A DNA stretch of 64,000 nt from Candidatus Shapirobacteria bacterium (lineage in GTDB: Bacteria > Patescibacteriota > Microgenomatia > UBA12405), in contig JALHFY010000001.1 in NCBI GenBank assembly GCA_022837635.1, positions 454,512 to 518,511 of the forward strand, given 5' to 3'. This document shows positions 1 through 64,000 of this stretch, one piece after another. Under the pieces are notes generated by a model. It had not been told where the DNA came from, ran no database searches, and saw nothing but the letters and a program-made list of their open reading frames with translations. Positions within the stretch are counted from its first letter, which is position 1. Each line of letters opens with the position of its first letter. A program made the translations under genes and the position numbers.

Positions 1-2188
1 TACCGTCGTCGGTTAATTTAGCCAGTTCATTTTCAGAAACATTAGGAATATCTCTAGTTAATTCCTCAGTACCTAATTTAGTTTCAACCACATCAGCTTT
101 GTATTCAAAAATTTGAATATTGGTTAAAACGTCTTGCTTGACTAAACGATCGGAAATTAAGAAAGAATCTTCGTAGCCGAGACCATCAATGGAGGCGTAA
201 GCAACCAGTAAATTTTTACCAAGAGATAATTCACCATGATCAGTGGAGGGACCATCAATAATGACTTGACCTTTTTTGACCTGATCACCAACGTTGACTA
301 AAACCCGTTGATCATAACAGGTACCATAGGGAGAGGTTCTTTCAAATTTATGGACAGGATAGGTAATATCTCCAATAACTACTTTGGTAGCATCGGCAAA
401 AGTGACAGTCCCAGATTTAGTGGCGGTAACACAGCGATTCATAGCAGTAGCCACAGCTTCTTCCATACCAGTACCAACAATTGGAGCTTCAGTAGTAACT
501 AAAGGTACAGCTTGAGTCTGCATGTGAGAACCCATCAGAGCCCGAGTAGCATCATCATGATCAACAAAGGGAATGAGGGAAGCCGAAGCACCAACAATTT
601 CATTGGGAATCATGTCAGTAAATTCAACGGACTCAATAGAAGCTTCCGAGAACTCACCTTGATAACGGACCGGTAACCATTTTTGCTTAATGACATTACC
701 TTCAATCTTAGTACCCAAATGAGTAATATGATAATTAAATTCATCGTCAGCATCCATGTAAACTACCTCATCACTGACCACAAAATCTTTGCCTTTTTTG
801 ACGATTTTTCTGAAAGGAGCTTCGATAAAACCATACTTATTGACATGAGCATAGAGGGCCAAATAGGAGACTAAACCGATATTGGGACCTTCTGGAGATC
901 GAACAGTACAGATACGGCCGTACTGAGAAGAGTGAACGTCACGAATAGAGAAGGCGGCCCGTTCACGGGTCAAACCACCAACACCAACGACAGTCACCCG
1001 ACGAAGTAAATCCAGTTCCGCCAAAGGATTGGTTTGATCCAAAATAGCTGAGAGTTGGTTACTGCGGAAAAAAGTATTAAGGGAAGAAATTAAAGGTTGA
1101 GGGTTGAGCATTTGGCTGGGAGTGGGTTTCTCTTTGGTGGAGACCAAAGACATACGTTCCTTGACCATACGTTCAAAACGGGCCATAGCTGGACGTAAAG
1201 CCACTTGAGAGACAATTTCGCCACAGCGGCGTAAACGACGGTTAGCTAGAGAATCGATATCATCAAATTGCTTGGATTCACCTTTTTGAAGTTTTATCAA
1301 CTGACGGACAGTTTCAATTAAATCTTCATTTCTGATGACCCAATTAGACTTATCATCATCAGCAAAATTAAAGGCAAATTTTTTGTTGATTTTGTAGCGA
1401 CCAACTTGACCTAATTCGTAAGTTTTAAGATCAAAGAAACGATCAGTGAAAAATTTTTGAGCATTCTCTAGAACTACAGGTTCACCAGGGCGGAGTTTAC
1501 GATAGAACTCTAAAATAGCCTCTTCTTGAGTTTTAGTCGGATCGGCAGTGATGGTGGCATTGATAAAATCTCCAAACTCAGCCACTAATTGTTTGTCAGA
1601 AAAGCCACAGGCAGCCCGAAGAACAATAGTGGCAGGAATTTTCTTTTTTCGATCAATTCGGGCAAAAATAACATCTTTTTTACCAACAAAAAATTCCAGC
1701 CAGGAACCGCGAACGGGACGAATCTCCGCATTACAAAGAGTTTTACCGGTAGCAGGGTCAACTTCACCGGTAAAATAAACACCTGGAGAACGAACTAACT
1801 GGTTGATGACTCCCCTTTCGATACCATTGATGATAAAGGTAGCGTCCTCAGTCATGGTGGGTAAATTGAGCATGAAGACATCTTCTTCACGAGTAAGGCC
1901 GGTTCTTTTGTTGGTTAGTTTAACTTTGGCATAAACAGGAATACTATAATTTAAGCCCTTAACTTTAGCTACTTTGGGAGTTAAAACTTGTTTGTCAAAA
2001 AAGAGTTCACCAATTTCTAATAACCAGTTATTACCGGTATAGTCAGAAATAGGTGAAATAGAAGTCAGAGTTTCAGCCAGGTCGTGTTTGAGGAATTTGT
2101 CCCAGGATTCTTTTTGAACTCTTAAAAGATCCAGGTCGGGGATGTTGGGGTATTTTTTGCCCCAGTTGATTCTTTTAGCGGAAGGCAT
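1..2188 (-). CDS. rpoB: DNA-directed RNA polymerase subunit beta, N-terminal and central part (partial, runs off the window start)
   Basis: Reverse-strand translation from the ATG at 2186-2188 gives MPSAKRINWGKKYPNIPDLDLLRVQKESWDKF...ATFIINGIERGVINQLVRSPGVYF. Further in, ...GELSLGKNLLVAYASIDGLGYEDS matches RpoB motifs. No stop in the window, so absent from the ORF track. Confidence 0.9.
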   Translation of the reverse strand, partial: MPSAKRINWGKKYPNIPDLDLLRVQKESWDKFLKHDLAETLTSISPISDYTGNNWLLEIGELFFDKQVLTPKVAKVKGLNYSIPVYAKVKLTNKRTGLTREEDVFMLNLPTMTEDATFIINGIERGVINQLVRSPGVYFTGEVDPATGKTLCNAEIRPVRGSWLEFFVGKKDVIFARIDRKKKIPATIVLRAACGFSDKQLVAEFGDFINATITADPTKTQEEAILEFYRKLRPGEPVVLENAQKFFTDRFFDLKTYELGQVGRYKINKKFAFNFADDDKSNWVIRNEDLIETVRQLIKLQKGESKQFDDIDSLANRRLRRCGEIVSQVALRPAMARFERMVKERMSLVSTKEKPTPSQMLNPQPLISSLNTFFRSNQLSAILDQTNPLAELDLLRRVTVVGVGGLTRERAAFSIRDVHSSQYGRICTVRSPEGPNIGLVSYLALYAHVNKYGFIEAPFRKIVKKGKDFVVSDEVVYMDADDEFNYHITHLGTKIEGNVIKQKWLPVRYQGEFSEASIESVEFTDMIPNEIVGASASLIPFVDHDDATRALMGSHMQTQAVPLVTTEAPIVGTGMEEAVATAMNRCVTATKSGTVTFADATKVVIGDITYPVHKFERTSPYGTCYDQRVLVNVGDQVKKGQVIIDGPSTDHGELSLGKNLLVAYASIDGLGYEDSFLISDRLVKQDVLTNIQIFEYKADVVETKLGTEELTRDIPNVSENELAKLTDDG

Positions 2189-2291
2189 CGATAAATTTGA
2201 ATTAATATAAAAGCGAGTTATGTACCAACCGCTCGCCAAATGTGGAAATTATATACCCAATTTATAGCTAAAACAAGGGGGAAAATCAAAG

Positions 2292-2990
2292 TTAGTTAGC
2301 CGAAGAGGTGGCGACGTCAATTTGATTATTTTGAGCCGAGTCGGTGGCAGAGCAAGTTTGGGTGGTGCAGACTAGTTCACCATTTTCTTCACAAGTACAG
2401 GTATTGCAGCCATCGTCAGCTTGGATGGTCTGACCTAAAGCATAACTTTGTTCACCAAATTTACAGTGAACCGAATTGGCTGGTACCGGAGTAACCGATA
2501 AAGCTGGGATGGCTTCCTCTTCAATCACAAGCTGATCTGCACTCTGTTGGCCTTGTAAGAAGGAACGGATGACAAAAAAGAGAACGGCCAAAAAGATGAT
2601 TAAAGAGAAGAAAAAGAGATATTTGAAAAAATTACTTTCTTTTTGGGGAGGATTATTGGGAATTTCGGCAGAAATTGGAGTTTCAGAAGGAGGTTGAATA
2701 TCGACAGGAGGAGCAGGTTCTGGTTGAGATGCTAATTCAGGAGACAAAGGAGAATCAGTAGTAGTGGTTGGAACTGGTTCGGGTGGTAATTCGGACGTTG
2801 GAGCAGGATTGGTAGTGGGGGTGGTTTTTGCTTCGGGAGTAACTTCAGGTTGAGATTCAGTTGGAGCAATAGTTGCTGACTCAGGTACTACTTTGGATTC
2901 GGAGGTAATTTCTGCTTCAGTTTCTTTTAGATCCTGAGAATATTTATTTAAGATGTCTTGATAATTGGGGTCAGTGTTAGTGTTGGTCAT
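2292..2990 (-). CDS. Hypothetical bitopic membrane protein: Pro/Thr/Glu-rich N-terminal region, one TM helix, C-terminal Cys-rich (VWC/EGF-like) module
   Basis: Low-complexity PT/PE-rich segment. TM helix YLFFFSLIIFLAVLFFVIRSF. C-terminus is HCKFGEQSYALGQTIQADDGCNTCTCEENGELVCTTQTC with 8 Cys. Confidence 0.5.
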   Translation of the reverse strand: MTNTNTDPNYQDILNKYSQDLKETEAEITSESKVVPESATIAPTESQPEVTPEAKTTPTTNPAPTSELPPEPVPTTTTDSPLSPELASQPEPAPPVDIQPPSETPISAEIPNNPPQKESNFFKYLFFFSLIIFLAVLFFVIRSFLQGQQSADQLVIEEEAIPALSVTPVPANSVHCKFGEQSYALGQTIQADDGCNTCTCEENGELVCTTQTCSATDSAQNNQIDVATSSAN

Positions 2991-3071
2991 AAAATAATAT
3001 TCTCATTTTTCCAAAGATGGTGCAACTCTGAATAAGTGGCGATAAATTATTCTGGCTAGAATACATTTATT

Positions 3072-3100
3072 GACATATTTCTACAATGATTTTATATTGT
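3072..3100 (+). promoter_or_regulatory. Candidate sigma70-like promoter (TTGACA-17nt-TATATT) immediately upstream of the 3105 CDS. Implies a very short or leaderless 5' UTR.
   Basis: ttgacatatttctacaatgattttatattgtaatt followed by ATG at 3105. Confidence 0.3.
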
Positions 3101-3104
3101 AATT

Positions 3105-4973
3105 ATGAGTTCTTTTAGTAGAATAGTGCGAAGAATATTTTTAGTAACGTTACTGTTGATGATGATTAGCCCGGTACCGGCTCAAGCGGTTAATGATTTT
3201 AGTAATGATTTCAGTGTCGTTGGCTTATATCGTTTAGAGTCGGGTGCCTTAACTACGAACAATTCTCCTGTCGTGGGATGCGGTGGTGCCAATTCACTAA
3301 TTAATTCATCAAATTCTGTTACCGCCAATACTTCAGCTAAAGAGGGTAATTATTCTGGATCTTTTGTTCGAGCTAATAGTGCTTATTTATACCAAGATGA
3401 TGCTAATTTATGTTCCCAATTTCCCGGTAAGTCGGGCACCAGTAACACCAGCTTCGCCATCTCAATGTGGTTTAAACTTAACTCCCTACCTTATCCAAGC
3501 GTTTACACATTAATATCAAAGGGTAGTCCTGGACAAAGATCATTCCTTTTAAGATATGACGGTGACGGCTTAGTCATGTATATCGGATCTGAGAATCGTA
3601 ATATCGGTTCAGTTGCTCTTTCTACAGATAATTGGTATCACTTGGGTTTGAGTTACAATGCTTCAAACAAATCTTTGATTAGCAAGCTGGTTCAAGAAGA
3701 TGGCACGGTCATAGCGAACGCGTCTATAACATATAATACGACTATGTCTCCACAGACTGGACCCTTTGCCATTGGCTCAGCCTATAATGGTGTTTCATTT
3801 AATGATTTTTTTGATGGTTTGATGGATGAGGTGGTGATTTTCAATACACCCAAAACCATCGCGGATTTTGATAATATCCGCAAGGGAAACTACGTGGCAC
3901 TTAATCCTCCCACACTTTCCAGTCCCATTAATGGGTCTAGCTCTGTGGCTACGGATACCGATTTAAGCTGGACTGACACCAACACCGACCCCAATGAAAC
4001 CGGTTATTCTGTTTGTATTGGCACTTCAAATACCTCTCCTCCGGCCAATTGTACTACCACTGCGGTTGGTACCACTTCAGTGTCAGCAGCTACAGCTTTG
4101 GGTTCCGCATTGAGTGAGGGGGCCACATATTATTGGACTGTTAGAGCATTGGGAGACAATTCGATTATTGCTGACAGTTCTTATGCCGACAATTACAGCT
4201 TTTCTACTACCGCACCACCAACTCCGACTCCGACTCCTACCCCAACCCCGACGCCAACCCCGACTCCCACTCCCACTCCTACACCAACTCCGACACCAAC
4301 TCCAGTTCCACCAACCTCAACTCCCACTCCGACGCCGACACCAACTCCGACTCCTATGCCTACCTCAACTCCGACACCCATGCCAACTTCAACCCCAACT
4401 CCGACTCCGACCCAAGCTCCAGTTCATCAGCCTGTAAGTGTGTCTTCACCGCCAAGTTACAGTAGTTTTACCTGTACTGATGCCAGACCTTTGTTTAAGT
4501 CTGATTTATTTCAAATAAATACTACCTATAATTCAGCCAAACTGTTCTTTACTCCACTGGCTGATACCAATCAATATTTCATTAGTTTTTCCACTAATCC
4601 CGATGCTGAGAAACATGGAGAACAAGTTACTCTTCTTAGAGAGGGAGTTCAAAGTCATAGTATTTATTTCTTAAAACCAAATACCACTTACTATGTTAAA
4701 GTCAGGGGTCAAAATGGCTGTGCCACCGGAGATTGGAGTAATATTATGAAATTTAAGACTAATCATCAGGTTTATTACAAAAATTTCCCCGCAGTCAGTG
4801 TCAATACCTCATTGTCTAATTTAGTGACCAAACAACCAAAAATATCGTCCACGACTAAGACTACTCCAACACCCACTGTAGTTGCTCCAAAAGCTACTGC
4901 TGTTCCCACCGCTCCACCACCAATTAAAGATCAGCCGAAACCCAAGAAGTGTTTCCTTTGGTGGTGTTGGTAG
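3105..4973 (+). CDS. Secreted surface protein: signal peptide, LamG/concanavalin-like jelly-roll domain, FN3-like region, long (PT)n linker, C-terminal domain ending in a Lys/Pro-rich stretch then CFLWWCW
   Basis: N-terminal [28 protein letters not shown]. LamG-like ...[13 protein letters not shown]. About 70 residues of PTPTPT. Terminal [11 protein letters not shown]. Confidence 0.7.
4207..4413 (+). repeat. Hexanucleotide-type tandem repeat (ccNacN)n encoding the (Pro-Thr)n linker
   Basis: actccgactccgactcctaccccaaccccgacgccaacccc... Near-perfect 6-nt periodicity over about 200 nt. Explains spurious ORFs 4114..4437(+) and 4193..4381(-). Confidence 0.85.
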
Positions 4974-5038
4974 ATATTTTGGCTTTATTGCTGACAAATT
5001 CTTGATAATTGGAATTACAGAGATTATGATTTTCTTAT

Positions 5039-5518
5039 ATGCTTAAGAAGATATTATTGGTAGGAGTAGTCGTAAGTTTATTAATGTCACCGAAGGTTTG
5101 GGCAGGTACTTTTAACCTAAAATCAATCAGTGGAGTCGACACTAGTGGTAAACAATTGTCACATTGGTGGTACACAGACAATAGAGCGGTATTTTCAGGA
5201 GAAGCGGTAGCTGGAAGTAGTGTGGAAGTTGAGGTAGATGGTCAAACCAGTAGTACTACTGCCGATGGTGAGGGTAATTGGAGTGCGACAATAGATTTAA
5301 GCGAAGGTGATCATACAGTGAAATTAAGCAGTGGCGGGTCAACGATTAACTTTACCCTAACTACAGGGACAAACAATGTTGATTGGGAAGCAGTGGAAGC
5401 AGGAGAGGGAGAAGCCTTGCCAGCAGCCGGTAATACTTGGCCAGGAATAATTTTGTTGATAGGTGGTTTAGTGGGAATTATGATCGGTGGTAAAATGTGG
5501 CGTGTTTGTAAAGCCTAA
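5039..5518 (+). CDS. Small secreted protein with a C-terminal cell-wall sorting signal. Candidate sortase substrate.
   Basis: Signal peptide MLKKILLVGVVVSLLMSPKVWA. C-terminus ...EALPAAGNTWPGIILLIGGLVGIMIGGKMWRVCKA, i.e. LPxxG-type motif, then hydrophobic helix, then basic tail. Confidence 0.5.
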   Translation: MLKKILLVGVVVSLLMSPKVWAGTFNLKSISGVDTSGKQLSHWWYTDNRAVFSGEAVAGSSVEVEVDGQTSSTTADGEGNWSATIDLSEGDHTVKLSSGGSTINFTLTTGTNNVDWEAVEAGEGEALPAAGNTWPGIILLIGGLVGIMIGGKMWRVCKA

Positions 5519-6575
5519 AAAAATCTATCTCAAAACCTTTGGTTGTGCTCAAAATGAGTCTGATTCGGAGCGGATTAAAGCCTTTTACAGCGATAAAGGC
5601 AGTGTGTTTGTCAATGATTGGAAAGAAGCTGAGACAGTGATTATCAACAGTTGTGTAGTCAGAGAATCGGCGGAGAATCGGGTTTACGGATTGATAAATG
5701 AAATAAGAAAATGGGAGTCTGCTTCCGTTAAAACTACAGCGAAAGGAAGAAAAATAATTTTAACTGGGTGTTTAGTACCGATTTCTAAAAAGAAGATTAA
5801 AGGAGTGGATGAAATGTGTCCGGTTAAAGAAATTGGTTTTGATTGGGAACCAGTCAGAAACAAAAACAAAGCGGCTTTGATTACTATCAGTAGCGGTTGT
5901 AATAACTTTTGCAGTTATTGTATAGTCCCCTACTCTCGAGGCCGGGAAATTTCTCGAAGTATGACCGAAATTTTGGCAGAAATTGATCAAGCGATAGACA
6001 GAGGTTTTGAAGAAGTCATGCTGATTGGACAAAATGTAAATTCATATGGAGCTGAGGGTGAGACGGTGGTAAATATGGGAAAAAAGAGAATTAAAAGCGC
6101 TTTTCCGAAACTTTTAGAAGAGGTAGCCAAAAAACCTCTTAAAAAAATCTCTTTTGTGAGCAGTAATCCGTGGGATTTTTCAGATGAATTGATAGAAGTA
6201 ATTGCCAAATATCCCAATATTGATCGTCTATTACATCTTCCTTTTCAATCAGGTGATGATAAAATTTTGCGAAAAATGAACCGAGGTTATACTCAAAAAA
6301 AATATTTGGAACTGGTGAAGAAAATCAAAAAAAAGGTGGATGGGGTGAGGTTCTCTACCGATATTATTATCGGTTTTCCAGGAGAAGATGAAAAAGCTTT
6401 TGAAAATACAGTCAAAGTTTGTCGAGAAGTGGGTTTTGAAATTGCCTATATTAATAAATACTCACCGCGAAGAGGGACAGTTTCAGCCAAACTTTATCCA
6501 GATGATGTGCCTATGGCTGAGAAAAAAAGACGTTGGAAAATTTTGAATGATTTAGTGAATAAGAAATTATCTTAA
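5487..6575 (+). CDS. Radical-SAM methylthiotransferase, MiaB/RimO family (short form, no obvious TRAM domain)
   Basis: KKIYLKTFGCAQNESDSERI (MTTase N-domain). CNNFCSYCIVPYSRGRE (CxxxCxxC radical-SAM cluster motif). Confidence 0.8.
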   Translation: MVKCGVFVKPKKIYLKTFGCAQNESDSERIKAFYSDKGSVFVNDWKEAETVIINSCVVRESAENRVYGLINEIRKWESASVKTTAKGRKIILTGCLVPISKKKIKGVDEMCPVKEIGFDWEPVRNKNKAALITISSGCNNFCSYCIVPYSRGREISRSMTEILAEIDQAIDRGFEEVMLIGQNVNSYGAEGETVVNMGKKRIKSAFPKLLEEVAKKPLKKISFVSSNPWDFSDELIEVIAKYPNIDRLLHLPFQSGDDKILRKMNRGYTQKKYLELVKKIKKKVDGVRFSTDIIIGFPGEDEKAFENTVKVCREVGFEIAYINKYSPRRGTVSAKLYPDDVPMAEKKRRWKILNDLVNKKLS

Positions 6576-7493
6576 ATACTTTTGGACGTTGGTATTGTGT
6601 TCGTCGAGAGTGGTGGCATAGTAGATTTGTCCAGTTCTGTCGTGAATGTAATAGAGATAATCGGTGTTTTTAGGATGATAAGCAGCTATGAGAGAATCTA
6701 AACCGGGATTGCAGATGGGTCGAGGAGGGAGACCGAGATATTTGTAAGTATTAAAAGGAGAATCAAGTTGGAGATCGGCTTTGGAAATAGGTTGCCAATA
6801 TTTTTCTGGATTAGTTAGGGAATCCTTAGCATACTGAACACTGGCATCAATCTGTAAAAGCATATTTTTATCTAAACGATTGAGTATCACTCCGGCAATA
6901 ATCTTTTTTTCGGACAAAGAGCGGCCTTCGCGCTCCAATAGTGAGGCCAAAATTAAAGTTTCATCAGCACTTAAAGTGGAAGTGGAATCAGTGGAAGCTT
7001 GGGCTAATTTTTTAGTAAAATTTTTACTGATTAAATCCAGGATTTCTTGAGAAGTGAAATAAGTGGGTAAAAGATAACTGTCGGGAAAAAGTTTACCTTC
7101 TGAGGTAAAAGCCAATTGAGTAAATTCGGGACTGGGAGTAAATTCTTCAAGACGTTGACCGGGGATGATTTTGAACCAGTAATCAGTGGAACCGCCGTGG
7201 GCTAAAGTATCGATAATTTCAGGAATTTTTTGGGAAGATTGTAAATAAAAGTTGCCAGCCCTAAGTTGAGTATCAAGCTTCAAATATCGACTATAAAGAC
7301 GAAAAATATAACGGTTTTTAATCAGGCCATTTTTTTCAAGTCGAATAGCGACTGAAGCCACAGTTTCACCTGGGTTGACAGTAAAAGCTTTTTTGTCTTG
7401 ATTAGTGCTAGCAGGTTGAGAAGCGTAAACAAAAAAGGCCAAGGAAAAGGTGACTAAGATAACTAAGAGGAAAAATACCAGTTTTTTCATCAA
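6567..7493 (-). CDS. mltG: Endolytic murein transglycosylase MltG (YceG-like)
   Basis: N-terminal TM anchor. FTVNPGETVASVAIRLEKNGLIKNRYIFRLYSRY...LRAGNFYL...LLEREGR are characteristic of the YceG/MltG family. Confidence 0.8.
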   Translation of the reverse strand: MMKKLVFFLLVILVTFSLAFFVYASQPASTNQDKKAFTVNPGETVASVAIRLEKNGLIKNRYIFRLYSRYLKLDTQLRAGNFYLQSSQKIPEIIDTLAHGGSTDYWFKIIPGQRLEEFTPSPEFTQLAFTSEGKLFPDSYLLPTYFTSQEILDLISKNFTKKLAQASTDSTSTLSADETLILASLLEREGRSLSEKKIIAGVILNRLDKNMLLQIDASVQYAKDSLTNPEKYWQPISKADLQLDSPFNTYKYLGLPPRPICNPGLDSLIAAYHPKNTDYLYYIHDRTGQIYYATTLDEHNTNVQKYLR

Positions 7494-7687
7494 ATTTCAT
7501 CAAAAAGAGCTCGGCGATAAGTATCTTTTTTGGTATCGTGAATAAATATCCGACCACAGCGACAAGTGACAGTAACTTGATTGCGGACTAATTTACGGGA
7601 ACCGCGTTTGAGCTCCTCACCACAACCGCCACAACGGCCTTGTGAAATTAACCAAGCTTGAATGGGAGCAATTAGTGATTTAATCAT
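7490..7687 (-). CDS. Small zinc-ribbon protein (CGGCG...CRCG), function unknown
   Basis: 65 aa. Contains CGGCGEELKRG...VTVTCRCGRIF. Translationally coupled between ruvX and mltG. Confidence 0.4.
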   Translation of the reverse strand: MIKSLIAPIQAWLISQGRCGGCGEELKRGSRKLVRNQVTVTCRCGRIFIHDTKKDTYRRALFDEI

Positions 7688-7696
7688 GTTTTGATA

Positions 7697-8068
7697 TTAA
7701 TTTATAACCCGATTCAGGATGATGGCAGCAGCCATAGAATCGATGTGTCGGGAATGTTTTTTGGCTGAATAGAGATTTTTCTTAAACAGGTCTTCAGCCT
7801 CAAGAGTGCTAACCGCCTCTTCGACACTCTCTACAGGTAATTTTACCATGAGAGCCAGTTGGTCAATAAATTTTTGAGTTAGCTTAGCTATTTTACCTTC
7901 AGAGATACCGATATAAATTTTACCAATATGATGGTCTTTTATTATAGTTAGTAAATTATTAAAGAGGTGTTGATCATTTTGAAGAGGAGGCAGGGTAAAA
8001 ATAATCCCCTGTTGGCTATAAGCTAAACCAATTCTTTTAGTACCAAAATCAATGCCTAGATAATTCAT
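7697..8068 (-). CDS. ruvX: Putative pre-16S rRNA nuclease / Holliday-junction resolvase-like YqgF (RuvX)
   Basis: MNYLGIDFGTKRIGLAYSQ... RNase H-like fold N-terminus typical of YqgF/RuvX. About 123 aa. Confidence 0.85.
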   Translation of the reverse strand: MNYLGIDFGTKRIGLAYSQQGIIFTLPPLQNDQHLFNNLLTIIKDHHIGKIYIGISEGKIAKLTQKFIDQLALMVKLPVESVEEAVSTLEAEDLFKKNLYSAKKHSRHIDSMAAAIILNRVIN

Positions 8069-8799
8069 GGGTTGTCGGCAATTTGCGCTTTAACTACTAG
8101 GCGGCGCAAATAAGTACCCGGAGGAGAACAAGTAATTAAAGTCAGGTAACGACCATCAAAACGCTGTTCTAAAACAGAAAGATCGGTAGGCTGGACTTCA
8201 TACATTTCCGAAACTAAATATTTATAACGAACACGGTCATAGTCGACTATAATTTCATCACCTTGTTTAAGTTTATGAAGAGTCGAAAAGATGGTCACAT
8301 AAGATTTAGGATTAAAAAACTGGGGTAAAACAGAGTGACCGAAGATGACCGGAGAACCAAATTGACCAGGCATGGCAGTTTTAGGATATTGAATCAGACT
8401 TTTTTTAAGATCTTCACTACCTAAAACAACTTCAGCGGAATCTATTTTAAGTTTAGGAATAGAAAGACTATAAGAAGCATAGGAGAATGAAGGATTATTA
8501 ACAGTTTTATTGGGGGAGGAATCAGAAGTAGAGATAAACCAATTGGAGAGATTAGTTAAATCAGGAGAATTATCGACAGCTGCTGCTGGATTGTAAAATT
8601 GAGAAGAAAGAGGATTTAGAAGTTGATTAAACTGAGGAGAGTAACCTAACTGAAAATGAAGAATCGGAAAAAGTACTGATAAAAATAGACCAATACCGCC
8701 AATAAAAAGCAAGCTAGCTAACAACCGGCGTTGTTTTTGGCTAAGTTTCTTTTTCAAAGCTGGAGGCTTTGGAGATGATTTAACGTAAAGATAAGCCAT
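8065..8799 (-). CDS. Sortase family transpeptidase (membrane-anchored)
   Basis: N-terminal TM LLASLLFIGGIGLFLSVLF. Catalytic signature ...VIFGHSV... (His), LTLITCSPPGT (TLxTC Cys), YLRRLVV (Arg). Confidence 0.75.
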   Translation of the reverse strand: MAYLYVKSSPKPPALKKKLSQKQRRLLASLLFIGGIGLFLSVLFPILHFQLGYSPQFNQLLNPLSSQFYNPAAAVDNSPDLTNLSNWFISTSDSSPNKTVNNPSFSYASYSLSIPKLKIDSAEVVLGSEDLKKSLIQYPKTAMPGQFGSPVIFGHSVLPQFFNPKSYVTIFSTLHKLKQGDEIIVDYDRVRYKYLVSEMYEVQPTDLSVLEQRFDGRYLTLITCSPPGTYLRRLVVKAQIADNP

Positions 8800-10848
8800 T
8801 TAGAACTGTTGAATAATGGTTATTTTTTCCGGAGAGAGAGGTAAACGTTTCCAAATATTAAAGATAGAAGGGAGAATTTTAATCTCATAATTATAGACTT
8901 GGGGTTGATTTTCAATAATTTTACCGGCATCGCTAATTTTTTGTTTAGTTAAGCGTTGTCGGAGCGGATCTAGATTTAATTTAGGCAAACTTTTACCAGT
9001 AATAGTTAGCTTACCGGTGGATTTTTGAGAAGTATTTTGAGTCGGAGTAAAGGAGAAAGAAAAATCTTTAACTGAGGTAATGGAATTTAAGAAAGCCTGA
9101 TCGTCTTTAAGCAGAGTGTTGATAATTTCCTCATTTTTACTGGGATCAACTTGAAGTAGAGACAGAGTTAAGGTGGCATCAACTTGAAGTTGGTCAGCTT
9201 CTTCTCCGAGTTCCCGATTAAAATCTAACTGTTTTTTATCAATAAAGAGAGTGCCTGGGAGAATACCTTCGAGAGAGGCTTCGGCTTTGATTTTTTCATC
9301 AATACGCTCATCTAGGGAATCAGTCACTCGCTTATTAAGATTAGCCTTGTCAGTTTCAGAAACTACCCGAACCTGACGTTTACTACCACCGGTGATAGGT
9401 GAAGAAGTTTTGGCGTGAAGATTAGAATTTTCTTTGAATGAAAGACGGGCGTCTTGACTTAAGTCATAATCGGAGCCAATATCGGTAGCAATAATATCGG
9501 CTTTGGCCTGACCCATGGTGATGGTGCCAGTGCCAAAATCGATAGTACTAGGAGGAATTTGGGCTGAAGTTAAAAGTTCGTATTGTTTACCGGATTCATG
9601 AAGCAAAAGACTACCTTTGGGTACATTTTGAATTTTATCGCTTTGGTTTAAGACAGTAACTTGACCTTTAGATTTATCACCAGTTTCTTTTTGACCGGTA
9701 GTATCCAAAGAATCGCTAAAATTTAAATTAAGGGTTTTTTTATGAGCCGGAATAGTCTTGTTGCTAAGAGTGTCAGCGTTAGAATCTAGGGTGATATTAA
9801 CATCACGGTTAATTTCTACCGGATTAAAGTTCATAACCACTTCGGCTCGGGTGAGTAAATAAGGTAGGAGTAAAATCAGAGGAGTCAGAGCTAAAGGTAA
9901 CAAAAAAAGCGGATTAAAGGAAAGTTTGGGTAATTTTATGTTTTTAAGGGAAAATTTAGGGAGACTGATTTTGGGGCTGGCTGGAGCTTCCTCAGTTTGG
10001 GGAACAACAAAGCCCAGATCAGCAGGAGCGACTTCAGTTTCAGAGATAGTTAAATTGCTTTCTTCTTCAACAATAGATGTTGTTTCTTCAGGTAGATTTT
10101 CTTCAACTGTTGGTGGTGGTGAAGGAGTTTCATCTGATTGAGCACTGATACTGCGAGTGTAAAGAGCAAAAAGATTGGGAGTGGGATAGGCTTCAACGTC
10201 AGGCAAGTGGAGAAAGGTTTCAATATTTTTTTTACCTATCCATGGGTAATTTTTTAAGTCTTCGATAATAGCATCAGCTATATTGCCAAAAACTAAAATT
10301 CGGGGAGGTAAAGCAGAATCAGTTTGAATGGTCAAGAGAGTATTCTCTAAATCCTGGGGAGTAAAATCAGTAGTTAAAGTTTGGGTCAAACGTTTTTTAA
10401 CTTCACCTAAATAAACTAGAGAAACTGAATATTCCTTTTTACCTAAATGAAGGAGAATAAAAGAAGGCGGAAAGGAGTCTGTTTTACCTAATGCTTCAAT
10501 AAAAGCCTCGTCGTTGCTGATAAAACCCATAGGTTTGAGCTTGAGAGAACGACAGAGATTTTCTAAAAGTTTGAGATAATCTGCGGCAATTTTGCCATCA
10601 CTACCAATCCAAAGAGGAGGCAAAATAAAAGCGGTATCAGCAGGCTCTGCTTCGGGACTGAGGGTAGCTTTATCAGCGGCGGCAGACAAGGAAACGTCGA
10701 CGGAACGCAGAAAAGAATCGGGATCATCGGTGGACCATTCGGTTTCAGGACCAATAGCGATTGGTAAGGAAGTTTGACCTTTTTTAATTAAGGCGACAGA
10801 GAGGGATTCAGGAGTAATGGATACCAACCAATAATAGGACTCAGTCAT
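8800..10848 (-). CDS. Large hypothetical bitopic membrane protein: cytoplasmic N-terminal domain of about 330 aa (possibly actin/FtsA-PilM-like), one TM helix, extracellular C-terminal domain of about 330 aa. Immediately upstream of the sortase.
   Basis: 682 aa. TM LFLLPLALTPLILLLPYLL. No recognisable catalytic motifs. Its stop abuts the sortase start at 8799/8800. Confidence 0.5.
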   Translation of the reverse strand: MTESYYWLVSITPESLSVALIKKGQTSLPIAIGPETEWSTDDPDSFLRSVDVSLSAAADKATLSPEAEPADTAFILPPLWIGSDGKIAADYLKLLENLCRSLKLKPMGFISNDEAFIEALGKTDSFPPSFILLHLGKKEYSVSLVYLGEVKKRLTQTLTTDFTPQDLENTLLTIQTDSALPPRILVFGNIADAIIEDLKNYPWIGKKNIETFLHLPDVEAYPTPNLFALYTRSISAQSDETPSPPPTVEENLPEETTSIVEEESNLTISETEVAPADLGFVVPQTEEAPASPKISLPKFSLKNIKLPKLSFNPLFLLPLALTPLILLLPYLLTRAEVVMNFNPVEINRDVNITLDSNADTLSNKTIPAHKKTLNLNFSDSLDTTGQKETGDKSKGQVTVLNQSDKIQNVPKGSLLLHESGKQYELLTSAQIPPSTIDFGTGTITMGQAKADIIATDIGSDYDLSQDARLSFKENSNLHAKTSSPITGGSKRQVRVVSETDKANLNKRVTDSLDERIDEKIKAEASLEGILPGTLFIDKKQLDFNRELGEEADQLQVDATLTLSLLQVDPSKNEEIINTLLKDDQAFLNSITSVKDFSFSFTPTQNTSQKSTGKLTITGKSLPKLNLDPLRQRLTKQKISDAGKIIENQPQVYNYEIKILPSIFNIWKRLPLSPEKITIIQQF

Positions 10849-12626
10849 TAGTTAAGAATAGCATAAATCCGCCTCTTACCGGATCCAGCCGATTCTTCGC
10901 GAGTGATCTTGAAATTACCTAAAACACGGGTATTTTCAACATGAGGACCAGTACAAATTTCTTTAGAGTAAAAATTGTGAGGACTGCCGATAATATAAAC
11001 GGTAACCATCTCTGGATAACTGTGACCGGCGAGAAAAAGAGCACCTTGAGATTTGGCGTCATCAAAGGAAATAATTTGATGAGTCACTGGTAAGGCGGCC
11101 TTGATTTGATCATTGACTAAAGATTCAATTTGTTGAATTTGATCGGGAGTAATTTTATTAGGATGAGTAAAATCAAAACGAATTCTGTCAGCAGTAATAT
11201 TTGAACCAGCCTGGTGAACATGGTCACCTAAAACTCGACGAAGAGAAGCATGCATTAAATGAGCGGCAGTATGATATTTAATAATAACAGCGGAATGATC
11301 GGCCAAACCAGATTTGAAAGTTCCAGCGGAAAGAGTTTGAGATTGTTTTTGATGCTCAGCTTTAAGACGATTGAATTCATCTAAATCCAAAGAGAGATTG
11401 TGTTTTTGAAGTTCTTCTTGGATTAACTCTAAAGGGAAACCAAAAGATTGATAGAGATCAAAGGCGTCAGTCCCGGACAAACTTTTTTGACGATTGATAA
11501 GTTGAGTGATTTTATTTAGACCTTTGTCCAAAGTGCGACGGAATTTAATTTCCTCAGCTTCTAAAGCAGTCAAAATAGAAGATTGATGTTGGGATAATTC
11601 CGGATAATCACCGGCAAAATTAGAAGCATTATTGATAATGATTTGACCTAAATGAGCACAAAAATTTTGATTAATACTTAACATTTTCCCTTGACGAACA
11701 CTACAGCGAATGAGACGACGGAGAACATAGCCACGATCTTTGTTACTAACCTCAACTCCATCCGCTAAAAGAAAAACAGCAGCTCGGAGATGGTCGGCAA
11801 TAATTCTGAAAGGAATGGGATTATCGGAATATTTTTGAGAGCTGAGAGCTTCGATAGCTTTAATAATCGGCTGAAAAATAGGAGTCAAATAATTGTCAGA
11901 AAGACCTGAAAGAACAGCAGTAGTTCGTTCAACACCCATGCCGGTATCGACGTTGGGAGCAGTTAAGGGTAATAGTTTAGCCTCGGCGGTTTTATTAAAT
12001 TGCATGAAAACGTTATTCCAAATTTCGATGTAGCGACCAGATTGGCAACCAGTCTTAAAATCAATATCGGGCTGGCCAAATTGAGTATCAAAAAAGATTT
12101 CGGTATCAGGACCACAAGGACCGGTGGTACCGGCGGGACCCCACCAATTATCCTCGACTCCTAAGGGGTGAATGTGTTCGGGCGAAATCCCCTGCTCCAG
12201 CCAAAGTTTTCGGGATTCTTCATCTAGGGGAGTATTGGCATCACCGGCAAAAATAGTGACATGGAGATTTTTGGGATTAAGATTAAGTTTCTGAGTAAGA
12301 AATTCAAAAGACCAAGGAATAGATTCTTGTTTGAAATAATCACCTAAGGACCAATTACCAAGCATTTCAAAAAAAGTATGGTGAAAAGTGTCACCAACAC
12401 TATCAATGTCACCAGTACGAATGCATTTTTGAACATTAACCAAACGTTTACCAGCAGGATGGGGTTGTCCAAGAAGATAGGGAACCAGGGGGTGCATGCC
12501 GGCAGAAATAAAAAGAGTGGTGGGGTCATTTTCAGGAATTAAAGAAGCCGAAGGAATTTCGACGTGATTTTTACCGACAAAAAAAGTGATAAAAAGTTCT
12601 TTTAACTCCCGTGCATTCATAGGCAA
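10848..12626 (-). CDS. alaS: Alanine--tRNA ligase (short form: catalytic, tRNA-binding and editing domains; no C-Ala domain)
   Basis: FFVGKNHVEIPSASLIPENDPTTLFISAGM...FHHTFFEMLGNWSLGDYFK (class II AlaRS core). HTAAHLMHASLRRVLGDHVHQAGS (editing-domain HxxxH). 592 aa. Confidence 0.9.
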   Translation of the reverse strand: MPMNARELKELFITFFVGKNHVEIPSASLIPENDPTTLFISAGMHPLVPYLLGQPHPAGKRLVNVQKCIRTGDIDSVGDTFHHTFFEMLGNWSLGDYFKQESIPWSFEFLTQKLNLNPKNLHVTIFAGDANTPLDEESRKLWLEQGISPEHIHPLGVEDNWWGPAGTTGPCGPDTEIFFDTQFGQPDIDFKTGCQSGRYIEIWNNVFMQFNKTAEAKLLPLTAPNVDTGMGVERTTAVLSGLSDNYLTPIFQPIIKAIEALSSQKYSDNPIPFRIIADHLRAAVFLLADGVEVSNKDRGYVLRRLIRCSVRQGKMLSINQNFCAHLGQIIINNASNFAGDYPELSQHQSSILTALEAEEIKFRRTLDKGLNKITQLINRQKSLSGTDAFDLYQSFGFPLELIQEELQKHNLSLDLDEFNRLKAEHQKQSQTLSAGTFKSGLADHSAVIIKYHTAAHLMHASLRRVLGDHVHQAGSNITADRIRFDFTHPNKITPDQIQQIESLVNDQIKAALPVTHQIISFDDAKSQGALFLAGHSYPEMVTVYIIGSPHNFYSKEICTGPHVENTRVLGNFKITREESAGSGKRRIYAILN

Positions 12627-12635
12627 ATTATAGCA

Positions 12636-12857
12636 TCAGGCCAAGGTCTTTTTGGTATTCTTAAACATTTTTTTGGGGGATTTCTGGCGAGGAGGAGTAG
12701 GTTTAGCAATCAGGCGGCGGGGAATTTTGACTTCTTTTTTAAGTGAACGAGTTTTTTCTTTTTTTGAAGATAAAAGTAGAGTGGTGGTGGTAGCGCCCAA
12801 AATTAAACCTAAAACTAAACCTAAAGAAAAGTGTGAGTTAGACCGACAGTTGGTCAT
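12636..12857 (-). CDS. Small basic hypothetical protein (possibly not a real gene)
   Basis: 73-aa ORF, Lys/Arg-rich, one hydrophobic segment. No homology recognised. Confidence 0.2.
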   Translation of the reverse strand: MTNCRSNSHFSLGLVLGLILGATTTTLLLSSKKEKTRSLKKEVKIPRRLIAKPTPPRQKSPKKMFKNTKKTLA

Positions 12858-12859
12858 AC

Positions 12860-13081
12860 TTATTGCTTGAATTTCTTAAAAAAAGAAAAACCATTACGAA
12901 AACCCATGAGAAAATCAACAAAGGAATTAACAGGGCGGGAGATATTATCAACAACACCTTCAGTTTTGCTAACTAAATTTTGAAGTTGTTTAATCAACAT
13001 GATCAGAAAAAAAGCAATGACCATGATGGTAATGGTAATAAAGACTAGACAGATAGCAATGATGATTTGAGCAATTTCCAT
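12860..13081 (-). CDS. Small membrane protein (DUF948-like: single TM plus amphipathic helix)
   Basis: MEIAQIIIAICLVFITITIMVIAFFLIMLIKQLQNLVSKTEG... Confidence 0.4.
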   Translation of the reverse strand: MEIAQIIIAICLVFITITIMVIAFFLIMLIKQLQNLVSKTEGVVDNISRPVNSFVDFLMGFRNGFSFFKKFKQ

Positions 13082-13094
13082 AATTTAGTATAAC

Positions 13095-13691
13095 CTATTT
13101 GTAAATTTTTTCCTCCTGGGTGACAACTCCAGCTGGAGACTTGGCTTCCACAAAAATCTTGGCCTCAGTGGTGGCTACTTCAACAGTTTTTTTGAAATTG
13201 CCTTGATTGTCGACAATAACTAAAGAATCATTAATTTTAATGGTAGCTTCGGGGTCAGTGGTACCAGAAATATCAACATAACGACCAGTAAGAGTGTCAG
13301 GCCAAGTCACTTTTAATTGAGGAGGACGGTTGAATTTAAGATATTCAAAAAGCAGGTAAAGAGAAAAAAGAATGACCAGTATAATGATAAAAATTTTTAA
13401 GGCTAATTGAGGTGTTAGGGCCAACCAAACACGACGAGGACGAAGATTTTGAGTCCGACGATCATGATCCCGACGAAAAAGAGCCAAGAGATCTTCGCCA
13501 TTTAGGCCTAAAAAATCAGCATAATCCTTGACCATTAGAGAGCAGTAGGGTTCTGAGGGAAATTGAGAAATATCTTCATTTTCAAAAGCAATGAGGTAAT
13601 GCAAAGGAATACGGGTGCGTTTACTGATTTCTTCAAAATTAAGCTGTCGATCAAGACGGGTAGATTCTAAAATAGCAGAGGCACGTTTCAT
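13095..13691 (-). CDS. RodZ-like protein: N-terminal XRE-type helix-turn-helix, one TM, C-terminal beta domain
   Basis: LNFEEISKRTRIPLHYLIAFENEDISQFP (HTH). TM LKIFIIILVILFSLYLLF. C-terminal region of about 80 aa. Confidence 0.55.
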   Translation of the reverse strand: MKRASAILESTRLDRQLNFEEISKRTRIPLHYLIAFENEDISQFPSEPYCSLMVKDYADFLGLNGEDLLALFRRDHDRRTQNLRPRRVWLALTPQLALKIFIIILVILFSLYLLFEYLKFNRPPQLKVTWPDTLTGRYVDISGTTDPEATIKINDSLVIVDNQGNFKKTVEVATTEAKIFVEAKSPAGVVTQEEKIYK

Positions 13692-13693
13692 GG

Positions 13694-15859
13694 TTACTCA
13701 AAATCAGAATCACTCGGATTCCGGTGCTCAATAAGGATTTCCCGAGGTTTGGCACCATTGACCGGACCAATAATACCAGCTCTTTCTAGCTGGTCCAGAA
13801 CGCGGGCAGCTCGGGCATAACCCAACTTAAGACGGCGCTGTAATAATGAGGCAGAAGCCTTACCGGTGTCTTGAATTAATTTAATGGCATCGTCAAACAT
13901 GGCATCTCGTTCTTCACCATCTTCAATCATAATATTCTTACTGGCAGAGCTAGGACTGGCTACTGGTTGGCGGATAATTTCATCGTTATATTCCCCGCTT
14001 CGTTGAGTTTTTAGGAATTCAATCAAGCGAACAACTTCTTTGTCGGAAACAAAACAACCTTGGATACGGATTGGTTTGGCTAAATCAGGAGGGATGTAAA
14101 GCATATCACCTCGACCTAAGAGTTTTTCAGCACCAGGAGTATCTAAAATGACCCGGGAATCAGTCATAGAAGCTACCGCAAAAGCAATTCGGGTAGGGAT
14201 ATTAGCCTTGATTAAACCGGTAATAATGTTAACCGAAGGACGCTGGGTGGCCAAAACTAAATGAATACCGACGGCTCGAGCCATTTGAGCGATACGACAA
14301 ACATTGTCTTCAACCTCAGCCGGAGAGAAGAGCATAATTTCCGCCAATTCATCAATGACAATGAGAATGTAGGGCATTGACTGGAAACCGGACATGTTAT
14401 TGTAAGATTCGATATTTTTGGCACCAACTTCAGTAAAAACTTTATAGCGGCGCTCCATTTCACCAACAGCCCATTTAAGAGCAGAAACAACTTTTTCAGG
14501 TTCAACAATAACTGGAGTCAGGAGATGAGGAATACCATTGTATTGTGACAGCTCAACACGTTTGGGATCGACCATAATAAAACGGACTTCGTCGGGTGAA
14601 GCGTGAAAAAGAATGGAAGAAATCCAAGAATTAATACAAATTGATTTTCCAGAACCAGTCTGACCGGCAATGAGAACGTGAGGCATTTTGGCGATATCGG
14701 CGACTCTAGGCAGACCACCGACATCTAAACCTAAAGGTACAGAAATTTTACTCTTGGCATTTTTCATAGCTTCGGATTCCAACATGGTGCGAATAGGCAC
14801 AACTTCCAGGGATTTGTTGGGCATTTCGATACCGACCAAAGAACGACCTGGAATGGGTGCCTCAACCCTAATTTGACCACCGGGAGCAGCCAAAGCCATA
14901 GCTAAGTCGTTGCTGAGAGAAAGTATTTTGGCCAGTTTGGTACCCAAAGCAACTTCAAGGGCGTATTGAGTGACTGAAGGACTGTTGTTAACCTCGGCTA
15001 CTCGGGCAGTGATACCAAAAGAATCAAGTGTTTTCTCGATAATCTGGGCATTTTTACGTACGTCTCCCCTATCGGCTTTAGCACCAGGAGTATCATCAAA
15101 AATAGAAATCGGTGGATTGACCCAAGTTTGATGAGTAGAAGAGTTGAGGGTACCGACATCCGGCTTTAACACTGGGGTAACACCAGCCACCCCCATATCA
15201 GCTTTGGTAGTAGATTTAATTTCCTCAGTTTTGTCCTTACGACCAAAAAGACCAATTAAGGGACTAGTAGCTTTGGCGGGAGCAGGTTCCGGTGAAGTGT
15301 CAGTTTGAAAAATAGTTTCTTTACTGGAATCCAAAGATTTTTTACTTCTGACTTTTTTACTATCACCGACAGTGTATTTTTTGATAGTTTGAAAAACTTT
15401 GCCCAAACTTTTGAAAATTTGGGCAATGTTGGTATCAAAAAGCACCACAAAACCAACAATCAGACAGAAAAAGAAGATAATCACAGCCATAGTTTCAGGT
15501 AAAACTCCAGTAGCTTGTTCCCAGAGGAAAAGACCGATTTGACCTTGTTTGAAGAGAGCTAAAAAAGAAATAAAGAGAATCAGAAAACCAAAAAAAACAT
15601 TGGCTTCACGAAGAGGAGTTTTAAGTTTGGTAAATAGAAAAGAAATTAAAAGTAAGAGGAAGGGAACCAAAACGGCACCTAGGCCAAAATATCTCTCCAA
15701 AAAAATATTGATATCAGTACCAATCGGTCCCTGGCGGAGAAAAGAAAATACCCCTAAAATAGCCAAAATAATAAAGAAAATGAAAAAAATCGACTTAACT
15801 GTATCCGGTTTAAGCTTTAAGCGGGGTAAAATTTTATTTTTTTTGCGACCTCGGGGCAT
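13694..15859 (-). CDS. ftsK: DNA translocase FtsK/SpoIIIE
   Basis: 4 N-terminal TM helices. Walker A IAGQTGSGKS. C-terminal winged-helix gamma domain LLQRRLKLGYARAARVLDQLERAGIIGP. Confidence 0.9.
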   Translation of the reverse strand: MPRGRKKNKILPRLKLKPDTVKSIFFIFFIILAILGVFSFLRQGPIGTDINIFLERYFGLGAVLVPFLLLLISFLFTKLKTPLREANVFFGFLILFISFLALFKQGQIGLFLWEQATGVLPETMAVIIFFFCLIVGFVVLFDTNIAQIFKSLGKVFQTIKKYTVGDSKKVRSKKSLDSSKETIFQTDTSPEPAPAKATSPLIGLFGRKDKTEEIKSTTKADMGVAGVTPVLKPDVGTLNSSTHQTWVNPPISIFDDTPGAKADRGDVRKNAQIIEKTLDSFGITARVAEVNNSPSVTQYALEVALGTKLAKILSLSNDLAMALAAPGGQIRVEAPIPGRSLVGIEMPNKSLEVVPIRTMLESEAMKNAKSKISVPLGLDVGGLPRVADIAKMPHVLIAGQTGSGKSICINSWISSILFHASPDEVRFIMVDPKRVELSQYNGIPHLLTPVIVEPEKVVSALKWAVGEMERRYKVFTEVGAKNIESYNNMSGFQSMPYILIVIDELAEIMLFSPAEVEDNVCRIAQMARAVGIHLVLATQRPSVNIITGLIKANIPTRIAFAVASMTDSRVILDTPGAEKLLGRGDMLYIPPDLAKPIRIQGCFVSDKEVVRLIEFLKTQRSGEYNDEIIRQPVASPSSASKNIMIEDGEERDAMFDDAIKLIQDTGKASASLLQRRLKLGYARAARVLDQLERAGIIGPVNGAKPREILIEHRNPSDSDFE

Positions 15860-15911
15860 ATGGTTATAATAGAGTGTATCACCTTTAATAGCTAGTAATA
15901 ATCAAAAGGAT

Positions 15912-17330
15912 TTAATAAGAAAGAGCAAAAAGCCAACGATATTTAGCAGGTTGGCCACAATGAACACATCGACCTTTTTCTTCTTTACTATTCAGTGGTA
16001 AACAGCGAGTTGTAGCCTTAGTATCGGCTTTGATTTGAGCTTCGCAATCAGGATTTTCACACCAAAAGGAACTGATAAAACCTCTATTTTCACTCATAAT
16101 TTTTTTAAATTCGTCATAAGTATTAGCGGTATAAGTATGTTTTTGAGTAAATTTTTTATGAGCATCAAAAAGTTTTATTTGAATATCTTTAAGTTGGTTT
16201 TTAATTTCCGATTCTAAATTGTCAAAAGTAACGGTTATTTTTTGATTATTATCGCGACGAGTAAGGATGACAGAATTATTATCAAGATCCCGATCACCTA
16301 TTTCCAGTCTTAGAGGAACTCCTTTTAATTCCCATTTATTAAACTTAAATCCAGCAGTTTCTCCTTCTCGATTATCAATTTCAACCCGATAAGTTTTTTT
16401 AAGTTGCTGATAAATTTCTTTCGCCTTAATTAAAGATTTTTCGTATCCTGGTATAGGAACAATAATCAATTGTATCGGAGCAATGGCTGGAGGTAATTTA
16501 AGACCATTGTCATCACCATGAGCCATAATTAAACCGCCAATAGCTCGGGTAGAAAGGCCCCAGGAATTTTGCCAGGGATAAATTTTATTTTTATTTTGGT
16601 CTTGAACAGTCCAATCAAAGGAATGAGAAAAATTTTGACCTAAATCATGGGATGTGGCAGCTTGGAGAGCCTTACCATTGGGCATGAGACACTCAAAGGT
16701 GTAACTATCTTTAGCACCAGGAAACTTTTCAGATTGGCTCTTTTTACCTTTAATACCATACATTCCTAAAAGTTGATTATATGTTTTTTCATAAGCATTA
16801 AGAGCCCAGAGGGTAGTTTCTAAAGACTCTTCATGAGTTAAATGAGCACAATGTCCCTCTTGCCATAAAAATTCTGAAGTTCTTAAAAAGAGATAGGTTC
16901 TTTTTTCCCAGCGAACAACATTGCACCATTGATTGATTAATATAGGTAAATCACGCCATGAGCTAGTCCATTTTTTATACATGTCATACATTACTGTTTC
17001 GGAGGTAGGGCGAACAGCTAACTTTTCAGTTAATTCTTCACCTCCACCAATAGTAACGACAGCAAGTTGTGGTGAAAAACCCTCAACATGTTCTTTTTCT
17101 TTTTGTAAATAATGCATGGGGATAAAAATCGGAAAATAGGCATTTTTAACTCCATGATCTTTGATTAGCTTATCTAAAAAATTCTGAATACCCTCCCAGA
17201 GAGCATAACCATAAGGACGAATAACCATACAACCTTTGACTGGGGCATAATCGGCTAATTCAGCTTTTAAGATAATATCAGTGAACCAATCAGAGAGTTT
17301 GGAAAAATTTTTTAATTGAGATTTAGCCAT
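15912..17330 (-). CDS. proS: Proline--tRNA ligase, archaeal/eukaryotic-type class II (with C-terminal zinc-binding domain)
   Basis: WFTDIILKAELADYAPVKGCMVIRPYGYALWE...FPIFIP. C-terminal ...CENPDCE...CVHCGQPAKYRWLFALSY. Confidence 0.9.
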   Translation of the reverse strand: MAKSQLKNFSKLSDWFTDIILKAELADYAPVKGCMVIRPYGYALWEGIQNFLDKLIKDHGVKNAYFPIFIPMHYLQKEKEHVEGFSPQLAVVTIGGGEELTEKLAVRPTSETVMYDMYKKWTSSWRDLPILINQWCNVVRWEKRTYLFLRTSEFLWQEGHCAHLTHEESLETTLWALNAYEKTYNQLLGMYGIKGKKSQSEKFPGAKDSYTFECLMPNGKALQAATSHDLGQNFSHSFDWTVQDQNKNKIYPWQNSWGLSTRAIGGLIMAHGDDNGLKLPPAIAPIQLIIVPIPGYEKSLIKAKEIYQQLKKTYRVEIDNREGETAGFKFNKWELKGVPLRLEIGDRDLDNNSVILTRRDNNQKITVTFDNLESEIKNQLKDIQIKLFDAHKKFTQKHTYTANTYDEFKKIMSENRGFISSFWCENPDCEAQIKADTKATTRCLPLNSKEEKGRCVHCGQPAKYRWLFALSY

Positions 17331-17356
17331 GGCTTATTTTAGCAGTAAAGTCAGTC

Positions 17357-19081
17357 TTATACCTCAATAATCAAGGGGAGGACCATGGGTTCGCGGCCGG
17401 TTTTTTCTTTAATGATGGTTTCAATATGGGCCTGAAGCTCGGTACGGATATAATCAAAATTGGCCGGAGCACTGGTTAAAACTTTGAATTTTTCCAGGAT
17501 TTCTTTTTTGAGGTAATTGATTAAATCGGTATTTTCCTTCATAAAAACAAAACCGCGAGAAAGAATGACGGGTTCTTTGAAAAGTGTTCCTTGAGCCTTA
17601 TTAACCATTAAAACAAAACTGAACATGCCGTCTTCGGCTAAAACTTTACGATCTCGAAGCACGGTAGCACCAACATCACCAACACCGAGACCATCAATTA
17701 AAACTTTATGGATAGGAATATGAAAGTTAGTGTCAACTTTTCCATTAGCGTAAAAAGTGACGGCAGAATCAAAATCAGGGGTAATAAACTGCTCTTCTTT
17801 GAAACCGACCATCTTGGCCATAGAGAAATAACTTTTGATATGACGATAATTTCCACCAATAGGCAAGAGATATTGAGGAGTGAGTAAATTCATTAAGAGA
17901 GCATGTTCTTTTTGATAACCATGTCCGGAAACATGAAGTTCTTCCTTGCCACCATAAGCGACATCGGCACCCATTTTGGAAAGAGTATCAATCATGTCAT
18001 TGATATTATTGGTAGTCCCGGGAATATAGTCAGGTGAAGAAAAGATGACTTTATCGCCAGATTTAATCTTAACTTTGTGTTTACCCATGACCATTTTACT
18101 TAAAGCTGAATCGGGTTGACCAGCAAAACCAGCCACTAGAAAGAGAAGTTTATTGTCAGGAAAATTTTTGGCTCTTTCAGGAGTAATAATGTCGTTGTCA
18201 GTTAATTGAATATAACCCAAGTCTTTGGCAATATTAATAGCTTTGTCGACGGAATAACCGACAATACAAATTTTACGACCGATAGATTTTCCATACTCAA
18301 TAGCTTGAGCCCAGCGAATAATGTTGCTGCTAATGGAAGTCACAAAAACTCGACCTTTGGCTTCGATAATTTGATGCTTAAAATTTTCGGCAATGTCACG
18401 CTCAGAGGGTGAATAACCTTCATGATCAGCACCAAGTGAATCAGACATGAGAGCAACGACTTTACGATTGCCAACATTGGCAATTTTTTTAAATTCCGTA
18501 CCTTTACCATCAAGAGGAAAAACGTCGAATTTGAAATCAGAACCATGATAAAAGGTACCCAAAGAAGTGTTGATAGCGAAATGAAAGGTATCAGGAATGG
18601 AATGAGTCACTCGGATAGGTTCAACAGTAAAAGGACCGGGGTGAAAAATATCACCAGGTTGGTAAACATGAACTGAAGCACGAACATTGTTTTCCGCCAA
18701 TCGGGATTCGATAAAAGCCGCGGCTAGTTTGGGAGCATAAACCGGAATTTGATTGCCAAGAATAGGTAAAGCATAACGGACAGCACCAATATGGTCCTCG
18801 TGACCGTGAGTGATAAAAATACCTAAAATTCGGTCTTTTTTATCAAGCAGATAACTGGTGTCAGGAATCTGGAGATCGACACCAAAGGCATCTTCTTCGG
18901 GAAAACCAACACCACAATCAACGATAATAATTTGGGACTTGGAAAAATCCCCTTTGGGAGCAAACTCATAAACAAACATGTTTTGAGTAACATCACCAAA
19001 AGAACCCAGTGAAGCAATGCGCAAGGCATCTTGACCGGGAGTAGATTTAAAATTTTTTTGAGTTTTATAAGTAGAATTCAT
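17357..19081 (-). CDS. rnj: Ribonuclease J (metallo-beta-lactamase / beta-CASP RNase)
   Basis: GIFITHGHEDHIGAVRYALP (HxHxDH motif) plus beta-CASP region. 574 aa. Confidence 0.9.
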   Translation of the reverse strand: MNSTYKTQKNFKSTPGQDALRIASLGSFGDVTQNMFVYEFAPKGDFSKSQIIIVDCGVGFPEEDAFGVDLQIPDTSYLLDKKDRILGIFITHGHEDHIGAVRYALPILGNQIPVYAPKLAAAFIESRLAENNVRASVHVYQPGDIFHPGPFTVEPIRVTHSIPDTFHFAINTSLGTFYHGSDFKFDVFPLDGKGTEFKKIANVGNRKVVALMSDSLGADHEGYSPSERDIAENFKHQIIEAKGRVFVTSISSNIIRWAQAIEYGKSIGRKICIVGYSVDKAINIAKDLGYIQLTDNDIITPERAKNFPDNKLLFLVAGFAGQPDSALSKMVMGKHKVKIKSGDKVIFSSPDYIPGTTNNINDMIDTLSKMGADVAYGGKEELHVSGHGYQKEHALLMNLLTPQYLLPIGGNYRHIKSYFSMAKMVGFKEEQFITPDFDSAVTFYANGKVDTNFHIPIHKVLIDGLGVGDVGATVLRDRKVLAEDGMFSFVLMVNKAQGTLFKEPVILSRGFVFMKENTDLINYLKKEILEKFKVLTSAPANFDYIRTELQAHIETIIKEKTGREPMVLPLIIEV

Positions 19082-19104
19082 AATTTTATTGTAATTGATT
19101 TAAT

Positions 19105-19677
19105 TTAATTTTTGAGAAAGCGGCCAATGGTCAGAAAATCGTTTTGAAGGGCTTTGAGCATGGCACCGTTTCGCAAGCCAGCAGAAGGATGGTAAACAGG
19201 GATAATGGTCAAGGGTAAATCCTGCCACACAATCTCTTTGATTTGCCCGTGAAGTCGACTGATTGATTCGTTGGGGAAAAAATAATCAAGAGCAAAACGA
19301 CCTAAGGTAATCACCACTTTTGGTTTAATAATTTTTAACTGAGCCTTGAGATAGGGCGTGCAGACTTTGATTTCCTCGGGTAAGGGATCACGGTTTTGAG
19401 GCGGACGATGTTTCAGGATGTTACCGATGAAAACTTCAGAGCGAGACACTTGAATCGTATCCAAAAGCTTGTCTAAAAGTTTACCAGAGTTGCCGACAAA
19501 GGGCAAGCCTTGTTGGTCTTCGTAAAAGCCGGGAGCTTCGCCGATAAACATAATTTTGGCTTGAGGATTACCGGTGCCGGGAACTGGGTTGGTGGCACTT
19601 TTATACAAGGGACATTTTTGGCAATTTTTGACCAAATAAGCAATGTATTCTAATTGTTGACCAGGACTGAGAGGCAT
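19105..19677 (-). CDS. Uracil-DNA glycosylase, family 4
   Basis: CQKCPLYKSATNPVPGTGNPQAKIMFIGEAPGFYEDQQGLPFVGNSGKLL and YHPSAGLRN. Confidence 0.85.
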   Translation of the reverse strand: MPLSPGQQLEYIAYLVKNCQKCPLYKSATNPVPGTGNPQAKIMFIGEAPGFYEDQQGLPFVGNSGKLLDKLLDTIQVSRSEVFIGNILKHRPPQNRDPLPEEIKVCTPYLKAQLKIIKPKVVITLGRFALDYFFPNESISRLHGQIKEIVWQDLPLTIIPVYHPSAGLRNGAMLKALQNDFLTIGRFLKN

Positions 19678-19680
19678 AAT

Positions 19681-20124
19681 TTAGAGTTGGACCGGGTTGC
19701 TGTTTTTGTCAACACATTCGGGAACCATACTTTTAGGAAAATTATATTTGGCAACCACATCACAAAGGATGGCACCGTTACCATCGTCGACAATTTGCCA
19801 GTCATTATCTTCTTTGGCAGCTAAGAACCAAGCACCTTCTCCATTTAGTAAAACTGTACCTGAAGCGTACTCGGAGGTAATTTCCTTGATAGTGACCGAG
19901 ACACTGGTGATTGGTAGCTTATGTTTTTGAGCCAGAGCTTCTCTTAATAAGAGTTGATTATCGGGCTTGAGAGTGGGTGATAAATCGGTATCTGGGGTGG
20001 TTGGCATAGAGGTAACAGTGGCGACAGGAGTTGGGACGGGATCGGGTTGTTTTTGGTAAAACATAACTGCAGCAGAGGTGGCTAAAATAGCACCAACAAG
20101 AAAGCCTAAAAGAATATTTCTCAT
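19681..20124 (-). CDS. Hypothetical secreted or membrane-anchored protein with a short PT-rich linker
   Basis: N-terminal hydrophobic anchor MRNILLGFLVGAILATSAAVMF. Then PDPVPTPVATVTSMPTTPDTD. Small C-terminal domain. Confidence 0.4.
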   Translation of the reverse strand: MRNILLGFLVGAILATSAAVMFYQKQPDPVPTPVATVTSMPTTPDTDLSPTLKPDNQLLLREALAQKHKLPITSVSVTIKEITSEYASGTVLLNGEGAWFLAAKEDNDWQIVDDGNGAILCDVVAKYNFPKSMVPECVDKNSNPVQL

Positions 20125-20131
20125 AATTTAT

Positions 20132-21187
20132 TTACCACTGAGGGATAAAATTTTTAATGTTATCTTCGTTGATTATAATCTCTTTTTGACCAGAGAGAAT
20201 CAGAGCAGCGGCTTTACGACATAAAGCTTCAATGTTTCTTTTAAGGGTCCGGACCCCGGCATCAAAACCAAGAGGACGAACAATGTTCATCCAAACAGAA
20301 TCGGCAATTTTCAATTCTTCAGGGGCAACACCGGCATCCTTCAAGGCTTTGGGTAAAATATAATCTTTACCAATAGCAATTTTTTCTTCATCAGAATAAG
20401 AAGGCATTTGAATAGTTTCTAAACGATCCATGACGGCAGTGGCAATGCGACTGGTGTTGTTACAGGTGGCGACAAAAAAGGCTTCGGAGAGATCAAAAGG
20501 ATAATCAATATAATGGTCGGAAAAACGGGCATTTTGTTCAGGGTCTAAGAGCTCGACCAGGACACCCATAATGGTATTAAGAGCATCATCAGCGACACGA
20601 TCAATTTCATCTAAAAGAATAACCGGATTTTTAGTTTGACATTGAGCTAGTGAACGAATAATAATCCCTGGTTCAGCTTCAGGATGAAGACGACTTTGAC
20701 CACGAAGATAAAGAGGATCACCTAGACCACCAAAGGGAATGCGAATAAGTTTGCGACCCATAACCTGGGCGATAGAGGTAGCCATAGTAGTTTTACCGGT
20801 ACCGACCAAACCGGTAAACAAGAGAATGGGGGCACGTAATTTTTCCCCAGGATTACGAGCTTTTTGTAAAGCTAAAACAGAAATATATTCTAAAATTCTT
20901 TGTTTAACTTCATCAAGACCATAATGGTTGCGATTCAGTTCTTCCTGGGCAAAACGAATATCCAAAATATCCTGACTGCGGGTATTCCAAGGAAGAGAGG
21001 TAACCCAATCGAGATATTTAGAGTCAGATTGATAATAGGACCAAAAAGTAGATTCGGAATTGGCATTGACCTCCAGTTGCGCAAAAATATCGTTGATTTT
21101 ATCTTGAAGACCGGCAGGCAGGTCAGCACCAGAAACTTTCTGTTTTAATTTTTCAATTGCCGCCGCAATAGTTAATTTCTCATCCAC
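20132..21187 (-). CDS. Lon-like AAA+ ATPase module (no LonN domain and no S16 protease domain)
   Basis: ...LDWVTSLPWNTRS...HYGLDEVKQRILEYISV...LLFTGLVGTGKTTMATSIAQVMGRKLIRIPFGGLGDPLYLRGQSR...NPVILLDEIDRV...LLDPEQNARFSDHYIDYPFDLSEAFFVATCN...AGVRTLKRNIEALCRKAA aligns motif-for-motif with the Lon AAA+ core. The ORF is only 351 aa, and the flanking genes leave no room for a protease domain. Confidence 0.8.
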   Translation of the reverse strand: MDEKLTIAAAIEKLKQKVSGADLPAGLQDKINDIFAQLEVNANSESTFWSYYQSDSKYLDWVTSLPWNTRSQDILDIRFAQEELNRNHYGLDEVKQRILEYISVLALQKARNPGEKLRAPILLFTGLVGTGKTTMATSIAQVMGRKLIRIPFGGLGDPLYLRGQSRLHPEAEPGIIIRSLAQCQTKNPVILLDEIDRVADDALNTIMGVLVELLDPEQNARFSDHYIDYPFDLSEAFFVATCNNTSRIATAVMDRLETIQMPSYSDEEKIAIGKDYILPKALKDAGVAPEELKIADSVWMNIVRPLGFDAGVRTLKRNIEALCRKAAALILSGQKEIIINEDNIKNFIPQW

Positions 21188-21207
21188 AAAAAGAGTATAC
21201 AGGAAAT

Positions 21208-23394
21208 TTACTTTCTCTTAAAATTAGCGCGGTGGGGATTGGGAGAGAAGTTTTTGAACTCGCGATGGGCTGAGCCTCGGTCAGGATTTTGGCGGGGAGT
21301 CCCCGGATGAGCCGCTTTGAATTCGGGAGAAGACAATTTAATTTGATGATTGTCGTTGAAACCGGCAATTTTAACTTTCAGCTTATCCCCTATTTTGATA
21401 ATGGAACTGGGATCGGAAAGAAAACCACCGCTCATTTCGGAAACATGTAAAAGTGCTTCACGACCGGGCAAAAATTCAATAAAGGCACCATAGTTTTCAA
21501 CTCTGGTGACAACACCTTCGTATTCTTCACCAACCTGAACCTCTTTGATCATAGATTCAATTTCATAGGCGGCAGCTTCAATTTTGTCCTTATCAGGCGA
21601 GGAAATAGAACAACGACCATCATCGTCAATATCGATGTCAACGCTATATTTTTCCATTAAAGCTTTGATAGTTTTACCACCGGAACCGATGACTTCACCG
21701 ATTTTATCTTCAGGTAAATTAACCAATTTAATCTTGGGAGCGTAAACGGATAATTCTTTCCTAGGTTCGGGAAGAACGGAATCGATTTTGTCTAAAATTT
21801 GGAGACGGGCTTTAGTGGAAGCGACAAAGGTATCACGAATCATGTCCATAGATAAACCCATTCTCTTGATATCCAATTGAATGGCAGTAATACCATGACG
21901 GGTACCGGTGATTTTGAAATCCATATCGCCACAATGGTCTTCAATACCAGCAATATCAGTTAACAAGATATATTTTTGACTATCCGAAATCATACCGATA
22001 GAAATACCAGCCACCTTGTCTTTAATAGGGACACCGGCATCCATCAGAGACAGAGTTGAACCACAAGTGGAGGCCATAGAAGAAGAACCATTTTGGGATA
22101 AAACTTCAGAGGTGAGAGTAATGGTGTAAGGGAATTCGTCAATGGAAGGAATAACTGGCACCAGGGCTTTTTCAGCTAAAGCCCCATGACCGACTTCACG
22201 ACGACCGGGACGACCAAAACGGCCGGTTTGACCGGTAGAAAAAGGAGCGGCGGAATAGTAATGAAGATATCTTTTGGTGACCTCGCCATTACTGTCCTGG
22301 AGATATTGTTGCTCAGCCAAAGAGCCTAGAGTGGTCACCGTTAAGGCTTGAGTTAAACCTCTTTCAAAAAGAGCGGAACCATGGGTACAAGGTAGAACTC
22401 CAGCCTCGATATTCAAAGGACGAATCTCGTCAATAGCCCTTTTGTCATAACGATTGCCTTTGAGAGTGGCTTCGCGTAAATATTTACGGACTAAAGTATC
22501 GACAGCTTCCATTAAAAAGTTGAGTTCAACTTCTTCAGATTTAATTTTGGCTTCATAATGATCTTTGATTTTTTCTTTGATGGCTTCTTCGGCGGCCATA
22601 TGGGTACCATCAAGCCCGTCAGTGACAAATTTTTCCAGGTCAGTTTTGATCAATTTTTCAACTTCATCAATTAAGGCTTGAGTCGGAGCCATAGGCTCAT
22701 AATTAATTTTCTTTTTACCGAATTTTTTGGCAAAATCTTCCAATTGAGAGTTAATGTCCTGGCCAGTGGTAAAGGCTAAATCTAAAGCTTTGAGAACAGT
22801 GTCGTTGTCGACAATGTTGGCATCGGCTTCGATCATATTAATCCCCTCTTTATCTTTACAAGCCAAAAGATCGAGAGAAGAATTAAGTTGTTCGGAAATA
22901 CTGGGGAACAGGGTTAATTTTTGGTCATTAAGACCGACTCGGACAATAGAAACCGGACCATTGAAGGGAATGTCGGAAAGCATAAGAGCGGCGGTGGCGG
23001 CGGTAAAGGCGGGAATGACCACGTCATTTTCTTTGTCATTACTTAAAACAGTGGCGACAACCTGGACTTCATACTTAAAATCAGCGGGAAATAGAGGTCG
23101 AATGGAACGGTCGATAATGCGACCAAAAAGAATAGCGGTGTCAGAAGGAGCGCCCTCACGTTTGACCCATTTGCCACCTTTAATCAAACCACCCGCATAG
23201 AGTTTGTCTACAAACTCAACTGAGAGAGGAAAATAATCTTTGGATTTATCGATGGCACCTAAAACTACAGTGGCTAAAACCACCGTCTGACCCATTTGGG
23301 CTAAAACACTAGCGTTGGCTTGGGGAGCTAATTGACCTGTAGTCAGGATAATTTTTTTGCTGCCGAGAGCAATTTCGTGAGTATTTTTGGGCAT
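21208..23394 (-). CDS. pnp: Polyribonucleotide nucleotidyltransferase (PNPase) with C-terminal KH and S1 domains
   Basis: MPKNTHEIALGSKKIILTTGQLAPQANASVLAQMGQTVVLATVV. Two RNase PH-like cores. KH (GKTIKAL) and S1 (GEEYEGVVTRVENYGAFIEF). Confidence 0.9.
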   Translation of the reverse strand: MPKNTHEIALGSKKIILTTGQLAPQANASVLAQMGQTVVLATVVLGAIDKSKDYFPLSVEFVDKLYAGGLIKGGKWVKREGAPSDTAILFGRIIDRSIRPLFPADFKYEVQVVATVLSNDKENDVVIPAFTAATAALMLSDIPFNGPVSIVRVGLNDQKLTLFPSISEQLNSSLDLLACKDKEGINMIEADANIVDNDTVLKALDLAFTTGQDINSQLEDFAKKFGKKKINYEPMAPTQALIDEVEKLIKTDLEKFVTDGLDGTHMAAEEAIKEKIKDHYEAKIKSEEVELNFLMEAVDTLVRKYLREATLKGNRYDKRAIDEIRPLNIEAGVLPCTHGSALFERGLTQALTVTTLGSLAEQQYLQDSNGEVTKRYLHYYSAAPFSTGQTGRFGRPGRREVGHGALAEKALVPVIPSIDEFPYTITLTSEVLSQNGSSSMASTCGSTLSLMDAGVPIKDKVAGISIGMISDSQKYILLTDIAGIEDHCGDMDFKITGTRHGITAIQLDIKRMGLSMDMIRDTFVASTKARLQILDKIDSVLPEPRKELSVYAPKIKLVNLPEDKIGEVIGSGGKTIKALMEKYSVDIDIDDDGRCSISSPDKDKIEAAAYEIESMIKEVQVGEEYEGVVTRVENYGAFIEFLPGREALLHVSEMSGGFLSDPSSIIKIGDKLKVKIAGFNDNHQIKLSSPEFKAAHPGTPRQNPDRGSAHREFKNFSPNPHRANFKRK

Positions 23395-23399
23395 GGGAT

Positions 23400-23669
23400 T
23401 TACTTTTTCAAATTAAGACTCTTGATAACCTTTTGATATCTTTCTTCATTATGAATAGAGAGATAGCGAAGCAAACGACGACGTTTAGCAATTTTGCTTA
23501 ACAAGCCACGTTTGGCCGGAGAATCATGTTTATTTTCACCCAAATGTCCTTGGAGTTTTTCAATTTCTTTGGAAAGAATGGCTACCTGAATTTCAGGAGA
23601 GCCGGTATCACCCTTGGCTTGGGAGAACTTTTCAATAATTTCTTTTTTTTCTTCAGCGGTTAATGCCAT
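23400..23669 (-). CDS. rpsO: 30S ribosomal protein S15
   Basis: MALTAEEKKEIIEKFSQAKGDTGSPEIQVAILSKEIEKLQGHL...HDSPAKRGLLSKIAKRRRLLRYL. Confidence 0.9.
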   Translation of the reverse strand: MALTAEEKKEIIEKFSQAKGDTGSPEIQVAILSKEIEKLQGHLGENKHDSPAKRGLLSKIAKRRRLLRYLSIHNEERYQKVIKSLNLKK

Positions 23670-23745
23670 GAATTAAAAGGCTAAAAACGGTTAAATAATA
23701 AAAGTTTCGGAATGGCTCCCGAAAGACCGTATTTAGTCAGGGAAA

Positions 23746-23778
23746 ATTATAGCACAGTTTAGGAATTAAATCCCTTCA
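23746..23778 (-). promoter_or_regulatory. Candidate rpsO promoter (extended -10 TGcTATAAT) followed by a short leader hairpin
   Basis: Minus strand: ...tttaattcctaaactgTGcTATAATtttccc... The leader downstream contains stem TTTCGG/CCGAAA (plus-strand 23706-23726). Confidence 0.3.
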
Positions 23779-23978
23779 GTATGGGCTGGTTTTTGGATAC
23801 AAGAGCGATTTGGGTTGTTATTGATAAGAGTCACACTATCTTGAGTAAACTGAAAATGACAACCATCACAACGTTGATTGTTGTTAGGAGAAAGTTGATG
23901 ATAAATAGTAATTCGACCTTTATAAGCAATGTTTTTGGTAGAGACAAGATCAACTCCACAAGGTAACTCTTTTTTCAT
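23766..23978 (-). CDS. Small hypothetical Cys-containing protein
   Basis: 70-aa ORF (CGVD...CDGCHF...C). No homology recognised. Confidence 0.3.
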   Translation of the reverse strand: MKKELPCGVDLVSTKNIAYKGRITIYHQLSPNNNQRCDGCHFQFTQDSVTLINNNPNRSCIQKPAHTEGI

Positions 23979-23994
23979 GAAATTGTTTTAATAA

Positions 23995-24789
23995 TTAAGC
24001 CGTTGGGGTGGGATTAGGCTGGTTGGTACCAGGCATTAGATTGCCTGATTTTTCCACATTTTCAATAGGTGTGGCTTCAACCGGAGGAGTAAAGGCAACT
24101 TGGGTGGCTCGCAAACAAAGGGCACCGGCTTCAAAGGTTTCCGGAGAAACGTTGACACTAAAGGATTGAGTGGCTACACGAAGACCAATTAACAGATTCT
24201 TGGCGACTTCAGGATCCATTTCCAAATTAAGTAAAGGTAAAAGGAAGGTTAAAATTTCGGAAAAAGGAGCATCGGGATCAAAAACAGTCGCTTTAGCCCA
24301 AAGTTTTTGGGATTGAGTGGGAGTAATTAAAACCCAGTTACCTTGATTGACAATGGAGGCTTTTTCTCCCAAAACTGACTCATCACCAAAGATAAAAGAT
24401 AAATCGGCACTAGCAGCATTGTTGTTGATTTGGATTTGATTGGTTTCCACTTTGGCAGCACCGGATTTGGTTTTGACCACCAAATTTAGACGACCACCGT
24501 CATCATTGTAAGAAACAGCTTCAATTTGATCGATAGGATAATCCAAAGATAAGACTAAATCGGAATTACTATAAGTGTCAGTCAACATCTCTAAACCACC
24601 AAGTTTTTGATAATTTTGATCAGGTTTTTGAGGACAAAAAACAGTCACCTGTTTACCCGATTTTTTCAGAGATAAGGCCAAAGCTAAGGCCGAGGCCAAA
24701 CCATCAACCGATAAAGTTGGAACCGCCACTAAAATACTTTTGGCGGTGGACAGCAAATTGTTGATTTCAGTAACGTTGTAGTTTTTCAT
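23995..24789 (-). CDS. NrnA-like DHH/DHHA1-fold protein with degenerate catalytic motifs
   Basis: Sits at the infB-(rbfA/nrnA/truB)-rpsO synteny position. ILVAVPTLSVDGLASALALALSL and EVAKNLLIGLRVATQSF parallel NrnA blocks (IILHRHVRPDPDAYGS... and AxxLxxGIxxDTGxF). The DHH/DHHA1 metal-binding His/Asp residues are replaced. Confidence 0.45.
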   Translation of the reverse strand: MKNYNVTEINNLLSTAKSILVAVPTLSVDGLASALALALSLKKSGKQVTVFCPQKPDQNYQKLGGLEMLTDTYSNSDLVLSLDYPIDQIEAVSYNDDGGRLNLVVKTKSGAAKVETNQIQINNNAASADLSFIFGDESVLGEKASIVNQGNWVLITPTQSQKLWAKATVFDPDAPFSEILTFLLPLLNLEMDPEVAKNLLIGLRVATQSFSVNVSPETFEAGALCLRATQVAFTPPVEATPIENVEKSGNLMPGTNQPNPTPTA

Positions 24790-26219
24790 TTCTTATAGGC
24801 TATTATACCATCTCCGACCTTAAAGTCAACATAGGGTTTAAAGGTCATACCGCACTCATTACCAGCCTTGACTTTATCGACCACATCCTTACCTTGGCGA
24901 ATACCTTCAACAATAGTGTTTTTGTGAATTTGATCGTCACGCATCAAATGGACAGTATCGCCTTTGGTGATTTCACCCTTGGTAACTTTAAGTCCGGCAA
25001 TACGAACCTTATTAATCTTAAATTCGGCAATAATAGTCCCCTCGCCTAGGATAGTGTCTTCAATGGTCGGATCAAGCATTTTGAGAACTTGGGCTTGGAT
25101 ATTTTCAATAATTTCGTAAATAATTTTGGATTCAATAATAGTCACCTTTTCGTTGTCGGCAAGATTTCTGATGGTTTTACTGACCGGAACATTAAAGGCA
25201 AAAAGTTGGGCATGACCGGTTTTGGCGGCGATAATATCGTTGTCATTGACTGGACCGACTCCGGAACTGATAATTCTGACATCATCACTAAGACTGCCTT
25301 TGAGAGCCTCCAGAGTACCTTCAACGTCGGCTTTAAGAACAATATGAAGTTGGGGATTGTCAATATCGACGGCAGCATCAGTATTAGTACTAGAAGAACT
25401 TTTTTCTATTTCGTGAGGAGTGGCAGTCAGTACGGAACCAACCATAGGCACAGAGGTAAAACCTAGAATTTCTACGGGAGTGGCAGGACCAGCTTCGGTG
25501 ATATTTTTACCCTCGGAATTAACCAAAGCTTTAACTTTAACCGGAGTGGTATCAATGAAGAATTGGTCACCAACGCGCAGAGTACCTTGTTTGACGATAA
25601 CTGAGGCTAAAGGACCACGTTGATTATCTAGGCGAGATTCAATTACGACAGCTTCTAGGTCTTTATCCGGTTCTGCCTTAAGTTCCATGATATCGGCATT
25701 AAGTAAGATTAATTCCAAAAGTTTGTCAATACCTTCACCAGTTTTACCGGAAACCGGAACCACAGCAATTTGACCACCGTAATCCTCAGGAACCAGATCC
25801 ATTTCTACCAATTGACCTTTGACCATATCAGGATTGCGGGTATCAAGATCGAATTTGGTCAAGGCGACAATGACCGGTAAATTATTATTTTTAATCTCTT
25901 TGATACATTCTTTGGTCTGGGCCATAACACCATCAGTAGCGGAAATGACCAAGACAACAATATCGGTGACATTGGCACCACGGGAACGCATGGCGCAAAA
26001 AGCGGCATGACCGGGCGTATCGATGAAGGTAATCAGACGTGGACCTTCTTTGGTATCAACTTCAGTTTGATAGGAGGAAATATGTTGAGTAATACCACCG
26101 GATTCCTTTTGAGCCACCCTAGCATGACGAATTTTATCCAAAAGAGTGGTTTTACCATGATCGATATGACCCATGACGGTAACAATAGGCGGACGAAATT
26201 TAGTAGTGTTTTGAGTCAT
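24786..26219 (-). CDS. infB: Translation initiation factor IF-2 (short form, G domain to C-terminus)
   Basis: RPPIVTVMGHIDHGKTTLLDKIRHARVAQKESGGITQHI (G1). DTPGHAAF (G3). VALTKFD (G4). 477 aa. Confidence 0.9.
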   Translation of the reverse strand: MTQNTTKFRPPIVTVMGHIDHGKTTLLDKIRHARVAQKESGGITQHISSYQTEVDTKEGPRLITFIDTPGHAAFCAMRSRGANVTDIVVLVISATDGVMAQTKECIKEIKNNNLPVIVALTKFDLDTRNPDMVKGQLVEMDLVPEDYGGQIAVVPVSGKTGEGIDKLLELILLNADIMELKAEPDKDLEAVVIESRLDNQRGPLASVIVKQGTLRVGDQFFIDTTPVKVKALVNSEGKNITEAGPATPVEILGFTSVPMVGSVLTATPHEIEKSSSSTNTDAAVDIDNPQLHIVLKADVEGTLEALKGSLSDDVRIISSGVGPVNDNDIIAAKTGHAQLFAFNVPVSKTIRNLADNEKVTIIESKIIYEIIENIQAQVLKMLDPTIEDTILGEGTIIAEFKINKVRIAGLKVTKGEITKGDTVHLMRDDQIHKNTIVEGIRQGKDVVDKVKAGNECGMTFKPYVDFKVGDGIIAYKK

Positions 26220-26285
26220 ATGTTGTTACGTAAATTTCAATAACCAAATCTACAAGAAACAAACAATATCCAATTTTTCAAATTC

Positions 26286-26324
26286 CAAATTACAAAGAGT
26301 TTGAGATTTGTTATTTGTAATTTG
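26286..26324. promoter_or_regulatory. Perfect 11-bp inverted repeat (CAAATTACAAA ... TTTGTAATTTG) in the nusA-infB spacer, followed by T-rich GGTTATT repeats
   Basis: caaattacaaagagtttgagatttgttatttgtaatttg then tttggaaattgttttttggttattggttatttttatt. Confidence 0.5.
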
Positions 26325-26363
26325 TTTGGAAATTGTTTTTTGGTTATTGGTTATTTTTATTAA

Positions 26364-27350
26364 TTATTTTTTGGCGCTGACTTTGATGTCGATGTCAGTC
26401 AGAATGCCGGCAAGACGAACATTTTCACCACCGGAACCAATGGCGAGAGCCAGTTGATCTTCAGGCACTTGAACCTCAGCCACACCGTCTTTGAGGGAAA
26501 TAATTTCCACATTTTCGGCTGGAGAGAGGGCATTGATGATGAATTGATTTTGGTTTTTAGAATAAGCCACCACATCAACCTTTTCCTCGGTAGGTAGTTC
26601 GTTGAGAACGGATTGGATGCGAGAACCTTTTTGACCAATACAAGAACCAACCGGATCGATGCCTTTTTGAGTCGAAAAAACAGCTACCTTGGTTCGTTGA
26701 CCAGCATCACGAGCCACTTTTTCAATGGTTACGGTGCGATTACCAACTTCCGGTACTTCGCGGATAAAAAGTTGTTTAATAAACTCAGGATCGCGACGAG
26801 ACAGAATAATATCTTTGCGACCAGTGACTTCATCACTTTGAATTTCTTTGATCAGAAAGAGTTTTTTGGAACCAAGGGCAATGATTTCATTTCTAATTTG
26901 TTCGTCTTTGGGACAAATACCTTCGGTTTTAGCAATTCCGACTGTAATTTTATAAGGATCGGAGCGCAAAGCCACACCTAGAACCAAGGAACCGATTTTT
27001 TGTTCATATTCGGAAATAATGGTGTCACGTTCAACTTCATGAATTTTTTGATCAATAACTTGTTTGGCGGTCATGGCGGCAATACGGCCAAAACCGGGAG
27101 GAGTCACCTCAGTTTTTTTATCACCATTAATTTCAAAAATAGCAAAAGAGCCGGTTTCCGGGGATAATTCGACTTCAAAAACAGCCTCTTCAGCGACAAT
27201 AGTGCCACGTTCTTTTTGATCCCGGCGATAAGCTGAAACCAGACCAGCCTCGATGGCATCCAAAATCTCTTGAGGATCGATATTTCTCTCACCCGCAATT
27301 TGAGCCACAGCGGCGGCAAATTCAGTTTTTGGTAGTTTTCTAATGTCCAT
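26364..27350 (-). CDS. nusA: Transcription termination/antitermination factor NusA (NTD + S1 + KH domains; no AR1/AR2)
   Basis: MDIRKLPKTEFAAAVAQIAGERNIDPQEILDAIEAGLVSAYRR. S1 and KH regions present. Confidence 0.9.
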   Translation of the reverse strand: MDIRKLPKTEFAAAVAQIAGERNIDPQEILDAIEAGLVSAYRRDQKERGTIVAEEAVFEVELSPETGSFAIFEINGDKKTEVTPPGFGRIAAMTAKQVIDQKIHEVERDTIISEYEQKIGSLVLGVALRSDPYKITVGIAKTEGICPKDEQIRNEIIALGSKKLFLIKEIQSDEVTGRKDIILSRRDPEFIKQLFIREVPEVGNRTVTIEKVARDAGQRTKVAVFSTQKGIDPVGSCIGQKGSRIQSVLNELPTEEKVDVVAYSKNQNQFIINALSPAENVEIISLKDGVAEVQVPEDQLALAIGSGGENVRLAGILTDIDIKVSAKK

Positions 27351-27440
27351 ATTTATCCTTTTGGTAAATGAAAAATGGGGACACGCCGGCCCCCATTCCG
27401 AATACCACAGATTAACTTGGGTATTATAACAGATTAAAGC

Positions 27441-28301
27441 TTATAAACCTAACTCTTTAACCAGGTCTTTTTGACGGGAGGTGAGGCGGGAAGGAATAGT
27501 AATATTCAGGCGAATGTAAAAATCGCCAACACCATAACCGGTAACATTTTTAATACCTTTACCGCGGAGACGAACCAAGGTACCGGGTTGGGTTCCGGCT
27601 TTAACTCTAACTTTAAGAGTACCGGTCAGAGTGGGGACTTCGATAACATCTCCCAAAATAGCCTGGGTTAAGGTAATAGTTTGATTAACAAAGACATCGT
27701 TGCCATCGCGACGGAAAATTTTGTCAGGTAGAACGTCAATATAGAGATTAAAATTAGTGAATTTAATCCGTTGACCATCATCAACTCCGGCCGGAATTTT
27801 GATTTTTTTAGCTTTACCATCAATTTCAACTTCTTTTTCAACACCTAGGGCGGCTTCTAAAAAAGTTAATTGGAGTTTATAAGTGGGCACTTGGCGTCGA
27901 GCTTGACCGCCAAAGGAGGCACCACCCATACCAAAAAATTGTTCAAAAATATCAAAAGGGTTGGAAAAACCGCCAAATTGGAAATCAGCTCCCTGACCAC
28001 CGCCACTTTGCCAGGTAAAGTGATAAGGACCGCTTTGTTGACTGTAGGTGTTGCCGCCAAAATTACCGCCACCTTGGCTGGGATCGAAAGCGGCATGACC
28101 AAACTGATCGTAGGCGGCACGTTTTTGGTCGTTACTAAGGACTTCGTAAGCTTCGTTGATTTCTTTGAATTTTTCTTCAGCATCAGGCGATTTATTTTTG
28201 TCGGGATGCCAAGCCATAGCCTGTTTACGATAGGCCGATTTGATATCGTCTTTGGTAGCATTCTTAGAAACTCCTAGAGTTTCATAAAAATCTTTTTTCA
28301 T
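27441..28301 (-). CDS. dnaJ: DnaJ-class co-chaperone, type II / CbpA-like (J domain + G/F region + CTDs; no CxxCxGxG zinc finger)
   Basis: [36 protein letters not shown]-rich stretch. No Cys repeats. Confidence 0.85.
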
Positions 28302-28351
28302 GCTCTGCTATTTTAGCGAAATAATTTGAAAATAGTTCTCTTTAATGGATT

Positions 28352-28379
28352 GTAGAGACGCCCCGCAGGGCGTCTCTAC
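28352..28379. promoter_or_regulatory. GC-rich 12-bp perfect stem-loop between dnaK and dnaJ, with no flanking U-tract
   Basis: gtagagacgcccCGCAgggcgtctctac in otherwise AT-rich DNA. No T-run on either strand. Confidence 0.5.
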
Positions 28380-28409
28380 GAATTTCGAGAACTAATTTAT
28401 TAACTTTTA

Positions 28410-30323
28410 TTAAGCGACGACTTCGCCTTCTTCGGCGGTTTCTTTTTTATCGTCAGAGGCTTTGGCTTCTTCCGCTTGAGGAGCTTCCGGTTGGGGACCA
28501 GCGGTCTCGGGACCGGGTTGCTGTTGACTATAGACAGCTTGACCGATGACTTGCATCATCTGATTAAGTTCGTCGATGTACTTGTCATAATCAGCTTTGT
28601 TGCCATCAGCTTTTTCCAAAAGCTCTTTACCTTCTTTGAGCTTATCCTCAATTTTACTTTTGTCTTCGGTTTTAACCTTGTCGCCAAATTCTTTGAGAGA
28701 TTTCTCAGAATTGAAGATGGTAGCATCAAGGCGGTTTTTGGATTCCACCAAATCATGCTTTTCGCTGTCTTCACGAGCGTGGAGCTCGGCATCATTTTTC
28801 ATCTTTTCCACTTCCTCATCAGAGAGGTTGGTGGCATTTTGAATAGTGATTTTTTGCTCTTTGCCGGTACCTTTATCTTGGGCAGAAACAGAGAGAATAC
28901 CGTTACTGTCAATATCAAAGGTAACTTCAATTTGGGGAGTGCCACGGGGAGCCGGAGCAATACCGTCGAGGATAAAACGACCTAAAGACTTGTTGTCGGC
29001 AGCCATGGGCCGTTCACCCTGGAGAACATTGATTTCCACCTGTGGTTGATTGTCACTATAAGTGGTGAAAATCTGAGATTTCTTGGTAGGAACGGTGGTA
29101 TTTCTATCGATTAAAGGAGTGCGAATGGAACCGGCGGTTTCGATACCCAGAGTTAAAGGGGTAACGTCAAGAAGGACAATATCTTTAACTTCACCGGTTA
29201 AGACAGCTCCTTGAACCGCGGCACCGATAGCGACAACTTCATCAGGATTGACAGTCGTGTTGGGCTCTTTGCCAAAAAAATCTTTAACCACTTCGATGAC
29301 TTTGGGCATTCTGGTCATACCACCAACCATGACTACGTCGGTAATGTCATTTTTAGTAATACCAGCATCTTTAAGACATTTTTCTACCGGTCCGATACTT
29401 TTTTGGATCAGATCATCAACCAGTTTTTCCAACTCAGAACGAGTCAGCTTGGCAGTTAAGTGTAGTGCCTCTTTATCTTTTTGAGTGATAAAGGGGAGAT
29501 TGATATCAGTTTCACCGGTACTAGACAGTTCGATTTTGGCTTTTTCGGCGGCCTCACGAATACGTTGAAGGGCTTGAGGATCTTTGCTCAAATCGACACC
29601 GTGTTCTTTTTGGAATTTATCCAATAACCACTCCACAATTTTGTGATCGAAATCATCACCACCTAAAAAGGTATCACCGTTGGTGGCTTTAACTTCAAAG
29701 ACACCGTCACCGATTTCCAAAATGGAAATATCAAAGGTACCACCACCTAAATCATAAACCGCAACTAAACCTTTTTTCTTTTTATCCAGACCATAGGCCA
29801 AAGCGGAGGCAGTTGGTTCGTTGACAATTCTTTTAACAATAAGACCGGCAATTTCTCCAGCCTGTTTGGTGGCTTGACGTTGAGAATCGTCAAAGTAAGC
29901 AGGTACAGTAATTACCGCATCGGTGACTTTTTCACCCAGATATCTTTCAGCATCAGCCTTGGCTTTTTGCAGAATCATGGCAGAAATTTCCTGAGGGGTA
30001 TAAGTTTTACCTTCGACTTCGACAGCGGCAACTTTGTCCTTACCAGCCACAATTTTATAAGGAGCAATTTTTTCAGTCTTTTTGACTTCGGGATCATCAA
30101 TACGACGACCCATTAAACGCTTGATACTAAAAATAGTATTTTGGGGATTGAGAACCATTTGGCGCTTGGCCAAATCCCCGACTAGTTTTTTAACCGGTTC
30201 CACTACAGAGGGAATAGTGTTTCTACCCTCAGCAGTGAGAATAACTTTAGGAGTACCACCTTCCATAACAGCGACACAGGAGTTGGTAGTACCTAAATCA
30301 ATACCAATAATTTTGTTTGCCAT
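28410..30323 (-). CDS. dnaK: Molecular chaperone DnaK (Hsp70)
   Basis: [23 protein letters not shown]...DLGGGTFD... Confidence 0.95.
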
Positions 30324-30354
30324 ATTTTTTATTTTTTTAATTGTTAATTAATAA

Positions 30355-30810
30355 TTAATTTTTGCCCACGGCCACTTGGGCGGGACGTAAACATTGGCCG
30401 TTTAATAAATAACCACGTTTTTTAACTTCCACAACCTTGTTGTCAGGACCTTTGACCACTTCAATACACTCCATGATCTGGGGATCAAAATCGGCATTTT
30501 TAAGGTTGATTTCTTCCAGGCCTTGATTTTTGAGCACATTTTCAAATTTGTCAATTGCAATTTTGAGACCAGGATCAGGTAAATGTTTGTAAGTAAGTAA
30601 AAACTCATCTAAAACTTCTAACATTTGACTGACAAAACCGGTGATAGCTAAAGTAGCAAAAACTTGACGATGATCTTCGTGCCTTTTTTGTAAATTGGCA
30701 TAATCAGCTAAAGATCGGCTAAGTTTTTCCTGTAACTCTTTGATCTGAGTTTCCAGTTTGGCTACAGAAGACGGATTTTTAGACTTGTTTTTATTTTTTG
30801 AATTGTCCAT
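30355..30810 (-). CDS. grpE: Nucleotide exchange factor GrpE. The start is trimmed to Met48 of the track ORF so that it does not overlap hrcA.
   Basis: MDNSKNKNKSKN...LADYANLQKRHEDHRQ...VVEVKKRGYLLNGQCLRPAQVAVGK. Confidence 0.8.
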   Translation of the reverse strand: MDNSKNKNKSKNPSSVAKLETQIKELQEKLSRSLADYANLQKRHEDHRQVFATLAITGFVSQMLEVLDEFLLTYKHLPDPGLKIAIDKFENVLKNQGLEEINLKNADFDPQIMECIEVVKGPDNKVVEVKKRGYLLNGQCLRPAQVAVGKN

Positions 30811-30817
30811 AAAAAAG

Positions 30818-31558
30818 TTAACCTGTAATGGTAGAGATAAGGTCAGCAAAATAATCGACCACCGGAATGATGACCGGATAGCGAACCCGAGCCGGACCGA
30901 CAACTCCCAAAATACCACGATGAGGACCGGCTTGATAAGTCTGATAAACAAAGGAACAAGGTTCCAAATGTTCCATACCTAAATCCTCACCGACCAAGAG
31001 ATGGATCATCTGGGAAGATGGTTCACTGGTATTAACACCAGCTTTATTAATAATGTCAAACCAAAAATCAGGGTCATCTAAAAGTGATAAAACTGTCTTG
31101 GTGACATCAATATTGTAAAATTCCGGTTCTTCCAATAAATTCGAGGAACCAGAACTGTAAATGGAGCCTTGATCAGTGGTGGCGATAGCCAAAGAACGAG
31201 TCTTTTGAGCCAGTTCTTTGGTAGTTTCTTTTAAGAGTTTGTCAAATTCATTACGGTAGTTCCAGACTCTTTCCTTGACACCAATTTCGTCACTGACGGA
31301 CATACTTTTAGGTGTCATTAGGTTTCTGACATAGTATTTCAGACCCATGGAGGTCGGTGACCGACCAGAAGATAGATGGCCTTTTTTCAAAAAGCCGAGT
31401 TGGGTTAAAGCCGCCATTTCATTTCTAATGGTAGCTGAGGAAATACCTAGATTATATTTACGCTCAAGGGTTTCCGAGCCGACAGGCTGAGCCGAGTCGA
31501 TAAATTCTTCGGTAACACACTTGAGAATTTTGATTTGACGCTGAGTTAAATCTGCCAT
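30818..31558 (-). CDS. hrcA: Heat-inducible transcriptional repressor HrcA. The ATG start is at 31558, whereas the track ORF starts at an upstream TTG.
   Basis: MADLTQRQIKILKCVTEEFIDSAQPVGSETLERKYNLGISSATIRNEMAAL. Start abuts the CIRCE element. Confidence 0.85.
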   Translation of the reverse strand: MADLTQRQIKILKCVTEEFIDSAQPVGSETLERKYNLGISSATIRNEMAALTQLGFLKKGHLSSGRSPTSMGLKYYVRNLMTPKSMSVSDEIGVKERVWNYRNEFDKLLKETTKELAQKTRSLAIATTDQGSIYSSGSSNLLEEPEFYNIDVTKTVLSLLDDPDFWFDIINKAGVNTSEPSSQMIHLLVGEDLGMEHLEPCSFVYQTYQAGPHRGILGVVGPARVRYPVIIPVVDYFADLISTITG

Positions 31559-31565
31559 TAGCACT

Positions 31566-31594
31566 ATAATACTATTAGCACTAACTGATGTCAA
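31566..31594 (-). promoter_or_regulatory. Sigma70-like promoter embedded in CIRCE: TTGACA (plus 31589-31594) - 17 nt - TATTAT (plus 31566-31571)
   Basis: Minus-strand read: TTAGCACTTGACAtcagttagtgctaatagTATTATagtgctaATGGCAGAT. The -10 ends about 10 nt before the hrcA ATG. Confidence 0.45.
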
Positions 31595-31601
31595 GTGCTA
31601 A
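31575..31601. promoter_or_regulatory. CIRCE operator (TTAGCACTa-N9-aAGTGCTAA), with an extra upstream TTAGCACT half-site at 31558-31565
   Basis: ttagcactAACTGATGTCaagtgctaa matches consensus TTAGCACTC-N9-GAGTGCTAA. A second direct half-site lies 9 nt away and overlaps the hrcA ATG. Confidence 0.85.
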
Positions 31602-31602
31602 T

Positions 31603-32664
31603 TTAGGCTTTGATTTGAAGTTGATCTGACTCAGAACCAAGCTGAATTTTATCGATAACTTTCTGTAATCTATTGTTTCTAGTTTGAGAAACGACATTAT
31701 ATTGTTTTTGTAAATTCTCGATTTTATCACCAAATTTATTAAACTCGTTGCTGAATTTTTGATATTCAATGGCAAAGACTTTGATTTGGGTGATAATCCC
31801 CTGGATATTTTTTTGGAAACGGAAATTGTCATAAGCCTGGCGCACCATGCGTAAAATGGCGGTAAAAGAAAATGGCCCAGCTAGAACAATTTTTTTATTA
31901 AAAGCCTCATCTAAAAGGTGAGGGAATTTTTCATAGATGAAGGAGAAAATCATTTCGTTGGGGATAAAGACAATGACAAAATCAACAGTATTTTTTTCCG
32001 GGTCAATGTAATCGCGACTGGAAACCTGATTGATTTTATCTTTGATATCTTTTTCAAATTCTTTAAGATATTGTTTTTTTTGCTCAGGATCGTCAGTCTC
32101 GCTCATTTTAACAATGGCGCTATAAGGAAATTTGGAATCAATATTGATTTTGGTTTTGTCGGGAAGATAGAGAGTAAAATCAGGACGACCTGAACCTTCA
32201 GATTCTTGTTTGGTGTAATCAGTACCGATAACAAAACCAGCTTGTTTAAGTAAATCTTCGGCTACCTTTTCCCCAAAGGCACCGCGCATTTGATTATTAG
32301 AGAGGGTTTTTTTGAGACCTTCAGTAGTGACAGAGAGTTGTTCGGTAATTTTACGGTTATTCTCGATGGCTTCACGTAAACCATTAAAAGAACCGACACG
32401 TTCTTTTTCGGCTGACTCTAATTTGCTTTGGTTTTTATCCAGTTCGGTTAAAACTTGGTTGACCATTTTTTCAATAGAATCTTTTTTATTTTTAAGATCG
32501 ACATTAATTTGCTCAGTCTTATCGCCTAATTTTTCATTGGCAATGGTGATAATCGCGTCAATGGTTTTTGGATCCAGAGAGGCGGTGGTGGGTTGACGAG
32601 AGGTAACAATAAAGTAAATGATTCCCAAAAGAATCAGAGCCAGAAGAATATAAACTAGAGTCAT
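31603..32664 (-). CDS. rmuC: DNA recombination protein RmuC
   Basis: N-terminal TM, long coiled coil, C-terminal ...FVIVFIPNEMIFSFIYEKFPHLLDEAFNKKIVLAGPFSFTAILRMVRQAY (RmuC domain). Confidence 0.8.
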   Translation of the reverse strand: MTLVYILLALILLGIIYFIVTSRQPTTASLDPKTIDAIITIANEKLGDKTEQINVDLKNKKDSIEKMVNQVLTELDKNQSKLESAEKERVGSFNGLREAIENNRKITEQLSVTTEGLKKTLSNNQMRGAFGEKVAEDLLKQAGFVIGTDYTKQESEGSGRPDFTLYLPDKTKINIDSKFPYSAIVKMSETDDPEQKKQYLKEFEKDIKDKINQVSSRDYIDPEKNTVDFVIVFIPNEMIFSFIYEKFPHLLDEAFNKKIVLAGPFSFTAILRMVRQAYDNFRFQKNIQGIITQIKVFAIEYQKFSNEFNKFGDKIENLQKQYNVVSQTRNNRLQKVIDKIQLGSESDQLQIKA

Positions 32665-32667
32665 GAT

Positions 32668-33099
32668 TTATTTTACCCCGGTGGTGCCAAAGCCGCCACG
32701 ATTAGGATTGGGCATGGTGTCAACTTCTTCAAAATCAAAATGTTCACATTTGATTAAAATTAGTTGACAAAGACGAGTGCCCTTATCAATTTTAACTGTC
32801 TTATCGGTAAAATTTCTAACGGCAAAATGATACTCATCTTCATTGCCACAATAATCCCGATCCATGATACCGACACCATTGATGCCATGAATACCTAGTT
32901 TGTGAGTGGAACTACGTGGGGCTAAGAGAATAAAATAGCCATCGGGAATTTTGATAGCCACATTCATGGGAATATAGGCAATTTCTTTGGCTTTAATTTC
33001 CATGTCTAACCGACTGTAAAGATCAACAGCAACCGCCCCTGGGGTTTTATGAATTGGTAGCGGCAGACTTTTATCGAAACGTTTGATAGTTAATTTCAT
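32668..33099 (-). CDS. dut: dUTP diphosphatase (dUTPase / dCTP deaminase-dUTPase superfamily)
   Basis: ...TPGAVAVDLYS...GINGVGIMDRDYCGNE...RGGFGTTG. Confidence 0.8.
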   Translation of the reverse strand: MKLTIKRFDKSLPLPIHKTPGAVAVDLYSRLDMEIKAKEIAYIPMNVAIKIPDGYFILLAPRSSTHKLGIHGINGVGIMDRDYCGNEDEYHFAVRNFTDKTVKIDKGTRLCQLILIKCEHFDFEEVDTMPNPNRGGFGTTGVK

Positions 33100-36000
33100 T
33101 TGAAATATTCGTCAAACAAATCATGAAGATGGTCTTTGTCGTCGCAAGAGGGATTGGGGGTGAAGTTAAGGGCGAGGATTTTTTGGAAGACTTCTTTAAT
33201 TTGTTTTTTTAAGTCAGCGGTATCTTGTTTAGTAAGAGGATAATTTTTTCTGACAAAGGTGTCAGCTTTGTTTTTCTCAATAAAATCAATGGTGCCGGAA
33301 ACGACTTGGTAAGGAAAACTTTTAGCCTCATCACAGAGAAGTTTATAGAAAACCAATTGACGAAAGTAGTCCCCTGTCCGACTCAACTGAGGACCTTTGG
33401 AATCAGGTTTGCCGGTTTTATAATCCACCACATTAACCTGATTGCCGGATAAAAATTCAATTTTGTCAATTTTTCCGGTCAAAGGAATGTCGCCGAGATA
33501 AACATTTTTAAGGCGGAAATCATGCTCGGTGAGACAACGACCGTTGAAAGAATCTTGATAGTGATGATAATAATTAGTCAAAACTTGTCGACCGTGATTT
33601 TGTAAATCAATAAAATCTTGATTTGAGAGATTTTCTCTTTTTAAGTTACTTTCAAAAATAGACAAAAATTTATCCACAGAAATAAGTTGATTTTTTTGTT
33701 TATAAATTTGAGTCAGATAAGCCAGAGCGCCATGGACGGCGGTACCAAAAGAAAGAGATTTGGCTTTTGGTGAGGGTAGACGGAGAATGGTTTTGAAAAA
33801 GAAACAAAGAGGGCATTTCAAGTAAGAATTTAGATGAGTAATATTGAAACGATACTGAGTCGATAAATAGTGAGATAGATAAGCGGAGAGATCGACAGAT
33901 TTTAACTGAGGAATATTTTGCGTAAAAGAAAATTCTAAAGATTTTTTTTCAATTTCGGGAGTAGAGGGAATGATTTCAATTCTTTGGGGATCAATTTCTT
34001 TGATAAAACGAGTGGCTAATTGTTCTTTGCCGGTTTCGGAAAAACGGGTGTAAGAGAGGTAAATTTGTTTTTCAGCACGAGTGAGGGCGACATAAAAAAG
34101 ACGACGATCTTCCTCTAAAATGTCATTATCCAAATCGTATTGGAGAATACCTAAAGGTAGGGTAATCAGAGAGCGACTAACTTGAGAATCATCCCATCTA
34201 GAAGAGAGAGTCCTAATAATAAAAACATGTTCGAATTCCAAACCCTTGGCCTTATGAACGGTCATTAGGCGCAATGAATTGTCTATATCTGATTGAAGCA
34301 CTGGAGCATCAAGAGAAAGATTGTTTTCTAAAAGAAGAGCTATTTTTTGGACCCAATCAAAGAGAGAAATTTTGTTGACTAAAAGACTTTGTTTGAGGTG
34401 GGAATAAAGAGTATTAAGTTGTTTGAGAAGAGAGAGATTTTTGGATTTTAAAACATAATCTAAAAAGTGAAAACGGCGAATAATCAGGTTAAACAACTCA
34501 TCAGCAGGTAAGTTATGGGCATCTTTGAGAGTGTCGGCAACTTGCTGATTAAAATTATCAAAAACCGGGTCCTCTAAAATTGCTTCCGATAATTTTAATT
34601 GTTCTTTGGCAACACGGCGGAAAAGTTTATAGAGATGAAGACTGTCAAAACCCAGGAAATTAAAAGACAAGAGTTCACCTAAATAAGAATCATTTTGAGG
34701 GTCGGATAAATATTTGAAGAGAGTCAGTAATTGTTTAATTTCCAGAGTTTCTAAAATATTAATGGCATCAGAGCGGAGATAAAGTAAATTATGTTGAGTT
34801 AAAAAAGGTAACAGATCGTTGACGTCAGTATTCTTTCGATAAAGAACGGCAATATTTTTAGGGGTGACTCCGGAATCAACCAATTGCTTTATCTGGTCAG
34901 CAATCCAATAATTTTCTTCCAGACTGTTATTGGCGGTAAAGAGATTAATGGGATTGGGATCATAATCTTTGGTGGCCGTGAGAGACTTATCGATATTATC
35001 TATGTATTGACTAATTCGGCTGTGATTATGGTTAATCACATCAGTAGAGGAATCTAAAATTAACTGATGAGAACGATAATTGTTTTTTAGAACGATTAAA
35101 GTTAAATCTTTTTTGTATTTTTCATGAAATTTGTAAATATTTTCGATGCTGGCACCTTGGAAACGGAAAATAGATTGATCGTCGTCACCAACCACAAAAA
35201 TATTGGGGCGAGGAGAATCTTGGGTCAGTAAATTTAAAATTTCCATTTGGGAAGAATTAGTATCTTGAAATTCATCGACCAAGAGATAATGGTAAGTTTC
35301 TTGATAAGTAGACAAAAGTTCCGGGTGGGTTTTAAGAGCCGTAATAACCCACAGAATCATATCTTCGTAATCATAAAAACCACGAGTGGACAAAGTTTGT
35401 TGATATTGTTTGTAAATCAGAGATAAATCACGGATTTTGTCTAGAATTCCAGTATATTTTTCAACAAATTTTTTGAAATCTTTTTTTAAATCAGATAAGG
35501 AGAGATGGCCTTGTTTGAAGAGATCAAGAAAATAATTGAGACGGACTTGATAAAGAGGTTGGGAATGGAGAGAGTCAGCCGCCGTTTTGATGGCATTAAC
35601 GATATCATTTTCAGTTTTTTTGGAAGCGCGAAGAGATTGAACTGTTTGTAAAAAAGGCTGAGTGATAGTAGCAAAATCGATGGTATCTTGGAGAAGTTCG
35701 TCTAAACGAGCAGGAGAGATATTTTCTTTTTTAAGAGTGGAGATAGCTCCTAAAATATCCTTTTGATAAAGATAAGGAGCGGCGATATTTTTGAAAGGAC
35801 TGGTGGTAGGTAAAGCATCAATTAGAGCACGGATAATTTCGATTCTAGTGACATCGTCAATAGCTTCGGATTCAGTGGTAGTAGTTAAAAAATATTCAGG
35901 ACGGTCTTTGATAATAGAATTACAAAAAGCGTGGAAGGTGGCGATACGGACGCTATAAGCGGTAGGACCAATCAGAGAAATGAGGCGTTCACGCATGTTG

Positions 36001-36209
36001 AGAGCGGCATTTTCAGTAAAGGTCAAACAGAGAATATTACTGGGATTGACTTGGGTTTCTTTTAAGATTTTACCTATTCTTAGGGCAATAGTTTGGGTCT
36101 TACCAGTACCGGCACCAGCAATAACCATGACTGGACCTTCAATGGTATCCACCGCTTTTTTTTGCTGTGAATTGAGTCGTTGATATTCTTTAGAATATGA
36201 ATCCCCCAT
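33096..36209 (-). CDS. UvrD/AddA-type ATP-dependent helicase fused to a C-terminal PD-(D/E)xK (RecB/Cas4-like, Cys-containing) nuclease domain
   Basis: VMVIAGAGTGKTQTIALRI (Walker A). ...LLVDEFQDTN. C-terminal CPLCFFFKTILRL...VVDYKTGKP...QLVFYKLLC. Confidence 0.8.
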   Translation of the reverse strand: MGDSYSKEYQRLNSQQKKAVDTIEGPVMVIAGAGTGKTQTIALRIGKILKETQVNPSNILCLTFTENAALNMRERLISLIGPTAYSVRIATFHAFCNSIIKDRPEYFLTTTTESEAIDDVTRIEIIRALIDALPTTSPFKNIAAPYLYQKDILGAISTLKKENISPARLDELLQDTIDFATITQPFLQTVQSLRASKKTENDIVNAIKTAADSLHSQPLYQVRLNYFLDLFKQGHLSLSDLKKDFKKFVEKYTGILDKIRDLSLIYKQYQQTLSTRGFYDYEDMILWVITALKTHPELLSTYQETYHYLLVDEFQDTNSSQMEILNLLTQDSPRPNIFVVGDDDQSIFRFQGASIENIYKFHEKYKKDLTLIVLKNNYRSHQLILDSSTDVINHNHSRISQYIDNIDKSLTATKDYDPNPINLFTANNSLEENYWIADQIKQLVDSGVTPKNIAVLYRKNTDVNDLLPFLTQHNLLYLRSDAINILETLEIKQLLTLFKYLSDPQNDSYLGELLSFNFLGFDSLHLYKLFRRVAKEQLKLSEAILEDPVFDNFNQQVADTLKDAHNLPADELFNLIIRRFHFLDYVLKSKNLSLLKQLNTLYSHLKQSLLVNKISLFDWVQKIALLLENNLSLDAPVLQSDIDNSLRLMTVHKAKGLEFEHVFIIRTLSSRWDDSQVSRSLITLPLGILQYDLDNDILEEDRRLFYVALTRAEKQIYLSYTRFSETGKEQLATRFIKEIDPQRIEIIPSTPEIEKKSLEFSFTQNIPQLKSVDLSAYLSHYLSTQYRFNITHLNSYLKCPLCFFFKTILRLPSPKAKSLSFGTAVHGALAYLTQIYKQKNQLISVDKFLSIFESNLKRENLSNQDFIDLQNHGRQVLTNYYHHYQDSFNGRCLTEHDFRLKNVYLGDIPLTGKIDKIEFLSGNQVNVVDYKTGKPDSKGPQLSRTGDYFRQLVFYKLLCDEAKSFPYQVVSGTIDFIEKNKADTFVRKNYPLTKQDTADLKKQIKEVFQKILALNFTPNPSCDDKDHLHDLFDEYFK

Positions 36210-36237
36210 TATTTGTATTTTAGCTTAAAATATAGCC

Positions 36238-36843
36238 ATGGAGAAACCAAATATATATTTTGATTTGGACAGAACTTTATTTGACACGGTTAAGTCAGGA
36301 CAAAATTATAGAGCCGCTTTAGAGAAAATTGGAATTGGCACGGAAAAGTATGAGCAAATTTACAGTAATTATAAATCTACATTAGAATCATCAACAGATT
36401 TTGATCCAAAAAAATTATTGGATTTATTGACAAAAAATTTCAATGTAAGTCCAGAAAAATTGGCTCAAAGCTTTTGGGAGAAAGGTAATTTTGTGTTATT
36501 TCCAGAAACAATGAAAACACTGGAAAAATTAAGTCAGAACAATGATTTAAGATTATTTTCGGAAGGAAATAAGAATTGGCAAAAGGGAAAAATTGAAAAA
36601 ACGGAAATTGGAGAATTTTTTGATTTAGAAGCAAGTTTAATCGAAAAACGAAAATTAAGTCCAGAGGTAATTGCAGAAATTGTCCAAGGTGCTATGGTGA
36701 TTGATGACAAAAAAGAGGTAATAAAACAACTAGCCAGTCAAAGACCAGATTTACATTTAGTTTGGATAAATAGAAACAATGAAGAGGAATTGACAGGTCA
36801 AAATATTAGAACGATTAGAGATTTGAGTGAATTACTTGAGTAA
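36238..36843 (+). CDS. HAD-superfamily hydrolase
   Basis: IYFDLDRTLFDT (DxD motif I). ...MVIDDKKEVI (motif IV-like). Confidence 0.6.
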   Translation: MEKPNIYFDLDRTLFDTVKSGQNYRAALEKIGIGTEKYEQIYSNYKSTLESSTDFDPKKLLDLLTKNFNVSPEKLAQSFWEKGNFVLFPETMKTLEKLSQNNDLRLFSEGNKNWQKGKIEKTEIGEFFDLEASLIEKRKLSPEVIAEIVQGAMVIDDKKEVIKQLASQRPDLHLVWINRNNEEELTGQNIRTIRDLSELLE

Positions 36844-38250
36844 TTTTTCAAAAATTTCTTTAGCGAGTTGGGGGTTGGCGGAGCCTTGAGAAGCTTTCAT
36901 AAGTTGACCCACTAGAAAACCGATGGCGGCGGGATTTTTTTGGTAATCCTCGACCGCTTTGGGGTGGGTGTCGATAATTTCTTTAGCCAGCGTTTCCAGA
37001 GTATTTACATCTGAGACTTGAAAGAGATTTTTGTTTTTGGCATTTTCCAGAGGTTCCAGATTATCGCGATAACTGTCAATGATTAATTCCTTGATGGCGG
37101 TGGAAGAAAGTCGATCTTGGTTTTCAAAAAGATCTTGAAAATGTGTGGGATGAATACTGTTGATATCAATCTCTAATTTGGATTCATTAAGGAAGGTACG
37201 AATGGGACCATTGATTAAATTGGCGACAAACTTAGCAAAATCATTATCAGTTTTATGGTCCAAAGCGGTATCAAAGGCGGCAGCAAAGCTGGGATTACGA
37301 GAAAGCAGTTGAGAGTCAGCATCCGAGAGGCCCAATTTTTGATATTGATCCAGTTTTTGGTCCGGTAGCAGAGGAATAGTGGCTTTAATATTTTGAATTT
37401 TTGCTGCAGAAAAAGATATCGGGGGGATGTCAGGCTCGGGAAAATAACGATAGTCAGCACTACCCTCTTTACTGCGCTGTAAAAAAGTTTGGTTTTTAAC
37501 CGCGTCCCAACCACGGGTAGTTTTGTTACTAGAATTTTTTTCAATTTTGTCTTTAGCAAATTTTTCTACTTGCCTTTTAATCTCAAAATTAATGGCATTC
37601 ATGACACCGGTCAGAGAAGCCACATTTTTGATTTCCACCAGTGGGGTATAAAAGCGGTCATCAATACAAACATTGACTGTAGGCTCACAGCGCATACTTC
37701 CCTTTTCAATATCAGCATCGGAAACACCGATGTAACGGATAATTTGTTGGAGTTTGGTGAGATATTTTTTAGCTTCCTCAGCTGAAGTCAAATCAGGTTC
37801 AGAAACAATTTCCACCAAGGGGACTCCTGAGCGATTGAAATCTAGAAGAGTGGCCCCGTTTTCATGAATTGATTTACCGGTATCTTCTTCCATGTGAGCA
37901 CGATTAATACGGATACGATGACTATCAACATCAAGGTAACCATTGATAGCAAAAGGTTTTTGAAGCTGGGTAATTTGGTAACCCTTGGCCAAATCGGGAT
38001 AAAAGTAATTTTTTCTTTCAAAAAAAGAATCTTGATTGATACTGCAATTTAGAGCTAAACCTAGTTTAATACACCACTCACAGGCAGTTTTATTGGGCAC
38101 AGGCAGGGCGCCGGGGAGACCAAGACAAACAGGACAGGTGTGAGTATTGGCTTTGACATGAAAGTGGTGGGCCGAACAACTGCAAAACATTTTGGATTTG
38201 GTTTTCAATTCGACATGGACCTCCAGACCGATGATGGGAGTGATTTTCAT
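36832..38250 (-). CDS. gatB: Asp-tRNA(Asn)/Glu-tRNA(Gln) amidotransferase subunit B
   Basis: MKITPIIGLEVHVELKTKSKMFCSCS...HTCPVCLGLPGALPV. Confidence 0.9.
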   Translation of the reverse strand: MKITPIIGLEVHVELKTKSKMFCSCSAHHFHVKANTHTCPVCLGLPGALPVPNKTACEWCIKLGLALNCSINQDSFFERKNYFYPDLAKGYQITQLQKPFAINGYLDVDSHRIRINRAHMEEDTGKSIHENGATLLDFNRSGVPLVEIVSEPDLTSAEEAKKYLTKLQQIIRYIGVSDADIEKGSMRCEPTVNVCIDDRFYTPLVEIKNVASLTGVMNAINFEIKRQVEKFAKDKIEKNSSNKTTRGWDAVKNQTFLQRSKEGSADYRYFPEPDIPPISFSAAKIQNIKATIPLLPDQKLDQYQKLGLSDADSQLLSRNPSFAAAFDTALDHKTDNDFAKFVANLINGPIRTFLNESKLEIDINSIHPTHFQDLFENQDRLSSTAIKELIIDSYRDNLEPLENAKNKNLFQVSDVNTLETLAKEIIDTHPKAVEDYQKNPAAIGFLVGQLMKASQGSANPQLAKEIFEKLLK

Positions 38251-39641
38251 AGTGTAGGCTTTTTCAAATGGTAATCAGTGTGGTCTTCAAAGATTTTGGC
38301 AATTTGATAGACAATATCTTCTCTTTTTTGAGGAGCAATAATTTGAAGACCGATAGGAAGGTAATTTTTATCAAAAGCACAAGGGATAGAAATTCCTGGT
38401 AAACCGGCAATACTTGAAGGTTCGACCAACATATCTTGAATCTCACCAAACATCGCCTGGCCTTTGGAGGCGCCAACTTTGAGAGCAGTAGTGGGAGAGA
38501 CTGGACCGATGAAAGCATCAACTTTTTGAAATTGTTTATCAAAGTCTTGACAGATAAGAGTCCGGACTTTTTGAGCCTTGGTGTAATAAGCGTCGTAATA
38601 ACCAGAAGAAAGTGAATAGGTACCTAGCATAATTCTTCTTTTAGCCTCTTCTCCAAAAAAGGAGCGATCGTGACCATAGCGAATACCATCAAAACGGGCT
38701 AAGTTACTGGAAACTTCGGAACGCTGGAGAATGGTATAGACGGCAATAGAATATTTGGGATCTAAAACATCAGAAAGTTCAATAATTTCTGCCCCTAATT
38801 TCTTGAAGATTTCAACTGATCTCAAAATAGCTTCTTTGATCTCGGGTTGAATTTGAGGAGGAAAATAACAGAGGGGTAAACCGAGCTTTAGCCCTTTAAG
38901 ATTACTAAGAGGGGCAGGTTTTTTCCAAGGAGCTTCGTCAATAGAGGTGGCATCATAAGGATCGTGACCAGACATAATTTCTAGCAAATCAGCGGCATCA
39001 TCGACTGTTTTAGCGATAGGACCGGGAGAATCAGTACTGGATTTCATGGCGATAACACCGTAACGAGAAACTCGACCGTAACTGGGTTTGAAGCCGACGA
39101 CACCACACCAAGAAGAGGGTTGACGAATAGAACCAGCAGTTTCGGAACCGGTAGCAATAATAGCTTCATGAGCAGCGATGGCAGCAGCTGAACCACCACT
39201 GGAACCACCGGGGAGATGATTTTGATTCCAAGGATTTTTGGTGGTACCAAAATCAGAGGTTTCGGTGCTGGAACCGTGAGCCCAAGCATCTAGATTAGTT
39301 TTACCGATAATAATGGCCCCGGCAGCTTTAATTTTTTTAATGGTAGTGGCATCATATTGAGGAAGATAGTTGTCTAACAGTTTGGAGGAGGCAGTGGTTA
39401 GCTGATTTTTGGTTAAAAAATTATCTTTGATAGCAATGGGAATTCCACCTAAAGGAAGGGAAATATCGGCTGATTCAGCTGCTTTGAGAGCTTCTTTTTC
39501 AAAGGTGCTGACAAAAGCATTAATATCCTGATCGTGTTTTTTAATTTGAGAAAAACAAGCGGTAACCAAATCTTTAGCAGAAAATTTTTTTTCTCTAAGA
39601 CCTTGACGGGCTTGTTGTAAATTTAACTCGTTTAAGTTCAT
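38247..39641 (-). CDS. gatA: Asp-tRNA(Asn)/Glu-tRNA(Gln) amidotransferase subunit A (amidase signature)
   Basis: GGSSGGSAAAIAAHEAIIATGSETAGSIRQPSSWCGVVGFKPSYGRVSRYG. Confidence 0.9.
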   Translation of the reverse strand: MNLNELNLQQARQGLREKKFSAKDLVTACFSQIKKHDQDINAFVSTFEKEALKAAESADISLPLGGIPIAIKDNFLTKNQLTTASSKLLDNYLPQYDATTIKKIKAAGAIIIGKTNLDAWAHGSSTETSDFGTTKNPWNQNHLPGGSSGGSAAAIAAHEAIIATGSETAGSIRQPSSWCGVVGFKPSYGRVSRYGVIAMKSSTDSPGPIAKTVDDAADLLEIMSGHDPYDATSIDEAPWKKPAPLSNLKGLKLGLPLCYFPPQIQPEIKEAILRSVEIFKKLGAEIIELSDVLDPKYSIAVYTILQRSEVSSNLARFDGIRYGHDRSFFGEEAKRRIMLGTYSLSSGYYDAYYTKAQKVRTLICQDFDKQFQKVDAFIGPVSPTTALKVGASKGQAMFGEIQDMLVEPSSIAGLPGISIPCAFDKNYLPIGLQIIAPQKREDIVYQIAKIFEDHTDYHLKKPTL

Positions 39642-39931
39642 TTTTTAATGGTAGCTTTAGTCTTAAAATAACCTTGATGAGATTGTGGAGCTTGAGATAA
39701 GGCGCTGTCTTGACTTAAAGACTCGCCAACTTCGTCAGAACGAAAAACATTTTTTTTATGATTAACCTGAAAAGTAGGGGTAACATTTTGAGTATCTAAC
39801 TCATTGAGGACCTCAATGTACTCGGCTGTTTGGGAAAGTTGGTCTTTAATAAAATTTTCCTCAGGTTTAATCTCTAGGTTCGAAAGTTGGACAATATGGG
39901 CAAAATCTTGATCACTAATAACTTTAGACAT
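39638..39931 (-). CDS. gatC: Asp-tRNA(Asn)/Glu-tRNA(Gln) amidotransferase subunit C
   Basis: 97 aa, directly upstream of gatA. IVQLSNLEIKPEE...YIEVLNELDT. Confidence 0.8.
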   Translation of the reverse strand: MSKVISDQDFAHIVQLSNLEIKPEENFIKDQLSQTAEYIEVLNELDTQNVTPTFQVNHKKNVFRSDEVGESLSQDSALSQAPQSHQGYFKTKATIKK

Positions 39932-39939
39932 GGCTTATT

Positions 39940-40980
39940 TTATCGTAAAATGCGGGCTTTGAGGCGGAGTAGTTTCCAGCGAACTTTATCAACTAAGTTA
40001 TAAAGTCTATAAAGTTTGTCATTGAGAACATAATCAAAACTACCGACATATTGGACCAGATTACCACCATAACCTTGTTTGAAACGATGAAAACCGAAGC
40101 CGGTTTGTGAGGCGTTAGCATCGGGACCAAGACAACCCCACAAGTCAAACTGTTTAAGACCTAAACTTTTCCCATATTTAGCAGCTTCCCACATTAATAA
40201 GTTGGGAGCCATAACTTCTCGATGGAGATCAAGAGAAGCACCATAAGGGTAATAAAGAGTGTCGTCCCATTTGAAAATCATAAAAGCGGCCAAAACTTGA
40301 TTTTGATATTTGGCTAAGAAAATTTCAGCCATACCCATAGGTTTGAGAATAGACCAGAGGGTGCGATGATAAGCTTGAGAGTGAAGATAAAAACCTTGGC
40401 GTTTAGTAGTATCAAATAAAAGTTTGAGATAAATTTCAAAATCAGCATCTTCGGTGGAGTGAGAAATTTGAACGCCGTGACGATTGGCGAGACGAATATT
40501 GTAGCGGGTTTTCGGTGACATAGCCGCTAAAAGCTCGTCTTCACTTTGGCGTAAATCCAGAAGGAAAGTATGGGGATAAAAAGTGACTTTAGGAGAAGAA
40601 AAAAGATGGGGATAATTGACAATAGAGGCTTTGTTTTTAATCAATTGATAACGATTGTCATAAACTTTTTCAACATCATTGGGTTCAAATTTAACGAAAA
40701 TAGCATTTTCTTTTTGAGCTAGTTTTTTAACATTTTCAATCATGTCTTTGTCGATGGCGGGCCCACGTAAAATAGTACCAATGGAAAAATTACTTTTAGG
40801 AAGACTATGAAAAGTGAGAGTATAGCCGGAAATTAATTTTTGTCGATCAAAAACACTCAAACGATAAACTTTATGACCCTGGCTGATCTGAAAATCACCC
40901 CATTCCCAGGTTTGGACAGGATGATTAACAACTCGATTGTAAGCCTCTTTTTCTTCATCATACAAAATTCGAGTAATCAT
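39940..40980 (-). CDS. FemXAB-family aminoacyl-tRNA-dependent peptidoglycan interpeptide-bridge transferase
   Basis: ...VVNHPVQTWEWGDFQ... and overall length and architecture (346 aa, two GNAT-like halves) typical of the FemX/FemAB family. Confidence 0.65.
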   Translation of the reverse strand: MITRILYDEEKEAYNRVVNHPVQTWEWGDFQISQGHKVYRLSVFDRQKLISGYTLTFHSLPKSNFSIGTILRGPAIDKDMIENVKKLAQKENAIFVKFEPNDVEKVYDNRYQLIKNKASIVNYPHLFSSPKVTFYPHTFLLDLRQSEDELLAAMSPKTRYNIRLANRHGVQISHSTEDADFEIYLKLLFDTTKRQGFYLHSQAYHRTLWSILKPMGMAEIFLAKYQNQVLAAFMIFKWDDTLYYPYGASLDLHREVMAPNLLMWEAAKYGKSLGLKQFDLWGCLGPDANASQTGFGFHRFKQGYGGNLVQYVGSFDYVLNDKLYRLYNLVDKVRWKLLRLKARILR

Positions 40981-40988
40981 AGATTATC

Positions 40989-42860
40989 TTAGTATATATC
41001 AGGGTCGTAGATTAAGTCAGAATTAGGTCGGCGATAATTTTTGGTAATCTCCAGAGGAGAATCGGCTTCAATCAAATCTTGGGGAATATCAAAAATAAAA
41101 CGAGAAGCTTGACCTAGGGAAGAGCGACCAAAAAAGAGACGATGAGAAGCATAGGTAAGATGTAGAATTTCCTTGGCTCGGGTAATACCGACATAACAGA
41201 GACGGCGTTCTTCCTCCAACTCATTCTCTTCAATCATGGAACGAGCATGAGGTAAAATCCCCTCCTCTAAACCAACCAAAAAAACAGCTTCAAATTCCAA
41301 GCCTTTACTACTGTGAAGAGTCATCAGGCGAACACCAGTTTTACTTTCTTTCTTTTTATTTTTTTCCTGCAGAGAATATTCTTGTTGGACTAGAGCAATG
41401 TTTTCTAGAAAACCGGTTAATTCAGGATAAGTGGTGGCGACAGATTTTAATTCTTTAATGTTTTCCAGGCGACGCAAATCGTCTTCGTCTTGGGGGTTAA
41501 ATTTGTCAAGATAATGAGAATTAACGACCAAGGTTTCCATTATTTTTAGAGAGGTCATTTTTTTAAGGTTAAGATTTTCAAGATGTTCATTAAATAAGCG
41601 GTATCGGGTTTTACCCAAAGCTTTTTGGACACGACCAACTGAGAGGAGATCGCCGGGATTGGCGGCGACTCGGAGCATGGCAATAAGATCTTTAATCTCA
41701 GCGCGTTCGTAAAAACGAAGACCACCGATTAAAACATAAGGGATGTTGTAGCGTAAAAAAGATTCTTCAATGGCTCGAGATTGAGCATTCATTCGATAGA
41801 GAACAGCAATATCTTTATATTCAAAATGGTAATTTTGATGAAGGTCTTGAATTTTTTGAGAAATGTAATCGGCTTCGGAAACTTCTGAATCAGCTTCAAA
41901 AAGTTTGATTTTGACGGCTGATTTTTTTTCAGTGAACAATTTCAAAACTGGGTGACTGTGGTTTTGAGAAATGATGGCATTGGCGGCTTCTAAAATAGTT
42001 TGAGTGGAGCGGTAATTTTGTTCCAAATTGATAACAGTGGCCTCAGGAAAATCTTGAGTAAAAGAGTTGAGGTTGCGATAATCAGCACCACGCCAGCCAT
42101 AAATGGATTGAGAGGCATCACCCACCGCGGTGATTTGTCGGTACTTGCCGGCTAACAATTTAGTCAGTAGGTATTGAATTTGATTAGTGTCTTGATATTC
42201 ATCAACTAAAATAAAACGATATTTATCCTGCACCTGGTCTAAAACTTGAGGGAAATTATTCAGTAAATCAATAGATTTAACCAGTAAATCATTGAAATCT
42301 AGAGCCTGATATTCGGCCATTTTCTTTTGGTACTGACGGTAAATTTTAATAGCCATAGATTCCCAAAAAGCACCCATTTGAGTTTCCAGGGCATCGGGAG
42401 AAAGATAGGAATTTTTAGCAGCTTCAATAAAATAAAGGACAGAACTAGGTTTGAATTCCTGGGAACTGAGATTCATATCAGTGAGGACAGTTCGGAGGAG
42501 ATTTTCCTGGTCATCAGTATCATAAATGGTGAAGTTAGGATCAAGGTGGATATGTGAACCATGAAGACGGAGCAAGCGACAAGCAAAAGAATGAAAGGTA
42601 CCCGCCCATAATGTCATGGTGGTAGTAGGTAATAATTTACCCATACGATCTTTCATTTCCTGAGCGGCTTTATTGGTAAAAGTCAGCAATAAAATTTGGT
42701 CGGAAGTGGCAAGTTTTTGATCGACAAAATAGGCGGCACGATGGGTTAAAACTCGGGTCTTACCGGAACCGGCACCAGCCAGAACCAAGAGGGGTGTACC
42801 TTGGTGAGTGACCGCTTTTAATTGAGCCGGATTAAGGCCAGAGAGAATATCGCTGTTCAT
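40989..42860 (-). CDS. uvrD: ATP-dependent DNA helicase, UvrD/PcrA family
   Basis: LNPAQLKAVTHQGTPLLVLAGAGSGKTRVLTHRAAYFV...ILVDEYQDTN... Confidence 0.85.
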   Translation of the reverse strand: MNSDILSGLNPAQLKAVTHQGTPLLVLAGAGSGKTRVLTHRAAYFVDQKLATSDQILLLTFTNKAAQEMKDRMGKLLPTTTMTLWAGTFHSFACRLLRLHGSHIHLDPNFTIYDTDDQENLLRTVLTDMNLSSQEFKPSSVLYFIEAAKNSYLSPDALETQMGAFWESMAIKIYRQYQKKMAEYQALDFNDLLVKSIDLLNNFPQVLDQVQDKYRFILVDEYQDTNQIQYLLTKLLAGKYRQITAVGDASQSIYGWRGADYRNLNSFTQDFPEATVINLEQNYRSTQTILEAANAIISQNHSHPVLKLFTEKKSAVKIKLFEADSEVSEADYISQKIQDLHQNYHFEYKDIAVLYRMNAQSRAIEESFLRYNIPYVLIGGLRFYERAEIKDLIAMLRVAANPGDLLSVGRVQKALGKTRYRLFNEHLENLNLKKMTSLKIMETLVVNSHYLDKFNPQDEDDLRRLENIKELKSVATTYPELTGFLENIALVQQEYSLQEKNKKKESKTGVRLMTLHSSKGLEFEAVFLVGLEEGILPHARSMIEENELEEERRLCYVGITRAKEILHLTYASHRLFFGRSSLGQASRFIFDIPQDLIEADSPLEITKNYRRPNSDLIYDPDIY

Positions 42861-42863
42861 TTT

Positions 42864-44891
42864 TTAAGGTAATTGGTAGATGTAGGTGGAACCAGAATTA
42901 AAGACTAAACTAGCATCCAAGTCTTGTAAATTACTTAAATCAATATCAGGATATTTTTCAAATTCCTTGGCACCAATAAAAATATATTTGACCTGGTATT
43001 TGTGAAGAATATTTTTAACTTGAGTTAAGTCTGAATTAATGTTAGACAGAAAGTTGTAGACCTGATCAACTTCAGCGGCACGGGCGGCGGGGGCTTCATA
43101 ACCACCTCGCCAAAGCCATTCATGAACTAACCAACCCTGAATAGTGGGTAAACCAGTGGCCATAGAAACCTGATTAAAGGTGGTATAACTGTCACCACTG
43201 GCTTCTAAAATATGAGGTTGACCGGTGACATTTTGATTGAGCCAGTTAATCGCGGCCAGATTGTCTGGATAGGAAATTTCCAAAAAATTAACACCCCTTA
43301 AGCCCTGATATTTCTTTAATGAATAATAGGATTTGATGGGAAAATAGGTATAAGACATATGTAGGATGAAAACCAAACAAAAAAGCAATTTATACCATAG
43401 GGAAGCTCGAAGACGAATCAAGATATAACCGGCGGCTAGAGAATATAAAACAAAAGCCTGATAAACGAGTTTGAACATGGTATTGGCACGACGATAATCA
43501 AAAACATAAATATCTTTGATGTAGATAATTTCGGGAATAATGATGAGGAAGGAGGCCAGAGCAATCAGAGCAAAAACAAAAAAATCGGTGGGTAAATAAC
43601 GCTGGCGGTGGCGATTTTTAAGAAGAAAAACAATAAAAGGTAAAGAAATTAGCCAAAAACCGCCATAGAGGATAAATAACTGATAAAAAGGACTGTGAGC
43701 ATCGGAAAACATCAGACCTTCCATCATCGGCTTGAAATTGATAGAAAAAGGTAGAGTAAAGACAAACCAAGAGAAGATGGTTAAAATCCCCTGAATAATA
43801 GTTTTTTTAAGATCCTGACTTAAAAGTAAAAAAGTGAGAGCAAATAAAAGACCATAGACGGCAAAATCCCAAGCATTGGTCATATAAGCTAAAGAGAGAA
43901 TAAAACCCGAGGGAATAAAAACAAAAGGAGAGATTTTTTTACTGAGAGCCAAGGTGGCAAATAAAAAGGCGGTAAAAAACAAAACTAAGGGTAAATCATT
44001 GAGGTGCCCATGAAGATCGGCAACTACAAAACTGTAAATAGGAAACTCATGAATATTTTTGTCGGTGGTGTCAGGGTCAAAACCAATAAAACGAGTGGCA
44101 TCAGGATACCAATAATTTTGACTGGCTTGAGCCAAGGTTTCATGATATTTAAGAACTCCCCTACCCAGACGAAAGGCTAAATGAAAGTTGCCGCCAAAGG
44201 TTAAGAGGAGAGCGGAAAACAGCCCGCCGACGATAAAAAATTTACCAGCTTTTTTCTTGAGACTGTGGAAAATAAGATTGGAGGTGAGAGAAAAGGCGGA
44301 AGTGAAACTTAAGGCACACAAGGTAGCAATGGCGAGATTATAAGTAATTTGTGAAGAAATACCGGAAATTTTAGTAACCAGGGCACAAACAAAATGACCA
44401 AAGTAATAATAATTAATGGGTTCACCGGCATACCACATATCAGTGGGAGGAGAAAAGCGACTTCTCAAAATAGTATTGACAAAACCCCAATCCATAAATT
44501 TTTCCAAACCCTCAATGTCAGGAGCAAAGCCACGAAGATAAGACCAGAGAGTCAGAATAATAAAAAAGATAATCTCTTCAAACAGAAAAATCCGCCAATT
44601 TTTTTTGAGAAAATTTTTGAACTCGTGTAAGTTTTTAACAAAAAAACGATAGTTGATAATGCCAAAGATAGCGGCAACAAGTGAAACGCCACCTACAGTG
44701 AAAGGCAGAATCTTGAAAACTCCTAAAACAAAAATCAAATAAGTAATCAGGAAACAAGAAATAGTCTTGGCAAAAATATAGCCTTTATCCCAAAATTTTT
44801 TAAAAATAGAAAAAGTTAGAGGTAAGGACAAAAGGGACAAAACAAAAATAGTGAACCACCAAAAAAAAATGTAGTGAAAGTCAGCCAGCAT
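42864..44891 (-). CDS. DUF2298 / 'YYY-domain' polytopic membrane protein (putative GT-C-fold glycosyltransferase) with a C-terminal extracytoplasmic domain
   Basis: More than 10 predicted TM helices. Motif ...WYAGEPINYYYFGHF... 675 aa. Confidence 0.55.
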   Translation of the reverse strand: MLADFHYIFFWWFTIFVLSLLSLPLTFSIFKKFWDKGYIFAKTISCFLITYLIFVLGVFKILPFTVGGVSLVAAIFGIINYRFFVKNLHEFKNFLKKNWRIFLFEEIIFFIILTLWSYLRGFAPDIEGLEKFMDWGFVNTILRSRFSPPTDMWYAGEPINYYYFGHFVCALVTKISGISSQITYNLAIATLCALSFTSAFSLTSNLIFHSLKKKAGKFFIVGGLFSALLLTFGGNFHLAFRLGRGVLKYHETLAQASQNYWYPDATRFIGFDPDTTDKNIHEFPIYSFVVADLHGHLNDLPLVLFFTAFLFATLALSKKISPFVFIPSGFILSLAYMTNAWDFAVYGLLFALTFLLLSQDLKKTIIQGILTIFSWFVFTLPFSINFKPMMEGLMFSDAHSPFYQLFILYGGFWLISLPFIVFLLKNRHRQRYLPTDFFVFALIALASFLIIIPEIIYIKDIYVFDYRRANTMFKLVYQAFVLYSLAAGYILIRLRASLWYKLLFCLVFILHMSYTYFPIKSYYSLKKYQGLRGVNFLEISYPDNLAAINWLNQNVTGQPHILEASGDSYTTFNQVSMATGLPTIQGWLVHEWLWRGGYEAPAARAAEVDQVYNFLSNINSDLTQVKNILHKYQVKYIFIGAKEFEKYPDIDLSNLQDLDASLVFNSGSTYIYQLP

Positions 44892-44892
44892 T

Positions 44893-45483
44893 TTAATTTA
44901 ATCTAAAAATAAAATTGAATAACTTAATTAAAAAAGGATCGAGAGGAGTGCAGAGATGAAGTTGAGAAACAGCCAGCCAAATTAAAAAACCCATGATAAA
45001 ACCACCAAGGATGTCAGCAAAATAATGAAAACCCATGAGAATGCGGAAAAGGAGTAAGGACAAAGTAATCAATAAAAATAGTAAGGGTGAAAAAACTCCG
45101 GTTTGTAGGACAAGGAAAAAGAAAAAAGCGGTTTTAAGAGCATGACCGGAAGGAAAAGAACCGGTACGATACCAGGAATCTACCAACCCCACAGGAGTGC
45201 CATCATGACGATTAAACATGGGACGACGCCAGAGAACTTTTTTCTTGAGCCACCTTTCCGCAATTTCTCCTAAAATAGTGGCGAACAGTAATTGCCAAAA
45301 AATATGAAAGTCATGACGAATTAGAAGATAAGAGATATAAAAGAAAAAAATCCAAATAATGTAATTGAGAATGATAATCAAAATTTTTCCCAGACGATGA
45401 TGAGATAATATTCTGAGATAGTCGTGTTGTGGTTGCCAGAAAAAAAGATTATTAGTGCTCAATGGTAAGATTATACATGGCAA
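44893..45483 (-). CDS. PAP2-family (type 2 phosphatidic-acid / polyprenyl-phosphate) phosphatase
   Basis: KKKVLWRRP (KxxxxxxRP). TGSFPSGH (PSGH). MGFHYFADIL (SRxxxxxHxxxD-like). Multi-TM. Confidence 0.7.
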   Translation of the reverse strand: MPCIILPLSTNNLFFWQPQHDYLRILSHHRLGKILIIILNYIIWIFFFYISYLLIRHDFHIFWQLLFATILGEIAERWLKKKVLWRRPMFNRHDGTPVGLVDSWYRTGSFPSGHALKTAFFFFLVLQTGVFSPLLFLLITLSLLLFRILMGFHYFADILGGFIMGFLIWLAVSQLHLCTPLDPFLIKLFNFIFRLN

Positions 45484-46610
45484 TGAGAAAAATATTAATT
45501 ACGACACCCTACTTTTTACCAAATATTAGCGGAATTACCATGTACATTGATATTTTGGCAAAAAAAATGCAGGAAAAAAAATATGAAGTCGTAATTTTAA
45601 CTAGTCAGCATGAGAAGAATTTACCTAAAAAAGAGAACTATCATGGTGTAACAATTATTAGAACCAAACCTTGGCTGAAAATCGGCAAGGGTTTAATTTG
45701 TTCAAGTCTTTTATGGCAAGTGCCAATAGAGTGCGCTAAAGCAACAGTGGTTAATTGTCACTTACCTCAATTCGAGGCCGGATGGGTATCTTTTTGGGCA
45801 AAATTTTTTAGAAAAAAATTATTTTTAACACATCACACTGATTTGAGTTTTTGGAAAGGATGGAAAAATAAAATCATTGATAGTAGTGTCTATATTAGTC
45901 AAATGATAGCTGGGATATTAGCTGATAAAATTATTCCTTATACTGCTGATTATGCTCAGAACTCTTATTATCTGAATAAATTTTCCAAAAAGATATATCC
46001 TATTCTGCCACCCATATATTTTGAGAAGCAAAAAAACGAGAGACTGAATAGAAAATTGAAAGAAATAATTAAGGGTAAAAAAAACATAATTGGTTTTTGT
46101 GGTCGAATTGCAAAACAAAAAGGGTTAGAAGTGTTAATAGAAGCTAGTGATTATTTAGAAGATTACCTAATCTTGTTAGCCGGTCCTACTCAAATTATCG
46201 GAGAAAATTATTTTGAATTTTTGCAAAAAAAATATAAAAAAAAGCTGGAAAAGAATTTTGTATTTTTAGGAAACATAAATAGAAATGAACTAGCAACTTT
46301 CTACAAAAATTTAGATGTGTTGGTTTTACCAAGCGATGATAAATTAGAATCTTTTGGTTGGGTTCAGGTAGAAGCAATGCTTTGTAAGGTTCCTTGTGTG
46401 GCTACCAATATGCCAGGAATGAGAGAGCCCATCAGGCTAACCGGTATGGGTATTTTATTTAGAAAAAATGATGCCCAAGATTTGGCTCGAAAACTAAAAA
46501 CAGTATTGAAACAAAAAAAATTTTATACACAAAAATTTAATCCTGACTTAGAAATTTTCCAACCAGAAAGCAGTATTGATAAATATGAAAAACTGTTCTT
46601 CAAAAATTAG
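45462..46610 (+). CDS. Glycosyltransferase family 4 (GT-B fold, GT1 clan). The real start is probably at MRKILITT, position 45483.
   Basis: ...VQVEAMLCKVPCVATNMPGMREPI... (E-x7-E region). 382 aa. Confidence 0.8.
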   Translation: MVRLYMAMRKILITTPYFLPNISGITMYIDILAKKMQEKKYEVVILTSQHEKNLPKKENYHGVTIIRTKPWLKIGKGLICSSLLWQVPIECAKATVVNCHLPQFEAGWVSFWAKFFRKKLFLTHHTDLSFWKGWKNKIIDSSVYISQMIAGILADKIIPYTADYAQNSYYLNKFSKKIYPILPPIYFEKQKNERLNRKLKEIIKGKKNIIGFCGRIAKQKGLEVLIEASDYLEDYLILLAGPTQIIGENYFEFLQKKYKKKLEKNFVFLGNINRNELATFYKNLDVLVLPSDDKLESFGWVQVEAMLCKVPCVATNMPGMREPIRLTGMGILFRKNDAQDLARKLKTVLKQKKFYTQKFNPDLEIFQPESSIDKYEKLFFKN

Positions 46611-47412
46611 ATGTTTATTAAAAAACGAAATTGATCCTGCTTATATAGATAGGGCGGAAATCATTTTGAGGGAAATTTGTAAAACGAAACGAGGTAAATT
46701 TTTGGAGGTCGGTTGTGGGCGAGGTTTTTACCTTAAAGCAGCAGATTTTCTAAGTCCGAATCTAGAAATAATCGGAATAGATTTGAACTCGAATTATCTT
46801 CAAGTGGCCAGAAAATATGTTGATAATCCAAAAATAAAAATTGAAAAAGGAGATGCTCATAAATTAAGATTTGCTAATGAGAGTGTGGATTTAGTAGTAG
46901 CGAGTGAAATTTTGGAACACGTAGATGATGATTTGAAGGTCTTGAAAGAAATGAGGCGAGTCTTAAAAAAGAATAAAAAGGTGATTGTTAGCGTGCCCAA
47001 TCATAATTATCCTTTTTACTGGGATCCTTTGAATTGGATTTTAGAAAAAACAACTAAAAAACATCTTCCAGCTGATAAGTGGTGGTTAGCTGGAATTTGG
47101 GCTGGACATAAACGACTCTATTATGAAGATGAATTAAAAAATAAAATCAAGGCTAGTGGTTTTAAGATAGAAAAAATCTTTCGAACAACACATTATTGTC
47201 TACCAGCAGCACATTTTTTACTTTATGGAATTGGAAAAAACATTGTGGAAAAAGGTTGGCTTAAAGATTTTAATCGCTTTGAAAAGAACAGACAGTACAA
47301 TCATTTTTTACAATTAATTAAAAAAATATTTAATATTTTTGATAAGAAAAACAAAGAAAATTTTGCAAAGGATAAGACTACAGTTGGTTTGGTAATGATT
47401 TTGAAAAAATGA
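46576..47412 (+). CDS. Class I SAM-dependent methyltransferase (Methyltransf_11-like)
   Basis: GKFLEVGCGRGFYL (motif I). ...VVASEILEHVDDDLKVLKEMRRVLKKN (motif post-II/III). Confidence 0.75.
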   Translation: MINMKNCSSKIRCLLKNEIDPAYIDRAEIILREICKTKRGKFLEVGCGRGFYLKAADFLSPNLEIIGIDLNSNYLQVARKYVDNPKIKIEKGDAHKLRFANESVDLVVASEILEHVDDDLKVLKEMRRVLKKNKKVIVSVPNHNYPFYWDPLNWILEKTTKKHLPADKWWLAGIWAGHKRLYYEDELKNKIKASGFKIEKIFRTTHYCLPAAHFLLYGIGKNIVEKGWLKDFNRFEKNRQYNHFLQLIKKIFNIFDKKNKENFAKDKTTVGLVMILKK

Positions 47413-49138
47413 GTACCTGGGGGTGGTCATAGACAGTAAAAGCTTCCTCGGCGGTATCATCACGAAAATAAATGCCGGGATATGAACAATTATGGTCGAT
47501 ATCTAGCCAACTTGTCCTCTGCCCCGGATAATTGGTAGGGCCAAAATAAATACATTGTTTAAGAAAAGGAAGTGATATGCCCGGATAAGATTGAAATCTA
47601 TTGATCAAAGAAAAATTTTTATGACCGGAAAAGAGGTCTTGGTAAAATTGACTGGAGATAGGATAAAAATCGGGAACACGGGGAATACTGGCCCATAGCC
47701 GATTACTGGAGAGAACTAGATAGTCAATTTCATCTAAACTTGAATTGATTTGTTGCCATTTTTGAGGAGTGTCTTGATCAAAGAAAGGTAGAGAAATTAT
47801 CTGATAAGGAGAAGAACCAAGAGGCAGGGCATCATCCCAAGATTCAGCACTTAGTTTTTTGTCAAAAGGGATATTATCTAAAATCCAACGACTGGCCTGA
47901 ACTCGAGAATGAGGACGGGAATAGATTGATAAAAAAGCACAGACTGATAAAAATTGAAGAACTAGAAACCAGGATAGAAATTTTTTGTTGGGGTAGAAAC
48001 GAGTAAAAAATAGTGTAAAAATGAGACCAAGATAAGGATAGATTAGTAAGTAATAGCGCATAGAATGGGAAAATTGTGTTGACTGAAAAACAAACAAAGC
48101 AACAACCCAGATAGCAATAATTAAGACCGGATTAAAATTTAATCGAAGTTTTTTAAAAGATTTAATTAAGAGGATTAAGAAAAAGACACTAAAAGGTAAA
48201 CCCAGTCCCCAGATAAGTAAATTTTGTAAAGGATGAAGAAATAGATTTCGATTTAACCATTGGATTCCCGGTGGATAAAAAGAATCAGGACGAGAATAAT
48301 ACCGGAGAGAATTAAGACTATTTAAGAAATCAGGACTCAGCTGAAAGGAGAAGGAAAAAGTATAAGGTGAAATAAGTCGAAAAAATAAAATTGAAACTAA
48401 AAAGGCAGACAAGGTGGAAAATAAAATGCTGTTTTTTTGTTTAGCTTTTAAGAAAAGCCAGAGCCAAAGTAAAAAAAGAATCGGTAAGAAATAAAAAGCG
48501 GACACTTTACAACTCAGAGCTAAGGCAAAAGCTAAAGAGGCGGGAATAATTTTTTGATAAAGTAAAAGACAAAAACTGAGTAATAAAAAGAAATTTAAGA
48601 AGGTGTCAACGGCAAAGAAGTGTGACAGTTGAACAGGTAAAATTAATAAAGAATAAGTCAGAGGGGCTAAGAGTAAAAAATGAGAACGAGGCCGGAGTTT
48701 TTTGACAATGAAATAAATGATGAAAATATTTAAGGAATCAAAGAGAGCTGACAAAACACGTCCGATTAAAACGAGATGATGATAATTGTTTAAGTTAAAA
48801 ACAACAGCAATGACTTTAGTTAAAAAAACTGGAAAAGTGCCATAGACATAAAAACGATATTGATCATAGTTATAAGGATTGAGAGGTGAAGTGGAATAAT
48901 CAAAATAGTTTTTTAAGCTACTAGGTAAACTAATATCGGTGGCCAACATAGTTAAAAATCTTTCGTCAGGATGGAGATGAAAACCTTGATCCCAATTGAG
49001 ACCATAAATTCTGAGAACAAAAGCGAAAATAAAAATAAGTCCTAAAATAATTTGATGTTTAGTGATGCGAATCATGTTGATAGAGGCGAATAGTCGGCCG
49101 ATCAAAAACCGTCCAAGTTTCTTCGGCGTTTTCACCAT
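47378..49138 (-). CDS. GT-C-fold glycosyltransferase, PMT/ArnT-like (GT39/GT83-like), paralog 1
   Basis: About 13 TM helices. First loop ...LNWDQGFHLHPDERFLTM... Confidence 0.6.
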   Translation of the reverse strand: MVKTPKKLGRFLIGRLFASINMIRITKHQIILGLIFIFAFVLRIYGLNWDQGFHLHPDERFLTMLATDISLPSSLKNYFDYSTSPLNPYNYDQYRFYVYGTFPVFLTKVIAVVFNLNNYHHLVLIGRVLSALFDSLNIFIIYFIVKKLRPRSHFLLLAPLTYSLLILPVQLSHFFAVDTFLNFFLLLSFCLLLYQKIIPASLAFALALSCKVSAFYFLPILFLLWLWLFLKAKQKNSILFSTLSAFLVSILFFRLISPYTFSFSFQLSPDFLNSLNSLRYYSRPDSFYPPGIQWLNRNLFLHPLQNLLIWGLGLPFSVFFLILLIKSFKKLRLNFNPVLIIAIWVVALFVFQSTQFSHSMRYYLLIYPYLGLIFTLFFTRFYPNKKFLSWFLVLQFLSVCAFLSIYSRPHSRVQASRWILDNIPFDKKLSAESWDDALPLGSSPYQIISLPFFDQDTPQKWQQINSSLDEIDYLVLSSNRLWASIPRVPDFYPISSQFYQDLFSGHKNFSLINRFQSYPGISLPFLKQCIYFGPTNYPGQRTSWLDIDHNCSYPGIYFRDDTAEEAFTVYDHPQVLIFSKSLPNQL

Positions 49139-50477
49139 TTAAGAGAAAATCAGGTAAAGGGGAAAACGTATGCCATAGTTGGAAAGGAAGCTTTCCTGAA
49201 AAAAGATCTCGATGGTAAGGTAAATCATAATTTTTAAAGACACGACGAGAAGGCACCAGAATATATTCAGAATTATTGATAAGTGGTTCTAAGAGAGTAG
49301 GATCATAGTTATAAAAATCATAATTAGTAACTTGAAAATTACCTGACAGGGGTAAATTGACGACATTACCCGACTCAGACAAAATAATTGAATTTTGAGG
49401 AATATTTTTTAAGATAAAATCTGAAGCTTGGACCCGAGTATCGGGTAAAAAATAATTAGCAAAAAATAATATTCCTGGTAAAATGGCCAGAAAAATGAGT
49501 TTGGGAAATTTTTTAAGTAAAGGCAAAGATAAAAGAGGTAAAAGAAAAAATAAGGGTGACATAAAACGGGTCCATTTAACATAAAGTTGGCCAAAGTAAA
49601 GAAAATAAACTAAAGAAGAAAGTGCCACAATAAGATTAAGTTTGTTGGAAAAAATTTTTTTAATATTTTTGAGAGAAAATAAACTAAAAATAATAACGGG
49701 TAAACCATTAGTGTAGGGGAAAATTTTAGTAAGCTGGAAAATGTATGGCCAGGTGTCGGCAAATTGTTGGGTGTAAAAAACTGGTAGTTGACCACTAGCA
49801 ACTCCGGTTTCATATTTCATAGAAGAAAGGAAATCAGGCCAAAGAATGAGACTATAAGGAGAAAAAAGTACTGCCAATAGTAGAGTTAAGATTAAAAAAG
49901 GGAGAATTAAATAAAAATTCTGAAAAAGTAATACCAATAAAATAGGACCGGTAAAAATAATTCCAGAAAGTTTGGTGGCCAAAGCAACAGCACTAACGAC
50001 AGAAGCCCATAAAAAATATTTCAATTTGAGCTTGTTTAACATGAGTTTAGCCAGATAGAGATTGATGGCAAAAGTTAAAATCAGTAAAGATTCGGTAGTA
50101 CCGAAATGGGCCAATTGAATTAATCCGGGGGTAAAAATAAGTAAAATAATAAATTTTAAGTTGGGATAAATTTTGTAGAAAAAATAGAGGGAAAGTAAAG
50201 AAAAAAGAGCGGAATAAAATCTTAAAATAAAAACGGAATTGGCAAAATCATTATCAAGACCTAAAAATTTGAGAGTAAAAAAGCCTAAATATAGAGGAAA
50301 TTGACCGTAAGCAAAAAAACGAGGGTTAAGATCTGATAGCTTGAGTTGAGATAAAGATGAGGCCATATTGTTCTCATCAGGGTGAAAAAAATGGCCATCA
50401 CCCCACTTTAATCCAAAAAAACGAGTAAAGATAGCTAGAAAAACAACAATAGTAAGAAAATATTTTTTAGAGGACAT
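49059..50477 (-). CDS. GT-C-fold glycosyltransferase, PMT/ArnT-like, paralog 2
   Basis: Polytopic. First loop ...LKWGDGHFFHPDENNMAS... Same architecture as the downstream paralog. Overlaps it by 80 nt. Confidence 0.6.
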   Translation of the reverse strand: MSSKKYFLTIVVFLAIFTRFFGLKWGDGHFFHPDENNMASSLSQLKLSDLNPRFFAYGQFPLYLGFFTLKFLGLDNDFANSVFILRFYSALFSLLSLYFFYKIYPNLKFIILLIFTPGLIQLAHFGTTESLLILTFAINLYLAKLMLNKLKLKYFLWASVVSAVALATKLSGIIFTGPILLVLLFQNFYLILPFLILTLLLAVLFSPYSLILWPDFLSSMKYETGVASGQLPVFYTQQFADTWPYIFQLTKIFPYTNGLPVIIFSLFSLKNIKKIFSNKLNLIVALSSLVYFLYFGQLYVKWTRFMSPLFFLLPLLSLPLLKKFPKLIFLAILPGILFFANYFLPDTRVQASDFILKNIPQNSIILSESGNVVNLPLSGNFQVTNYDFYNYDPTLLEPLINNSEYILVPSRRVFKNYDLPYHRDLFSGKLPFQLWHTFSPLPDFLLNGENAEETWTVFDRPTIRLYQHDSHH

Positions 50478-51372
50478 AGATGATAGTAATTATCATCAGA
50501 CCCCAGAGAATAATCGAGGCCAATAGCGGAATGTCGGTAGCAATAACTCTTTCTGGACGCTCCCCTTCCTGCATCTCAAAAATAATTTGACCGTAGCGCA
50601 TAATGCCAAAGATGGTTGGGATTAAAGTAACCATCCACCATTTTCTGTCTAAAGCAGCCGGGTAATTTTCTACTAAAAATTCATGAATAATACCACCGAA
50701 ACTGATAGGTTCAGCCAAAAAGGTAAACATGGCATAACAAATAAGGGTGCAGACAGCAAAAATGGTAGTGTAAAAATTCAAAAGGCTTTTATTATAACCT
50801 TCAAGAGCCTTGCGAGTACTGCGACCACTGCGATAAAGCTCACTACGTCTTTTGCCACTAGCTATAAACAAAGATAGAAAAATAACTGCTAACATAATCC
50901 AAACCGGCAAATGATAGCCACTGGCTATTTCACCAGCATAAGTACGAATAATAAAAAAGAGAGCAATACCCATAATGTCCAAAAGTGCTTTCTTTTTAAT
51001 GAAAAAGGAGTAGCTATATTGGAGAAAAATAAAGATAATCGCCAAGCTAAAGAAAGTAGAATTAACCCGAGAAGCAAAGAAAAGTCCCACTAAAAAAAGT
51101 ATGACAGCAGTAATAATGGCGGTTTTTTGGGTAATCGCACCTCGAGCTAAAGGACGGTTTTTTTTGACTGGGTGTAATCTGTCTTTATCAACATCAACCA
51201 GATCATTAACTAAGTAAGAAGATGAAGATAAAAGACAAAAACTAATAAAGGCTAGAAGGCTGGGAAAAAAAGCACTACTGTTGAATAATTGTCCGGTAAG
51301 AATCACTGCCGCAAAAACACTGAGATTCTTGATCCATTGGTTGGGACGAAGAGATTGAATTAGAGCTGACAC
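50467..51372 (-). CDS. UbiA-family prenyltransferase, decaprenyl-phosphate phosphoribosyltransferase (DPPR synthase)-like
   Basis: ...SYLVNDLVDVDKDRLHPVKKNRPLARGAI (NDxxDxxxD). About 8 TM helices. 301 aa. Confidence 0.7.
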   Translation of the reverse strand: MSALIQSLRPNQWIKNLSVFAAVILTGQLFNSSAFFPSLLAFISFCLLSSSSYLVNDLVDVDKDRLHPVKKNRPLARGAITQKTAIITAVILFLVGLFFASRVNSTFFSLAIIFIFLQYSYSFFIKKKALLDIMGIALFFIIRTYAGEIASGYHLPVWIMLAVIFLSLFIASGKRRSELYRSGRSTRKALEGYNKSLLNFYTTIFAVCTLICYAMFTFLAEPISFGGIIHEFLVENYPAALDRKWWMVTLIPTIFGIMRYGQIIFEMQEGERPERVIATDIPLLASIILWGLMIITIIYVL

Positions 51373-51373
51373 A

Positions 51374-52324
51374 CTACAATAATATCAAAAAGCCAAGGAG
51401 AGTGATGATGCCACCAATGATTCCTAAGAATTGTGATGGGAATTCTACCCCAGATTTAGGCAGAATAATGCGGGTGGGAGTGGGTTCCTCGGCAATAACC
51501 TGAGTGGGTACTGGAGTATTGGTTGGAGGAATTGGGGTATTGGTGGGTTGCGGAGCATTGGTTGGTGGGATAGGTGTGGAAGTTGGTTGAGGTGTATTGG
51601 TTGGAGGCACAGGAGTGGGGGTGGGAGTGTTGGTAGGCACTGGAGTATTGGTGGGTTTGGGGGTAGAAGTTGGTTTAGGAGTAGAAGTTGGGATGGGGGT
51701 ATTGGTAGGTTTGGGAGTAGAAGTTGGGATGGGGGTATTGGTAGGAATAACCGGAGCTGGTTCATAACCAAAAATAATCAACCAGTCATTAAAATCATAA
51801 TCCTGAGTAATATCATCGATGACAGCATCTGCCCAGCATTGGATCTGATGAGGACCATCTGATTCCTGTTGGGCGCGAGTGATTTCATTACTTATAGGGA
51901 TGACTGCATTACCATTTTTGCCACAGGTATTACCTGGGGGATTTGGAGCTACCCAACCATAAGCATCGGCAGGATCTCGACTGGCCCTAACTGATAATTT
52001 GTATGTAGCTGGAACAGAACTAGTGCTGAGTAACTGGGAAAAAACTTTAGTAGAATTGATTAGCATGGGGGAGCTACCAGTATTTACCGAGATGACATCG
52101 TTGGGGTTGGCAGTGTTTTGAAGGCGAATAGTAAAGGAATTATCTGAAATTTTAGCAGTGAAAAACATTTTCACTGATTTATTGGCAGCAAAGGTAACAT
52201 GTGGTGGATCAACTCGACTCCTGTCTATGGCTAAACGACGTCTATCCTGATTTTGTTTAACTAAAAATAAAGCCCCTCCTAGAGAAAATAAAAAGAACAG
52301 AAGACTAAGTATTTTGTATTTCAT
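51374..52324 (-). CDS. Secreted protein with an N-terminal globular domain, a long Pro/Thr-rich repeat linker and a C-terminal hydrophobic anchor
   Basis: Signal peptide MKYKILSLLFFLFSLGGALFLV. ...PTNTPIPTSTPKPTNTPIPTSTPKPTSTPKPT... End ...ILPKSGVEFPSQFLGIIGGIITLLGFLILL. Confidence 0.6.
   Translation of the reverse strand: MKYKILSLLFFLFSLGGALFLVKQNQDRRRLAIDRSRVDPPHVTFAANKSVKMFFTAKISDNSFTIRLQNTANPNDVISVNTGSSPMLINSTKVFSQLLSTSSVPATYKLSVRASRDPADAYGWVAPNPPGNTCGKNGNAVIPISNEITRAQQESDGPHQIQCWADAVIDDITQDYDFNDWLIIFGYEPAPVIPTNTPIPTSTPKPTNTPIPTSTPKPTSTPKPTNTPVPTNTPTPTPVPPTNTPQPTSTPIPPTNAPQPTNTPIPPTNTPVPTQVIAEEPTPTRIILPKSGVEFPSQFLGIIGGIITLLGFLILL
51500..51757 (-). repeat. Degenerate tandem repeats encoding P-T-N-T-P-I/K-P-T-S units, including a perfect 36-nt tandem duplication (about 51681-51752)
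   Basis: gtagaagttgggatgggggtattggtaggtttggga occurs twice in tandem. Explains spurious ORFs 51445..51771(-) and 51548..51862(+). Confidence 0.8.
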
Positions 52325-53583
52325 GGTCGATAGTAATATAAGGATATACCAAATAGGGTCATGGCTGCAACAATTATAATGGCGGTAGGCAAAGAATTAC
52401 CACTTTGGTAAAGAGTAGAGGCGGTGGAAATGTCAGCAGTTTTGACGGTAGGTATCGGTGTAGTTGTTGGACTAGGTGGTGATTGGGTAGGTGTTGGAGT
52501 GAGAGTAGCAATAGGTTGAGTGGGAATTAGAGTGGCTGAAGGTGTAGCTGTAAAAGCAATATTACTATTGTTTTGAGTTTGAGAAGAGACATTAAAATTG
52601 ATACTGATAGTATTTTGGGCATCAGAGATAGAAAGCTGATGATCACCTAAAAACAAATCTGTAGCTGGTGACCAATGCCAGGTGTTATCAGCCGGAACGT
52701 GTACTTGGAAAGCCTGATTATCCAAAACTAAGCGGAGGTTGGTACCAGCGGTGGCTTGACCAAAGATATCCGGCCTGCGAGTAGTGATGGTTTCATTGTT
52801 TTTGGGACTAGTAAGACTAAGTGGTACTGAAATAGTTTGCGAAGAAGGAGTGTTGACAGGTAAAGAAGCTACAGAGCGAGTGGATAAATTTTGTTCAGTT
52901 TGGCCAAAAATAATGTCGGGAACAGGATCATTGTTGTCAGTGGTATTGTTAAGAGAAGTAACTTTGTTTTCTGGAGAATAGACAATAATTTCTTCATCAA
53001 GATTGTTGGGAGGAATAAACCAGTTATTAGTTTTGTCGTTAAAACTGTTGGCAAAGGAAATATTCCATTGACCTTCACGGTTGGTAATGGCTGATAAAGT
53101 TTGGCTACCAGGAATATTCAAGTAAACTATAGCTCCAGGCAAGGGAGTTCGGTCAGGGTTAAGTACCTTACCCCAAGCCAAATTAGAAACAGGCACAGAA
53201 CCAGGTGGTTTGAGACCAGTTTTGAGAGTGTAAGAAGATGAGTTGTAATTTTGTCCGCCTGAAATAATGGTCCATTTGTAAGTAGTGTCAGAGGCTAAAT
53301 TACTAACCTGAAAATAATGTGAAAATTCTGAAGGAGAAATATCAGAAACGATCTGACCATTAACTGAGAGAGTTGACTTACAATTTTTGCCAGTAGTTAG
53401 GAATGAATAATCAAATGATGAGTGAGTTAGATTAGTAAACTGAGGATTGATAGGTTCACAACTAGGGCTAGCATCTGAACGAAGGCTGGTTTTTTTGGTT
53501 GTGAGAAAAACTCCTGCTATCAAAATAATCAGCAGAAAAAAAATTCCTAAAATAGTCGGAAGTGTTTTAACGCCTTTTTTCAA
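52321..53583 (-). CDS. Secreted/anchored surface protein with FN3-like and CarboxypepD_reg/Cna-B-like beta-sandwich domains, a PT-rich segment and a C-terminal TM anchor
   Basis: N-terminal anchor LPTILGIFFLLIILIAGVF. ...WGKVLNPDRTPLPGAIVYLNIPGSQTLSAITNREGQWNISF. C-terminal ...TPTPTQSPPSPTTTPIPT...LPTAIIIVAAMTLFGISLYYYRP. Confidence 0.55.
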   Translation of the reverse strand: MKKGVKTLPTILGIFFLLIILIAGVFLTTKKTSLRSDASPSCEPINPQFTNLTHSSFDYSFLTTGKNCKSTLSVNGQIVSDISPSEFSHYFQVSNLASDTTYKWTIISGGQNYNSSSYTLKTGLKPPGSVPVSNLAWGKVLNPDRTPLPGAIVYLNIPGSQTLSAITNREGQWNISFANSFNDKTNNWFIPPNNLDEEIIVYSPENKVTSLNNTTDNNDPVPDIIFGQTEQNLSTRSVASLPVNTPSSQTISVPLSLTSPKNNETITTRRPDIFGQATAGTNLRLVLDNQAFQVHVPADNTWHWSPATDLFLGDHQLSISDAQNTISINFNVSSQTQNNSNIAFTATPSATLIPTQPIATLTPTPTQSPPSPTTTPIPTVKTADISTASTLYQSGNSLPTAIIIVAAMTLFGISLYYYRP

Positions 53584-53761
53584 TCTGATCTAAAACCTGA
53601 ATATTTAAGTTAGGTGAAACTGTCTTGATAAGACTGTAGTCCTCTTGGTGAGTGGAAGCAGAGATTAAGTTTTCATAACTTTTTTGAACAACGAAGAAAA
53701 AGACAGCAATGCAAGTGAGAAGACTAACAAGAATAAAATAACGAGAAAATTGTTTTTTCAT
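53567..53761 (-). CDS. Small single-TM protein
   Basis: 64 aa. YFILVSLLTCIAVFFFVV. Confidence 0.3.
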   Translation of the reverse strand: MKKQFSRYFILVSLLTCIAVFFFVVQKSYENLISASTHQEDYSLIKTVSPNLNIQVLDQIEKRR

Positions 53762-54342
53762 TTCGGCCAGTAATAAACGTTTAAGGGTAAGGAAAGATTG
53801 ATTTGTTGGCCACTACTACTAGCTTCATCAACAGAAAAACTGAGATTATTTAGATCTAAAAGACGACGGCTTTGAAAGAGCTCAGTTAAAAAAGCCATGG
53901 TAGAAGCAAAAGAACTGTTCTGATTTAAGCTGGCTTTGTAAAAAATTTCCTCTTCAGGTAGGTTATATTGTATTTTATTGAAATAAATTTGGTTTTGGGC
54001 TGCAGCAGAAGTAATCAAGGAATTGAGGTTATAAAAACTGGGGTGACTAGGGAGGCTTTCATCAACCAGAAAATATTTTTCTTGAACTTGAGCAAAAAGA
54101 TCCTGGGCAGCAATAATGTCATCGATTTTTTTACGGAGTTGAACTGTGAGAGTTTTTTTATGGCGAATTTCTCCAACTAATTTGGAAATAGTAAAAAAAG
54201 TTGGTTTGATAGCAAAGAAGATGAAAAAAGTGATTAAAAGAAAGGTACCGCCAATTTCTAAGGATCTAGCAAACTTTTGATCTTCCCGCTTTTTTCGCAG
54301 ATAAGCAAACAAGGGACTAAGGTTAGAAAAACTAGGCTTCAC
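53758..54342 (-). CDS. PilO-like bitopic protein (short N-terminus, TM, coiled coil, C-terminal domain)
   Basis: Architecture only. TM TFLLITFFIFFAIKPTFFTI followed by a coiled-coil. Confidence 0.35.
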   Translation of the reverse strand: MKPSFSNLSPLFAYLRKKREDQKFARSLEIGGTFLLITFFIFFAIKPTFFTISKLVGEIRHKKTLTVQLRKKIDDIIAAQDLFAQVQEKYFLVDESLPSHPSFYNLNSLITSAAAQNQIYFNKIQYNLPEEEIFYKASLNQNSSFASTMAFLTELFQSRRLLDLNNLSFSVDEASSSGQQINLSLPLNVYYWPK

Positions 54343-54898
54343 TTTGCTTAAAACTAATAACTACATCAAGATAATATTTATTATCTCGACTTTTCTTTTC
54401 AATACGGCGAACATCAATACTCTTAATATCAGGATTAAGAGAAGCATTGGTAATAAAATTAATGAGAGAACTTTCTTGATAGGAATAAAGCTGAGCCAGA
54501 CAACTTAAATCTGATTTTTCTGGTTGTTTCTTAAAAGAGAGACTTTGAAAAAAGATATCATTAGGGACGGTATTAACTAGAGAGCGGATATAACGGGTAA
54601 AATCAGGTGTATTTTTGTAAAATTTATCAATGTAATTGAGACGTTCCTGAAGAGAAAGATAATCTTTTTCAAATTCCTTGGTGCTAGTAATAATAGCCTT
54701 TTGTTGTCGTAGAGTCTCTGAAAGATCAGCATTTTCTCTGTCCAGCCAAAAACGAGAGAGGAAAGCAAGAATAACAATTAACTCTGTAAAAACAATGACT
54801 ACCCGACCAACCCCAGTAGCCCAGCGCAAAAAACGCGCTAAGGGGCTCTGGCTATTTTCTTCTTGTGGCAGTAAGGATATCTCCTTTTTGGGAGGCAT
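54332..54898 (-). CDS. PilN-like bitopic protein
   Basis: Architecture only. About 30-aa cytoplasmic N-terminus, TM VVIVFTELIVILAFLSRFW, coiled coil. Confidence 0.35.
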   Translation of the reverse strand: MPPKKEISLLPQEENSQSPLARFLRWATGVGRVVIVFTELIVILAFLSRFWLDRENADLSETLRQQKAIITSTKEFEKDYLSLQERLNYIDKFYKNTPDFTRYIRSLVNTVPNDIFFQSLSFKKQPEKSDLSCLAQLYSYQESSLINFITNASLNPDIKSIDVRRIEKKSRDNKYYLDVVISFKQSEA

Positions 54899-54922
54899 AT
54901 ACTATCAGTATAGACAAAAAAA

Positions 54923-56530
54923 TCAGGAAAAGAAACGTAAGAGACGCTTTAAATAGGACTTAAAATGTTCATATTCAGGAGAGCGTAAAAGCGAGGTAGT
55001 TAAAACAAAGCTACTAAGTCCGAAAATGACGGAAATTGCAAAAATAATGATGACATTGATAGTTCGGCTAGTGTCAAAGACAAAAAGATCTAAAATTCTA
55101 ATAATTATCCAAGCAAAAAAACTACCAACACCGGTAGCTAGAATAATTTTAAGCAAATTAAGATAGCTTCCATGCCAATCATGACCATCAACCCGCTTGA
55201 GAAAAACTATGAAGAGAGTTAAGGATTGAACTAAGTTGGCGCTGGAAGCAGCCACAGCTAAAGCAACGATACCTAAATTGGTAAAACGCAAGAGAAGATA
55301 GCTAAGAATCACGTTGACACTTAATGATAAAGCAGAAATTTTGAAAGGAGTTTTAGTATCGTGAAGGGCATAAAAAGAGCGAATAAGAATCTGAATAACT
55401 ACCTGACAAATAATGGCTGGGGTTAAAAAGGCTAAAGTGCGGGCAGTTAGTAATGTGGCTGACCAAGGGAATTGTTTGCTACCAAAGGCAATACGGACAA
55501 TAGCTAATCGATCAATTAAAGTAATGGCGGCAATAGGTACAGTAATATACAAGCCTTGGAGAATGGCCCTACGGACAGTTTGGCGAAAAAGATTGAGCTG
55601 ATTTTTAGCGACATTTTTGGAAAGAACCGGCAGCGAAGCTTGACCAACAGTAGTCCCAAAGATTCGACTGGGAAGATAAATAAGTTGAAGAGCTAGGTTT
55701 AATAAAGAAAGTGAACCGGCAGTCAAACCTGAAGCAAAAAAGAGGGTAACAGTATTTTCAATTTCAGATAAACCCAAAGAGAGGGTACGAGGAATCATCA
55801 GACGAATAATATCTCTGACACCCTGAAGTTTAAGACTTAAAATTGGACTATAAATAAAACCGGATTTCAAGATGGCGGGAAATTGAATAGCCATGTGAAA
55901 GAAAGCACCAATAACTGCCCCATAAACAACTCCATGAATACCGAAGAGAGGAGCTAAGGTAAAAATACTAATGATAATAGCTAAATTATAAATAATTGGC
56001 GAAAGAGCTGGCAAAATAAAATTTTGTTTAACCTGGAGAATGGCCGTCAAAAAATTACTGATTAAAAAGAAGATTTGAGCTAATAAAAGAATTCTGGTTA
56101 AGTTGGCCATGAGTTTGATCTGTTCAGAACTAAAACCTTTGGCGATAATCTGGGATAAAGGAGTGGCAAAAATAAAGGCAAAAACGGAAATAATGATGAA
56201 AACAACTAAAAGTAAATTAATCACGGCCGAAGCGGTTAAGTAAGCTTCTTTTTTGTTTTTGTGTAAAAGGCCACTAAAAACCGGAATAAAGGAGGCAGAA
56301 AGAGCGCCGGTAACTAAAAGTTTGAAAATGAGATCGGGAATTCTGAAAGCAGCGTTGTAAGCATCCAATTCTAGAACACAACATTTGAAAAAGGCAGAAT
56401 ATAGAAATCGAGTTCTAAGAAAACCTAGTAGGGCAGAAATTAAAAAGGTAATAGCCAAAACCATGGTGGCGGAAAAGATACTTTTTTGGCGCTGAGCCAA
56501 AATGGATTTTAAGTTGAAGTGAAAAGACAT
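54923..56530 (-). CDS. murJ: Lipid II flippase MurJ (MviN, MOP superfamily)
   Basis: ...LGFLRTRFLYSAFF...LDAYNAAFRIPDLIFKLLVTGALSASFIPVFS... 14 TM helices. Confidence 0.85.
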   Translation of the reverse strand: MSFHFNLKSILAQRQKSIFSATMVLAITFLISALLGFLRTRFLYSAFFKCCVLELDAYNAAFRIPDLIFKLLVTGALSASFIPVFSGLLHKNKKEAYLTASAVINLLLVVFIIISVFAFIFATPLSQIIAKGFSSEQIKLMANLTRILLLAQIFFLISNFLTAILQVKQNFILPALSPIIYNLAIIISIFTLAPLFGIHGVVYGAVIGAFFHMAIQFPAILKSGFIYSPILSLKLQGVRDIIRLMIPRTLSLGLSEIENTVTLFFASGLTAGSLSLLNLALQLIYLPSRIFGTTVGQASLPVLSKNVAKNQLNLFRQTVRRAILQGLYITVPIAAITLIDRLAIVRIAFGSKQFPWSATLLTARTLAFLTPAIICQVVIQILIRSFYALHDTKTPFKISALSLSVNVILSYLLLRFTNLGIVALAVAASSANLVQSLTLFIVFLKRVDGHDWHGSYLNLLKIILATGVGSFFAWIIIRILDLFVFDTSRTINVIIIFAISVIFGLSSFVLTTSLLRSPEYEHFKSYLKRLLRFFS

Positions 56531-56589
56531 AGGCTTATTGCTATTGTAGATTATTGTAAATGGAATGGCGATAGGCTAAAATAAAGTCT

Positions 56590-56886
56590 ATGCCAATCGG
56601 AAGATCTGCAAAAAAATCATTGAGAAAATCAATCAAAAACAAAAGAGTTAATAATGCTTTTAAGATTAAAATAAAGGCAAGTATTAAAAAATTTTTAGAA
56701 AAGCCGGATCAAAAATCTCTAAATGAGATTAATTCTTTGCTGGATAAAGCGCTGAAGAAGAATATTTTCAAGAAAAATAAAGTGGCTAGATTAAAATCAA
56801 GATACTCACGAAAAGTTGAAGTCAAAAAAGTAATCCCCAAAAAAGCTACACCAAAGAAGGTCGTCAAAAAGACCAAAAAGATGTAG
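56590..56886 (+). CDS. rpsT: 30S ribosomal protein S20 (with a Lys-rich C-terminal extension)
   Basis: MPIGRSAKKSLRKSIKNKRVNNAFKIKIK...ALKKNIFKKNKVARLKSRYSRKV. Confidence 0.85.
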   Translation: MPIGRSAKKSLRKSIKNKRVNNAFKIKIKASIKKFLEKPDQKSLNEINSLLDKALKKNIFKKNKVARLKSRYSRKVEVKKVIPKKATPKKVVKKTKKM

Positions 56887-56894
56887 GCTTTTTT

Positions 56895-58307
56895 ATGAAG
56901 AGATTTTATATTAGTACACCTATTTATTATATTAATGCGGAACCAAGTGCAGGTTCGGCTTGTACTACTGTAGCCGCAGATGTGGTGGCCAGACTTCATC
57001 GACAATTAGATGATGAAGTTTTTTTTCTGACCGGAACTGATGAACATGGAGAGAAAGTGGCTCAGGAAGCGGCTAAAGCGCAGTTAACCCCGATTCAATT
57101 TTGTGATTCAATAGCCCCGAAATTTATTCAAGCTTGGAAACTGTTAAACATCAGTCATAACTTTTTTATCAGAACAACAGATCCTCAGCACAAGAAAATT
57201 GTGAGTGAGTTTTTGCAAAAAATATTTGATAAAGGTGATATTTACAAAGATAAATATGAGGGTTGGTACTGTAGTGGTTGTGAAGCTTTTAAGACAGAAA
57301 AAGAACTGGTAGATAATCATTGTCCTTTACATCCTCCCGAAAAAACAGTCTGGAAAAGTGAGGATAATTGGTTTTTTAAGTTGTCAAAATACGTTCCAGA
57401 AATCATCAAGCTGTTAGAAAATAATGAGAGTAATTATATTTTTCCGGAAAGTAAAAGAGTGGAAGTATTGGCTAAATTAAAGGCAGGGGTAAATGATATT
57501 TCAGTTTCGCGGGAAAATGTAGCCTGGGGTATCCCCGCTCCTTGGGATAAAAGTCAAACCATTTATGTGTGGATAGACGCCTTGATTAATTATTATAGTG
57601 CGACTCAATTTTTGGAAAATAAAAGAGAATTCTGGCCAGCAGACTTACATCTTTTAGGTAAAGAAATTTTGTGGTTTCATGCAGTTATTTGGCAGGCAAT
57701 GTTGATGTCAGCCGAGCTGCCTTTACCTAAAAAAATTTATGTGCATGATTTTTACACCATTGACGGTCAAAAAATGAGTAAATCTCTGGGAAATACGATT
57801 CCACCCAAGGAAATGGTGGATTTGTTTGGAGTCGATGGGGCTAGATATTTAATTATCACTTCTTTCCCTAATGACGGTGATGTAGATATTGGTATCGAAC
57901 GTTTTAAGGAAAAATACAACGCTGATTTGGCTAATAATTTAGGAAATTTACTGAGTCGGGTGTGCAAATTAGGTGAAGGATTGGTTGTCCCTGAGTCTCC
58001 AGTCGATAAGGAAAACTTTATTCAATTGGTCAACCAATTGAAATTGAGTGAAGCGGTTGATTGGGTGCTGGAAAATTTTATTGACAAATCTAATAATTTA
58101 CTTAATCAAGTTGAACCATGGAAACTGTCTGTAGATGATTCAAAAAGAGTTGAAGTATTAACAGAGTGTGCCAGTAATTTATTAAAGGCAGCTGATTGTT
58201 TGGAACCAGTGATACCGGAAGCTTCTGAAAAGATTAAAGAGCGATTGAGTGGAAAAATAAAGGTTTTAGAAACAGCTTTGTTTCCCAGAATCAAACAAAA
58301 TGATTGA
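56895..58307 (+). CDS. metG: Methionine--tRNA ligase (short MetRS, no C-terminal tRNA-binding extension)
   Basis: FYISTPIYYINAEPSAG...LTGTDEHGEKV. CSGCEAF...CPLH (zinc knuckle). KMSKSLGN. Confidence 0.9.
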   Translation: MKRFYISTPIYYINAEPSAGSACTTVAADVVARLHRQLDDEVFFLTGTDEHGEKVAQEAAKAQLTPIQFCDSIAPKFIQAWKLLNISHNFFIRTTDPQHKKIVSEFLQKIFDKGDIYKDKYEGWYCSGCEAFKTEKELVDNHCPLHPPEKTVWKSEDNWFFKLSKYVPEIIKLLENNESNYIFPESKRVEVLAKLKAGVNDISVSRENVAWGIPAPWDKSQTIYVWIDALINYYSATQFLENKREFWPADLHLLGKEILWFHAVIWQAMLMSAELPLPKKIYVHDFYTIDGQKMSKSLGNTIPPKEMVDLFGVDGARYLIITSFPNDGDVDIGIERFKEKYNADLANNLGNLLSRVCKLGEGLVVPESPVDKENFIQLVNQLKLSEAVDWVLENFIDKSNNLLNQVEPWKLSVDDSKRVEVLTECASNLLKAADCLEPVIPEASEKIKERLSGKIKVLETALFPRIKQND

Positions 58308-59037
58308 TACTCATGCTCATTTAACATCAAGGTTTGGCCGTAAAAATGGTGATATTGATGGACTTGAATATGTGATTTTGGCAGCCAGTAGTGTAGATGA
58401 CTCAAGAGAAAATATCATTTTGGCGAAAAGCGATAAAAGACTATTGCCTAGTGTGGGGATACATCCGCAAGAAATAAATAAAGAGATTGATACGCAAATA
58501 AATAGTTTGGAAGAATTGCTTAAAAAACATAAAGAAATTGTAGCGGTGGGAGAATGTGGTTTAGAACTTGTAGGTGAGGTTGATAAAAATTTGCAAATAA
58601 AATTTTTTGAAAAACAAATTGAACTAAGCCTTAAATATGATAAAGCCATCATAGTCCATTCCCGAAAAGCGGTAGAAGAAACTCTGGAAATTCTAAAAAA
58701 ATATCAAAATTTAAGAGGAGTAATTCACTGTTACAGCGGTGGTAAAAAAAAGATAAAAAACTTTTTAGGGTTGGGAGAAAATTGGTTTTTTGGAATTGAC
58801 GGTAATGTGACTTATGAACAGGGTGTGGTGGAAGTAGTCAAAAATATTCCTAAAGACAGGTTAGTTTTGGAAACAGATTCGCCTTTTTTGGCGCCTATTC
58901 CCCATCGAGGTGAAGAAAATAAACCGGCTTGGATAAAAAATATTTATGAACAAGTGGCGGAAATCTGGGGAGAGGAATTTAAGAAAACTGAAAAAATCAT
59001 CGATGACAACGCCAAGCGCTTATTTAAGATAATCTGA
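58300..59037 (+). CDS. tatD: TatD-family metal-dependent hydrolase / DNase
   Basis: MIDTHAHL...GECGLE...HSR...HCYSG...ETDSPF. Confidence 0.85.
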   Translation: MIDTHAHLTSRFGRKNGDIDGLEYVILAASSVDDSRENIILAKSDKRLLPSVGIHPQEINKEIDTQINSLEELLKKHKEIVAVGECGLELVGEVDKNLQIKFFEKQIELSLKYDKAIIVHSRKAVEETLEILKKYQNLRGVIHCYSGGKKKIKNFLGLGENWFFGIDGNVTYEQGVVEVVKNIPKDRLVLETDSPFLAPIPHRGEENKPAWIKNIYEQVAEIWGEEFKKTEKIIDDNAKRLFKII

Positions 59038-59259
59038 GAGGATGGCTTCCAGTTCTGATTTAGAAGGATACTGATCGATCAAAACAACTTCGTTATCAAT
59101 TAAGAGGATAGTGTTACCCTGTAAACCTCGGGCGTAAACTTTGTTCATATCCCGAATATATTCAGGATCATCAATTTGAAAACGTTGACAAAGAGAATCT
59201 AAATCAGCAAATAATTTTTTCCCAGGAGGTAGACCACGATCAAAAAGCTGTATTTTCAT
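59020..59259 (-). CDS. Small hypothetical protein (79 aa)
   Basis: ORF only. No motif recognised. Confidence 0.3.
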   Translation of the reverse strand: MKIQLFDRGLPPGKKLFADLDSLCQRFQIDDPEYIRDMNKVYARGLQGNTILLIDNEVVLIDQYPSKSELEAILSDYLK

Positions 59260-59268
59260 AATAAGAAA

Positions 59269-60291
59269 TTATAACTCAAGATTAGCATTGACGTCCAAAG
59301 TGTCGGGGTCAGAAAATTGTTGCTTTTGAGCTTTATAAAAAGCCACTAAAGCAATCATGGCAGCATTATCGGTATTGAGTTCTTTTTTGAAGGGCATGTA
59401 GATAGGTAGAGAATATTTTTTAGCTAAAAGTCTCATTTTTCGGCGTAAAGTTAAGTTTGAAGCAACCCCACCAGAGAGTAAAAGTAATTTTGGTTGAGTT
59501 TTTTGAATAGCCAACTCAAATTTACGAAGTAAAGTAGAAAAAACAGCATTTTGGATTGAGGCGGCGAGATCAGGTAAATTTTTAGCAATTTTGCTTTTAG
59601 GCCAGTCTTTAATCTGGTAATAAAAAGCTGTTTTAAGACCGGAAAAGGAATAGTCAAGGATTTTTTTGTCAGGTAAAGGACTGGGTAAAGTTAAAAAATC
59701 GGGGCGACCGGTTTTAGCCAGACGTTCAATCGCCGGACCACCAGGATAACCTAAACCTATAAGTTTGGCAGATTTATCCAAAGCCTCACCAGCGGCATCA
59801 TCCAGAGTTTCACCAATAATTTGATATTGACCAATATGATGGATAAGTACGATTTTAGTATGACCACCAGAAACAGTCAGACTAAGAGCGGGAAAAGATT
59901 GTGAACGTAGAGGTAGACCACGACGATTTTGTAAAAAATTTGATAAGAGATGGCCTTCGACATGGTTAACACCAATAATTTTTTTCTGGTGTTCTAAAGC
60001 CAAAGACTTGGCAAAATTAAGACCAACACTAAGAGCGATAGCTAAACCGGGACCTTGGGTAACAGCGATAATATCAATATCTTGAATATTTAATTTAGCC
60101 CTATTTAGGGCAGTTTTAACCACCGGTTCGATTCTTTGTTGATGAGCTCTTTTGGCAATATCGGGAACAACTCCACCCCATTGGGCATGTAGATTAACTT
60201 GTGAGGAAATAACATTGCTTAAAATTTTTTGATCAGAAAGAACGGCAGCACAAGTGTCGTCACAACTGGTTTCAATACCAAGGAGATACAT
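59269..60291 (-). CDS. tsaD: tRNA N6-adenosine threonylcarbamoyltransferase TsaD (Kae1/Gcp)
   Basis: MYLLGIETSCDDTCAAVL...GVNHVEGHL... Confidence 0.9.
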   Translation of the reverse strand: MYLLGIETSCDDTCAAVLSDQKILSNVISSQVNLHAQWGGVVPDIAKRAHQQRIEPVVKTALNRAKLNIQDIDIIAVTQGPGLAIALSVGLNFAKSLALEHQKKIIGVNHVEGHLLSNFLQNRRGLPLRSQSFPALSLTVSGGHTKIVLIHHIGQYQIIGETLDDAAGEALDKSAKLIGLGYPGGPAIERLAKTGRPDFLTLPSPLPDKKILDYSFSGLKTAFYYQIKDWPKSKIAKNLPDLAASIQNAVFSTLLRKFELAIQKTQPKLLLLSGGVASNLTLRRKMRLLAKKYSLPIYMPFKKELNTDNAAMIALVAFYKAQKQQFSDPDTLDVNANLEL

Positions 60292-60312
60292 GGTGTTGTA
60301 TTATAGAATAAG

Positions 60313-60903
60313 ATGACTTCAAGAACAAAATATCTTTTACTATCAGCAGTTTTATTTTTATTAAGTATTGCAGGAATGGGAATCTTGTATCTAAGACAAA
60401 CATCCCCAAGCAAGGAAATAGCAGTGGTGGAGCCAACTTTTGCCTTTCCTAGTCCAACACCAAAGATGATGGAGAGTATTATCATTCCCACCAATCAACC
60501 TACTGCTACACCAATTAGTCCTTCGCCAACGCCACCAGCTGATAGTCAGGTTTATGAAAATGAGGATTATAAGTTTAGACTTACTTACAGTAATAATCGC
60601 CGAGTTTACGAGGAAAAAGAAGGACAAGGCTTAAGAGTGACTTTCTATAGCTCTCTAGGAAACATAGCTGTACATATGGGTAAAGATTGGTCTTGGAAGC
60701 ATCCAGAGCGAAAATTAAGCGAAGAGTTTTTGGTGGATAATGAAAAGACTTTTATTTTTGAAAATGAAGAACAAAAAATTATAGATTTTGAGAAAGGAGA
60801 GTATAAATATAGCATTCAGTGTATTCACAAAAATCAAAGCAAAATAAAAGAAGAATGTGAGACGATAGTCAACAGTTGGCAGTTTATGGTTGAGGTAGAG
60901 TAA
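60313..60903 (+). CDS. Hypothetical membrane-anchored secreted protein with a short PT/PS-rich linker
   Basis: Anchor YLLLSAVLFLLSIAGMGILYL. PSPTPKMM...PTATPISPSPTPP. About 110-aa C-terminal domain with 2 Cys. Confidence 0.45.
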   Translation: MTSRTKYLLLSAVLFLLSIAGMGILYLRQTSPSKEIAVVEPTFAFPSPTPKMMESIIIPTNQPTATPISPSPTPPADSQVYENEDYKFRLTYSNNRRVYEEKEGQGLRVTFYSSLGNIAVHMGKDWSWKHPERKLSEEFLVDNEKTFIFENEEQKIIDFEKGEYKYSIQCIHKNQSKIKEECETIVNSWQFMVEVE

Positions 60904-61963
60904 AGGAAATTTGTCGTTGAGTGGGACCTAAGTAATGAAAAAGAATCGGGATGGTGGTGGTTATTTTTTTTAACTTATTGAGGTTTTTTTGACCCATATT
61001 TTCAGGCCATTCTAGGGCATAAATAGATGAACAATTAAAGTGTTCAAAAAAGTGTATTTCTTTGAACTCAAAGTCATTTTTCAAACGATATAAATCAAAG
61101 TGATAAAAGGATTTAAGAGTGGGATGAGAGAGAGAGTAATGATTGTAAATTACAAAGGTGGGAGAGAGAATTTTTTGAGTCACCCCCAGGTTTTTGGCCA
61201 GAGCTCGAGCAAAGACAGTTTTACCACAACCCAAGTCACCGGAAAGCAAAAAAACAATCGGTTTAAGAGGAGAATAATTTTTAATTTTATTGAGAAGATG
61301 CTTGGCAACTTGACTGGTTTCAGTTTCTGAATTGGAAATAATTTGATGATCAGGAGAAAGCAAGATTTGACCAGGGCGAAGAATTTTTAGATCACTTTCA
61401 AGAGCATCAATAACAGTAGAAGGCTTATTTCTAGGTAAAACACCAGCATCAACCACTAAAGAAATCAAAGATTGTTTTTTAAGTGAAAGAGTTTTGAGAA
61501 AAGCGGAAATGGAATAATGAGGCGTTCGACCAGAAAGATTGGCAGAGGTGGCAGTGATAGGTTTTTTAAGGATTTTAAGAAGATCTAAGACTGGTGGAGA
61601 GTTGGGAATACGAATACCTAAAGATTGATTTTCAGCCTCAATACCCCGAGCTAATAGGTTTTTTCCAGGAGAGATGATAGTAAAGGGTCCGGGAAATAAA
61701 TTTTGGTAAAGATCTAAAGTATTTTGATTTAAGTAAGCGTATTTCTGAGCCATATTTACATCAAGCACAGCAATAGAAATGGCTTTACCAGGCCAGCGAT
61801 TTTTGAAGGCTAACAATTTGTTAACTGCAGACTGATTACTGGGGTCAACGGCTAAAATATAAACAGTATCAGAGGGAAAAACAACCAGATTGCCAGCCTG
61901 GATTTCGGCGGCAGTTTGGGTAAGTGCTTTTTGATAATTCGGAAAAAGAGGCAAGATTAACAT
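60884..61963 (-). CDS. Bifunctional fusion: TsaC/YrdC (L-threonylcarbamoyladenylate synthase) N-terminal domain plus TsaE/YjeE P-loop ATPase C-terminal domain
   Basis: N-terminal half: VVFPSDTVYILAVDP, FKNRWPGKAISIAV, TATSANLSGRTP (YrdC motifs). C-terminal half: LSGDLGCGKTVFARALAKNLGV, SPTFVIYNHY, HFDLYRL, ALEWPE (TsaE motifs). Confidence 0.8.
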   Translation of the reverse strand: MLILPLFPNYQKALTQTAAEIQAGNLVVFPSDTVYILAVDPSNQSAVNKLLAFKNRWPGKAISIAVLDVNMAQKYAYLNQNTLDLYQNLFPGPFTIISPGKNLLARGIEAENQSLGIRIPNSPPVLDLLKILKKPITATSANLSGRTPHYSISAFLKTLSLKKQSLISLVVDAGVLPRNKPSTVIDALESDLKILRPGQILLSPDHQIISNSETETSQVAKHLLNKIKNYSPLKPIVFLLSGDLGCGKTVFARALAKNLGVTQKILSPTFVIYNHYSLSHPTLKSFYHFDLYRLKNDFEFKEIHFFEHFNCSSIYALEWPENMGQKNLNKLKKITTTIPILFHYLGPTQRQISFTLPQP

Positions 61964-62008
61964 CGGCTTATTTTATCATTGAAGAGACTCAGATGATAAA
62001 ATGAAGAT

Positions 62009-62425
62009 GTGAAACAAATTTGGGTGATGACGATACTGATATGGTTATTGGTAGTGGGAATACTGAGGGTTTATCCCCTATCTCAGGGTGAAAAATATTT
62101 TACTAGATTGCAAAAGTGGTATTTGGCGGTAGAGAATTCTCAGTGGGAAAAAGCTAAGGTAATGGAAAGAGATTTAAGTAAAGAAGACACGATAGCTTTT
62201 GCTCAGAAAAATGAAAATAGTGAATTACAAAGGAGACTGGCTCAAAGTAAAAGTAAGTTAAATAAAACTGCCGATGATTGGGCGGAGATATCGGTAATTC
62301 TGTATAAATTAGGTCAATATCAGGAATCAGCCGAAGCCGCTGCCGCAGCCTATGAGATAGATCCGATTCGGGAAGATGTGAGCCGACTCTATTTTAGTTC
62401 TCGGGCTTTTCTTCAGAAGCCTTAG
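62009..62425 (+). CDS. Hypothetical membrane-anchored protein with a TPR-like helical region
   Basis: TM MTILIWLLVVGILRV. Helical, Ala/Glu-rich C-terminus. Confidence 0.4.
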   Translation: MKQIWVMTILIWLLVVGILRVYPLSQGEKYFTRLQKWYLAVENSQWEKAKVMERDLSKEDTIAFAQKNENSELQRRLAQSKSKLNKTADDWAEISVILYKLGQYQESAEAAAAAYEIDPIREDVSRLYFSSRAFLQKP

Positions 62426-63095
62426 AATCTTTAGACTGATCTTGATCAGTTCCTTCTTCACCTCCCTCCTCAGATTTTTGAGCGGTAGCTGGAACATCTT
62501 CAGGAGCAACTTCTTCTTCCACAGGTTCTTCTTCAACCTTAGGTTCCTCGATGATAGCAATAACTTGCTCCGGATCAGTTTTAATTTCAATGAGATCTTG
62601 ATCAACTTGAAGGTCAGAAACTGATATTTTTTGACCGATTTCTTCCAGAGAAGAAATGTCCACTTCAATCTTTTCAGGCAAATCAGCCGGCAGAGCTTCA
62701 ATCTCAACTTCATCAGTCACCGGAACCAGAATATTACCGTTTTTAACAGCCGGAGATTCACCAATTAATTCCAAAGGAACATTGGCGACAATTTTTTCTT
62801 TTAAGTTGACTTGATAGCAATCAATATGAATTAAATCGCCTAAAACAGGATGAAATTGAGGATTCTTGAAAATAACTGGATAGGTTTCTTTATCAATATT
62901 GATTTCGACTAGGGTAGATTCACCAGCATGTTCGAAAATTTTGTCCAGCTCCAGAGCCGTAAACTGAACAGAAATAGGAGTCATGGCTTGACCATAAATA
63001 GTAGCTGGGATTTGACCGGCTTGTCGGAGTTTTTTAACTTTACGACCGGTAACAGTTCTGAGGGTACCAGAGAGTTTGGGATTTTCTTTTTTCAT
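62394..63095 (-). CDS. rplY: 50S ribosomal protein L25 / general stress protein Ctc form (with an acidic C-terminal tail)
   Basis: LSGTLRTVTGRKVKKLRQAGQIPATIYGQAMTPISVQF...GDLIHIDCYQVNL. C-terminal EEPVEEEVAPED... Confidence 0.85.
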   Translation of the reverse strand: MKKENPKLSGTLRTVTGRKVKKLRQAGQIPATIYGQAMTPISVQFTALELDKIFEHAGESTLVEINIDKETYPVIFKNPQFHPVLGDLIHIDCYQVNLKEKIVANVPLELIGESPAVKNGNILVPVTDEVEIEALPADLPEKIEVDISSLEEIGQKISVSDLQVDQDLIEIKTDPEQVIAIIEEPKVEEEPVEEEVAPEDVPATAQKSEEGGEEGTDQDQSKDSKASEEKPEN

Positions 63096-63390
63096 TTTAT
63101 GACTTTAGTTTGGCGCCTTTGATAATTAACGACTTCGCCACAACTAAGGACAGAGGTAGTATATCATTTCTTCTCAGCCCAGGGGGGATAAGGTTGGTCA
63201 TAATAGGCTCGAGTGGATGAAGTACGACTGTTTCTGAGAATCATTCTGTGTGGATCTGGTTCAACAGAAAATTGAGCGGAAGGAAGAGATGGGAGAGAAG
63301 AAAGTTTTTCTGGTCGACAAAAAAGATTGTTTAAGGTTTTAATTCCATTAAAAATAGGGCGAATGATAGGGAGATGTTCTCGTTTCATTG

Positions 63391-63464
63391 TAGGCATGCA
63401 TGGATTCGAACCATGGACCACCGACTTATAAGATCGGTGCTCTAACCAACTGAGCTACATGCCC
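63391..63464 (-). tRNA. tRNA with anticodon UAU (reads AUA; Ile). No encoded CCA. G1-U72 pair.
   Basis: Minus strand: GGGCATG-TA-GCTC-AGTTGGTTA-GAGC-A-CCGAT-CTTATAA-GTCGG-TGGTC-CATGG-TTCGAAT-CCATG-CATGCCT-A. Cloverleaf folds by hand. Loop CTTATAA puts TAT at positions 34-36. Confidence 0.7.
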
Positions 63465-63491
63465 AAAATTTCGTCTTGGCAGGTTTCGAGG

Positions 63492-63565
63492 TGGTACAGT
63501 AGCAAGGGCGGGACTTGAACCCGCGACCCCGACGTTATGAATGTCGTGCTCTAACCAACTGAGCT
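63492..63565 (-). tRNA. tRNA with anticodon CAU (elongator Met or Ile2-type). No encoded CCA. G1-U72 pair.
   Basis: GGCAAGG-TA-GCTC-AGTTGGTTA-GAGC-A-CGACA-TTCATAA-CGTCG-GGGTC-GCGGG-TTCAAGT-CCCGC-CCTTGCT-A. Confidence 0.7.
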
Positions 63566-63624
63566 ACCTTGCCTTGATTAAAGTTACGGCATAGCAAGCT
63601 GACCATAACTTAGGGAATTATATC

Positions 63625-63653
63625 AACAAAAAAGTCGTCAAGTTAATGACGAC
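63625..63653 (-). terminator. Rho-independent terminator downstream of the first-transcribed tRNA (minus strand)
   Basis: Minus-strand read: GTCGTCAttaactTGACGAC followed by TTTTTTTGTTG. 7-bp GC-containing stem, 6-nt loop, U-tract. Confidence 0.65.
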
Positions 63654-63661
63654 CTCTTTGT

Positions 63662-63734
63662 TGGTTGCGGGGCTGGGAGTTGAACCCAGCCTGTGAGATT
63701 ATGAGCCTCACGTGCAGCCGTACACTACCCCGCA
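63662..63734 (-). tRNA. tRNA with anticodon CAU and genomically encoded 3' CCA (Met, fMet or Ile2-type)
   Basis: TGCGGGG-TA-GTGT-ACGGCT-GCAC-G-TGAGG-CTCATAA-TCTCA-CAGG-CTGGG-TTCAACT-CCCAG-CCCCGCA-A-CCA. Confidence 0.65.
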
Positions 63735-63768
63735 TGTTGCTTTGAAGCCACCAATTGTATCATAAAAA

Positions 63769-63948
63769 TCACAAAGTAAGCGATTTTTGGAGCTTTTCGT
63801 TTCTTATCTCTAAAAATTGAACTTTATTTTCCAAATTATGAATTTGATTTCTGGCATTGATTAAAAGAGAGAGTTGTTTATAAATCCCTGAAAGGGCATA
63901 GATTATAGCAATAAGTAGAATCAGAGTATAAAAATTTTTTTTAAGCAT
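63769..63948 (-). CDS. Unlisted small ORF (59 aa): single TM plus coiled coil, FtsB/DivIC-like architecture
   Basis: Reverse translation: MLKKNFYTLILLIAIIYALSGIYKQLSLLINARNQIHNLENKVQFLEIRNEKLQKSLTL*. Below the 60-aa track cutoff. Confidence 0.25.
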   Translation of the reverse strand: MLKKNFYTLILLIAIIYALSGIYKQLSLLINARNQIHNLENKVQFLEIRNEKLQKSLTL

Positions 63949-64000
63949 TTTGGTTGCGAAGTAGCCTAGTGTATGGTACTATAAGACATATTTATCATAA

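Follow-up and report, generated by a model that had tools for sequence, protein, structure and literature searches.

A gene cluster in the genome of a Candidatus Shapirobacteria bacterium is suggested, with a probability of roughly 65%, to encode a system that glycosylates the cell envelope with a lipid-linked pentofuranose. Sequence comparisons indicate that this small-genome CPR bacterium most probably builds a five-carbon sugar on a lipid carrier and couples the sugar to targets outside the cell, and this kind of pathway is already known. The original prediction of a polyprenyl-phospho-pentose donor used by GT-C enzymes is thereby supported by homology and gene context, and the computational checks suggested with it all turned out in its favour. 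The cluster lies in a 64,000-nucleotide stretch (contig JALHFY010000001.1, positions 454,512 to 518,511), referred to here as the window, and the remainder of the window is housekeeping, as had been described. All 9 of the 9 ORFs first proposed were verified at their coordinates, and each family call and motif was verified in sequence and profile searches.

42864..44891, minus strand: DUF2298 / TIGR03662 'YYY' polytopic protein with a predicted GT-C fold (profiles and fold model)
44893..45483, minus strand: PAP2 membrane phosphatase (PAP2 profile and catalytic motifs)
45462..46610, plus strand: cytoplasmic GT4 glycosyltransferase of a variable cassette (Glycos_transf_1)
46576..47412, plus strand: class I SAM methyltransferase of the variable cassette (Methyltransf_11)
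47378..49138, minus strand: predicted GT-C glycosyltransferase paralog 2, 586 aa (full-length homology to paralog 1)
49059..50477, minus strand: predicted GT-C glycosyltransferase paralog 1, 472 aa (fold model, HPDE)
50467..51372, minus strand: predicted UbiA-superfamily polyprenyl-phosphate 5-phosphoribosyltransferase, DPPR/PPPR synthase type (UbiA and DPPRS profiles)
51374..52324, minus strand: secreted Pro/Thr-rich stalk protein, 316 aa, with a sortase-type signal (candidate acceptor)
52321..53583, minus strand: secreted protein with an Ig-like domain, Pro/Thr-rich stalk and sorting-signal-like tail (candidate acceptor)
53567..53761, minus strand: 64-aa single-pass membrane protein (ORF absent from the earlier list)
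53758..54898, minus strand: two bitopic proteins, PilO-like and PilN-like (weak profile matches)

In the gene string that starts with the PilN-like gene and ends with GT-C paralog 2, neighbouring genes overlap or are 1 nt apart. The PilN-like gene is preceded at a distance of 24 nt by MurJ, which together with FemAB flanks the cluster. The 64-aa membrane ORF overlaps the genes on both sides, and most relatives contain a small ORF at the equivalent position. The PilO-like protein matched the PilO profile with 21.3 bits, under the cut-off of 22, the PilN match was weak and was found in orthologs only, and no further type IV pilus genes were found within the window. The pair heads the tightly packed gene string, and its membership in the system is uncertain.

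The UbiA-type enzyme and the PAP2 phosphatase

The UbiA protein matched Pfam UbiA with 91 bits and the NCBIfam decaprenyl-phosphate phosphoribosyltransferase models with 200.9, 193.6 and 157 bits, slightly under the curated equivalog cut-offs (200.9 versus 207). NF006088, a model named just 'UbiA family prenyltransferase', gave 163 bits, and other named UbiA subfamilies (quinone, heme, chlorophyll and archaeal-lipid/GGGP) gave 53 bits or less. The closest solved structure was M. tuberculosis Rv3806c (8j8j, E=1.3e-37), and the next UbiA structure matched with E=2e-9. These profile scores and the Rv3806c match place the protein with the DPPR synthases and not with the quinone, heme or chlorophyll prenyltransferases. 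The NDxxDxxxD motif reported earlier is present as N56-D57-x-x-D60-x-x-x-D64. When we compared the protein with the residues through which Rv3806c contacts PRPP and magnesium, as listed in PMC10994848, all of them were kept or conservatively replaced, with one R-to-K change; the Rv3806c residues K28, N73, D77, R82, K87, R90, Q135, Y138, K143 and K208 are kept. There is therefore a strong case, by homology, that the enzyme would be a polyprenyl-phosphate 5-phosphoribosyltransferase that converts PRPP to polyprenyl-P-ribofuranose-5-P.

The PAP2 protein matched Pfam PAP2 with 46.6 bits and contains the complete catalytic set of three motifs, namely KKKVLWRRP, PSGH and R-x5-H-x3-D (RILMGFHYFAD), of which the KxxxxxxRP and PSGH motifs had been noted before. 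Its gene was found in 48/50 complete loci, between the variable cassette and DUF2298 and directly upstream of DUF2298. From this gene context, we propose that the phosphatase would strip the 5-phosphate from the lipid-linked phosphoribose, similarly to Rv3807c, and the two proteins together mirror the Rv3806c-Rv3807c pairing (PMC11127046).

The gene order surface protein(s), UbiA, GT-C, GT-C, variable cassette, PAP2 and DUF2298 is near-universal among 80 Microgenomates species-level genomes, which bears out the conservation that was asked of relatives. Two loci (L062 and L077) are without the GT-C paralog pair, and UbiA, PAP2 and DUF2298 are still together in them. The UbiA protein shows the highest median identity among the locus genes (67.9%), a value inflated by the selection of the compared loci by UbiA similarity. 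The housekeeping genes flanking the cluster are as syntenic as the cluster itself; thus, synteny alone is no proof of functional coupling to the Pro/Thr-rich proteins.

Glycosyltransferases and the variable cassette

GT-C paralog 1 matched PMT_2 with only 22.1 bits, under the cut-off of 26.1, and no Pfam match was found for GT-C paralog 2; orthologs of the paralogs carry a GT39 annotation. The HPDE motif said to be common to both proteins was read in each, in the first outer loop and immediately following transmembrane helix 1. P-D-E is invariant among 43 and 44 orthologs of the two paralogs, respectively, and H-P-D-E-R is invariant among the 44 orthologs of paralog 2. High-confidence models of paralog 1 and of the DUF2298 protein gave structural matches to GT-C enzymes only. 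Paralog 2 was assigned to GT-C because it is homologous to paralog 1 over its full length (hhalign probability 100, E=2e-67), so that the suggested GT-C fold is indicated for all three polytopic proteins. Since orthologs align from about residue 22, the start of the 586-aa ORF is probably at the second Met (near 49075).

The 'YYY' identity of the DUF2298 protein was borne out by DUF2298 (313 bits), TIGR03662 chlor_Arch_YYY (437.9 bits versus a cut-off of 300) and an NYYY motif. Based on its model, the protein is predicted to be a glycosyltransferase of the GT-C fold whose outer C-terminal domain resembles that of AglB/STT3. In close relatives, this outer domain carries an inserted LysM module for peptidoglycan binding (6/120 homologs, 5/49 loci), and the window copy is without it. 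In a distant clade, DUF2298 adjoins GT2 enzymes and UbiA was found in 0/80 loci, and in Pseudobutyrivibrio it lies inside a GT2-type polysaccharide cluster. Therefore, the DUF2298 donor is not intrinsically a pentose.

The identities proposed for the GT4 and SAM methyltransferase proteins agree with their profile scores (Glycos_transf_1, 113.6 bits; Methyltransf_11, 77 bits). The two genes belong to a variable cassette outside the conserved core: GT4 is present in 26/50 complete loci and the window-type methyltransferase in only 5/50, its slot being filled in other loci by FkbM or other methyltransferases. Across relatives, the cassette contains GT4, FkbM and other methyltransferases, PF01370 SDR epimerases and extra PMT_2 GT-Cs.

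Candidate acceptors and the proposed pathway

The two secreted neighbours were confirmed as Pro/Thr-rich, with a maximum P+T fraction per 40 residues of 0.72 (51374-52324) and 0.57 (52321-53583), and their C-termini, previously regarded as anchors, were refined to sortase-type signals. The 316-aa protein, whose gene is 1 nt from the UbiA gene, ends with LPKSG and a hydrophobic tail. It is absent from about half of the loci, and the gene immediately upstream of UbiA encodes a C-terminal LPx[TSA]G and a transmembrane segment in 34/35 loci having that gene. The larger protein shows weak Big_13 and CarboxypepD_reg matches, and its gene is found in nearly all of the 80 loci. Its orthologs contain [ILVMP]Px[TSA]G in the last 42 residues in 57/70 cases, followed in the displayed tails by a hydrophobic segment and basic residues; in the window copy, the motif is replaced by a variant, LYQSG. 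Pro/Thr-rich linkers are also present in unlinked secreted proteins of the window.

In the proposed pathway, the UbiA-type enzyme would move 5-phosphoribose from PRPP to polyprenyl phosphate at the cytoplasmic face, a step strongly indicated by homology, and PAP2 would take off the 5-phosphate to give polyprenyl-P-ribofuranose. As originally noted, DprE1 and DprE2 were absent from the window, and since the cluster contains no epimerase, the sugar is probably still ribofuranose. It may be further modified by GT4 and the methyltransferase, and in relatives an SDR epimerase in the cassette slot would alter the sugar. The donor would be carried outward by some flippase; no dedicated one (MATE, SMR or GtrA) was found in the window, and the neighbouring MurJ, which scores above the MurJ equivalog cut-off, is probably the lipid II flippase. 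Finally, the three GT-Cs (two paralogs and DUF2298) would pass the sugar to envelope acceptors, possibly the two sortase-anchored proteins at their Pro/Thr-rich stalks and/or a peptidoglycan-associated polymer.

Alternative explanations and related systems

Two forms of the pentofuranose reading differ in the acceptor. The PMT-like DE-motif paralogs may modify Ser/Thr of the two Pro/Thr-rich stalks, and perhaps of other Pro/Thr-linker proteins, which would be comparable to the arabinosylation of Pseudomonas pilins by TfpW or to the mannosylation carried out by PMT in Actinobacteria. The close packing of the stalk genes (1 nt from, or overlapping, the next gene), the wide occurrence of the larger protein, the conserved sorting signals and the precedent of DPPRS-dependent pilin O-glycosylation cited in PMC11127046 argue for such O-pentosylation. 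We consider it only tentatively, however, given the patchy occurrence of the 316-aa protein, the linkers in unlinked proteins, the synteny spanning unrelated housekeeping genes, and structural matches that fail to separate protein-modifying from glycan-modifying GT-Cs. It is also possible, if somewhat doubtful, that at least three GT-Cs prime, extend and branch a pentofuranose polymer on peptidoglycan or lipid, as in Emb/Aft mycobacterial arabinan building or side-chain addition to wall polysaccharide. Multiple GT-Cs per locus with more from the cassette, the LysM modules, the flanking MurJ and FemAB, and Lactococcus and Marivivens DPPRS modules inside polysaccharide clusters are consistent with a wall glycopolymer, and conservation of the UbiA protein above UvrD and MurJ suggests a core envelope role, although the UbiA-based choice of loci inflates this conservation. 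Against this, the search of the window revealed no genes for making a polymer backbone (initiating transferase, LCP ligase or polymer exporter), and LysM occurs in only a minority of orthologs.

Some or all GT-Cs might instead use a polyprenyl-P-hexose from a GT2 encoded elsewhere, with the UbiA/PAP2 pair feeding just one GT-C or serving another lipid-linked product. The GT2 association of DUF2298 in the distant clade and Pseudobutyrivibrio and the GT39 annotation point to this, but we regard it as rather improbable: no GT2 polyprenyl-phosphate glycosyltransferase was found in the window or in the core of the 80 related loci, the UbiA enzyme is the sole lipid-donor synthase of that core, and UbiA-PAP2-DUF2298 is kept where the paralogs are absent. 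Very improbable, and disfavoured here, is an ordinary quinone, heme or ether-lipid prenyltransferase whose neighbours are together through regional synteny. While the syntenic flanks and the scores a little below the equivalog cut-offs would fit it, the competing subfamily models stay far below the DPPRS models (157-201 bits), the PRPP-specific residues are retained, and in unrelated phyla this enzyme type is likewise encoded together with a phosphatase and GT-Cs.

The preferred lipid-linked pentofuranose system follows the same pathway logic as mycobacterial arabinan donor synthesis and the pentofuranose systems reported by Kelly et al. (2024); in the latter, epimerases drive a switch of the sugar, to which the epimerase swapping in the cassette is parallel. 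In our literature search, no paper describing such a system in CPR bacteria was found. The novelty was nevertheless rated too highly at first: a generic lipid-linked pentose system was already described in 2024 (PMC11127046), and we located comparable modules in Lactococcus, Bacteroidota, Alphaproteobacteria and haloarchaea. When 72,556 plasmids were searched with the GT4 protein, the sole match at E<=1e-25 was a Marivivens GT4 (32% identity, full length), which adjoins a DPPRS-PAP2-like pair.

Gene order and conservation of the cluster

All nine ORFs of the original prediction, and the motifs reported in them (HPDE in both tandem polytopic proteins, NYYY, NDxxDxxxD and the three PAP2 motifs), were found in the sequence at the following positions.

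Genes of the cluster in the window, with position, strand and assignment
42864-44891 (-): DUF2298 polytopic protein; TIGR03662 (chlor_Arch_YYY) 437.9 bits, cut-off 300.25; Pfam 313 bits
44893-45483 (-): PAP2-family protein; Pfam PAP2 46.6 bits
45462-46610 (+): GT4 glycosyltransferase; 113.6 bits
46576-47412 (+): class I methyltransferase; 77 bits
47378-49138 (-): 586-aa polytopic protein, GT-C paralog 2; no Pfam match
49059-50477 (-): 472-aa polytopic protein, GT-C paralog 1; PMT_2 22.1 bits, below the cut-off of 26.1
50467-51372 (-): UbiA-family protein; Pfam UbiA 91 bits
51374-52324 (-): 316-aa Pro/Thr-rich (PT) stalk protein
52321-53583 (-): 420-aa PT stalk protein

The rest of the window consists of housekeeping genes (GatCAB, two UvrD-type helicases, DnaK/DnaJ/GrpE/HrcA, NusA, IF2, PNPase, RNase J, tRNA synthetases, FtsK, YceG and TsaD/E), and the best homologs of the window genes are those of Candidatus Shapirobacteria or Woesebacteria, which marks the organism as a CPR bacterium of the Microgenomates type. 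When we scanned related genomes, taking one per species, 80 loci with UbiA identities of 62-93% were obtained, and all of them belong to Shapirobacteria, Woesebacteria or Microgenomates, some of the records being mistitled. The gene order was nearly universal: MetRS in the opposite direction, followed by MurJ, the PilN-like and PilO-like genes, a small ORF, the 420-aa PT protein, the 316-aa PT protein where present, UbiA, the two GT-C paralogs, a variable cassette, PAP2, DUF2298, UvrD, FemAB and GatCAB. This order, seen across 80 species-level loci, bears out the expectation that the cluster is conserved in relatives. Since the flanking housekeeping genes are equally syntenic, order alone is no proof that the PilN/O-like genes or the PT proteins belong to the system.

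Many of the related bins (loci L005, L007, L010 and others, and protein homolog P0016 at locus L008) bear the title 'uncultured Gammaproteobacteria bacterium' or 'Candidatus Methanoperedens sp.', but by gene content and similarity they belong to Shapirobacteria/Microgenomates; these public records are likely mislabelled.

Fifty loci were complete, that is, contained both UbiA and DUF2298. Among these, PAP2 was present in 48, the two paralogs in 47 and 49, GT4 in 26 and a methyltransferase of the window type in 5. Two species lack the paralog pair and have PAP2 and DUF2298 immediately after UbiA; UbiA, PAP2 and DUF2298 therefore look like the minimal set. Median identity, in a comparison biased by the selection of loci by UbiA similarity, was highest in the region for UbiA (67.9%), followed by UvrD (64.8%), MurJ (60.6%), DUF2298 (55.8%), PAP2 (49.7%), the paralogs (48.5% and 43.3%) and the 420-aa protein (37.9%).

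The predicted donor synthase and phosphatase

The UbiA protein scored 200.9, 193.6 and 157 bits against the NCBIfam models of decaprenyl-phosphate phosphoribosyltransferase (DPPRS, Rv3806c-like), and 163 bits against NF006088, which is titled just 'UbiA family prenyltransferase'. The scores against the models of heme O synthase, 4-hydroxybenzoate prenyltransferase, chlorophyll synthase, and menaquinone and archaeal lipid prenyltransferases were at most 53 bits. Since the two best DPPRS scores fall slightly below the curated equivalog cut-offs (207 for 200.9 and 234 for 193.6), the protein should be regarded as a divergent family member rather than a strict equivalog. Its top match among solved structures was M. 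tuberculosis Rv3806c (E=1.3e-37), followed by the next UbiA enzyme at 2e-9, with an identity to the mycobacterial protein of only about 30-35%. In Rv3806c, PRPP and magnesium are contacted by K28, N73, D77, a K/R cluster, Q135, Y138, K143 and K208 (PMC10994848). The equivalents in the window protein by alignment are K15, N56, D60, R65/K70/R73, Q118, Y121, K126 and K188, each conserved or conservatively replaced; the contact residues are invariant among 21 relatives, and NDxxDxxxD forms the first Asp-rich motif. Judged by its sequence, the UbiA protein is a divergent member of the polyprenyl-phosphate 5-phosphoribosyltransferase family (Rv3806c / ORF15-C type). The DPPRS assignment of the original prediction is supported, and by model scores the protein clearly does not fall among the quinone, heme or chlorophyll enzymes.

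A DPPRS-like protein with 31% identity to the window UbiA was also observed at 901-1716 of MT837543.1 (locus L085), an unverified and unannotated 'Bacteriophage sp.' contig from human faeces.

The PAP2 protein, in which all three catalytic motifs are present and which is kept across the locus relatives, is a candidate for removal of the 5-phosphate as a separate membrane protein. A crude hydropathy and positive-inside analysis gave no signal for the orientation of its active site. No FAD_binding_4/ALO or adh_short protein was detected when the window ORFs were scanned against Pfam, in agreement with the original prediction, in which no DprE1/DprE2 was seen in the window. Likewise, the window contains no GtrA, SMR or MATE gene as a dedicated flippase. 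Its sole MOP-family gene passes the MurJ equivalog cut-off (265.7 bits against 235.55), and this MurJ adjoining the cluster is most simply read as the lipid II flippase.

Polytopic proteins and the variable cassette

By hhalign, the 472-aa and 586-aa proteins align as paralogs over their full length (probability 100, E=2e-67, 24% identity). Both carry HPDE after the first helix, and the P-D-E of this first outer loop does not vary among the orthologs. Sequence-profile searches of the three polytopic families against solved structures gave no significant match (best Pmt2, E=0.39), and the fold was therefore tested by models. The GT-C fold and the DE motif of this loop are shared with the PMT proteins of GT39, Pmt4, Pmt2 and Pmt1 are among the best structural matches, and orthologs are labelled GT39. 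In contrast to GT39 PMT, the donor synthase linked to the window GT-Cs is a phosphoribosyltransferase. Membership in GT39 / PMT was rejected: the Pfam threshold is missed, the paralogs contain no MIR domain, the window contains no GT2 or polyprenyl-P-mannose synthase partner, and the agreement is limited to the DE motif and the fold. Comparison by hhalign revealed no homology between DUF2298 and the paralog pair, and no similarity of the window GT-Cs to the DPPRS-adjacent GT-Cs of Lactococcus, a haloarchaeon and Marivivens.

DUF2298 is a large family, with 7343 representative clusters at E<=1e-3. We examined 80 loci of a distant clade (30-34% identity, gut and bioreactor metagenomes, Firmicutes-like neighbours). 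None of the 80 had UbiA/DPPRS or PAP2 near DUF2298; an unnamed polytopic protein was the commonest neighbour (46 loci), followed by a small GT2 (26 loci). In addition, a DUF2298 gene on a Pseudobutyrivibrio plasmid without UbiA sits in a GT2-rich polysaccharide cluster. A general coupling of DUF2298 to a UbiA synthase is ruled out by these two observations. The family is therefore best described as a GT-C taking lipid-monophosphate sugars, whose donor-synthase partner varies by lineage. A pentose donor for DUF2298 is predicted from genomic context, and for the Microgenomates clade only. A minority of close relatives, among them homologs P0241 and P0243 and loci L003, L007 and L014, have a LysM peptidoglycan-binding module inserted into the outer C-terminal domain of DUF2298; one of these relatives is 93% identical, and the window protein has no such module.

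Species differ in what occupies the cassette slot between the second paralog and PAP2: GT4, methyltransferases (class I or FkbM), a HAD-like phosphatase, DUF362, or additional polytopic proteins that are PMT_2-type or unclassified. In 13 loci a PF01370 NAD-dependent epimerase with the motifs TGGSGFLG and YGESK lies immediately upstream of PAP2. The window cassette comprises GT4 and the methyltransferase, with no epimerase. The cassette epimerases parallel Citrobacter, where one SDR epimerase switches ribofuranose to xylofuranose (PMC11127046). The variable content of the slot is typical of a hot spot of surface-glycan diversification, and the per-species cassette suggests diversification of surface antigens, perhaps under phage or host pressure.

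Among 72,556 plasmids, the window GT4 had one match at E<=1e-25, the GT4 of the alphaproteobacterium Marivivens (32% identity over the whole length; plasmid NZ_CP018573.1, region 6840-9262, locus L089), which lies immediately upstream of DPPRS and a PAP2-like gene. Since this sole strong match adjoins a DPPRS, it suggests that the GT4 subfamily travels with, or is dedicated to, DPPRS-type pathways. The divergent PAP2 of Marivivens proved unrelated to the window PAP2 on comparison.

Predicted function and candidate acceptors

Based on the UbiA scores, the GT-C fold, the gene order and the absence of DprE from the window, the overall interpretation of the original prediction is supported as far as computation goes. 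The most likely function of the cluster, as predicted from sequence, is to make polyprenyl-P-ribofuranose (or, where relatives carry an epimerase, another pentofuranose), which the three GT-Cs would transfer on the outer side of the membrane. The target would be the wall-anchored stalk proteins and/or a wall polymer.

The closest known counterparts are the three-component pentofuranose systems of Kelly et al. (2024), which consist of a polyprenyl phosphoribose synthase with phosphatase, a MATE flippase, a GT-C (GT136) and optional epimerases, for example ORF15-ORF14-ORF12 with or without ORF13 in Citrobacter youngae O1/O2 (PMC11127046). In the window, too, a GT-C fold transferase is encoded together with the donor synthase, the combination that marks such a system. 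A UbiA-type enzyme would make polyprenyl-P-ribofuranose from PRPP, the 5-phosphate being removed on the way, the donor would be used outside the membrane by a GT-C, and an SDR epimerase is optional, the PF01370 protein of the relatives having TGxxGxxG and YxxxK motifs. However, the predicted phosphatase is a separate PAP2 membrane protein where theirs is a fused HAD domain, the cluster lacks a MATE flippase gene, and three conserved GT-Cs, apparently of other families (DUF2298 and the unnamed PMT-like pair), take the place of one GT136. Moreover, the host is of the monoderm type with no O antigen, and the cluster is a core feature of a whole class, whereas theirs are serotype-specific accessory loci. 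The window cluster thus shares this logic but assembles it from other components: PAP2, three GT-Cs and no dedicated flippase.

The mycobacterial pathway (Rv3806c, Rv3807c, DprE1/DprE2, Emb/Aft GT-Cs) shares the PAP2 phosphatase, but differs in that DprE1/DprE2 are missing from the window, the window GT-Cs fall outside the Emb/Aft families by sequence, and the lipid carrier is presumably undecaprenyl instead of decaprenyl. In the plasmid collection, DPPRS occurs in Lactococcus (L. cremoris pF27D) with a HAD phosphatase, GtrA and an unnamed polytopic protein in a wall-polysaccharide cluster; in Chondrinema with DprE1/E2-like enzymes, two GT39 proteins and DUF2723; in Marivivens with an EamA transporter, GT4 and the PAP2-like protein; and in haloarchaea (Halostagnicola/Natronococcus megaplasmids) with a GT39 or DolP-Man transferase, an oxidoreductase and a PHP phosphatase. 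These modules resemble the window cluster in joining DPPRS with a phosphatase (HAD, PAP2-like or PHP) and at least one GT-C, sometimes with an epimerase, but have small GtrA or EamA flippase candidates and other phosphatase and GT-C families, and none contains DUF2298.

The acceptor question turns largely on the two PT proteins. At the N-terminus each has a signal or anchor, followed by a folded part and a Pro/Thr-rich stalk, and the C-terminal tail resembles a sorting signal. For the 420-aa protein, the motif [ILVMP]Px[TSA]G occurs within the last 42 residues in 57 of 70 orthologs, and the inspected tails continue with a hydrophobic segment and basic residues; LPx[TSA]G with a hydrophobic segment ends the 316-aa protein in 34 of the 35 loci having the gene. 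The window copies carry LYQSG with a tail ending in YYYRP (420 aa) and LPKSG without a basic tail (316 aa). Given these tails and a sortase gene in the window, the PT proteins are probably wall-anchored stalk proteins. The sortase gene (8065-8799 (-)) is class E/C/D-like, below the subfamily cut-offs, and could serve to anchor both. It lies directly downstream of a gene (8800-10848 (-)) for a 682-aa protein with an internal membrane segment and no Pfam match.

Other secreted proteins are encoded in the window: a LamG/fn3 protein with a (PT)n run of about 60 residues (3105-4973 (+)), and those at 5039-5518 (+) and 2292-2990 (-), which include a 232-aa protein with a Pro/Thr linker and a small Big_13/CarboxypepD_reg-like protein resembling part of the 420-aa stalk protein. 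In all relatives, MurJ is separated from the stalk proteins by PilO-like and PilN-like bitopic proteins (53758-54898 (-)) and a 64-aa membrane protein (53567-53761 (-)). A link to type IV pili gains no support beyond the PilN/PilO-like matches, which are weak or below threshold; no pilin, PilB, PilC or PilT is found in the window.

Transfer to the stalk proteins is suggested by operon adjacency, the PT genes overlapping or lying 1 nt from their neighbours in the gene string from PilN-like to the second GT-C, and by the PMT-like structural matches of the paralogs. A precedent, as outlined in PMC11127046, is the group IV pilin O-arabinosylation of Pseudomonas aeruginosa (TfpW with DPPRS/DprE homologs), in which a DPPRS-type donor feeds a GT-C modifying Ser/Thr of a surface protein. 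The window likewise has surface proteins with Thr-rich stalks and adjacent PilN/PilO-like genes, but differs from the TfpW system as outlined there in having no pilin, PilB, PilC, PilT or DprE homologs and in its below-threshold PilN/PilO assignments. Against a protein acceptor, the 316-aa protein gene is missing from about half of the loci, and Pro/Thr linkers also occur in unlinked secreted proteins, so that they appear to be a general trait of the surface proteins of this genome. A wall polymer or peptidoglycan as acceptor is consistent with the several GT-Cs per locus, with MurJ and FemAB as flanking genes and with the LysM insertion in the DUF2298 outer domain of some close relatives.

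CPR bacteria (Patescibacteria) rely on cell-surface contacts for their way of life, yet almost nothing is known of their surface chemistry. The predicted function implies that the cells carry ribofuranose or other pentofuranose glycoconjugates derived from PRPP. It also places DUF2298, with its thousands of members, among the GT-C glycosyltransferases using lipid-linked sugars, with a donor-synthase partner that is swappable between lineages (GT2 in the Firmicutes-like clade, UbiA and PAP2 here). A broader proposal, which we consider tentative and rather improbable, is that the envelope of Microgenomates (Shapirobacteria, Woesebacteria) includes a conserved, possibly essential layer containing pentofuranose, either as a polymer resembling ribofuranan or arabinan or as stalk proteins that are heavily pentosylated. 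Its lipid donor would derive from PRPP, DUF2298 and the new PMT-like GT-C pair would be previously unrecognised pentofuranosyltransferases, and the cassette would diversify the sugar between species.

As to novelty, no description of such a system was found in the literature on CPR / Patescibacteria, and the text and supplement of PMC11127046 contain no CPR, PAP2 or DUF2298 example. The claim that the system is undescribed in CPR bacteria apparently stands, whereas the general system was already defined in 2024 (PMC11127046). The result is unsurprising to glycobiologists since then, yet it offers a testable handle on the CPR envelope and a functional placement for DUF2298.

Outside the cluster, ARAGORN called a tRNA-Ile(TAT) at 63390-63464 (-), beside two tRNA-Met(CAT) at 63499-63573 and 63662-63734. 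Isoleucine tRNAs with the UAU anticodon are uncommon in bacteria, in which AUA is usually read by a lysidine-modified CAT tRNA.

Follow-up and report, generated by a model that had tools for sequence, protein, structure and literature searches.

We favour, with moderate confidence, the view that the gene block around a UbiA-fold protein in a contig of Candidatus Shapirobacteria, a bacterium of the Candidate Phyla Radiation (CPR) with a tiny genome, is the Shapirobacteria/Woesebacteria version of extracytoplasmic pentofuranose glycosylation, that is, a surface system operating with polyprenyl-P-ribofuranose. The block lies in a 64 kb stretch of DNA that was analysed as a whole (the window). In the proposed pathway (i) the UbiA-fold enzyme would move 5-phosphoribose from PRPP onto polyprenyl phosphate at the cytoplasmic face of the membrane, an activity that we liken to those of Rv3806c and of Citrobacter youngae ORF15; (ii) removal of the 5'-phosphate would generate polyprenyl-P-ribofuranose; (iii) the lipid-linked sugar would be flipped, with no dedicated flippase in the cluster; and (iv) three GT-C glycosyltransferases, two PMT/ArnT-like paralogues whose translation is coupled to that of UbiA, and an AftA-like DUF2298 protein, would transfer pentofuranosyl residues outside the membrane, resembling in this the several Araf transferases of mycobacteria. 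The phosphoribosyl transfer is well supported by sequence comparison and the GT-C fold of the last enzymes is supported, while we infer steps (ii) to (iv), including the donor and the acceptor.

The UbiA-fold protein

The 301-aa UbiA protein (50467..51372, minus strand), the confirmed ORF of which contains YLVNDLVDVDKDRLHP, is a putative polyprenyl-phosphate 5-phosphoribosyltransferase (PPPRS/DPPRS-like). Besides a 91-bit match to Pfam UbiA, its best NCBIfam matches are two decaprenyl-phosphate phosphoribosyltransferase (DPPR synthase) models, with scores of 200.9 bits (cutoff 207) and 193.6 bits (cutoff 234), both slightly below the equivalog cutoffs; an unrelated prenyltransferase family comes next with 53 bits, and none of the GGGP synthase, haem O synthase, UbiA and MqnP models exceeds this value. 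NF006088, taken to be a HAD-UbiA fusion family on the basis of model length and match position, scores 163 bits. Among PDB structures Rv3806c (8j8j) ranks first with an E value of 1.3e-37 (full-length alignment, ~32% identity), while other UbiA folds reach 2e-9 or worse. Eleven ligands of PRPP, its 5'-phosphate, the ribose and Mg were defined in Rv3806c (PMC10994848), ten of which are kept in the Shapirobacteria protein (R22, K28, Y70, N73, D77, K87, R90, Q135, Y138 and K143), including the ribose O3 ligand (Q135) and the 5'-phosphate ligands (K28 and Y70); the eleventh, Y157 of Rv3806c, is replaced by Phe, as it is in some mycobacteria (PMC10994848). [quoted passage not shown] By these comparisons the protein resembles M. 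tuberculosis Rv3806c much more than it does any of the quinone/lipid prenyltransferases, and its assignment to the Rv3806c-type clade rather than to the MenA/UbiA quinone enzymes, proposed by an earlier sequence-only reading, is borne out. The family has more than 584 matches among GTDB species genomes from many phyla and its gene context varies, mevalonate-pathway kinases adjoining some of the Chloroflexi homologues.

Three predicted GT-C glycosyltransferases

A GT-C gene lies within three genes of UbiA in 28 of 36 CPR species loci, and two paralogous PMT/ArnT-like GT-C enzymes are the constant partners of UbiA. In the window, the first (472 aa; 49059..50477, minus strand) starts 11 nt inside the end of UbiA, the stop codon of which it overlaps, and its gene directly follows UbiA in all type-A loci. 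The second (47378..49138, minus strand; called at 586 aa, with M22 at 49075 as the likely start) is 26% identical to the first over the full length (BLASTP, E 1e-19). Single window proteins score below or barely at the Pfam threshold, with a weak PMT_2 match for the 472-aa protein and a weak ArnT match for the 586-aa protein (PMT_2 in its L001 orthologue). A family profile of the 472-aa protein built from 30 sequences, however, matches Pmt1 (4e-14), Pmt4 (1.6e-13), ArnT (1.5e-8) and AglB (5e-8), and the profile of the two paralogues also matches Pmt2. The similarity is confined mostly to the N-terminal half, where D34, directly after TM1, is invariant in the 472-aa family and E35 nearly so; MIR domains are absent from both paralogues, and no sequence-level match to the Emb/Aft families was found. 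PMT (GT39, Pmt1/2/4) and ArnT (GT83), which share the D-E pair after TM1, are the best profile matches of both paralogues, but the donor predicted here from context is a pentofuranose, while theirs is mannose or Ara4N; since the match is to PMT/ArnT, the donor could be another polyprenyl-P-sugar.

The third predicted GT-C is a DUF2298/Chlor_Arch_YYY membrane protein of 675 aa (42864..44891, minus strand), a bona fide member of its family by its TIGR03662 score (437.9 bits, cutoff 300.25). Its structural model (pTM 0.88) matches AftA best, and also ALG12, ArnT, Pmt4, AglB, STT3, PglB, AftD and AftB; and the C-terminal globular domain is AglB-like. From this model we predict an AftA-like GT-C. 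Some orthologues carry a LysM insert. In an Anaerolineales locus (L081), which also holds GT4, methyltransferase and SDR genes, a PMT-like GT-C of the 586-aa family and DUF2298 are fused in one open frame beside UbiA.

PMTs use polyprenyl-P-sugars to modify Thr/Ser within Pro/Thr-rich regions. Directly upstream of UbiA, with a 1-nt gap in type-A loci, lies the gene of a Pro/Thr-rich surface protein (51374..52324, minus strand) with an N-terminal signal/anchor, a 36-nt repeat in its stalk and a C-terminal sortase-type signal (LPKSG and a hydrophobic tail); all of its orthologues contain 11-18% Thr and terminate with LPx(S/A)G plus a hydrophobic tail. It is preceded by the gene of a 420-aa Ig-like surface protein (52321..53583, minus strand; weak Big_13/CarboxypepD_reg matches) with a PT-rich C-terminal stalk and a sorting-signal-like end, the locus position of which is conserved and the orthologues of which end in xPV(A/S/T)G or LYQSG and a hydrophobic tail. 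Type A loci have PT-rich proteins with LPxSG/LPxTG-type ends next to the cluster, and type B loci have them in its vicinity. The acceptor is probably the Thr/Pro-rich stalks of these two candidates or a peptidoglycan-linked polymer. The co-directional gene array is headed by MurJ (54923..56530, minus strand), a MOP-superfamily lipid II flippase above the TIGR01695 equivalog threshold (265.7 bits, cutoff 235.55), which we regard as context only and the synteny of which is conserved in relatives; GtrA-, SMR- or MATE-type flippases were not found in the cluster. PilN/PilO-like genes also lie upstream of the cluster.

The PAP2 phosphatase and its partners

The 196-aa PAP2 lipid-phosphate phosphatase (44893..45483, minus strand; Pfam PAP2, 46.6 bits), the confirmed ORF of which contains FPSGH, belongs to a distinct CPR subfamily with an N-terminal FWQP motif. 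The three catalytic motifs (K80x6R87P88, PSGH114 and R147x5H153x3D157) are intact and invariant in 80 of 80 relatives. The probable start is a TTG at 45462, giving 189 aa, and a promoter-like TTAATA-17-TATAAT lies ahead of it (45498-45470).

UbiA and PAP2 are indeed found in one block, as had been claimed, but not separated by glycosyltransferases only: besides the two GT-Cs, a GT4-family (GT-B, nucleotide-sugar) enzyme (45462..46610, plus strand; Pfam Glycos_transf_1, 113.6 bits), divergent from PAP2, and an accessory SAM-dependent methyltransferase (46576..47412, plus strand; Pfam Methyltransf_11/25/31) stand between them. With this opposite-strand insert and the promoter-like site, PAP2 and UbiA are in separate transcription units. 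In 16/22 metagenomic loci a GT4 gene of opposite orientation separates the GT-Cs from PAP2; methyltransferase and GT4 recur beside UbiA/GT-C in two CPR loci (L009 and L015) and in the Anaerolineales locus, the GT4 of which is 33% identical to that of the window.

The window gene order is repeated in contigs with proteins named as Woesebacteria and Shapirobacteria. Among metagenomic loci with this PAP2 subfamily 22 were testable; all of them have UbiA no more than 10 kb upstream, together with two or more GT-Cs and DUF2298 besides PAP2. The co-location of UbiA and PAP2 is non-random and the expected clustering of PAP2 in relatives is confirmed. As a constant partner of UbiA across CPR, PAP2 was ruled out: it is present in 4 of the 21 species loci with full flanks, and the other 17 retain UbiA and GT-C.

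The sequence-only reading likened the pair to Rv3806c/Rv3807c. This holds for the UbiA half; PAP2 has only generic similarity to Rv3807c. Cross-profile scores to Rv3807c (22-31 bits, C2-C3 motifs alone) are no better than that to PgpB (32 bits), PgpB/YodM being at least as close to the protein as Rv3807c is, and orthology to Rv3807c is not demonstrable.

BcrC, PgpB and the eukaryotic Dol-PP phosphatase are PAP2 enzymes that recycle PP-lipids after en bloc transfer. PAP2 may accordingly be a carrier-lipid (polyprenyl-diphosphate) phosphatase that serves either an OST/ligase-like DUF2298 releasing polyprenyl-PP or the peptidoglycan lipid cycle, with another enzyme dephosphorylating the UbiA product and an indirect UbiA/PAP2 pairing; we consider this a serious contender, albeit the less probable reading. 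It gains from the position of PAP2 directly upstream of DUF2298 in 47/47 loci, with ends that overlap or nearly abut (a 1-nt gap in the window), from the CPR loci with UbiA and GT-C and without PAP2, from the equal distance to PgpB/YodM and Rv3807c, from NCBIfam matches that are weak and limited to undecaprenyl-diphosphatases, from the AglB-like domain and the STT3/PglB/AglB matches of DUF2298, and from the cell-wall genes (MurJ, FemAB) around the cluster. Against it, L015 and L081 have DUF2298 but no PAP2, and the FWQP motif is invariant and private to a subfamily that is confined to this cluster in all recovered loci. Furthermore, K/R on the active-site face amounts to 11.4 versus 2.2 on the other face (80/80 sequences), which hints at an active site facing the cytoplasm, on the same side as the K/R-rich N-tail of 25-30 residues; this would be the wrong side for recycling an externally released PP-lipid.

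We infer that PAP2 is the best candidate for 5'-phosphate removal in this lineage. The intact catalytic motifs, the precedents of Rv3807c and PsPA7_6245, the charge bias and the HAD-like protein (x192) that takes the place of PAP2 in the Gottesmanbacteria locus L015 are consistent with this role.

The lack of nearby DprE1/DprE2 and the probable identity of the sugar

The absence of DprE1/DprE2 from the window, also claimed previously, was verified: neither DprE1 (FAD_binding_4/ALO) nor DprE2 (adh_short) was detected by Pfam among window ORFs with 110 aa or more, and actinobacterial DprE1/DprE2 gave no phmmer match in the six-frame translation of the 64 kb. In ~125 CPR loci (~45 genomic and 80 metagenomic) the 10 kb on either side of UbiA encode neither enzyme, whereas 12 non-CPR loci, most of them from Actinomycetota and one each from Rokubacteria and Sideroxydans, have homologues flanking UbiA. 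In published systems the absence of an epimerase goes with direct transfer of Ribf, DprE1/E2 with Araf and an SDR with Xylf (PMC11127046). As the cluster lacks DprE1/DprE2 or any other epimerase, the sugar of the Shapirobacteria system is most likely ribofuranose by analogy, and the ribofuranosyl donor predicted earlier agrees with the published rule.

That arabinofuranose or another epimer is delivered instead, through DprE1/DprE2 or a non-homologous epimerase encoded elsewhere, appears unlikely. The 64 kb belong to a genome that is probably ~10 times larger (relatives are on 0.6-0.9 Mb contigs), and in M. tuberculosis DprE1/E2 are not adjacent to Rv3806c (L007 has none in its 8 kb flanks). 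Candidate redox enzymes exist in clusters of relatives, namely an extended SDR ahead of PAP2 in 9/80 metagenomic loci and L004-6, and, in Gottesmanbacteria, a flavoprotein of the PRK07233 family encoded immediately before UbiA; relatives with the extended-SDR gene in that slot may make an epimer. Neither gene is present in the window, however, and this counts against an epimer along with the ~125 CPR loci, the adjacency of DprE1/E2 to UbiA in non-mycobacterial Actinomycetota, Rokubacteria and Sideroxydans, and the direct Ribf transfer of the epimerase-free systems.

It is highly improbable that the UbiA protein belongs to the ordinary prenyltransferases of quinone, haem O or ether-lipid type and sits amid unrelated housekeeping membrane genes in lineage-wide synteny: the bare Pfam name 'UbiA', the frequent JGI name '4-hydroxybenzoate polyprenyltransferase' of homologues, the sub-cutoff DPPRS scores and the mevalonate-pathway kinases of Chloroflexi stand against ~200 bits with DPPRS models versus at most 53 with the others, the PDB ranking, the conserved Q135, K28 and Y70, and the coupling of UbiA and GT-C genes in three distinct CPR cluster architectures.

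Comparison with known systems

The mycobacterial decaprenyl-phospho-arabinose pathway comprises Rv3806c (UbiA), Rv3807c (PAP2), DprE1/DprE2 and the GT-Cs AftA-D/EmbA-C. The ribofuranose system proposed here shares with it a membrane phosphoribosyltransferase with the same PRPP/Mg ligands, a PAP2 in the cluster, several GT-Cs, AftA as the best structural match of DUF2298, and a monoderm wall. It differs in lacking DprE1/E2 near UbiA, in a PAP2 that is neither an Rv3807c orthologue by sequence nor beside UbiA (it is directly upstream in 11 Mycobacteriales loci), in UbiA-adjacent GT-Cs that are PMT/ArnT-like rather than Emb/Aft-like, and in that no GtrA-type Rv3789 equivalent and no GlfT2/Glf neighbours were found.

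The supposed restriction of the pairing to Corynebacterineae is outdated: systems of PPPRS, phosphatase and GT-C exist in Citrobacter, other Gram-negatives, Gram-positives and one phage (PMC11127046), and 6245/6246 of P. aeruginosa PA7 are Rv3807c/Rv3806c homologues. In C. youngae O1/O2, ORF15 is a PRP-PPPRS, ORF14 a MATE flippase and ORF12 a GT136 (Kelly et al. PNAS 2024, PMC11127046); with PPPRS, phosphatase, flippase and GT-C, undP-Ribf is the direct donor (PMC11127046). As predicted here, the PPPRS makes polyprenyl-P-Ribf from PRPP, the phosphatase strips the 5'-phosphate, a GT-C transfers the sugar outside, and lack of an epimerase leads to Ribf; the optional GalE-like SDR of some strains parallels ORF13. 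In contrast, the phosphatase here is a separate PAP2 (HAD-like in some relatives) and not a fused HAD domain, a dedicated MATE/SMR flippase is lacking, the three GT-Cs are assigned to families other than GT136, and the organism is a monoderm CPR bacterium and the locus not one for O-antigen.

The group IV pilin O-arabinofuranosylation of P. aeruginosa (the GT-C TfpW and PsPA7_6245-6251) likewise has Rv3806c/Rv3807c homologues outside Actinobacteria. There, a GT-C puts a pentofuranose on Ser/Thr of a surface protein, and PT-rich proteins and PilN/PilO-like genes stand directly upstream in the present locus. However, that cluster includes DprE1/DprE2, which it requires, and its acceptor, a type IV pilin, differs from the proteins here, which have sortase-type signals and no prepilin leader.

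In our literature search no functional assignment for DUF2298/TIGR03662 turned up. The family is newly placed in the GT-C fold by the model of its window member, and is tied to PMT-like GT-Cs by fusion and to PPPRS by context. With a pathway previously described in mycobacteria, Pseudomonas and enterobacteria, the CPR cluster would represent a further version.

Organisation of the UbiA/GT-C block

The window is low in GC (about 35-40%), and the closest relatives of its UbiA and DUF2298 proteins, at up to 96% identity, come from MAGs named Candidatus Shapirobacteria, Woesebacteria or Patescibacteria, which places the window in a CPR bacterium of the Microgenomates type. The minus strand carries a long co-directional array, which opens with MurJ (54923-56530), continues with PilN-like and PilO-like genes, a 64-aa ORF, an Ig-like 420-aa protein (52321-53583), a Pro/Thr-rich 316-aa protein (51374-52324) and the UbiA-family protein (UbiA, 301 aa, 50467-51372), and closes with the genes of two membrane proteins of the GT-C type, of 472 aa (49059-50477) and 586 aa (47378-49138). 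After two plus-strand genes, a SAM methyltransferase (46576-47412) and a GT4 glycosyltransferase (45462-46610), the minus strand resumes with a PAP2 protein (44893-45483) and a 675-aa DUF2298 protein (42864-44891), beyond which lie a UvrD-type helicase, FemAB and GatCAB on the same strand. The remaining genes of the window are housekeeping. The motifs quoted in the sequence-only reading for the UbiA-family protein and for PAP2 (FPSGH) were both found, and the co-occurrence of the two proteins is confirmed; its interpretation as a module of the Rv3806c/Rv3807c type (phosphoribosyltransferase and PAP2 of Mycobacterium tuberculosis) is borne out only in part. Judged by sequence, a putative PRPP-dependent phosphoribosyltransferase, three predicted GT-C fold proteins and an intact PAP2 are encoded together and conserved.

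Elsewhere in the window, a sortase (Pfam, 87 bits) lies beside a 682-aa protein that has no family match (8065-10848, minus strand); the two probably provide the machinery and substrate that go with the surface proteins of LPxSG type encoded beside UbiA. A 232-aa protein (2292-2990, minus strand) gives a borderline match to Pacifastin_I (27.6 bits against a cutoff of 27.9), a protease-inhibitor domain of arthropods, seldom met in bacteria.

UbiA is a predicted phosphoribosyltransferase

UbiA has the UbiA fold (Pfam UbiA, 91 bits) and an NDxxDxxxD Mg site in cytoplasmic loop 1, the residues of which (N56, D57, D60 and D64) are invariant in the UbiA-family alignment. Its best match in the PDB is Rv3806c (8j8j; E 1.3e-37, residues 3-222), the next UbiA fold following at 2e-9; the two proteins can be aligned end to end, are about 32% identical and differ by one insertion of 16 residues that the CPR homologues have in common. 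The top three NCBIfam matches are models of decaprenyl-phosphate phosphoribosyltransferases (DPPRS), with 200.9, 193.6 and 157 bits, each below its equivalog cutoff (207 for NF008978, 234 for NF008977 and 474 for NF008976); for the first two models the cutoff is missed narrowly. NF006088, which we take to be of a HAD-UbiA fusion type (482 positions, matched at 193-383), gives 163 bits, and the classical prenyltransferase models, like the next non-DPPRS family, at most 53 bits.

In the cryo-EM structure of Rv3806c, Mg is bound by N73 and D77, the ribose by N73 and Q135, the 5'-phosphate by K28, Y70 and Y157, and the pyrophosphate by R22, K87, R90, K143 and Y138; conservation of these phosphoribose-binding sites does not extend to other UbiA enzymes (PMC10994848). 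UbiA of the window retains 10 of the 11 PRPP/Mg ligands, the exception being Y157, which is replaced by Phe, as it is in some mycobacteria (PMC10994848). The PDB match, the ligand conservation and the low scores of the classical models uphold the earlier assignment of this homologue to the DPPR synthase type and not to the quinone enzymes. A PRPP:polyprenyl-phosphate phosphoribosyltransferase activity is well supported, if unproven.

Three putative GT-C glycosyltransferases

The 472-aa and 586-aa proteins are paralogues of each other, aligning over their full length at 26% identity (E 1e-19). A profile built from 30 family members matches yeast Pmt1/Pmt4/Pmt2, ArnT and archaeal AglB at E 4e-14 to 5e-8, and the family has an Asp-Glu pair directly after the first TM helix, in which Asp is invariant and Glu nearly so. 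Both proteins are predicted to be PMT/ArnT-like GT-C enzymes; such enzymes take polyprenyl-phosphate-linked donors outside the membrane. For the 472-aa protein the assignment is that of the profile search, an AF2 model from a two-sequence alignment (pLDDT 42) having been discarded. One of the paralogues weakly resembles ArnT, which is also the closest relative of ORF12 (CAZy GT136) of the Citrobacter youngae pentofuranose genes (PMC11127046).

The DUF2298 protein is a member of TIGR03662 (438 bits) with no match in the PDB by single-sequence or profile searches. Its AlphaFold model, generated from 41 homologues (pLDDT 83, pTM 0.88), has a multi-TM GT-C fold with an extracytoplasmic C-terminal domain, and Foldseek retrieves mycobacterial AftA as the best match, because of which we regard DUF2298 as a probable third GT-C. 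No paper giving DUF2298 a function was found in our literature search, and the cluster context is a functional lead for this family, the first testable one. In some Shapirobacteria homologues of about 747 aa (P0241, P0243 and L004:16671-18914) a LysM domain is inserted in the C-terminal extracytoplasmic domain, which points to action at or near peptidoglycan.

In an Anaerolineales MAG (locus L081:1-3804, minus strand) a single uninterrupted frame of at least 1268 aa joins a PMT-like GT-C to a DUF2298 domain. The GT-C part is 33% identical to the 586-aa protein, and the fusion adjoins a GT-C, a methyltransferase, a GT4, an SDR and a divergent UbiA; it is a Rosetta-stone link between the PMT-like GT-C and DUF2298 families. 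The same locus has, after UbiA, a GHMP kinase and an amino-acid-kinase-family gene by Pfam (10872-12607; mevalonate kinase/isopentenyl-phosphate kinase-like); in L060 and L067, too, UbiA is followed by genes of about this size. Such kinases suggest a link to polyprenyl supply or another role for some family members.

Conservation of the locus in relatives

Contigs with UbiA proteins named Woesebacteria and Shapirobacteria show the gene order of the window, and in the Woesebacteria type UbiA, GT-C, GT-C, PAP2 and DUF2298 are contiguous. Scanning metagenomes with the PAP2 family yielded 80 loci. The gene that follows PAP2 is DUF2298 in 47/47 testable loci, and UbiA lies within 10 kb upstream in 22/22, always with at least two GT-C genes in between, so that the clustering of PAP2 is kept in relatives; an opposite-strand GT4 is present in 16 of these 22, with the occasional addition of an extended SDR, a methyltransferase or one more GT-C.

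When the GTDB species genomes were searched for the UbiA family, more than 584 relatives were found, the best 80 of which were grouped. Type A (Shapiro-/Woesebacteria) has the arrangement of the window. Gottesmanbacteria have a PRK07233-family flavoprotein, UbiA, two to three GT-Cs, a methyltransferase, GT4, a HAD-like protein and DUF2298, and type B (Levy-, Collier-, Ames- and Cerribacteria) a GT2, a GT-C, a 117-aa 3-TM protein, a WecA/MraY-like transferase and UbiA, both groups without PAP2. The Mycobacteriales among these 80 have an Rv3807c-like PAP2 directly upstream of UbiA (11 loci), followed by AftB; in other Actinomycetota, a Rokubacteria and a Sideroxydans, DprE1 and DprE2, the Araf epimerase pair, adjoin UbiA and PAP2 is missing. 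Chloroflexi have UbiA with mevalonate-pathway kinases, or the L081 cluster of SDR, GT4, methyltransferase, GT-C and GT-C/DUF2298 fusion. PAP2 was found in only 4 of the 21 CPR loci that have at least 8 kb on either side of UbiA. From this comparison it follows that the constant partners of UbiA are GT-C enzymes, that the L081 fusion ties DUF2298 to the UbiA/GT-C pathway, and that PAP2 is lineage-specific and tracks DUF2298, not UbiA.

Type B is a second, very conserved CPR architecture (L017-L051, e.g. L023:5591-10915), in which MetRS and TatD precede the membrane GT2 and the GT-C (PMT_2), the 3-TM protein has an LPPxxPxxNQxPWG loop, and neither PAP2 nor DUF2298 is nearby; the cluster looks like a lipid-linked polymer pathway. 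A DUF362 protein lies inside the UbiA/GT-C cluster of one CPR locus (L042:4884-5939) and, in an unclassified bacterium, directly after UbiA and before a GT-C (L076:4594-5670). GTDB records titled "uncultured Gammaproteobacteria/Pseudomonadales" (L009, L012, L013, L018, L021, L028 etc.) have UbiA/DUF2298 in CPR-type synteny, and two proteins named "Candidatus Methanoperedens sp." (P0016, P0279) are likewise of CPR type; the UbiA/DUF2298 genes under these non-CPR labels are about 40-78% identical to those of the window, and the records are mislabelled or mis-binned CPR contigs.

Two candidate roles for PAP2

The catalytic motifs C1-C3 of PAP2 are intact (K80x6R87P88, P111SGH114 and R147x5H153x3D157) and, together with a private N-terminal FWQP motif, invariant in 80/80 relatives. 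A promoter-like site and the N-termini of orthologues suggest that the real start is the TTG at 45462. PAP2 had been taken for the counterpart of Rv3807c, of which it is not detectably an orthologue. BLASTP against Rv3807c (the reference being taken from an M. tuberculosis contig) aligned 33 residues and no more, and reciprocal family HMMs gave 22-31 bits across C2-C3, a score that the family reaches also against PgpB of E. coli and YodM of B. subtilis, so that neither method revealed an Rv3807c-specific relationship beyond the superfamily; both proteins match, weakly, solely generic undecaprenyl-diphosphatase models. Whereas PAP2 is directly upstream of UbiA in the 11 Mycobacteriales loci, four genes (5 kb) and a strand switch separate them in the window. 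That the pairing should be specific to Corynebacterineae is an outdated premise, because Pseudomonas aeruginosa PA7 carries homologues of both Rv3807c and Rv3806c. UbiA-PAP2 adjacency is a feature of Mycobacteriales, not a pathway signature.

On alignment-defined segments, basic residues average 11.4 in the N-terminal tail plus catalytic loop of PAP2 against 2.2 on the other face (80/80 sequences). Under the positive-inside rule such a bias is a hint, weak since PAP2 catalytic loops are intrinsically basic, of an active site facing the cytoplasm. Precedent, cluster membership, this predicted topology and a HAD-like stand-in in Gottesmanbacteria favour PAP2 as the 5'-phosphatase for polyprenyl-P-ribose-5-P, a role that we prefer at slightly short of even confidence. 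It is a lesser but serious possibility that PAP2 serves DUF2298, or the wall more generally, by recycling polyprenyl-diphosphate: the coupling of PAP2 to DUF2298 is strict, most CPR UbiA clusters are without PAP2, and the C-terminal domain of DUF2298 is AglB-like.

The stand-in is a 192-193-aa protein with no Pfam or NCBIfam match, which adjoins GT4-methyltransferase (L009:16013-16594 and L015:17988-18566, both minus strand), has HAD-like motifs (DLDGV/DFDGV, SSR/SGR, EDD/EDN) and in Gottesmanbacteria L015 occupies the slot of PAP2 before DUF2298; it is a possible alternative 5'-phosphatase. The HAD gene of the window (36238-36843), with a weak CTE7/YjjG-like match and 14 kb away, was set aside as a candidate PRP-type phosphatase.

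Identity of the donor sugar

Neither DprE1 (FAD_binding_4 + ALO) nor DprE2 (short-chain dehydrogenase) was found in the 64-kb window, whether by Pfam on nearly all substantial ORFs or by six-frame phmmer with the actinobacterial enzymes, in agreement with what had been noticed from the sequence, nor was either found within 10 kb of UbiA/PAP2 in about 125 CPR loci. In Levy-/Collierbacteria, two genes upstream of UbiA (480 and 270 aa) were considered as DprE1/DprE2, but Pfam identifies them as MetRS and TatD.

In Citrobacter, the O antigen gains alpha-ribofuranose from undecaprenyl-P-Ribf by means of a polyprenyl-phosphate phosphoribosyltransferase (PPPRS), a flippase and a GT-C (Kelly et al. 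PNAS 2024, PMC11127046). In this PPPRS a homologue of Rv3806c is joined to a HAD phosphatase; a GalE-like SDR turns the Ribf donor into Xylf, and Araf-containing systems carry DprE1/E2 (PMC11127046). The prediction of a ribofuranosyl and not an arabinofuranosyl donor is exactly what this published rule gives. Compared with this three-component system, the window has a predicted PPPRS, PAP2 as a phosphatase candidate with a rival role, and the GT-C component encoded with the PPPRS in the form of two UbiA-coupled PMT/ArnT-like GT-Cs and DUF2298. No gene for a dedicated flippase of the MATE, SMR or GtrA type lies between 42864 and 53583, and the neighbouring MOP protein was rejected for this function because it passes the MurJ equivalog cutoff.

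A strain-variable extended SDR immediately upstream of PAP2, and overlapping it, is present in L004 (15084-16100) and in 9/80 metagenomic loci (e.g. L092, L097, L118, L127); L081 (7902-8930) also carries an extended SDR. With GGAGFIGS and YGCSK motifs and best NCBIfam matches to RmlB/GalE (below cutoffs), it parallels the ORF13 epimerase of C. youngae O2 (Ribf to Xylf). The gene directly upstream of UbiA in Gottesmanbacteria encodes a flavin amine-oxidase-like protein (L015:8688-9965, plus strand; orthologues in L013, L014, L016, L021 and L028). The protein scores 369.6 bits, above cutoff, on NF005560 (PRK07233 "hypothetical protein") and might act as an alternative oxidase in epimerising the sugar.

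A proposed pentofuranose glycan

We propose that polyprenyl-P-ribose-5-P would be dephosphorylated, be flipped across the membrane and then serve the GT-Cs as donor; the individual transferases would probably make different linkages, as in mycobacterial arabinan. As to the acceptor, each of the two proteins encoded next to UbiA on its upstream side carries, in every orthologue, an N-terminal anchor, a Thr/Pro-rich stalk and a sorting signal of the LPxSG type, and the best matches of the GT-C paralogues are protein O-mannosyltransferases. A peptidoglycan-linked polymer is as possible an acceptor as these Thr/Pro-rich surface proteins, because of the LysM insert in some DUF2298 and the WecA-like initiating enzyme in type B.

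The complete reading, in which Microgenomates-class CPR combine PRPP-derived polyprenyl-P-Ribf, three GT-Cs including DUF2298 as an AftA-like pentofuranosyltransferase family, and a cytoplasm-facing PAP2 5'-phosphatase to make a pentofuranose glycan (an arabinan-like "ribofuranan", or O-ribofuranosylated Thr/Pro-rich stalks of sortase-anchored proteins), is speculative and on balance rather unlikely. The fact that about 9 kb are devoted to the cluster in an organism with relatives on contigs no larger than 0.6-0.9 Mb and that UbiA is 70-96% identical across Shapirobacteria and Woesebacteria homologues points to a core surface glycan.

That UbiA-PAP2 adjacency is a Mycobacteriales feature matters to anyone who annotates by the pair. 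Our literature search found no paper describing a UbiA/GT-C pentofuranose system in CPR; the block is a probable pentofuranose-type system in a phylum without one in the literature searched, and it extends the 2024 three-component concept to a monoderm candidate phylum, to PMT-like GT-Cs and to a DUF2298 context. To our knowledge, CPR/Patescibacteria envelopes are almost uncharacterised, and host attachment of CPR symbionts occurs at the cell surface. If true, the proposal would provide the first function for DUF2298/Chlor_Arch_YYY, a family common to Chloroflexi and Archaea, and would define a conserved envelope glycan for an uncultivated radiation.

What the first reader, a model, noticed from the sequence alone, without database searches (positions are those of the whole stretch)
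60884..61963. TsaC(YrdC)-TsaE(YjeE) fusion protein next to tsaD
Seen in sequence: the 359-aa ORF has the YrdC/TsaC motifs in its N-terminal about 190 aa (FPSDTVYILAVDP, K..R.PGKAISIAV, TSANLSGRTP). Its C-terminal about 150 aa has the TsaE motifs (GDLGCGKTVFARALAKNLG, SPTFVIYNHY, HFDLYRL, EW).

In most bacteria TsaC and TsaE are separate proteins acting at different steps of t6A37 synthesis: TC-AMP formation, then ATPase-driven turnover of the TsaBDE complex (established). A covalent fusion would physically link step 1 to the TsaD-containing transferase complex. No tsaB is visible in the window (inference: a possibly altered complex).
Basis: partly seen in the sequence, partly recalled or inferred. 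Interest (0 to 1): 0.55.

Follow-up and report, generated by a model that had tools for sequence, protein, structure and literature searches.

The report
Fused TsaC–TsaE tRNA-modification enzyme

Summary
Window 60884..61963 (minus strand) is one uninterrupted 359-aa ORF. Residues 21-198 match the TsaC/YrdC threonylcarbamoyl-AMP synthase models and residues 211-329 match the TsaE ATPase models, both above curated cut-offs. About 7-12 residues join the two domains.

It is not an assembly artefact. The identical protein sits on 8 independent contigs. The 120 closest database relatives and 135 of the 150 best 50%-identity cluster representatives have the same architecture. The catalytic motifs of both domains are almost invariant down to 28% identity.

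tsaD lies just downstream on the same strand in nearly every related locus. In distant relatives it abuts or overlaps the fusion gene. In the window's clade a conserved opposite-strand gene sits between them. One relative has the reverse order, TsaE-TsaC.

No paper in the searched library and no NCBIfam model describes this fusion, and sources annotate it only as TsaC.

TsaB is absent from the window and from all fusion-locus flanks, but whole genomes could not be scanned. Other CPR-like contigs encode a roughly 100-aa "mini-TsaB" that is easy to overlook.

Verdict: a genuine, widespread, uncharacterised fusion of known enzymes, of moderate interest. Tethered hand-over of TC-AMP to TsaD is inferred, not shown.

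The parts
60884..61963 (-). tsaCE: a single 359-aa ORF encoding the TsaC-TsaE fusion (stop codon at 60884-60886)
   Evidence: ORF list and sequence. Both Pfam and NCBIfam domain models match above their cut-offs. The identical protein is on 8 independent contigs. 120 of 120 closest homologues carry both domains.
61370..61903 (-). TsaC/YrdC domain (aa 21-198), with K54-x-R56 at 61796-61804 and T139-S-A-N142 at 61538-61549
   Evidence: PF01300 E=3.5e-41 and TIGR00057 at 140 bits, above its 123-bit cut-off. Among 121 diverse fused representatives, K54 is kept in 120, T139 and R118 in all, and S140 and N142 in 113 of the 122 aligned sequences. Foldseek TM-scores are 0.86 to 1k7j and 0.83 to E. coli YrdC 1hru. 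No SUA5 C-terminal domain was hit.
61334..61375 (-). Short inter-domain linker (aa 197-210, PGQILLSPDHQIIS)
   Evidence: It is the only segment of the AlphaFold2 model with pLDDT below 50 (aa 197-203). The model's pTM is 0.61 against a mean pLDDT of 85. The median gap between the two domain envelopes is about 7 aa in 135 fused representatives.
60887..61333 (-). TsaE ATPase domain (aa 211-359): P-loop GDLGCGKT at 61217-61240, SPTF at 61154-61165, HFDLYR at 61085-61102, EW at 61007-61012
   Evidence: PF02367 E=6e-29 and TIGR00150 at 88.5 bits, above its 60.1-bit cut-off. G245, G247, K248, T249, S267, H288, D290, E318 and W319 are invariant in all 122 aligned sequences. Foldseek TM-scores are 0.78 to H. 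influenzae YjeE 1htw, 0.73 to B. subtilis YdiB 5np9 and 0.70 to T. maritima TsaE in the TsaB2D2E2 complex 6n9a_E.
59269..60291 (-). tsaD (340 aa), the threonylcarbamoyl transferase that uses the TsaC product
   Evidence: TIGR03723 at 381 bits against a 296-bit cut-off, and PF00814 E=1e-87. It lies downstream of the fusion gene on the same strand in nearly every fusion locus long enough to show it.
60313..60903 (+). Context only: a conserved opposite-strand gene between tsaCE and tsaD, encoding a 196-aa protein with an N-terminal membrane/signal segment, no Pfam match, and a convergent 20-bp overlap with tsaCE
   Evidence: Found at the same position in 14 related loci with a conserved C-terminal domain. 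It is absent from the distant fusion loci, where tsaD abuts tsaCE.

Best explanation
Shown:
- The gene encodes one polypeptide. It has a complete, catalytically intact TsaC (YrdC-type, without a SUA5 domain) threonylcarbamoyl-AMP synthase domain, then a linker of about 7-12 residues, then a complete, catalytically intact TsaE P-loop ATPase domain.
- The architecture is ancient and stable in a large clade of Patescibacteria/CPR. Named members are Shapirobacteria, 'Microgenomates group' and 'Patescibacteria group'.
- The gene is syntenic with tsaD.

Established for the separate proteins:
- TsaC makes the short-lived TC-AMP.
- TsaD, with TsaB, transfers the threonylcarbamoyl group to A37 of ANN-decoding tRNAs.
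- ATP-bound TsaE docks in the same cavity of TsaBD as the tRNA anticodon arm, and its ATP hydrolysis resets TsaD for the next turnover (PMC6614819, PMC11648230).
- How TC-AMP travels from TsaC to TsaD is unknown, and proximity has been proposed (PMC10484737).

Inferred:
- Each time the TsaE domain docks on TsaD to reset it, the tethered TsaC domain is held within a few nanometres of the TsaD active site.
- Freshly made TC-AMP is therefore delivered at high local concentration while the tRNA site is still occupied by TsaE.
- ATP hydrolysis then releases the whole TsaCE protein and clears the cavity for the next tRNA.
- The fusion also fixes a 1:1 stoichiometry and saves a promoter in a very small genome.
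For: - Domain identity.
- Not an artefact: the identical protein is on 8 contigs from different sequencing runs with the same neighbours. L001 carries a 90% identical copy in Shapirobacteria UBA1420.
- Breadth: the 120 best of 4497 hits all carry PF01300 plus PF02367. Of the 150 best 50%-identity representatives, 135 are TsaC-TsaE.
- Both active sites are under purifying selection down to 28% identity.
- Functional link to TsaD: tsaD lies immediately downstream on the same strand in nearly every fusion locus long enough to show it. In the distant loci L028, L030, L031, L034, L036 and L038 the gap is 0-120 bp or the genes overlap.
- Independent fusion in the opposite order: P0265 is TsaE-TsaC and is followed directly by a TsaB-like gene. 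This argues that what is selected is proximity of the two activities, not one particular geometry.
- Mechanistic premises from the literature: TsaE and tRNA compete for one cavity and ATP hydrolysis resets the cycle (PMC6614819; PMC11648230). The TC-AMP delivery route is unknown and proximity has been proposed (PMC10484737).
Against: - No experiment or complex model here shows channelling.
- The AlphaFold2 model gives no confident inter-domain packing: the linker has pLDDT below 50 and pTM is 0.61. The domains may be simple beads on a string.
- That both gene orders exist also fits plain co-expression.
- In the published T. maritima cycle, TC-AMP is drawn as arriving at a tRNA-bound TsaD (Figure 1 legend of PMC6614819). 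That timing differs from the one proposed here.
- In the window's own clade, tsaCE and tsaD are separated by an opposite-strand gene, so they are probably not co-transcribed.
- One close relative has a free-standing TsaE (P0256 on L090), so the fusion is dispensable in at least one lineage.
- The TsaB partner was not found.
Confidence: 0.6

Rival explanations
1. Plain economy fusion. The two domains work exactly as free TsaC and TsaE do, and TC-AMP still diffuses freely. The fusion only guarantees co-expression and stoichiometry and saves regulatory DNA in a streamlined CPR genome.
For: - The linker is of low confidence and there is no confident inter-domain interface (pTM 0.61).
- Both domain orders occur.
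- A free-standing TsaE exists in a close relative.
- YrdC domains are also fused to unrelated partners: CTP_transf_like in P0266 and a SelB winged helix in P0252.
Against: - The linker is consistently very short (median about 7 aa in 135 representatives).
- The fusion has persisted down to about 28% identity.
- It stays glued to tsaD in the genome.
- Two independent fusion events joined the same pair of activities.
- TC-AMP is short-lived, so proximity should matter (PMC11648230; PMC10484737).
Confidence: 0.3
2. The lineage has lost TsaB, and the fused TsaCE works with a TsaD homodimer, as Qri7 does, so the architecture of the transferase complex is altered.
For: - No full-length or mini TsaB is in the 64-kb window.
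- None is in about 7 kb beyond the window's right end (L099), nor in the +/-10 kb flanks of about 35 fusion loci.
- In canonical bacteria tsaB usually clusters with tsaE and tsaD, as in L061, which reads tsaE-tsaB-tsaD-tsaC.
Against: - Absence from the flanks is weak evidence: only a fraction of one genome's worth of DNA was examined, and much of it is syntenic.
- TsaE is retained with all of its TsaBD-interface motifs invariant (SPTF, HxD, EW). In solved complexes TsaE sits on the TsaB-TsaD interface (PMC6614819).
- Other CPR-like contigs keep a roughly 100-aa mini-TsaB, sometimes unlinked to tsaD.
- The reverse-order fusion is followed directly by such a gene.
Confidence: 0.15
3. Artefact or misassignment. 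Either a frameshift or chimeric assembly joined two genes, or the C-terminal half is another P-loop NTPase, or the N-terminal half is a YciO-like paralogue that does not make TC-AMP.
For: There are weak secondary hits to KAP_NTPase and AAA (about 20 bits). The structurally closest YrdC-fold chain is YciO 1k7j.
Against: - The identical ORF occurs in 8 independent assemblies and the architecture is conserved in hundreds of proteins.
- TsaE models score 88-101 bits, above their curated cut-offs, and the TsaE-specific motifs are invariant.
- TIGR00057 scores above its equivalog cut-off, the KxR and SxN motifs are present, and the gene forms an operon with tsaD in distant relatives.
Confidence: 0.03

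Closest known systems
Free-standing bacterial TsaC (YrdC, E. coli 1hru/2mx1) and TsaE (YjeE/YdiB; 1htw, 5np9, and T. maritima TsaE in TsaB2D2E2, 6n9a)
   Same: Each half is a full-length, motif-complete member of the respective family. Profiles score above their cut-offs and fold TM-scores are 0.7-0.86. The pathway context with tsaD is the same.
   Different: Here the two are one polypeptide joined by a linker of about 7-12 aa. In the model organisms they are separate proteins, and no stable TsaC-TsaBDE complex has been described in the papers read (PMC10484737, PMC6614819).
TsaC2/Sua5 (YrdC domain plus C-terminal SUA5 domain; T. maritima 9d3h, P. abyssi 6f87, S. tokodaii 2eqa)
   Same: An N-terminal YrdC catalytic domain is followed, after a short linker, by an alpha/beta C-terminal domain of about 130-150 aa. 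These chains are the best whole-chain Foldseek hits by E-value.
   Different: The C-terminal domain here is a TsaE P-loop ATPase and not a SUA5 domain: there is no PF03481 hit and the whole-chain rmsd is about 13 A.
YrdC-Kae1 fusions: TobZ, HypF and Pandoravirus TsaN (TsaD-TsaC-SUA5-TcdA, 8ide)
   Same: All covalently couple the adenylate-forming YrdC-type domain to the machinery that consumes the adenylate. In TobZ and HypF the fusion creates a channel for the intermediate (PMC10484737).
   Different: In those proteins the partner is the Kae1/TsaD-like transferase itself. Here the partner is the regulatory ATPase TsaE, and TsaD stays a separate protein, so any coupling to TsaD must be transient and ATP-gated.
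Kae1-Bud32 fusion of Archaea (MJ1130/PRPK)
   Same: It is a natural fusion of a t6A catalytic subunit with the ATPase/kinase-fold regulator of the same pathway, used historically as evidence of functional linkage (PMC4615747).
   Different: Different proteins are fused (the transferase plus Bud32, not the synthase plus TsaE), and it belongs to the KEOPS system of a different domain of life.

Membership tests
TsaC/Sua5/YrdC L-threonylcarbamoyladenylate synthase (TIGR00057 / PF01300) | Profile match above the curated equivalog cut-off | tested here: met
   TIGR00057 scores 140.4 bits against 123.2, and PF01300 141 bits against 25.1.
TsaC/Sua5/YrdC L-threonylcarbamoyladenylate synthase (TIGR00057 / PF01300) | Conserved KxR and SxN substrate/ATP-binding motifs (the role of these motifs is from my own knowledge of the family) | tested here: met
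   K54-N-R56 and S140-A-N142 are present. Among 121 fused representatives K54 is kept in 120, and S140 and N142 in 113 of the 122 aligned sequences.
TsaC/Sua5/YrdC L-threonylcarbamoyladenylate synthase (TIGR00057 / PF01300) | Makes TC-AMP from threonine, bicarbonate and ATP | not testable with these tools
   Needs an enzyme assay.
TsaE (YjeE) ATPase subunit type 1 (TIGR00150 / PF02367) | Profile match above the curated cut-off, and better than to other P-loop families | tested here: met
   TIGR00150 scores 88.5 bits against 60.1 and PF02367 scores 101 bits. KAP_NTPase and AAA reach only about 20 bits.
TsaE (YjeE) ATPase subunit type 1 (TIGR00150 / PF02367) | Walker A GxxxxGK[ST], the SPTF switch I motif, the HxDxYR switch II/Walker B region and the C-terminal EW | tested here: met
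   All are present and invariant in all 122 aligned sequences. [quoted passage not shown]
TsaE (YjeE) ATPase subunit type 1 (TIGR00150 / PF02367) | TsaE fold | tested here: met
   The C-terminal domain of the AlphaFold2 model matches 1htw (TM 0.78), 5np9 (0.73) and 6n9a_E (0.70).
TsaE (YjeE) ATPase subunit type 1 (TIGR00150 / PF02367) | ATPase activated by binding to TsaBD, and required for multi-turnover | not testable with these tools
   Needs biochemistry.
Bacterial four-protein t6A system (TsaB, TsaC, TsaD, TsaE) | TsaD transferase present | tested here: met
   59269..60291 (minus strand), TIGR03723 at 381 bits against 296.
Bacterial four-protein t6A system (TsaB, TsaC, TsaD, TsaE) | TsaB dimerisation subunit present | tested here: inconclusive
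   None is in the window or in the fusion-locus flanks, using YeaZ, a TsaB from L061, jackhmmer and a 127-sequence mini-TsaB HMM. The rest of the genome could not be searched.
TsaC2/Sua5 two-domain synthases | C-terminal SUA5 domain | tested here: not met
   There is no SUA5 Pfam hit, and the C-terminal domain is TsaE.
TobZ/HypF/TsaN-type YrdC-Kae1 fusions | YrdC-like domain and Kae1/TsaD-like domain in one chain | tested here: not met
   There is no PF00814 domain in the 359-aa protein, and TsaD is a separate gene.

The most novel reading that the evidence does not exclude
The TsaC-TsaE fusion, in either order, would be a natural 'Rosetta stone' showing that TC-AMP is loaded into TsaD while TsaE is docked, that is, during the ATP-driven reset and before tRNA binds. 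This would be a gated hand-off of the labile intermediate. In these CPR lineages the hand-off may operate on a pared-down transferase core: TsaD with only a roughly 100-aa mini-TsaB, or with no TsaB at all.
Probability: 0.25. Interest if true: 0.65.

Novelty: new variant of a known kind. Interest (0 to 1): 0.45.

Why it matters
- An open point in bacterial t6A synthesis is how the short-lived TC-AMP gets from TsaC to TsaD, and at what stage of the TsaE-driven cycle. A conserved natural tether between TsaC and TsaE gives a directly testable system for this: compare the fused protein with the split domains, and solve or model a TsaCE-TsaD(-TsaB) complex.
- The practical consequence is annotation. 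Sources name these proteins only 'L-threonylcarbamoyladenylate synthase', and NCBIfam has no model for the fusion. Automated pathway reconstructions will therefore report tsaE as missing from a large CPR clade.
- Together with the roughly 100-aa mini-TsaB seen in passing, this shows how an essential, universal tRNA-modification machine is compacted in ultra-small genomes.

Tried and rejected
1. Frameshift or assembly artefact: rejected.
2. C-terminal half is a different P-loop family: rejected.
4. Candidate TsaB surrogates next to the fusion or to tsaD were looked at and rejected as TsaB:
   - family F6 upstream of the fusion in many loci is HD-domain-like by its sequence motifs, not profile-tested;
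   - F42 looks like an Rrf2-type regulator and F34 like SufC, both also read from sequence only;
   - the 123-aa window protein at 7697..8068 is RuvX;
   - the 79-aa ORF after tsaD has no Pfam match.
5. Linking TsaB to fusion-bearing genomes by matching 'longest_contig' lengths between the TsaB hits and the fusion hits: no match, so uninformative.
6. Taxon names for the distant fused representatives and for the mini-TsaBs through cluster look-ups: none were returned.
7. Literature: six searches plus reading of the main t6A reviews and structure papers found no description of a TsaC-TsaE fusion. The only 'TsaE-TsaC' text hits come from an archaeal KEOPS study that I did not open.
8. Promoter and terminator scan of 58900-62200: counts were no higher than in shuffled sequence. 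The only item of note is a promoter-like site whose -10 element ends 7 nt before the tsaCE ATG.
9. I considered predicting a concatenated TsaD+TsaCE chain, but the tool returns no coordinates or inter-domain error estimates, so it could not have settled the geometry. It was not run.
Full report
**1. The observation**

Window 60884..61963 on the minus strand is a single 359-aa ORF with an ATG start, a TAA stop and no internal stop.

Profile searches identify both halves:
- Pfam PF01300 (Sua5_yciO_yrdC) covers aa 21-198 with E=3.5e-41.
- Pfam PF02367 (TsaE) covers aa 211-329 with E=6e-29.
- NCBIfam TIGR00057 (L-threonylcarbamoyladenylate synthase) scores 140.4 bits against a cut-off of 123.2.
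- NCBIfam TIGR00150 (TsaE type 1) scores 88.5 bits against a cut-off of 60.1.
- Other P-loop families reach only about 20 bits, and no SUA5 domain is hit.

No PDB chain covers both halves. The N-terminal half matches YrdC-fold proteins and Sua5 chains, and the C-terminal half matches TsaE chains.

An AlphaFold2 model built on 50 homologues has a mean pLDDT of 85. It shows two well-folded domains, and only residues 197-203 fall below pLDDT 50. Its pTM is 0.61, so the relative orientation of the domains is not defined.

Foldseek against the PDB gives these TM-scores:
- N-terminal domain: 0.86 to 1k7j and 0.83 to E. coli YrdC 1hru.
- C-terminal domain: 0.78 to YjeE 1htw, 0.73 to YdiB 5np9 and 0.70 to T. 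maritima TsaE in the TsaB2D2E2 complex 6n9a_E.

The true junction lies at about 61334-61375.

**2. It is not an artefact, and it is not rare**

- The exact 359-aa protein is called on 8 independent contigs from different sequencing runs, with the same neighbours.
- A 90% identical copy lies in Candidatus Shapirobacteria UBA1420 (L001). Copies at 51-82% identity lie in other MAG contigs, some labelled Shapirobacteria and some labelled 'uncultured Gammaproteobacteria'.
- In the 5.8-billion-protein collection the 120 best of 4497 hits all carry both Pfam domains and are 343-375 aa long. Where a source names the organism it is mostly Shapirobacteria, 'Microgenomates group' or 'Patescibacteria group'; one hit (P0024) is labelled Candidatus Methanoperedens. 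The product is always named simply as the TsaC enzyme.
- In the library of 50%-identity representatives, 153 proteins score below E=1e-30.
- Of the best 150 representatives, 135 are TsaC-TsaE, 13 are TsaC only, one is TsaE only and one is TsaE-TsaC. The median gap between the two domain envelopes is about 7 residues.
- In 121 full-length fused representatives that are only 28-51% identical to the query, the residues that define both active sites are essentially invariant:
  - TsaC domain: K54 in 120 of the 121 representatives, R118 and T139 in all, S140 and N142 in 113 of the 122 aligned sequences.
  - TsaE domain: G245, G247, K248, T249, S267, H288, D290, E318 and W319 in all 122 aligned sequences.

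Both enzymatic halves are therefore under purifying selection.

**3. Surroundings**

The window has 38% GC and a CPR-like gene set. Around the fusion, on the plus strand, the order is:

| Coordinates | Strand | Feature |
|---|---|---|
| 56895-58307 | + | metG |
| 58300-59037 | + | tatD |
| 59020-59259 | - | 79-aa ORF, no Pfam match |
| 59269-60291 | - | tsaD |
| 60313-60903 | + | conserved 196-aa membrane/secreted protein |
| 60884-61963 | - | tsaCE |
| 62009-62425 | + | 138-aa protein with a weak TPR_2 match below the Pfam cut-off |
| 62394-63095 | - | ribosomal protein L25 |
| 63390-63734 | - | three tRNA genes |

tsaD is canonical: TIGR03723 scores 381 bits against a cut-off of 296.

Across 36 fusion loci from genomes and metagenomes, tsaD lies downstream on the same strand in nearly every locus long enough to show it.
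- In the more distant fusion loci (35-45% identity; L027-L038) tsaD follows with a gap of 0-120 bp or overlaps the fusion gene. That is an operon.
- In the window's clade, a conserved opposite-strand gene is inserted between the two.

**4. TsaB**

No TsaB-like ORF, full-length or short, is in the window. None is in the 7 kb beyond its right end (L099), and none is in any fusion-locus flank. This is weak evidence about the genome. The collection scans were capped, and whole genomes could not be read.

The search did turn up something relevant.
- The single reverse-order fusion (P0265; TsaE aa 6-141, YrdC aa 155-330) is followed, with a 4-bp overlap, by a 105-aa ORF. This ORF carries the TsaB hallmark GPGSFIGLRVG and ends at a genuine stop.
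- That ORF seeds a family of PF00814 proteins of about 85-139 aa. A profile search finds 7349 hits at E<=1e-3, and the best 120 are all 94-139 aa long. JGI and NCBI name several of them TsaB.
- These mini-TsaBs sit next to free-standing tsaE, and sometimes tsaC, in CPR-like contigs.
- They keep the N-terminal subdomain and a C-terminal P-x-Y, and lack the second subdomain.

A small, unlinked tsaB is therefore a realistic possibility for the window's genome, and the 'altered complex' inference is not established.

**5. How it most likely works**

Established for the separate proteins:
- TsaC makes the short-lived TC-AMP.
- TsaD, with TsaB, transfers the threonylcarbamoyl group to A37.
- ATP-bound TsaE occupies the same cavity at the TsaB-TsaD interface as the tRNA anticodon arm. 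Its ATP hydrolysis resets TsaD for the next turnover (PMC6614819; PMC11648230).
- How TC-AMP reaches TsaD is not known, and spatial proximity through transient contacts has been suggested (PMC10484737).

Shown here:
- Both domains are intact.
- The linker is very short.
- The fusion is old and syntenic with tsaD.
- The same two activities have been fused at least twice, in opposite orders.

Inferred: docking of the TsaE domain brings the tethered TsaC domain next to the TsaD active site during the reset phase. TC-AMP is then loaded at high local concentration before TsaE-driven release frees the cavity for tRNA.

The main rival is a neutral economy fusion (stoichiometry and co-expression) with no kinetic coupling. 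The undefined domain orientation, the existence of both orders and one free-standing TsaE in a close relative (L090) are compatible with that rival.

**6. Comparison with what is known**

- Each half is an ordinary member of its family. The combination resembles TsaC2/Sua5 only in layout: a YrdC domain followed by a C-terminal alpha/beta domain.
- It resembles TobZ, HypF and TsaN only in principle, as coupling of the adenylate-forming domain to its consumer. Here the partner is the regulatory ATPase, not the Kae1/TsaD transferase.
- The archaeal Kae1-Bud32 fusion is the closest precedent for fusing a t6A catalytic subunit to its ATPase-type regulator (PMC4615747).
- The t6A reviews and structure papers I read (PMC4615747, PMC9654439, PMC10484737, PMC11648230) list TsaC/HemK, Kae1-Bud32, TobZ, HypF and TsaN fusions but no TsaC-TsaE fusion. 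Targeted full-text searches found none either.
- NCBIfam has no dedicated model for the fusion.
- The architecture is certainly present in public databases under a TsaC-only name, so it is catalogued but, as far as I could find, undescribed.

**7. Verdict**

This is a genuine, widespread and so far uncharacterised bifunctional TsaC-TsaE protein of Microgenomates-type CPR bacteria: a new variant of a known system. Interest is moderate at 0.45. It is not a new enzymology, but it is a natural construct that bears on an open mechanistic question, and it is a systematic annotation gap. The claim of a TsaB-less complex is not supported by the evidence obtainable here.

Noticed in passing
L089 2364-2681; L091/L092 6001-6324; L093 6001-6396; L094/L095 6001-6345; L096-L098 about 5001-5310: A large family of 'mini-TsaB' proteins of about 85-139 aa, against about 230 aa for E. 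coli YeaZ (my recollection) and 239 aa for the TsaB of L061. They keep the N-terminal ASKHA subdomain with the GPGSFTGLR motif and a C-terminal P-x-Y, and lack the second subdomain. A profile search gave 7349 hits at E<=1e-3, and the best 120 were all 94-139 aa long. Several are named TsaB by NCBI and JGI. They sit next to free-standing tsaE in CPR-like contigs. I found no paper discussing them.
   Followed up: partly
L089 1345-2367 (protein P0265): A reverse-order TsaE-TsaC fusion of 340 aa (TsaE aa 6-141, YrdC aa 155-330), followed directly by a mini-TsaB. This is an independent fusion of the same two activities.
   Followed up: partly
L090 9640-10152 (protein P0256): A free-standing 170-aa TsaE that is 52% identical to the window's TsaE domain. 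Its locus shares the window's synteny (L25, tsaD nearby) but has no TsaC domain. It is an apparent fission or loss, and the next ORF (177 aa) has no Pfam match.
   Followed up: partly
window 60313-60903 (+): A conserved 196-aa gene on the opposite strand, wedged between tsaCE and tsaD. It overlaps the tsaCE 3' end by 20 bp and starts 21 bp from the tsaD start codon. It encodes an N-terminal hydrophobic segment, a Pro/Thr-rich linker and a conserved Cys-containing C-terminal domain, with no Pfam match. It is present in 14 related loci and absent from the distant fusion loci.
   Followed up: partly
window 59020-59259 (-): A 79-aa ORF 10 bp downstream of tsaD, conserved in 5 loci of the window's subclade, with no Pfam match. 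Its function is unknown.
   Followed up: no
window 63390-63734 (-): Three tRNA genes, Ile(UAU), Met(CAU) and Met(CAU), lie about 1.4 kb from tsaCE. All have U36-A37-A38, which makes them expected t6A substrates. A tRNA-Ile with a UAU anticodon is unusual for bacteria; this last point is from my own knowledge.
   Followed up: no
window 61970-61999 (-): A promoter-like site (TTATCA, 18-nt spacer, TG-extended TAAAAT) ends 7 nt before the tsaCE ATG, and no Shine-Dalgarno sequence is visible. The mRNA may be leaderless or nearly so. This is a consensus match only, and site counts in the region were no higher than in shuffled sequence.
   Followed up: no
L006, L012-L016, L018, L021, L022, L033 (immediately upstream of the fusion gene): A roughly 196-222-aa protein that looks HD-domain-like from its sequence motifs (not profile-tested) lies directly upstream of tsaCE on the same strand in many related loci. 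It is absent at that position in the window.
   Followed up: no
L006, L014, L027, L030, L031 and others (tsaD genes): TsaD is 380-396 aa in several fusion-bearing relatives, against 340 aa in the window. The alignments break after about residue 68, which suggests a lineage-specific insertion in the N-terminal subdomain.
   Followed up: no
L002, L003, L005; protein P0024: Contigs carrying close homologues of this CPR gene cluster are labelled 'uncultured Gammaproteobacteria' (binchicken MAGs) or 'Candidatus Methanoperedens' in the public records. These are probably taxonomy or binning errors.
   Followed up: no
proteins P0266 and P0252 (representative search): Other YrdC-domain fusions exist among the relatives: cytidylyltransferase-like + YrdC (342 aa) and YrdC + SelB winged helix (362 aa).
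   Followed up: no
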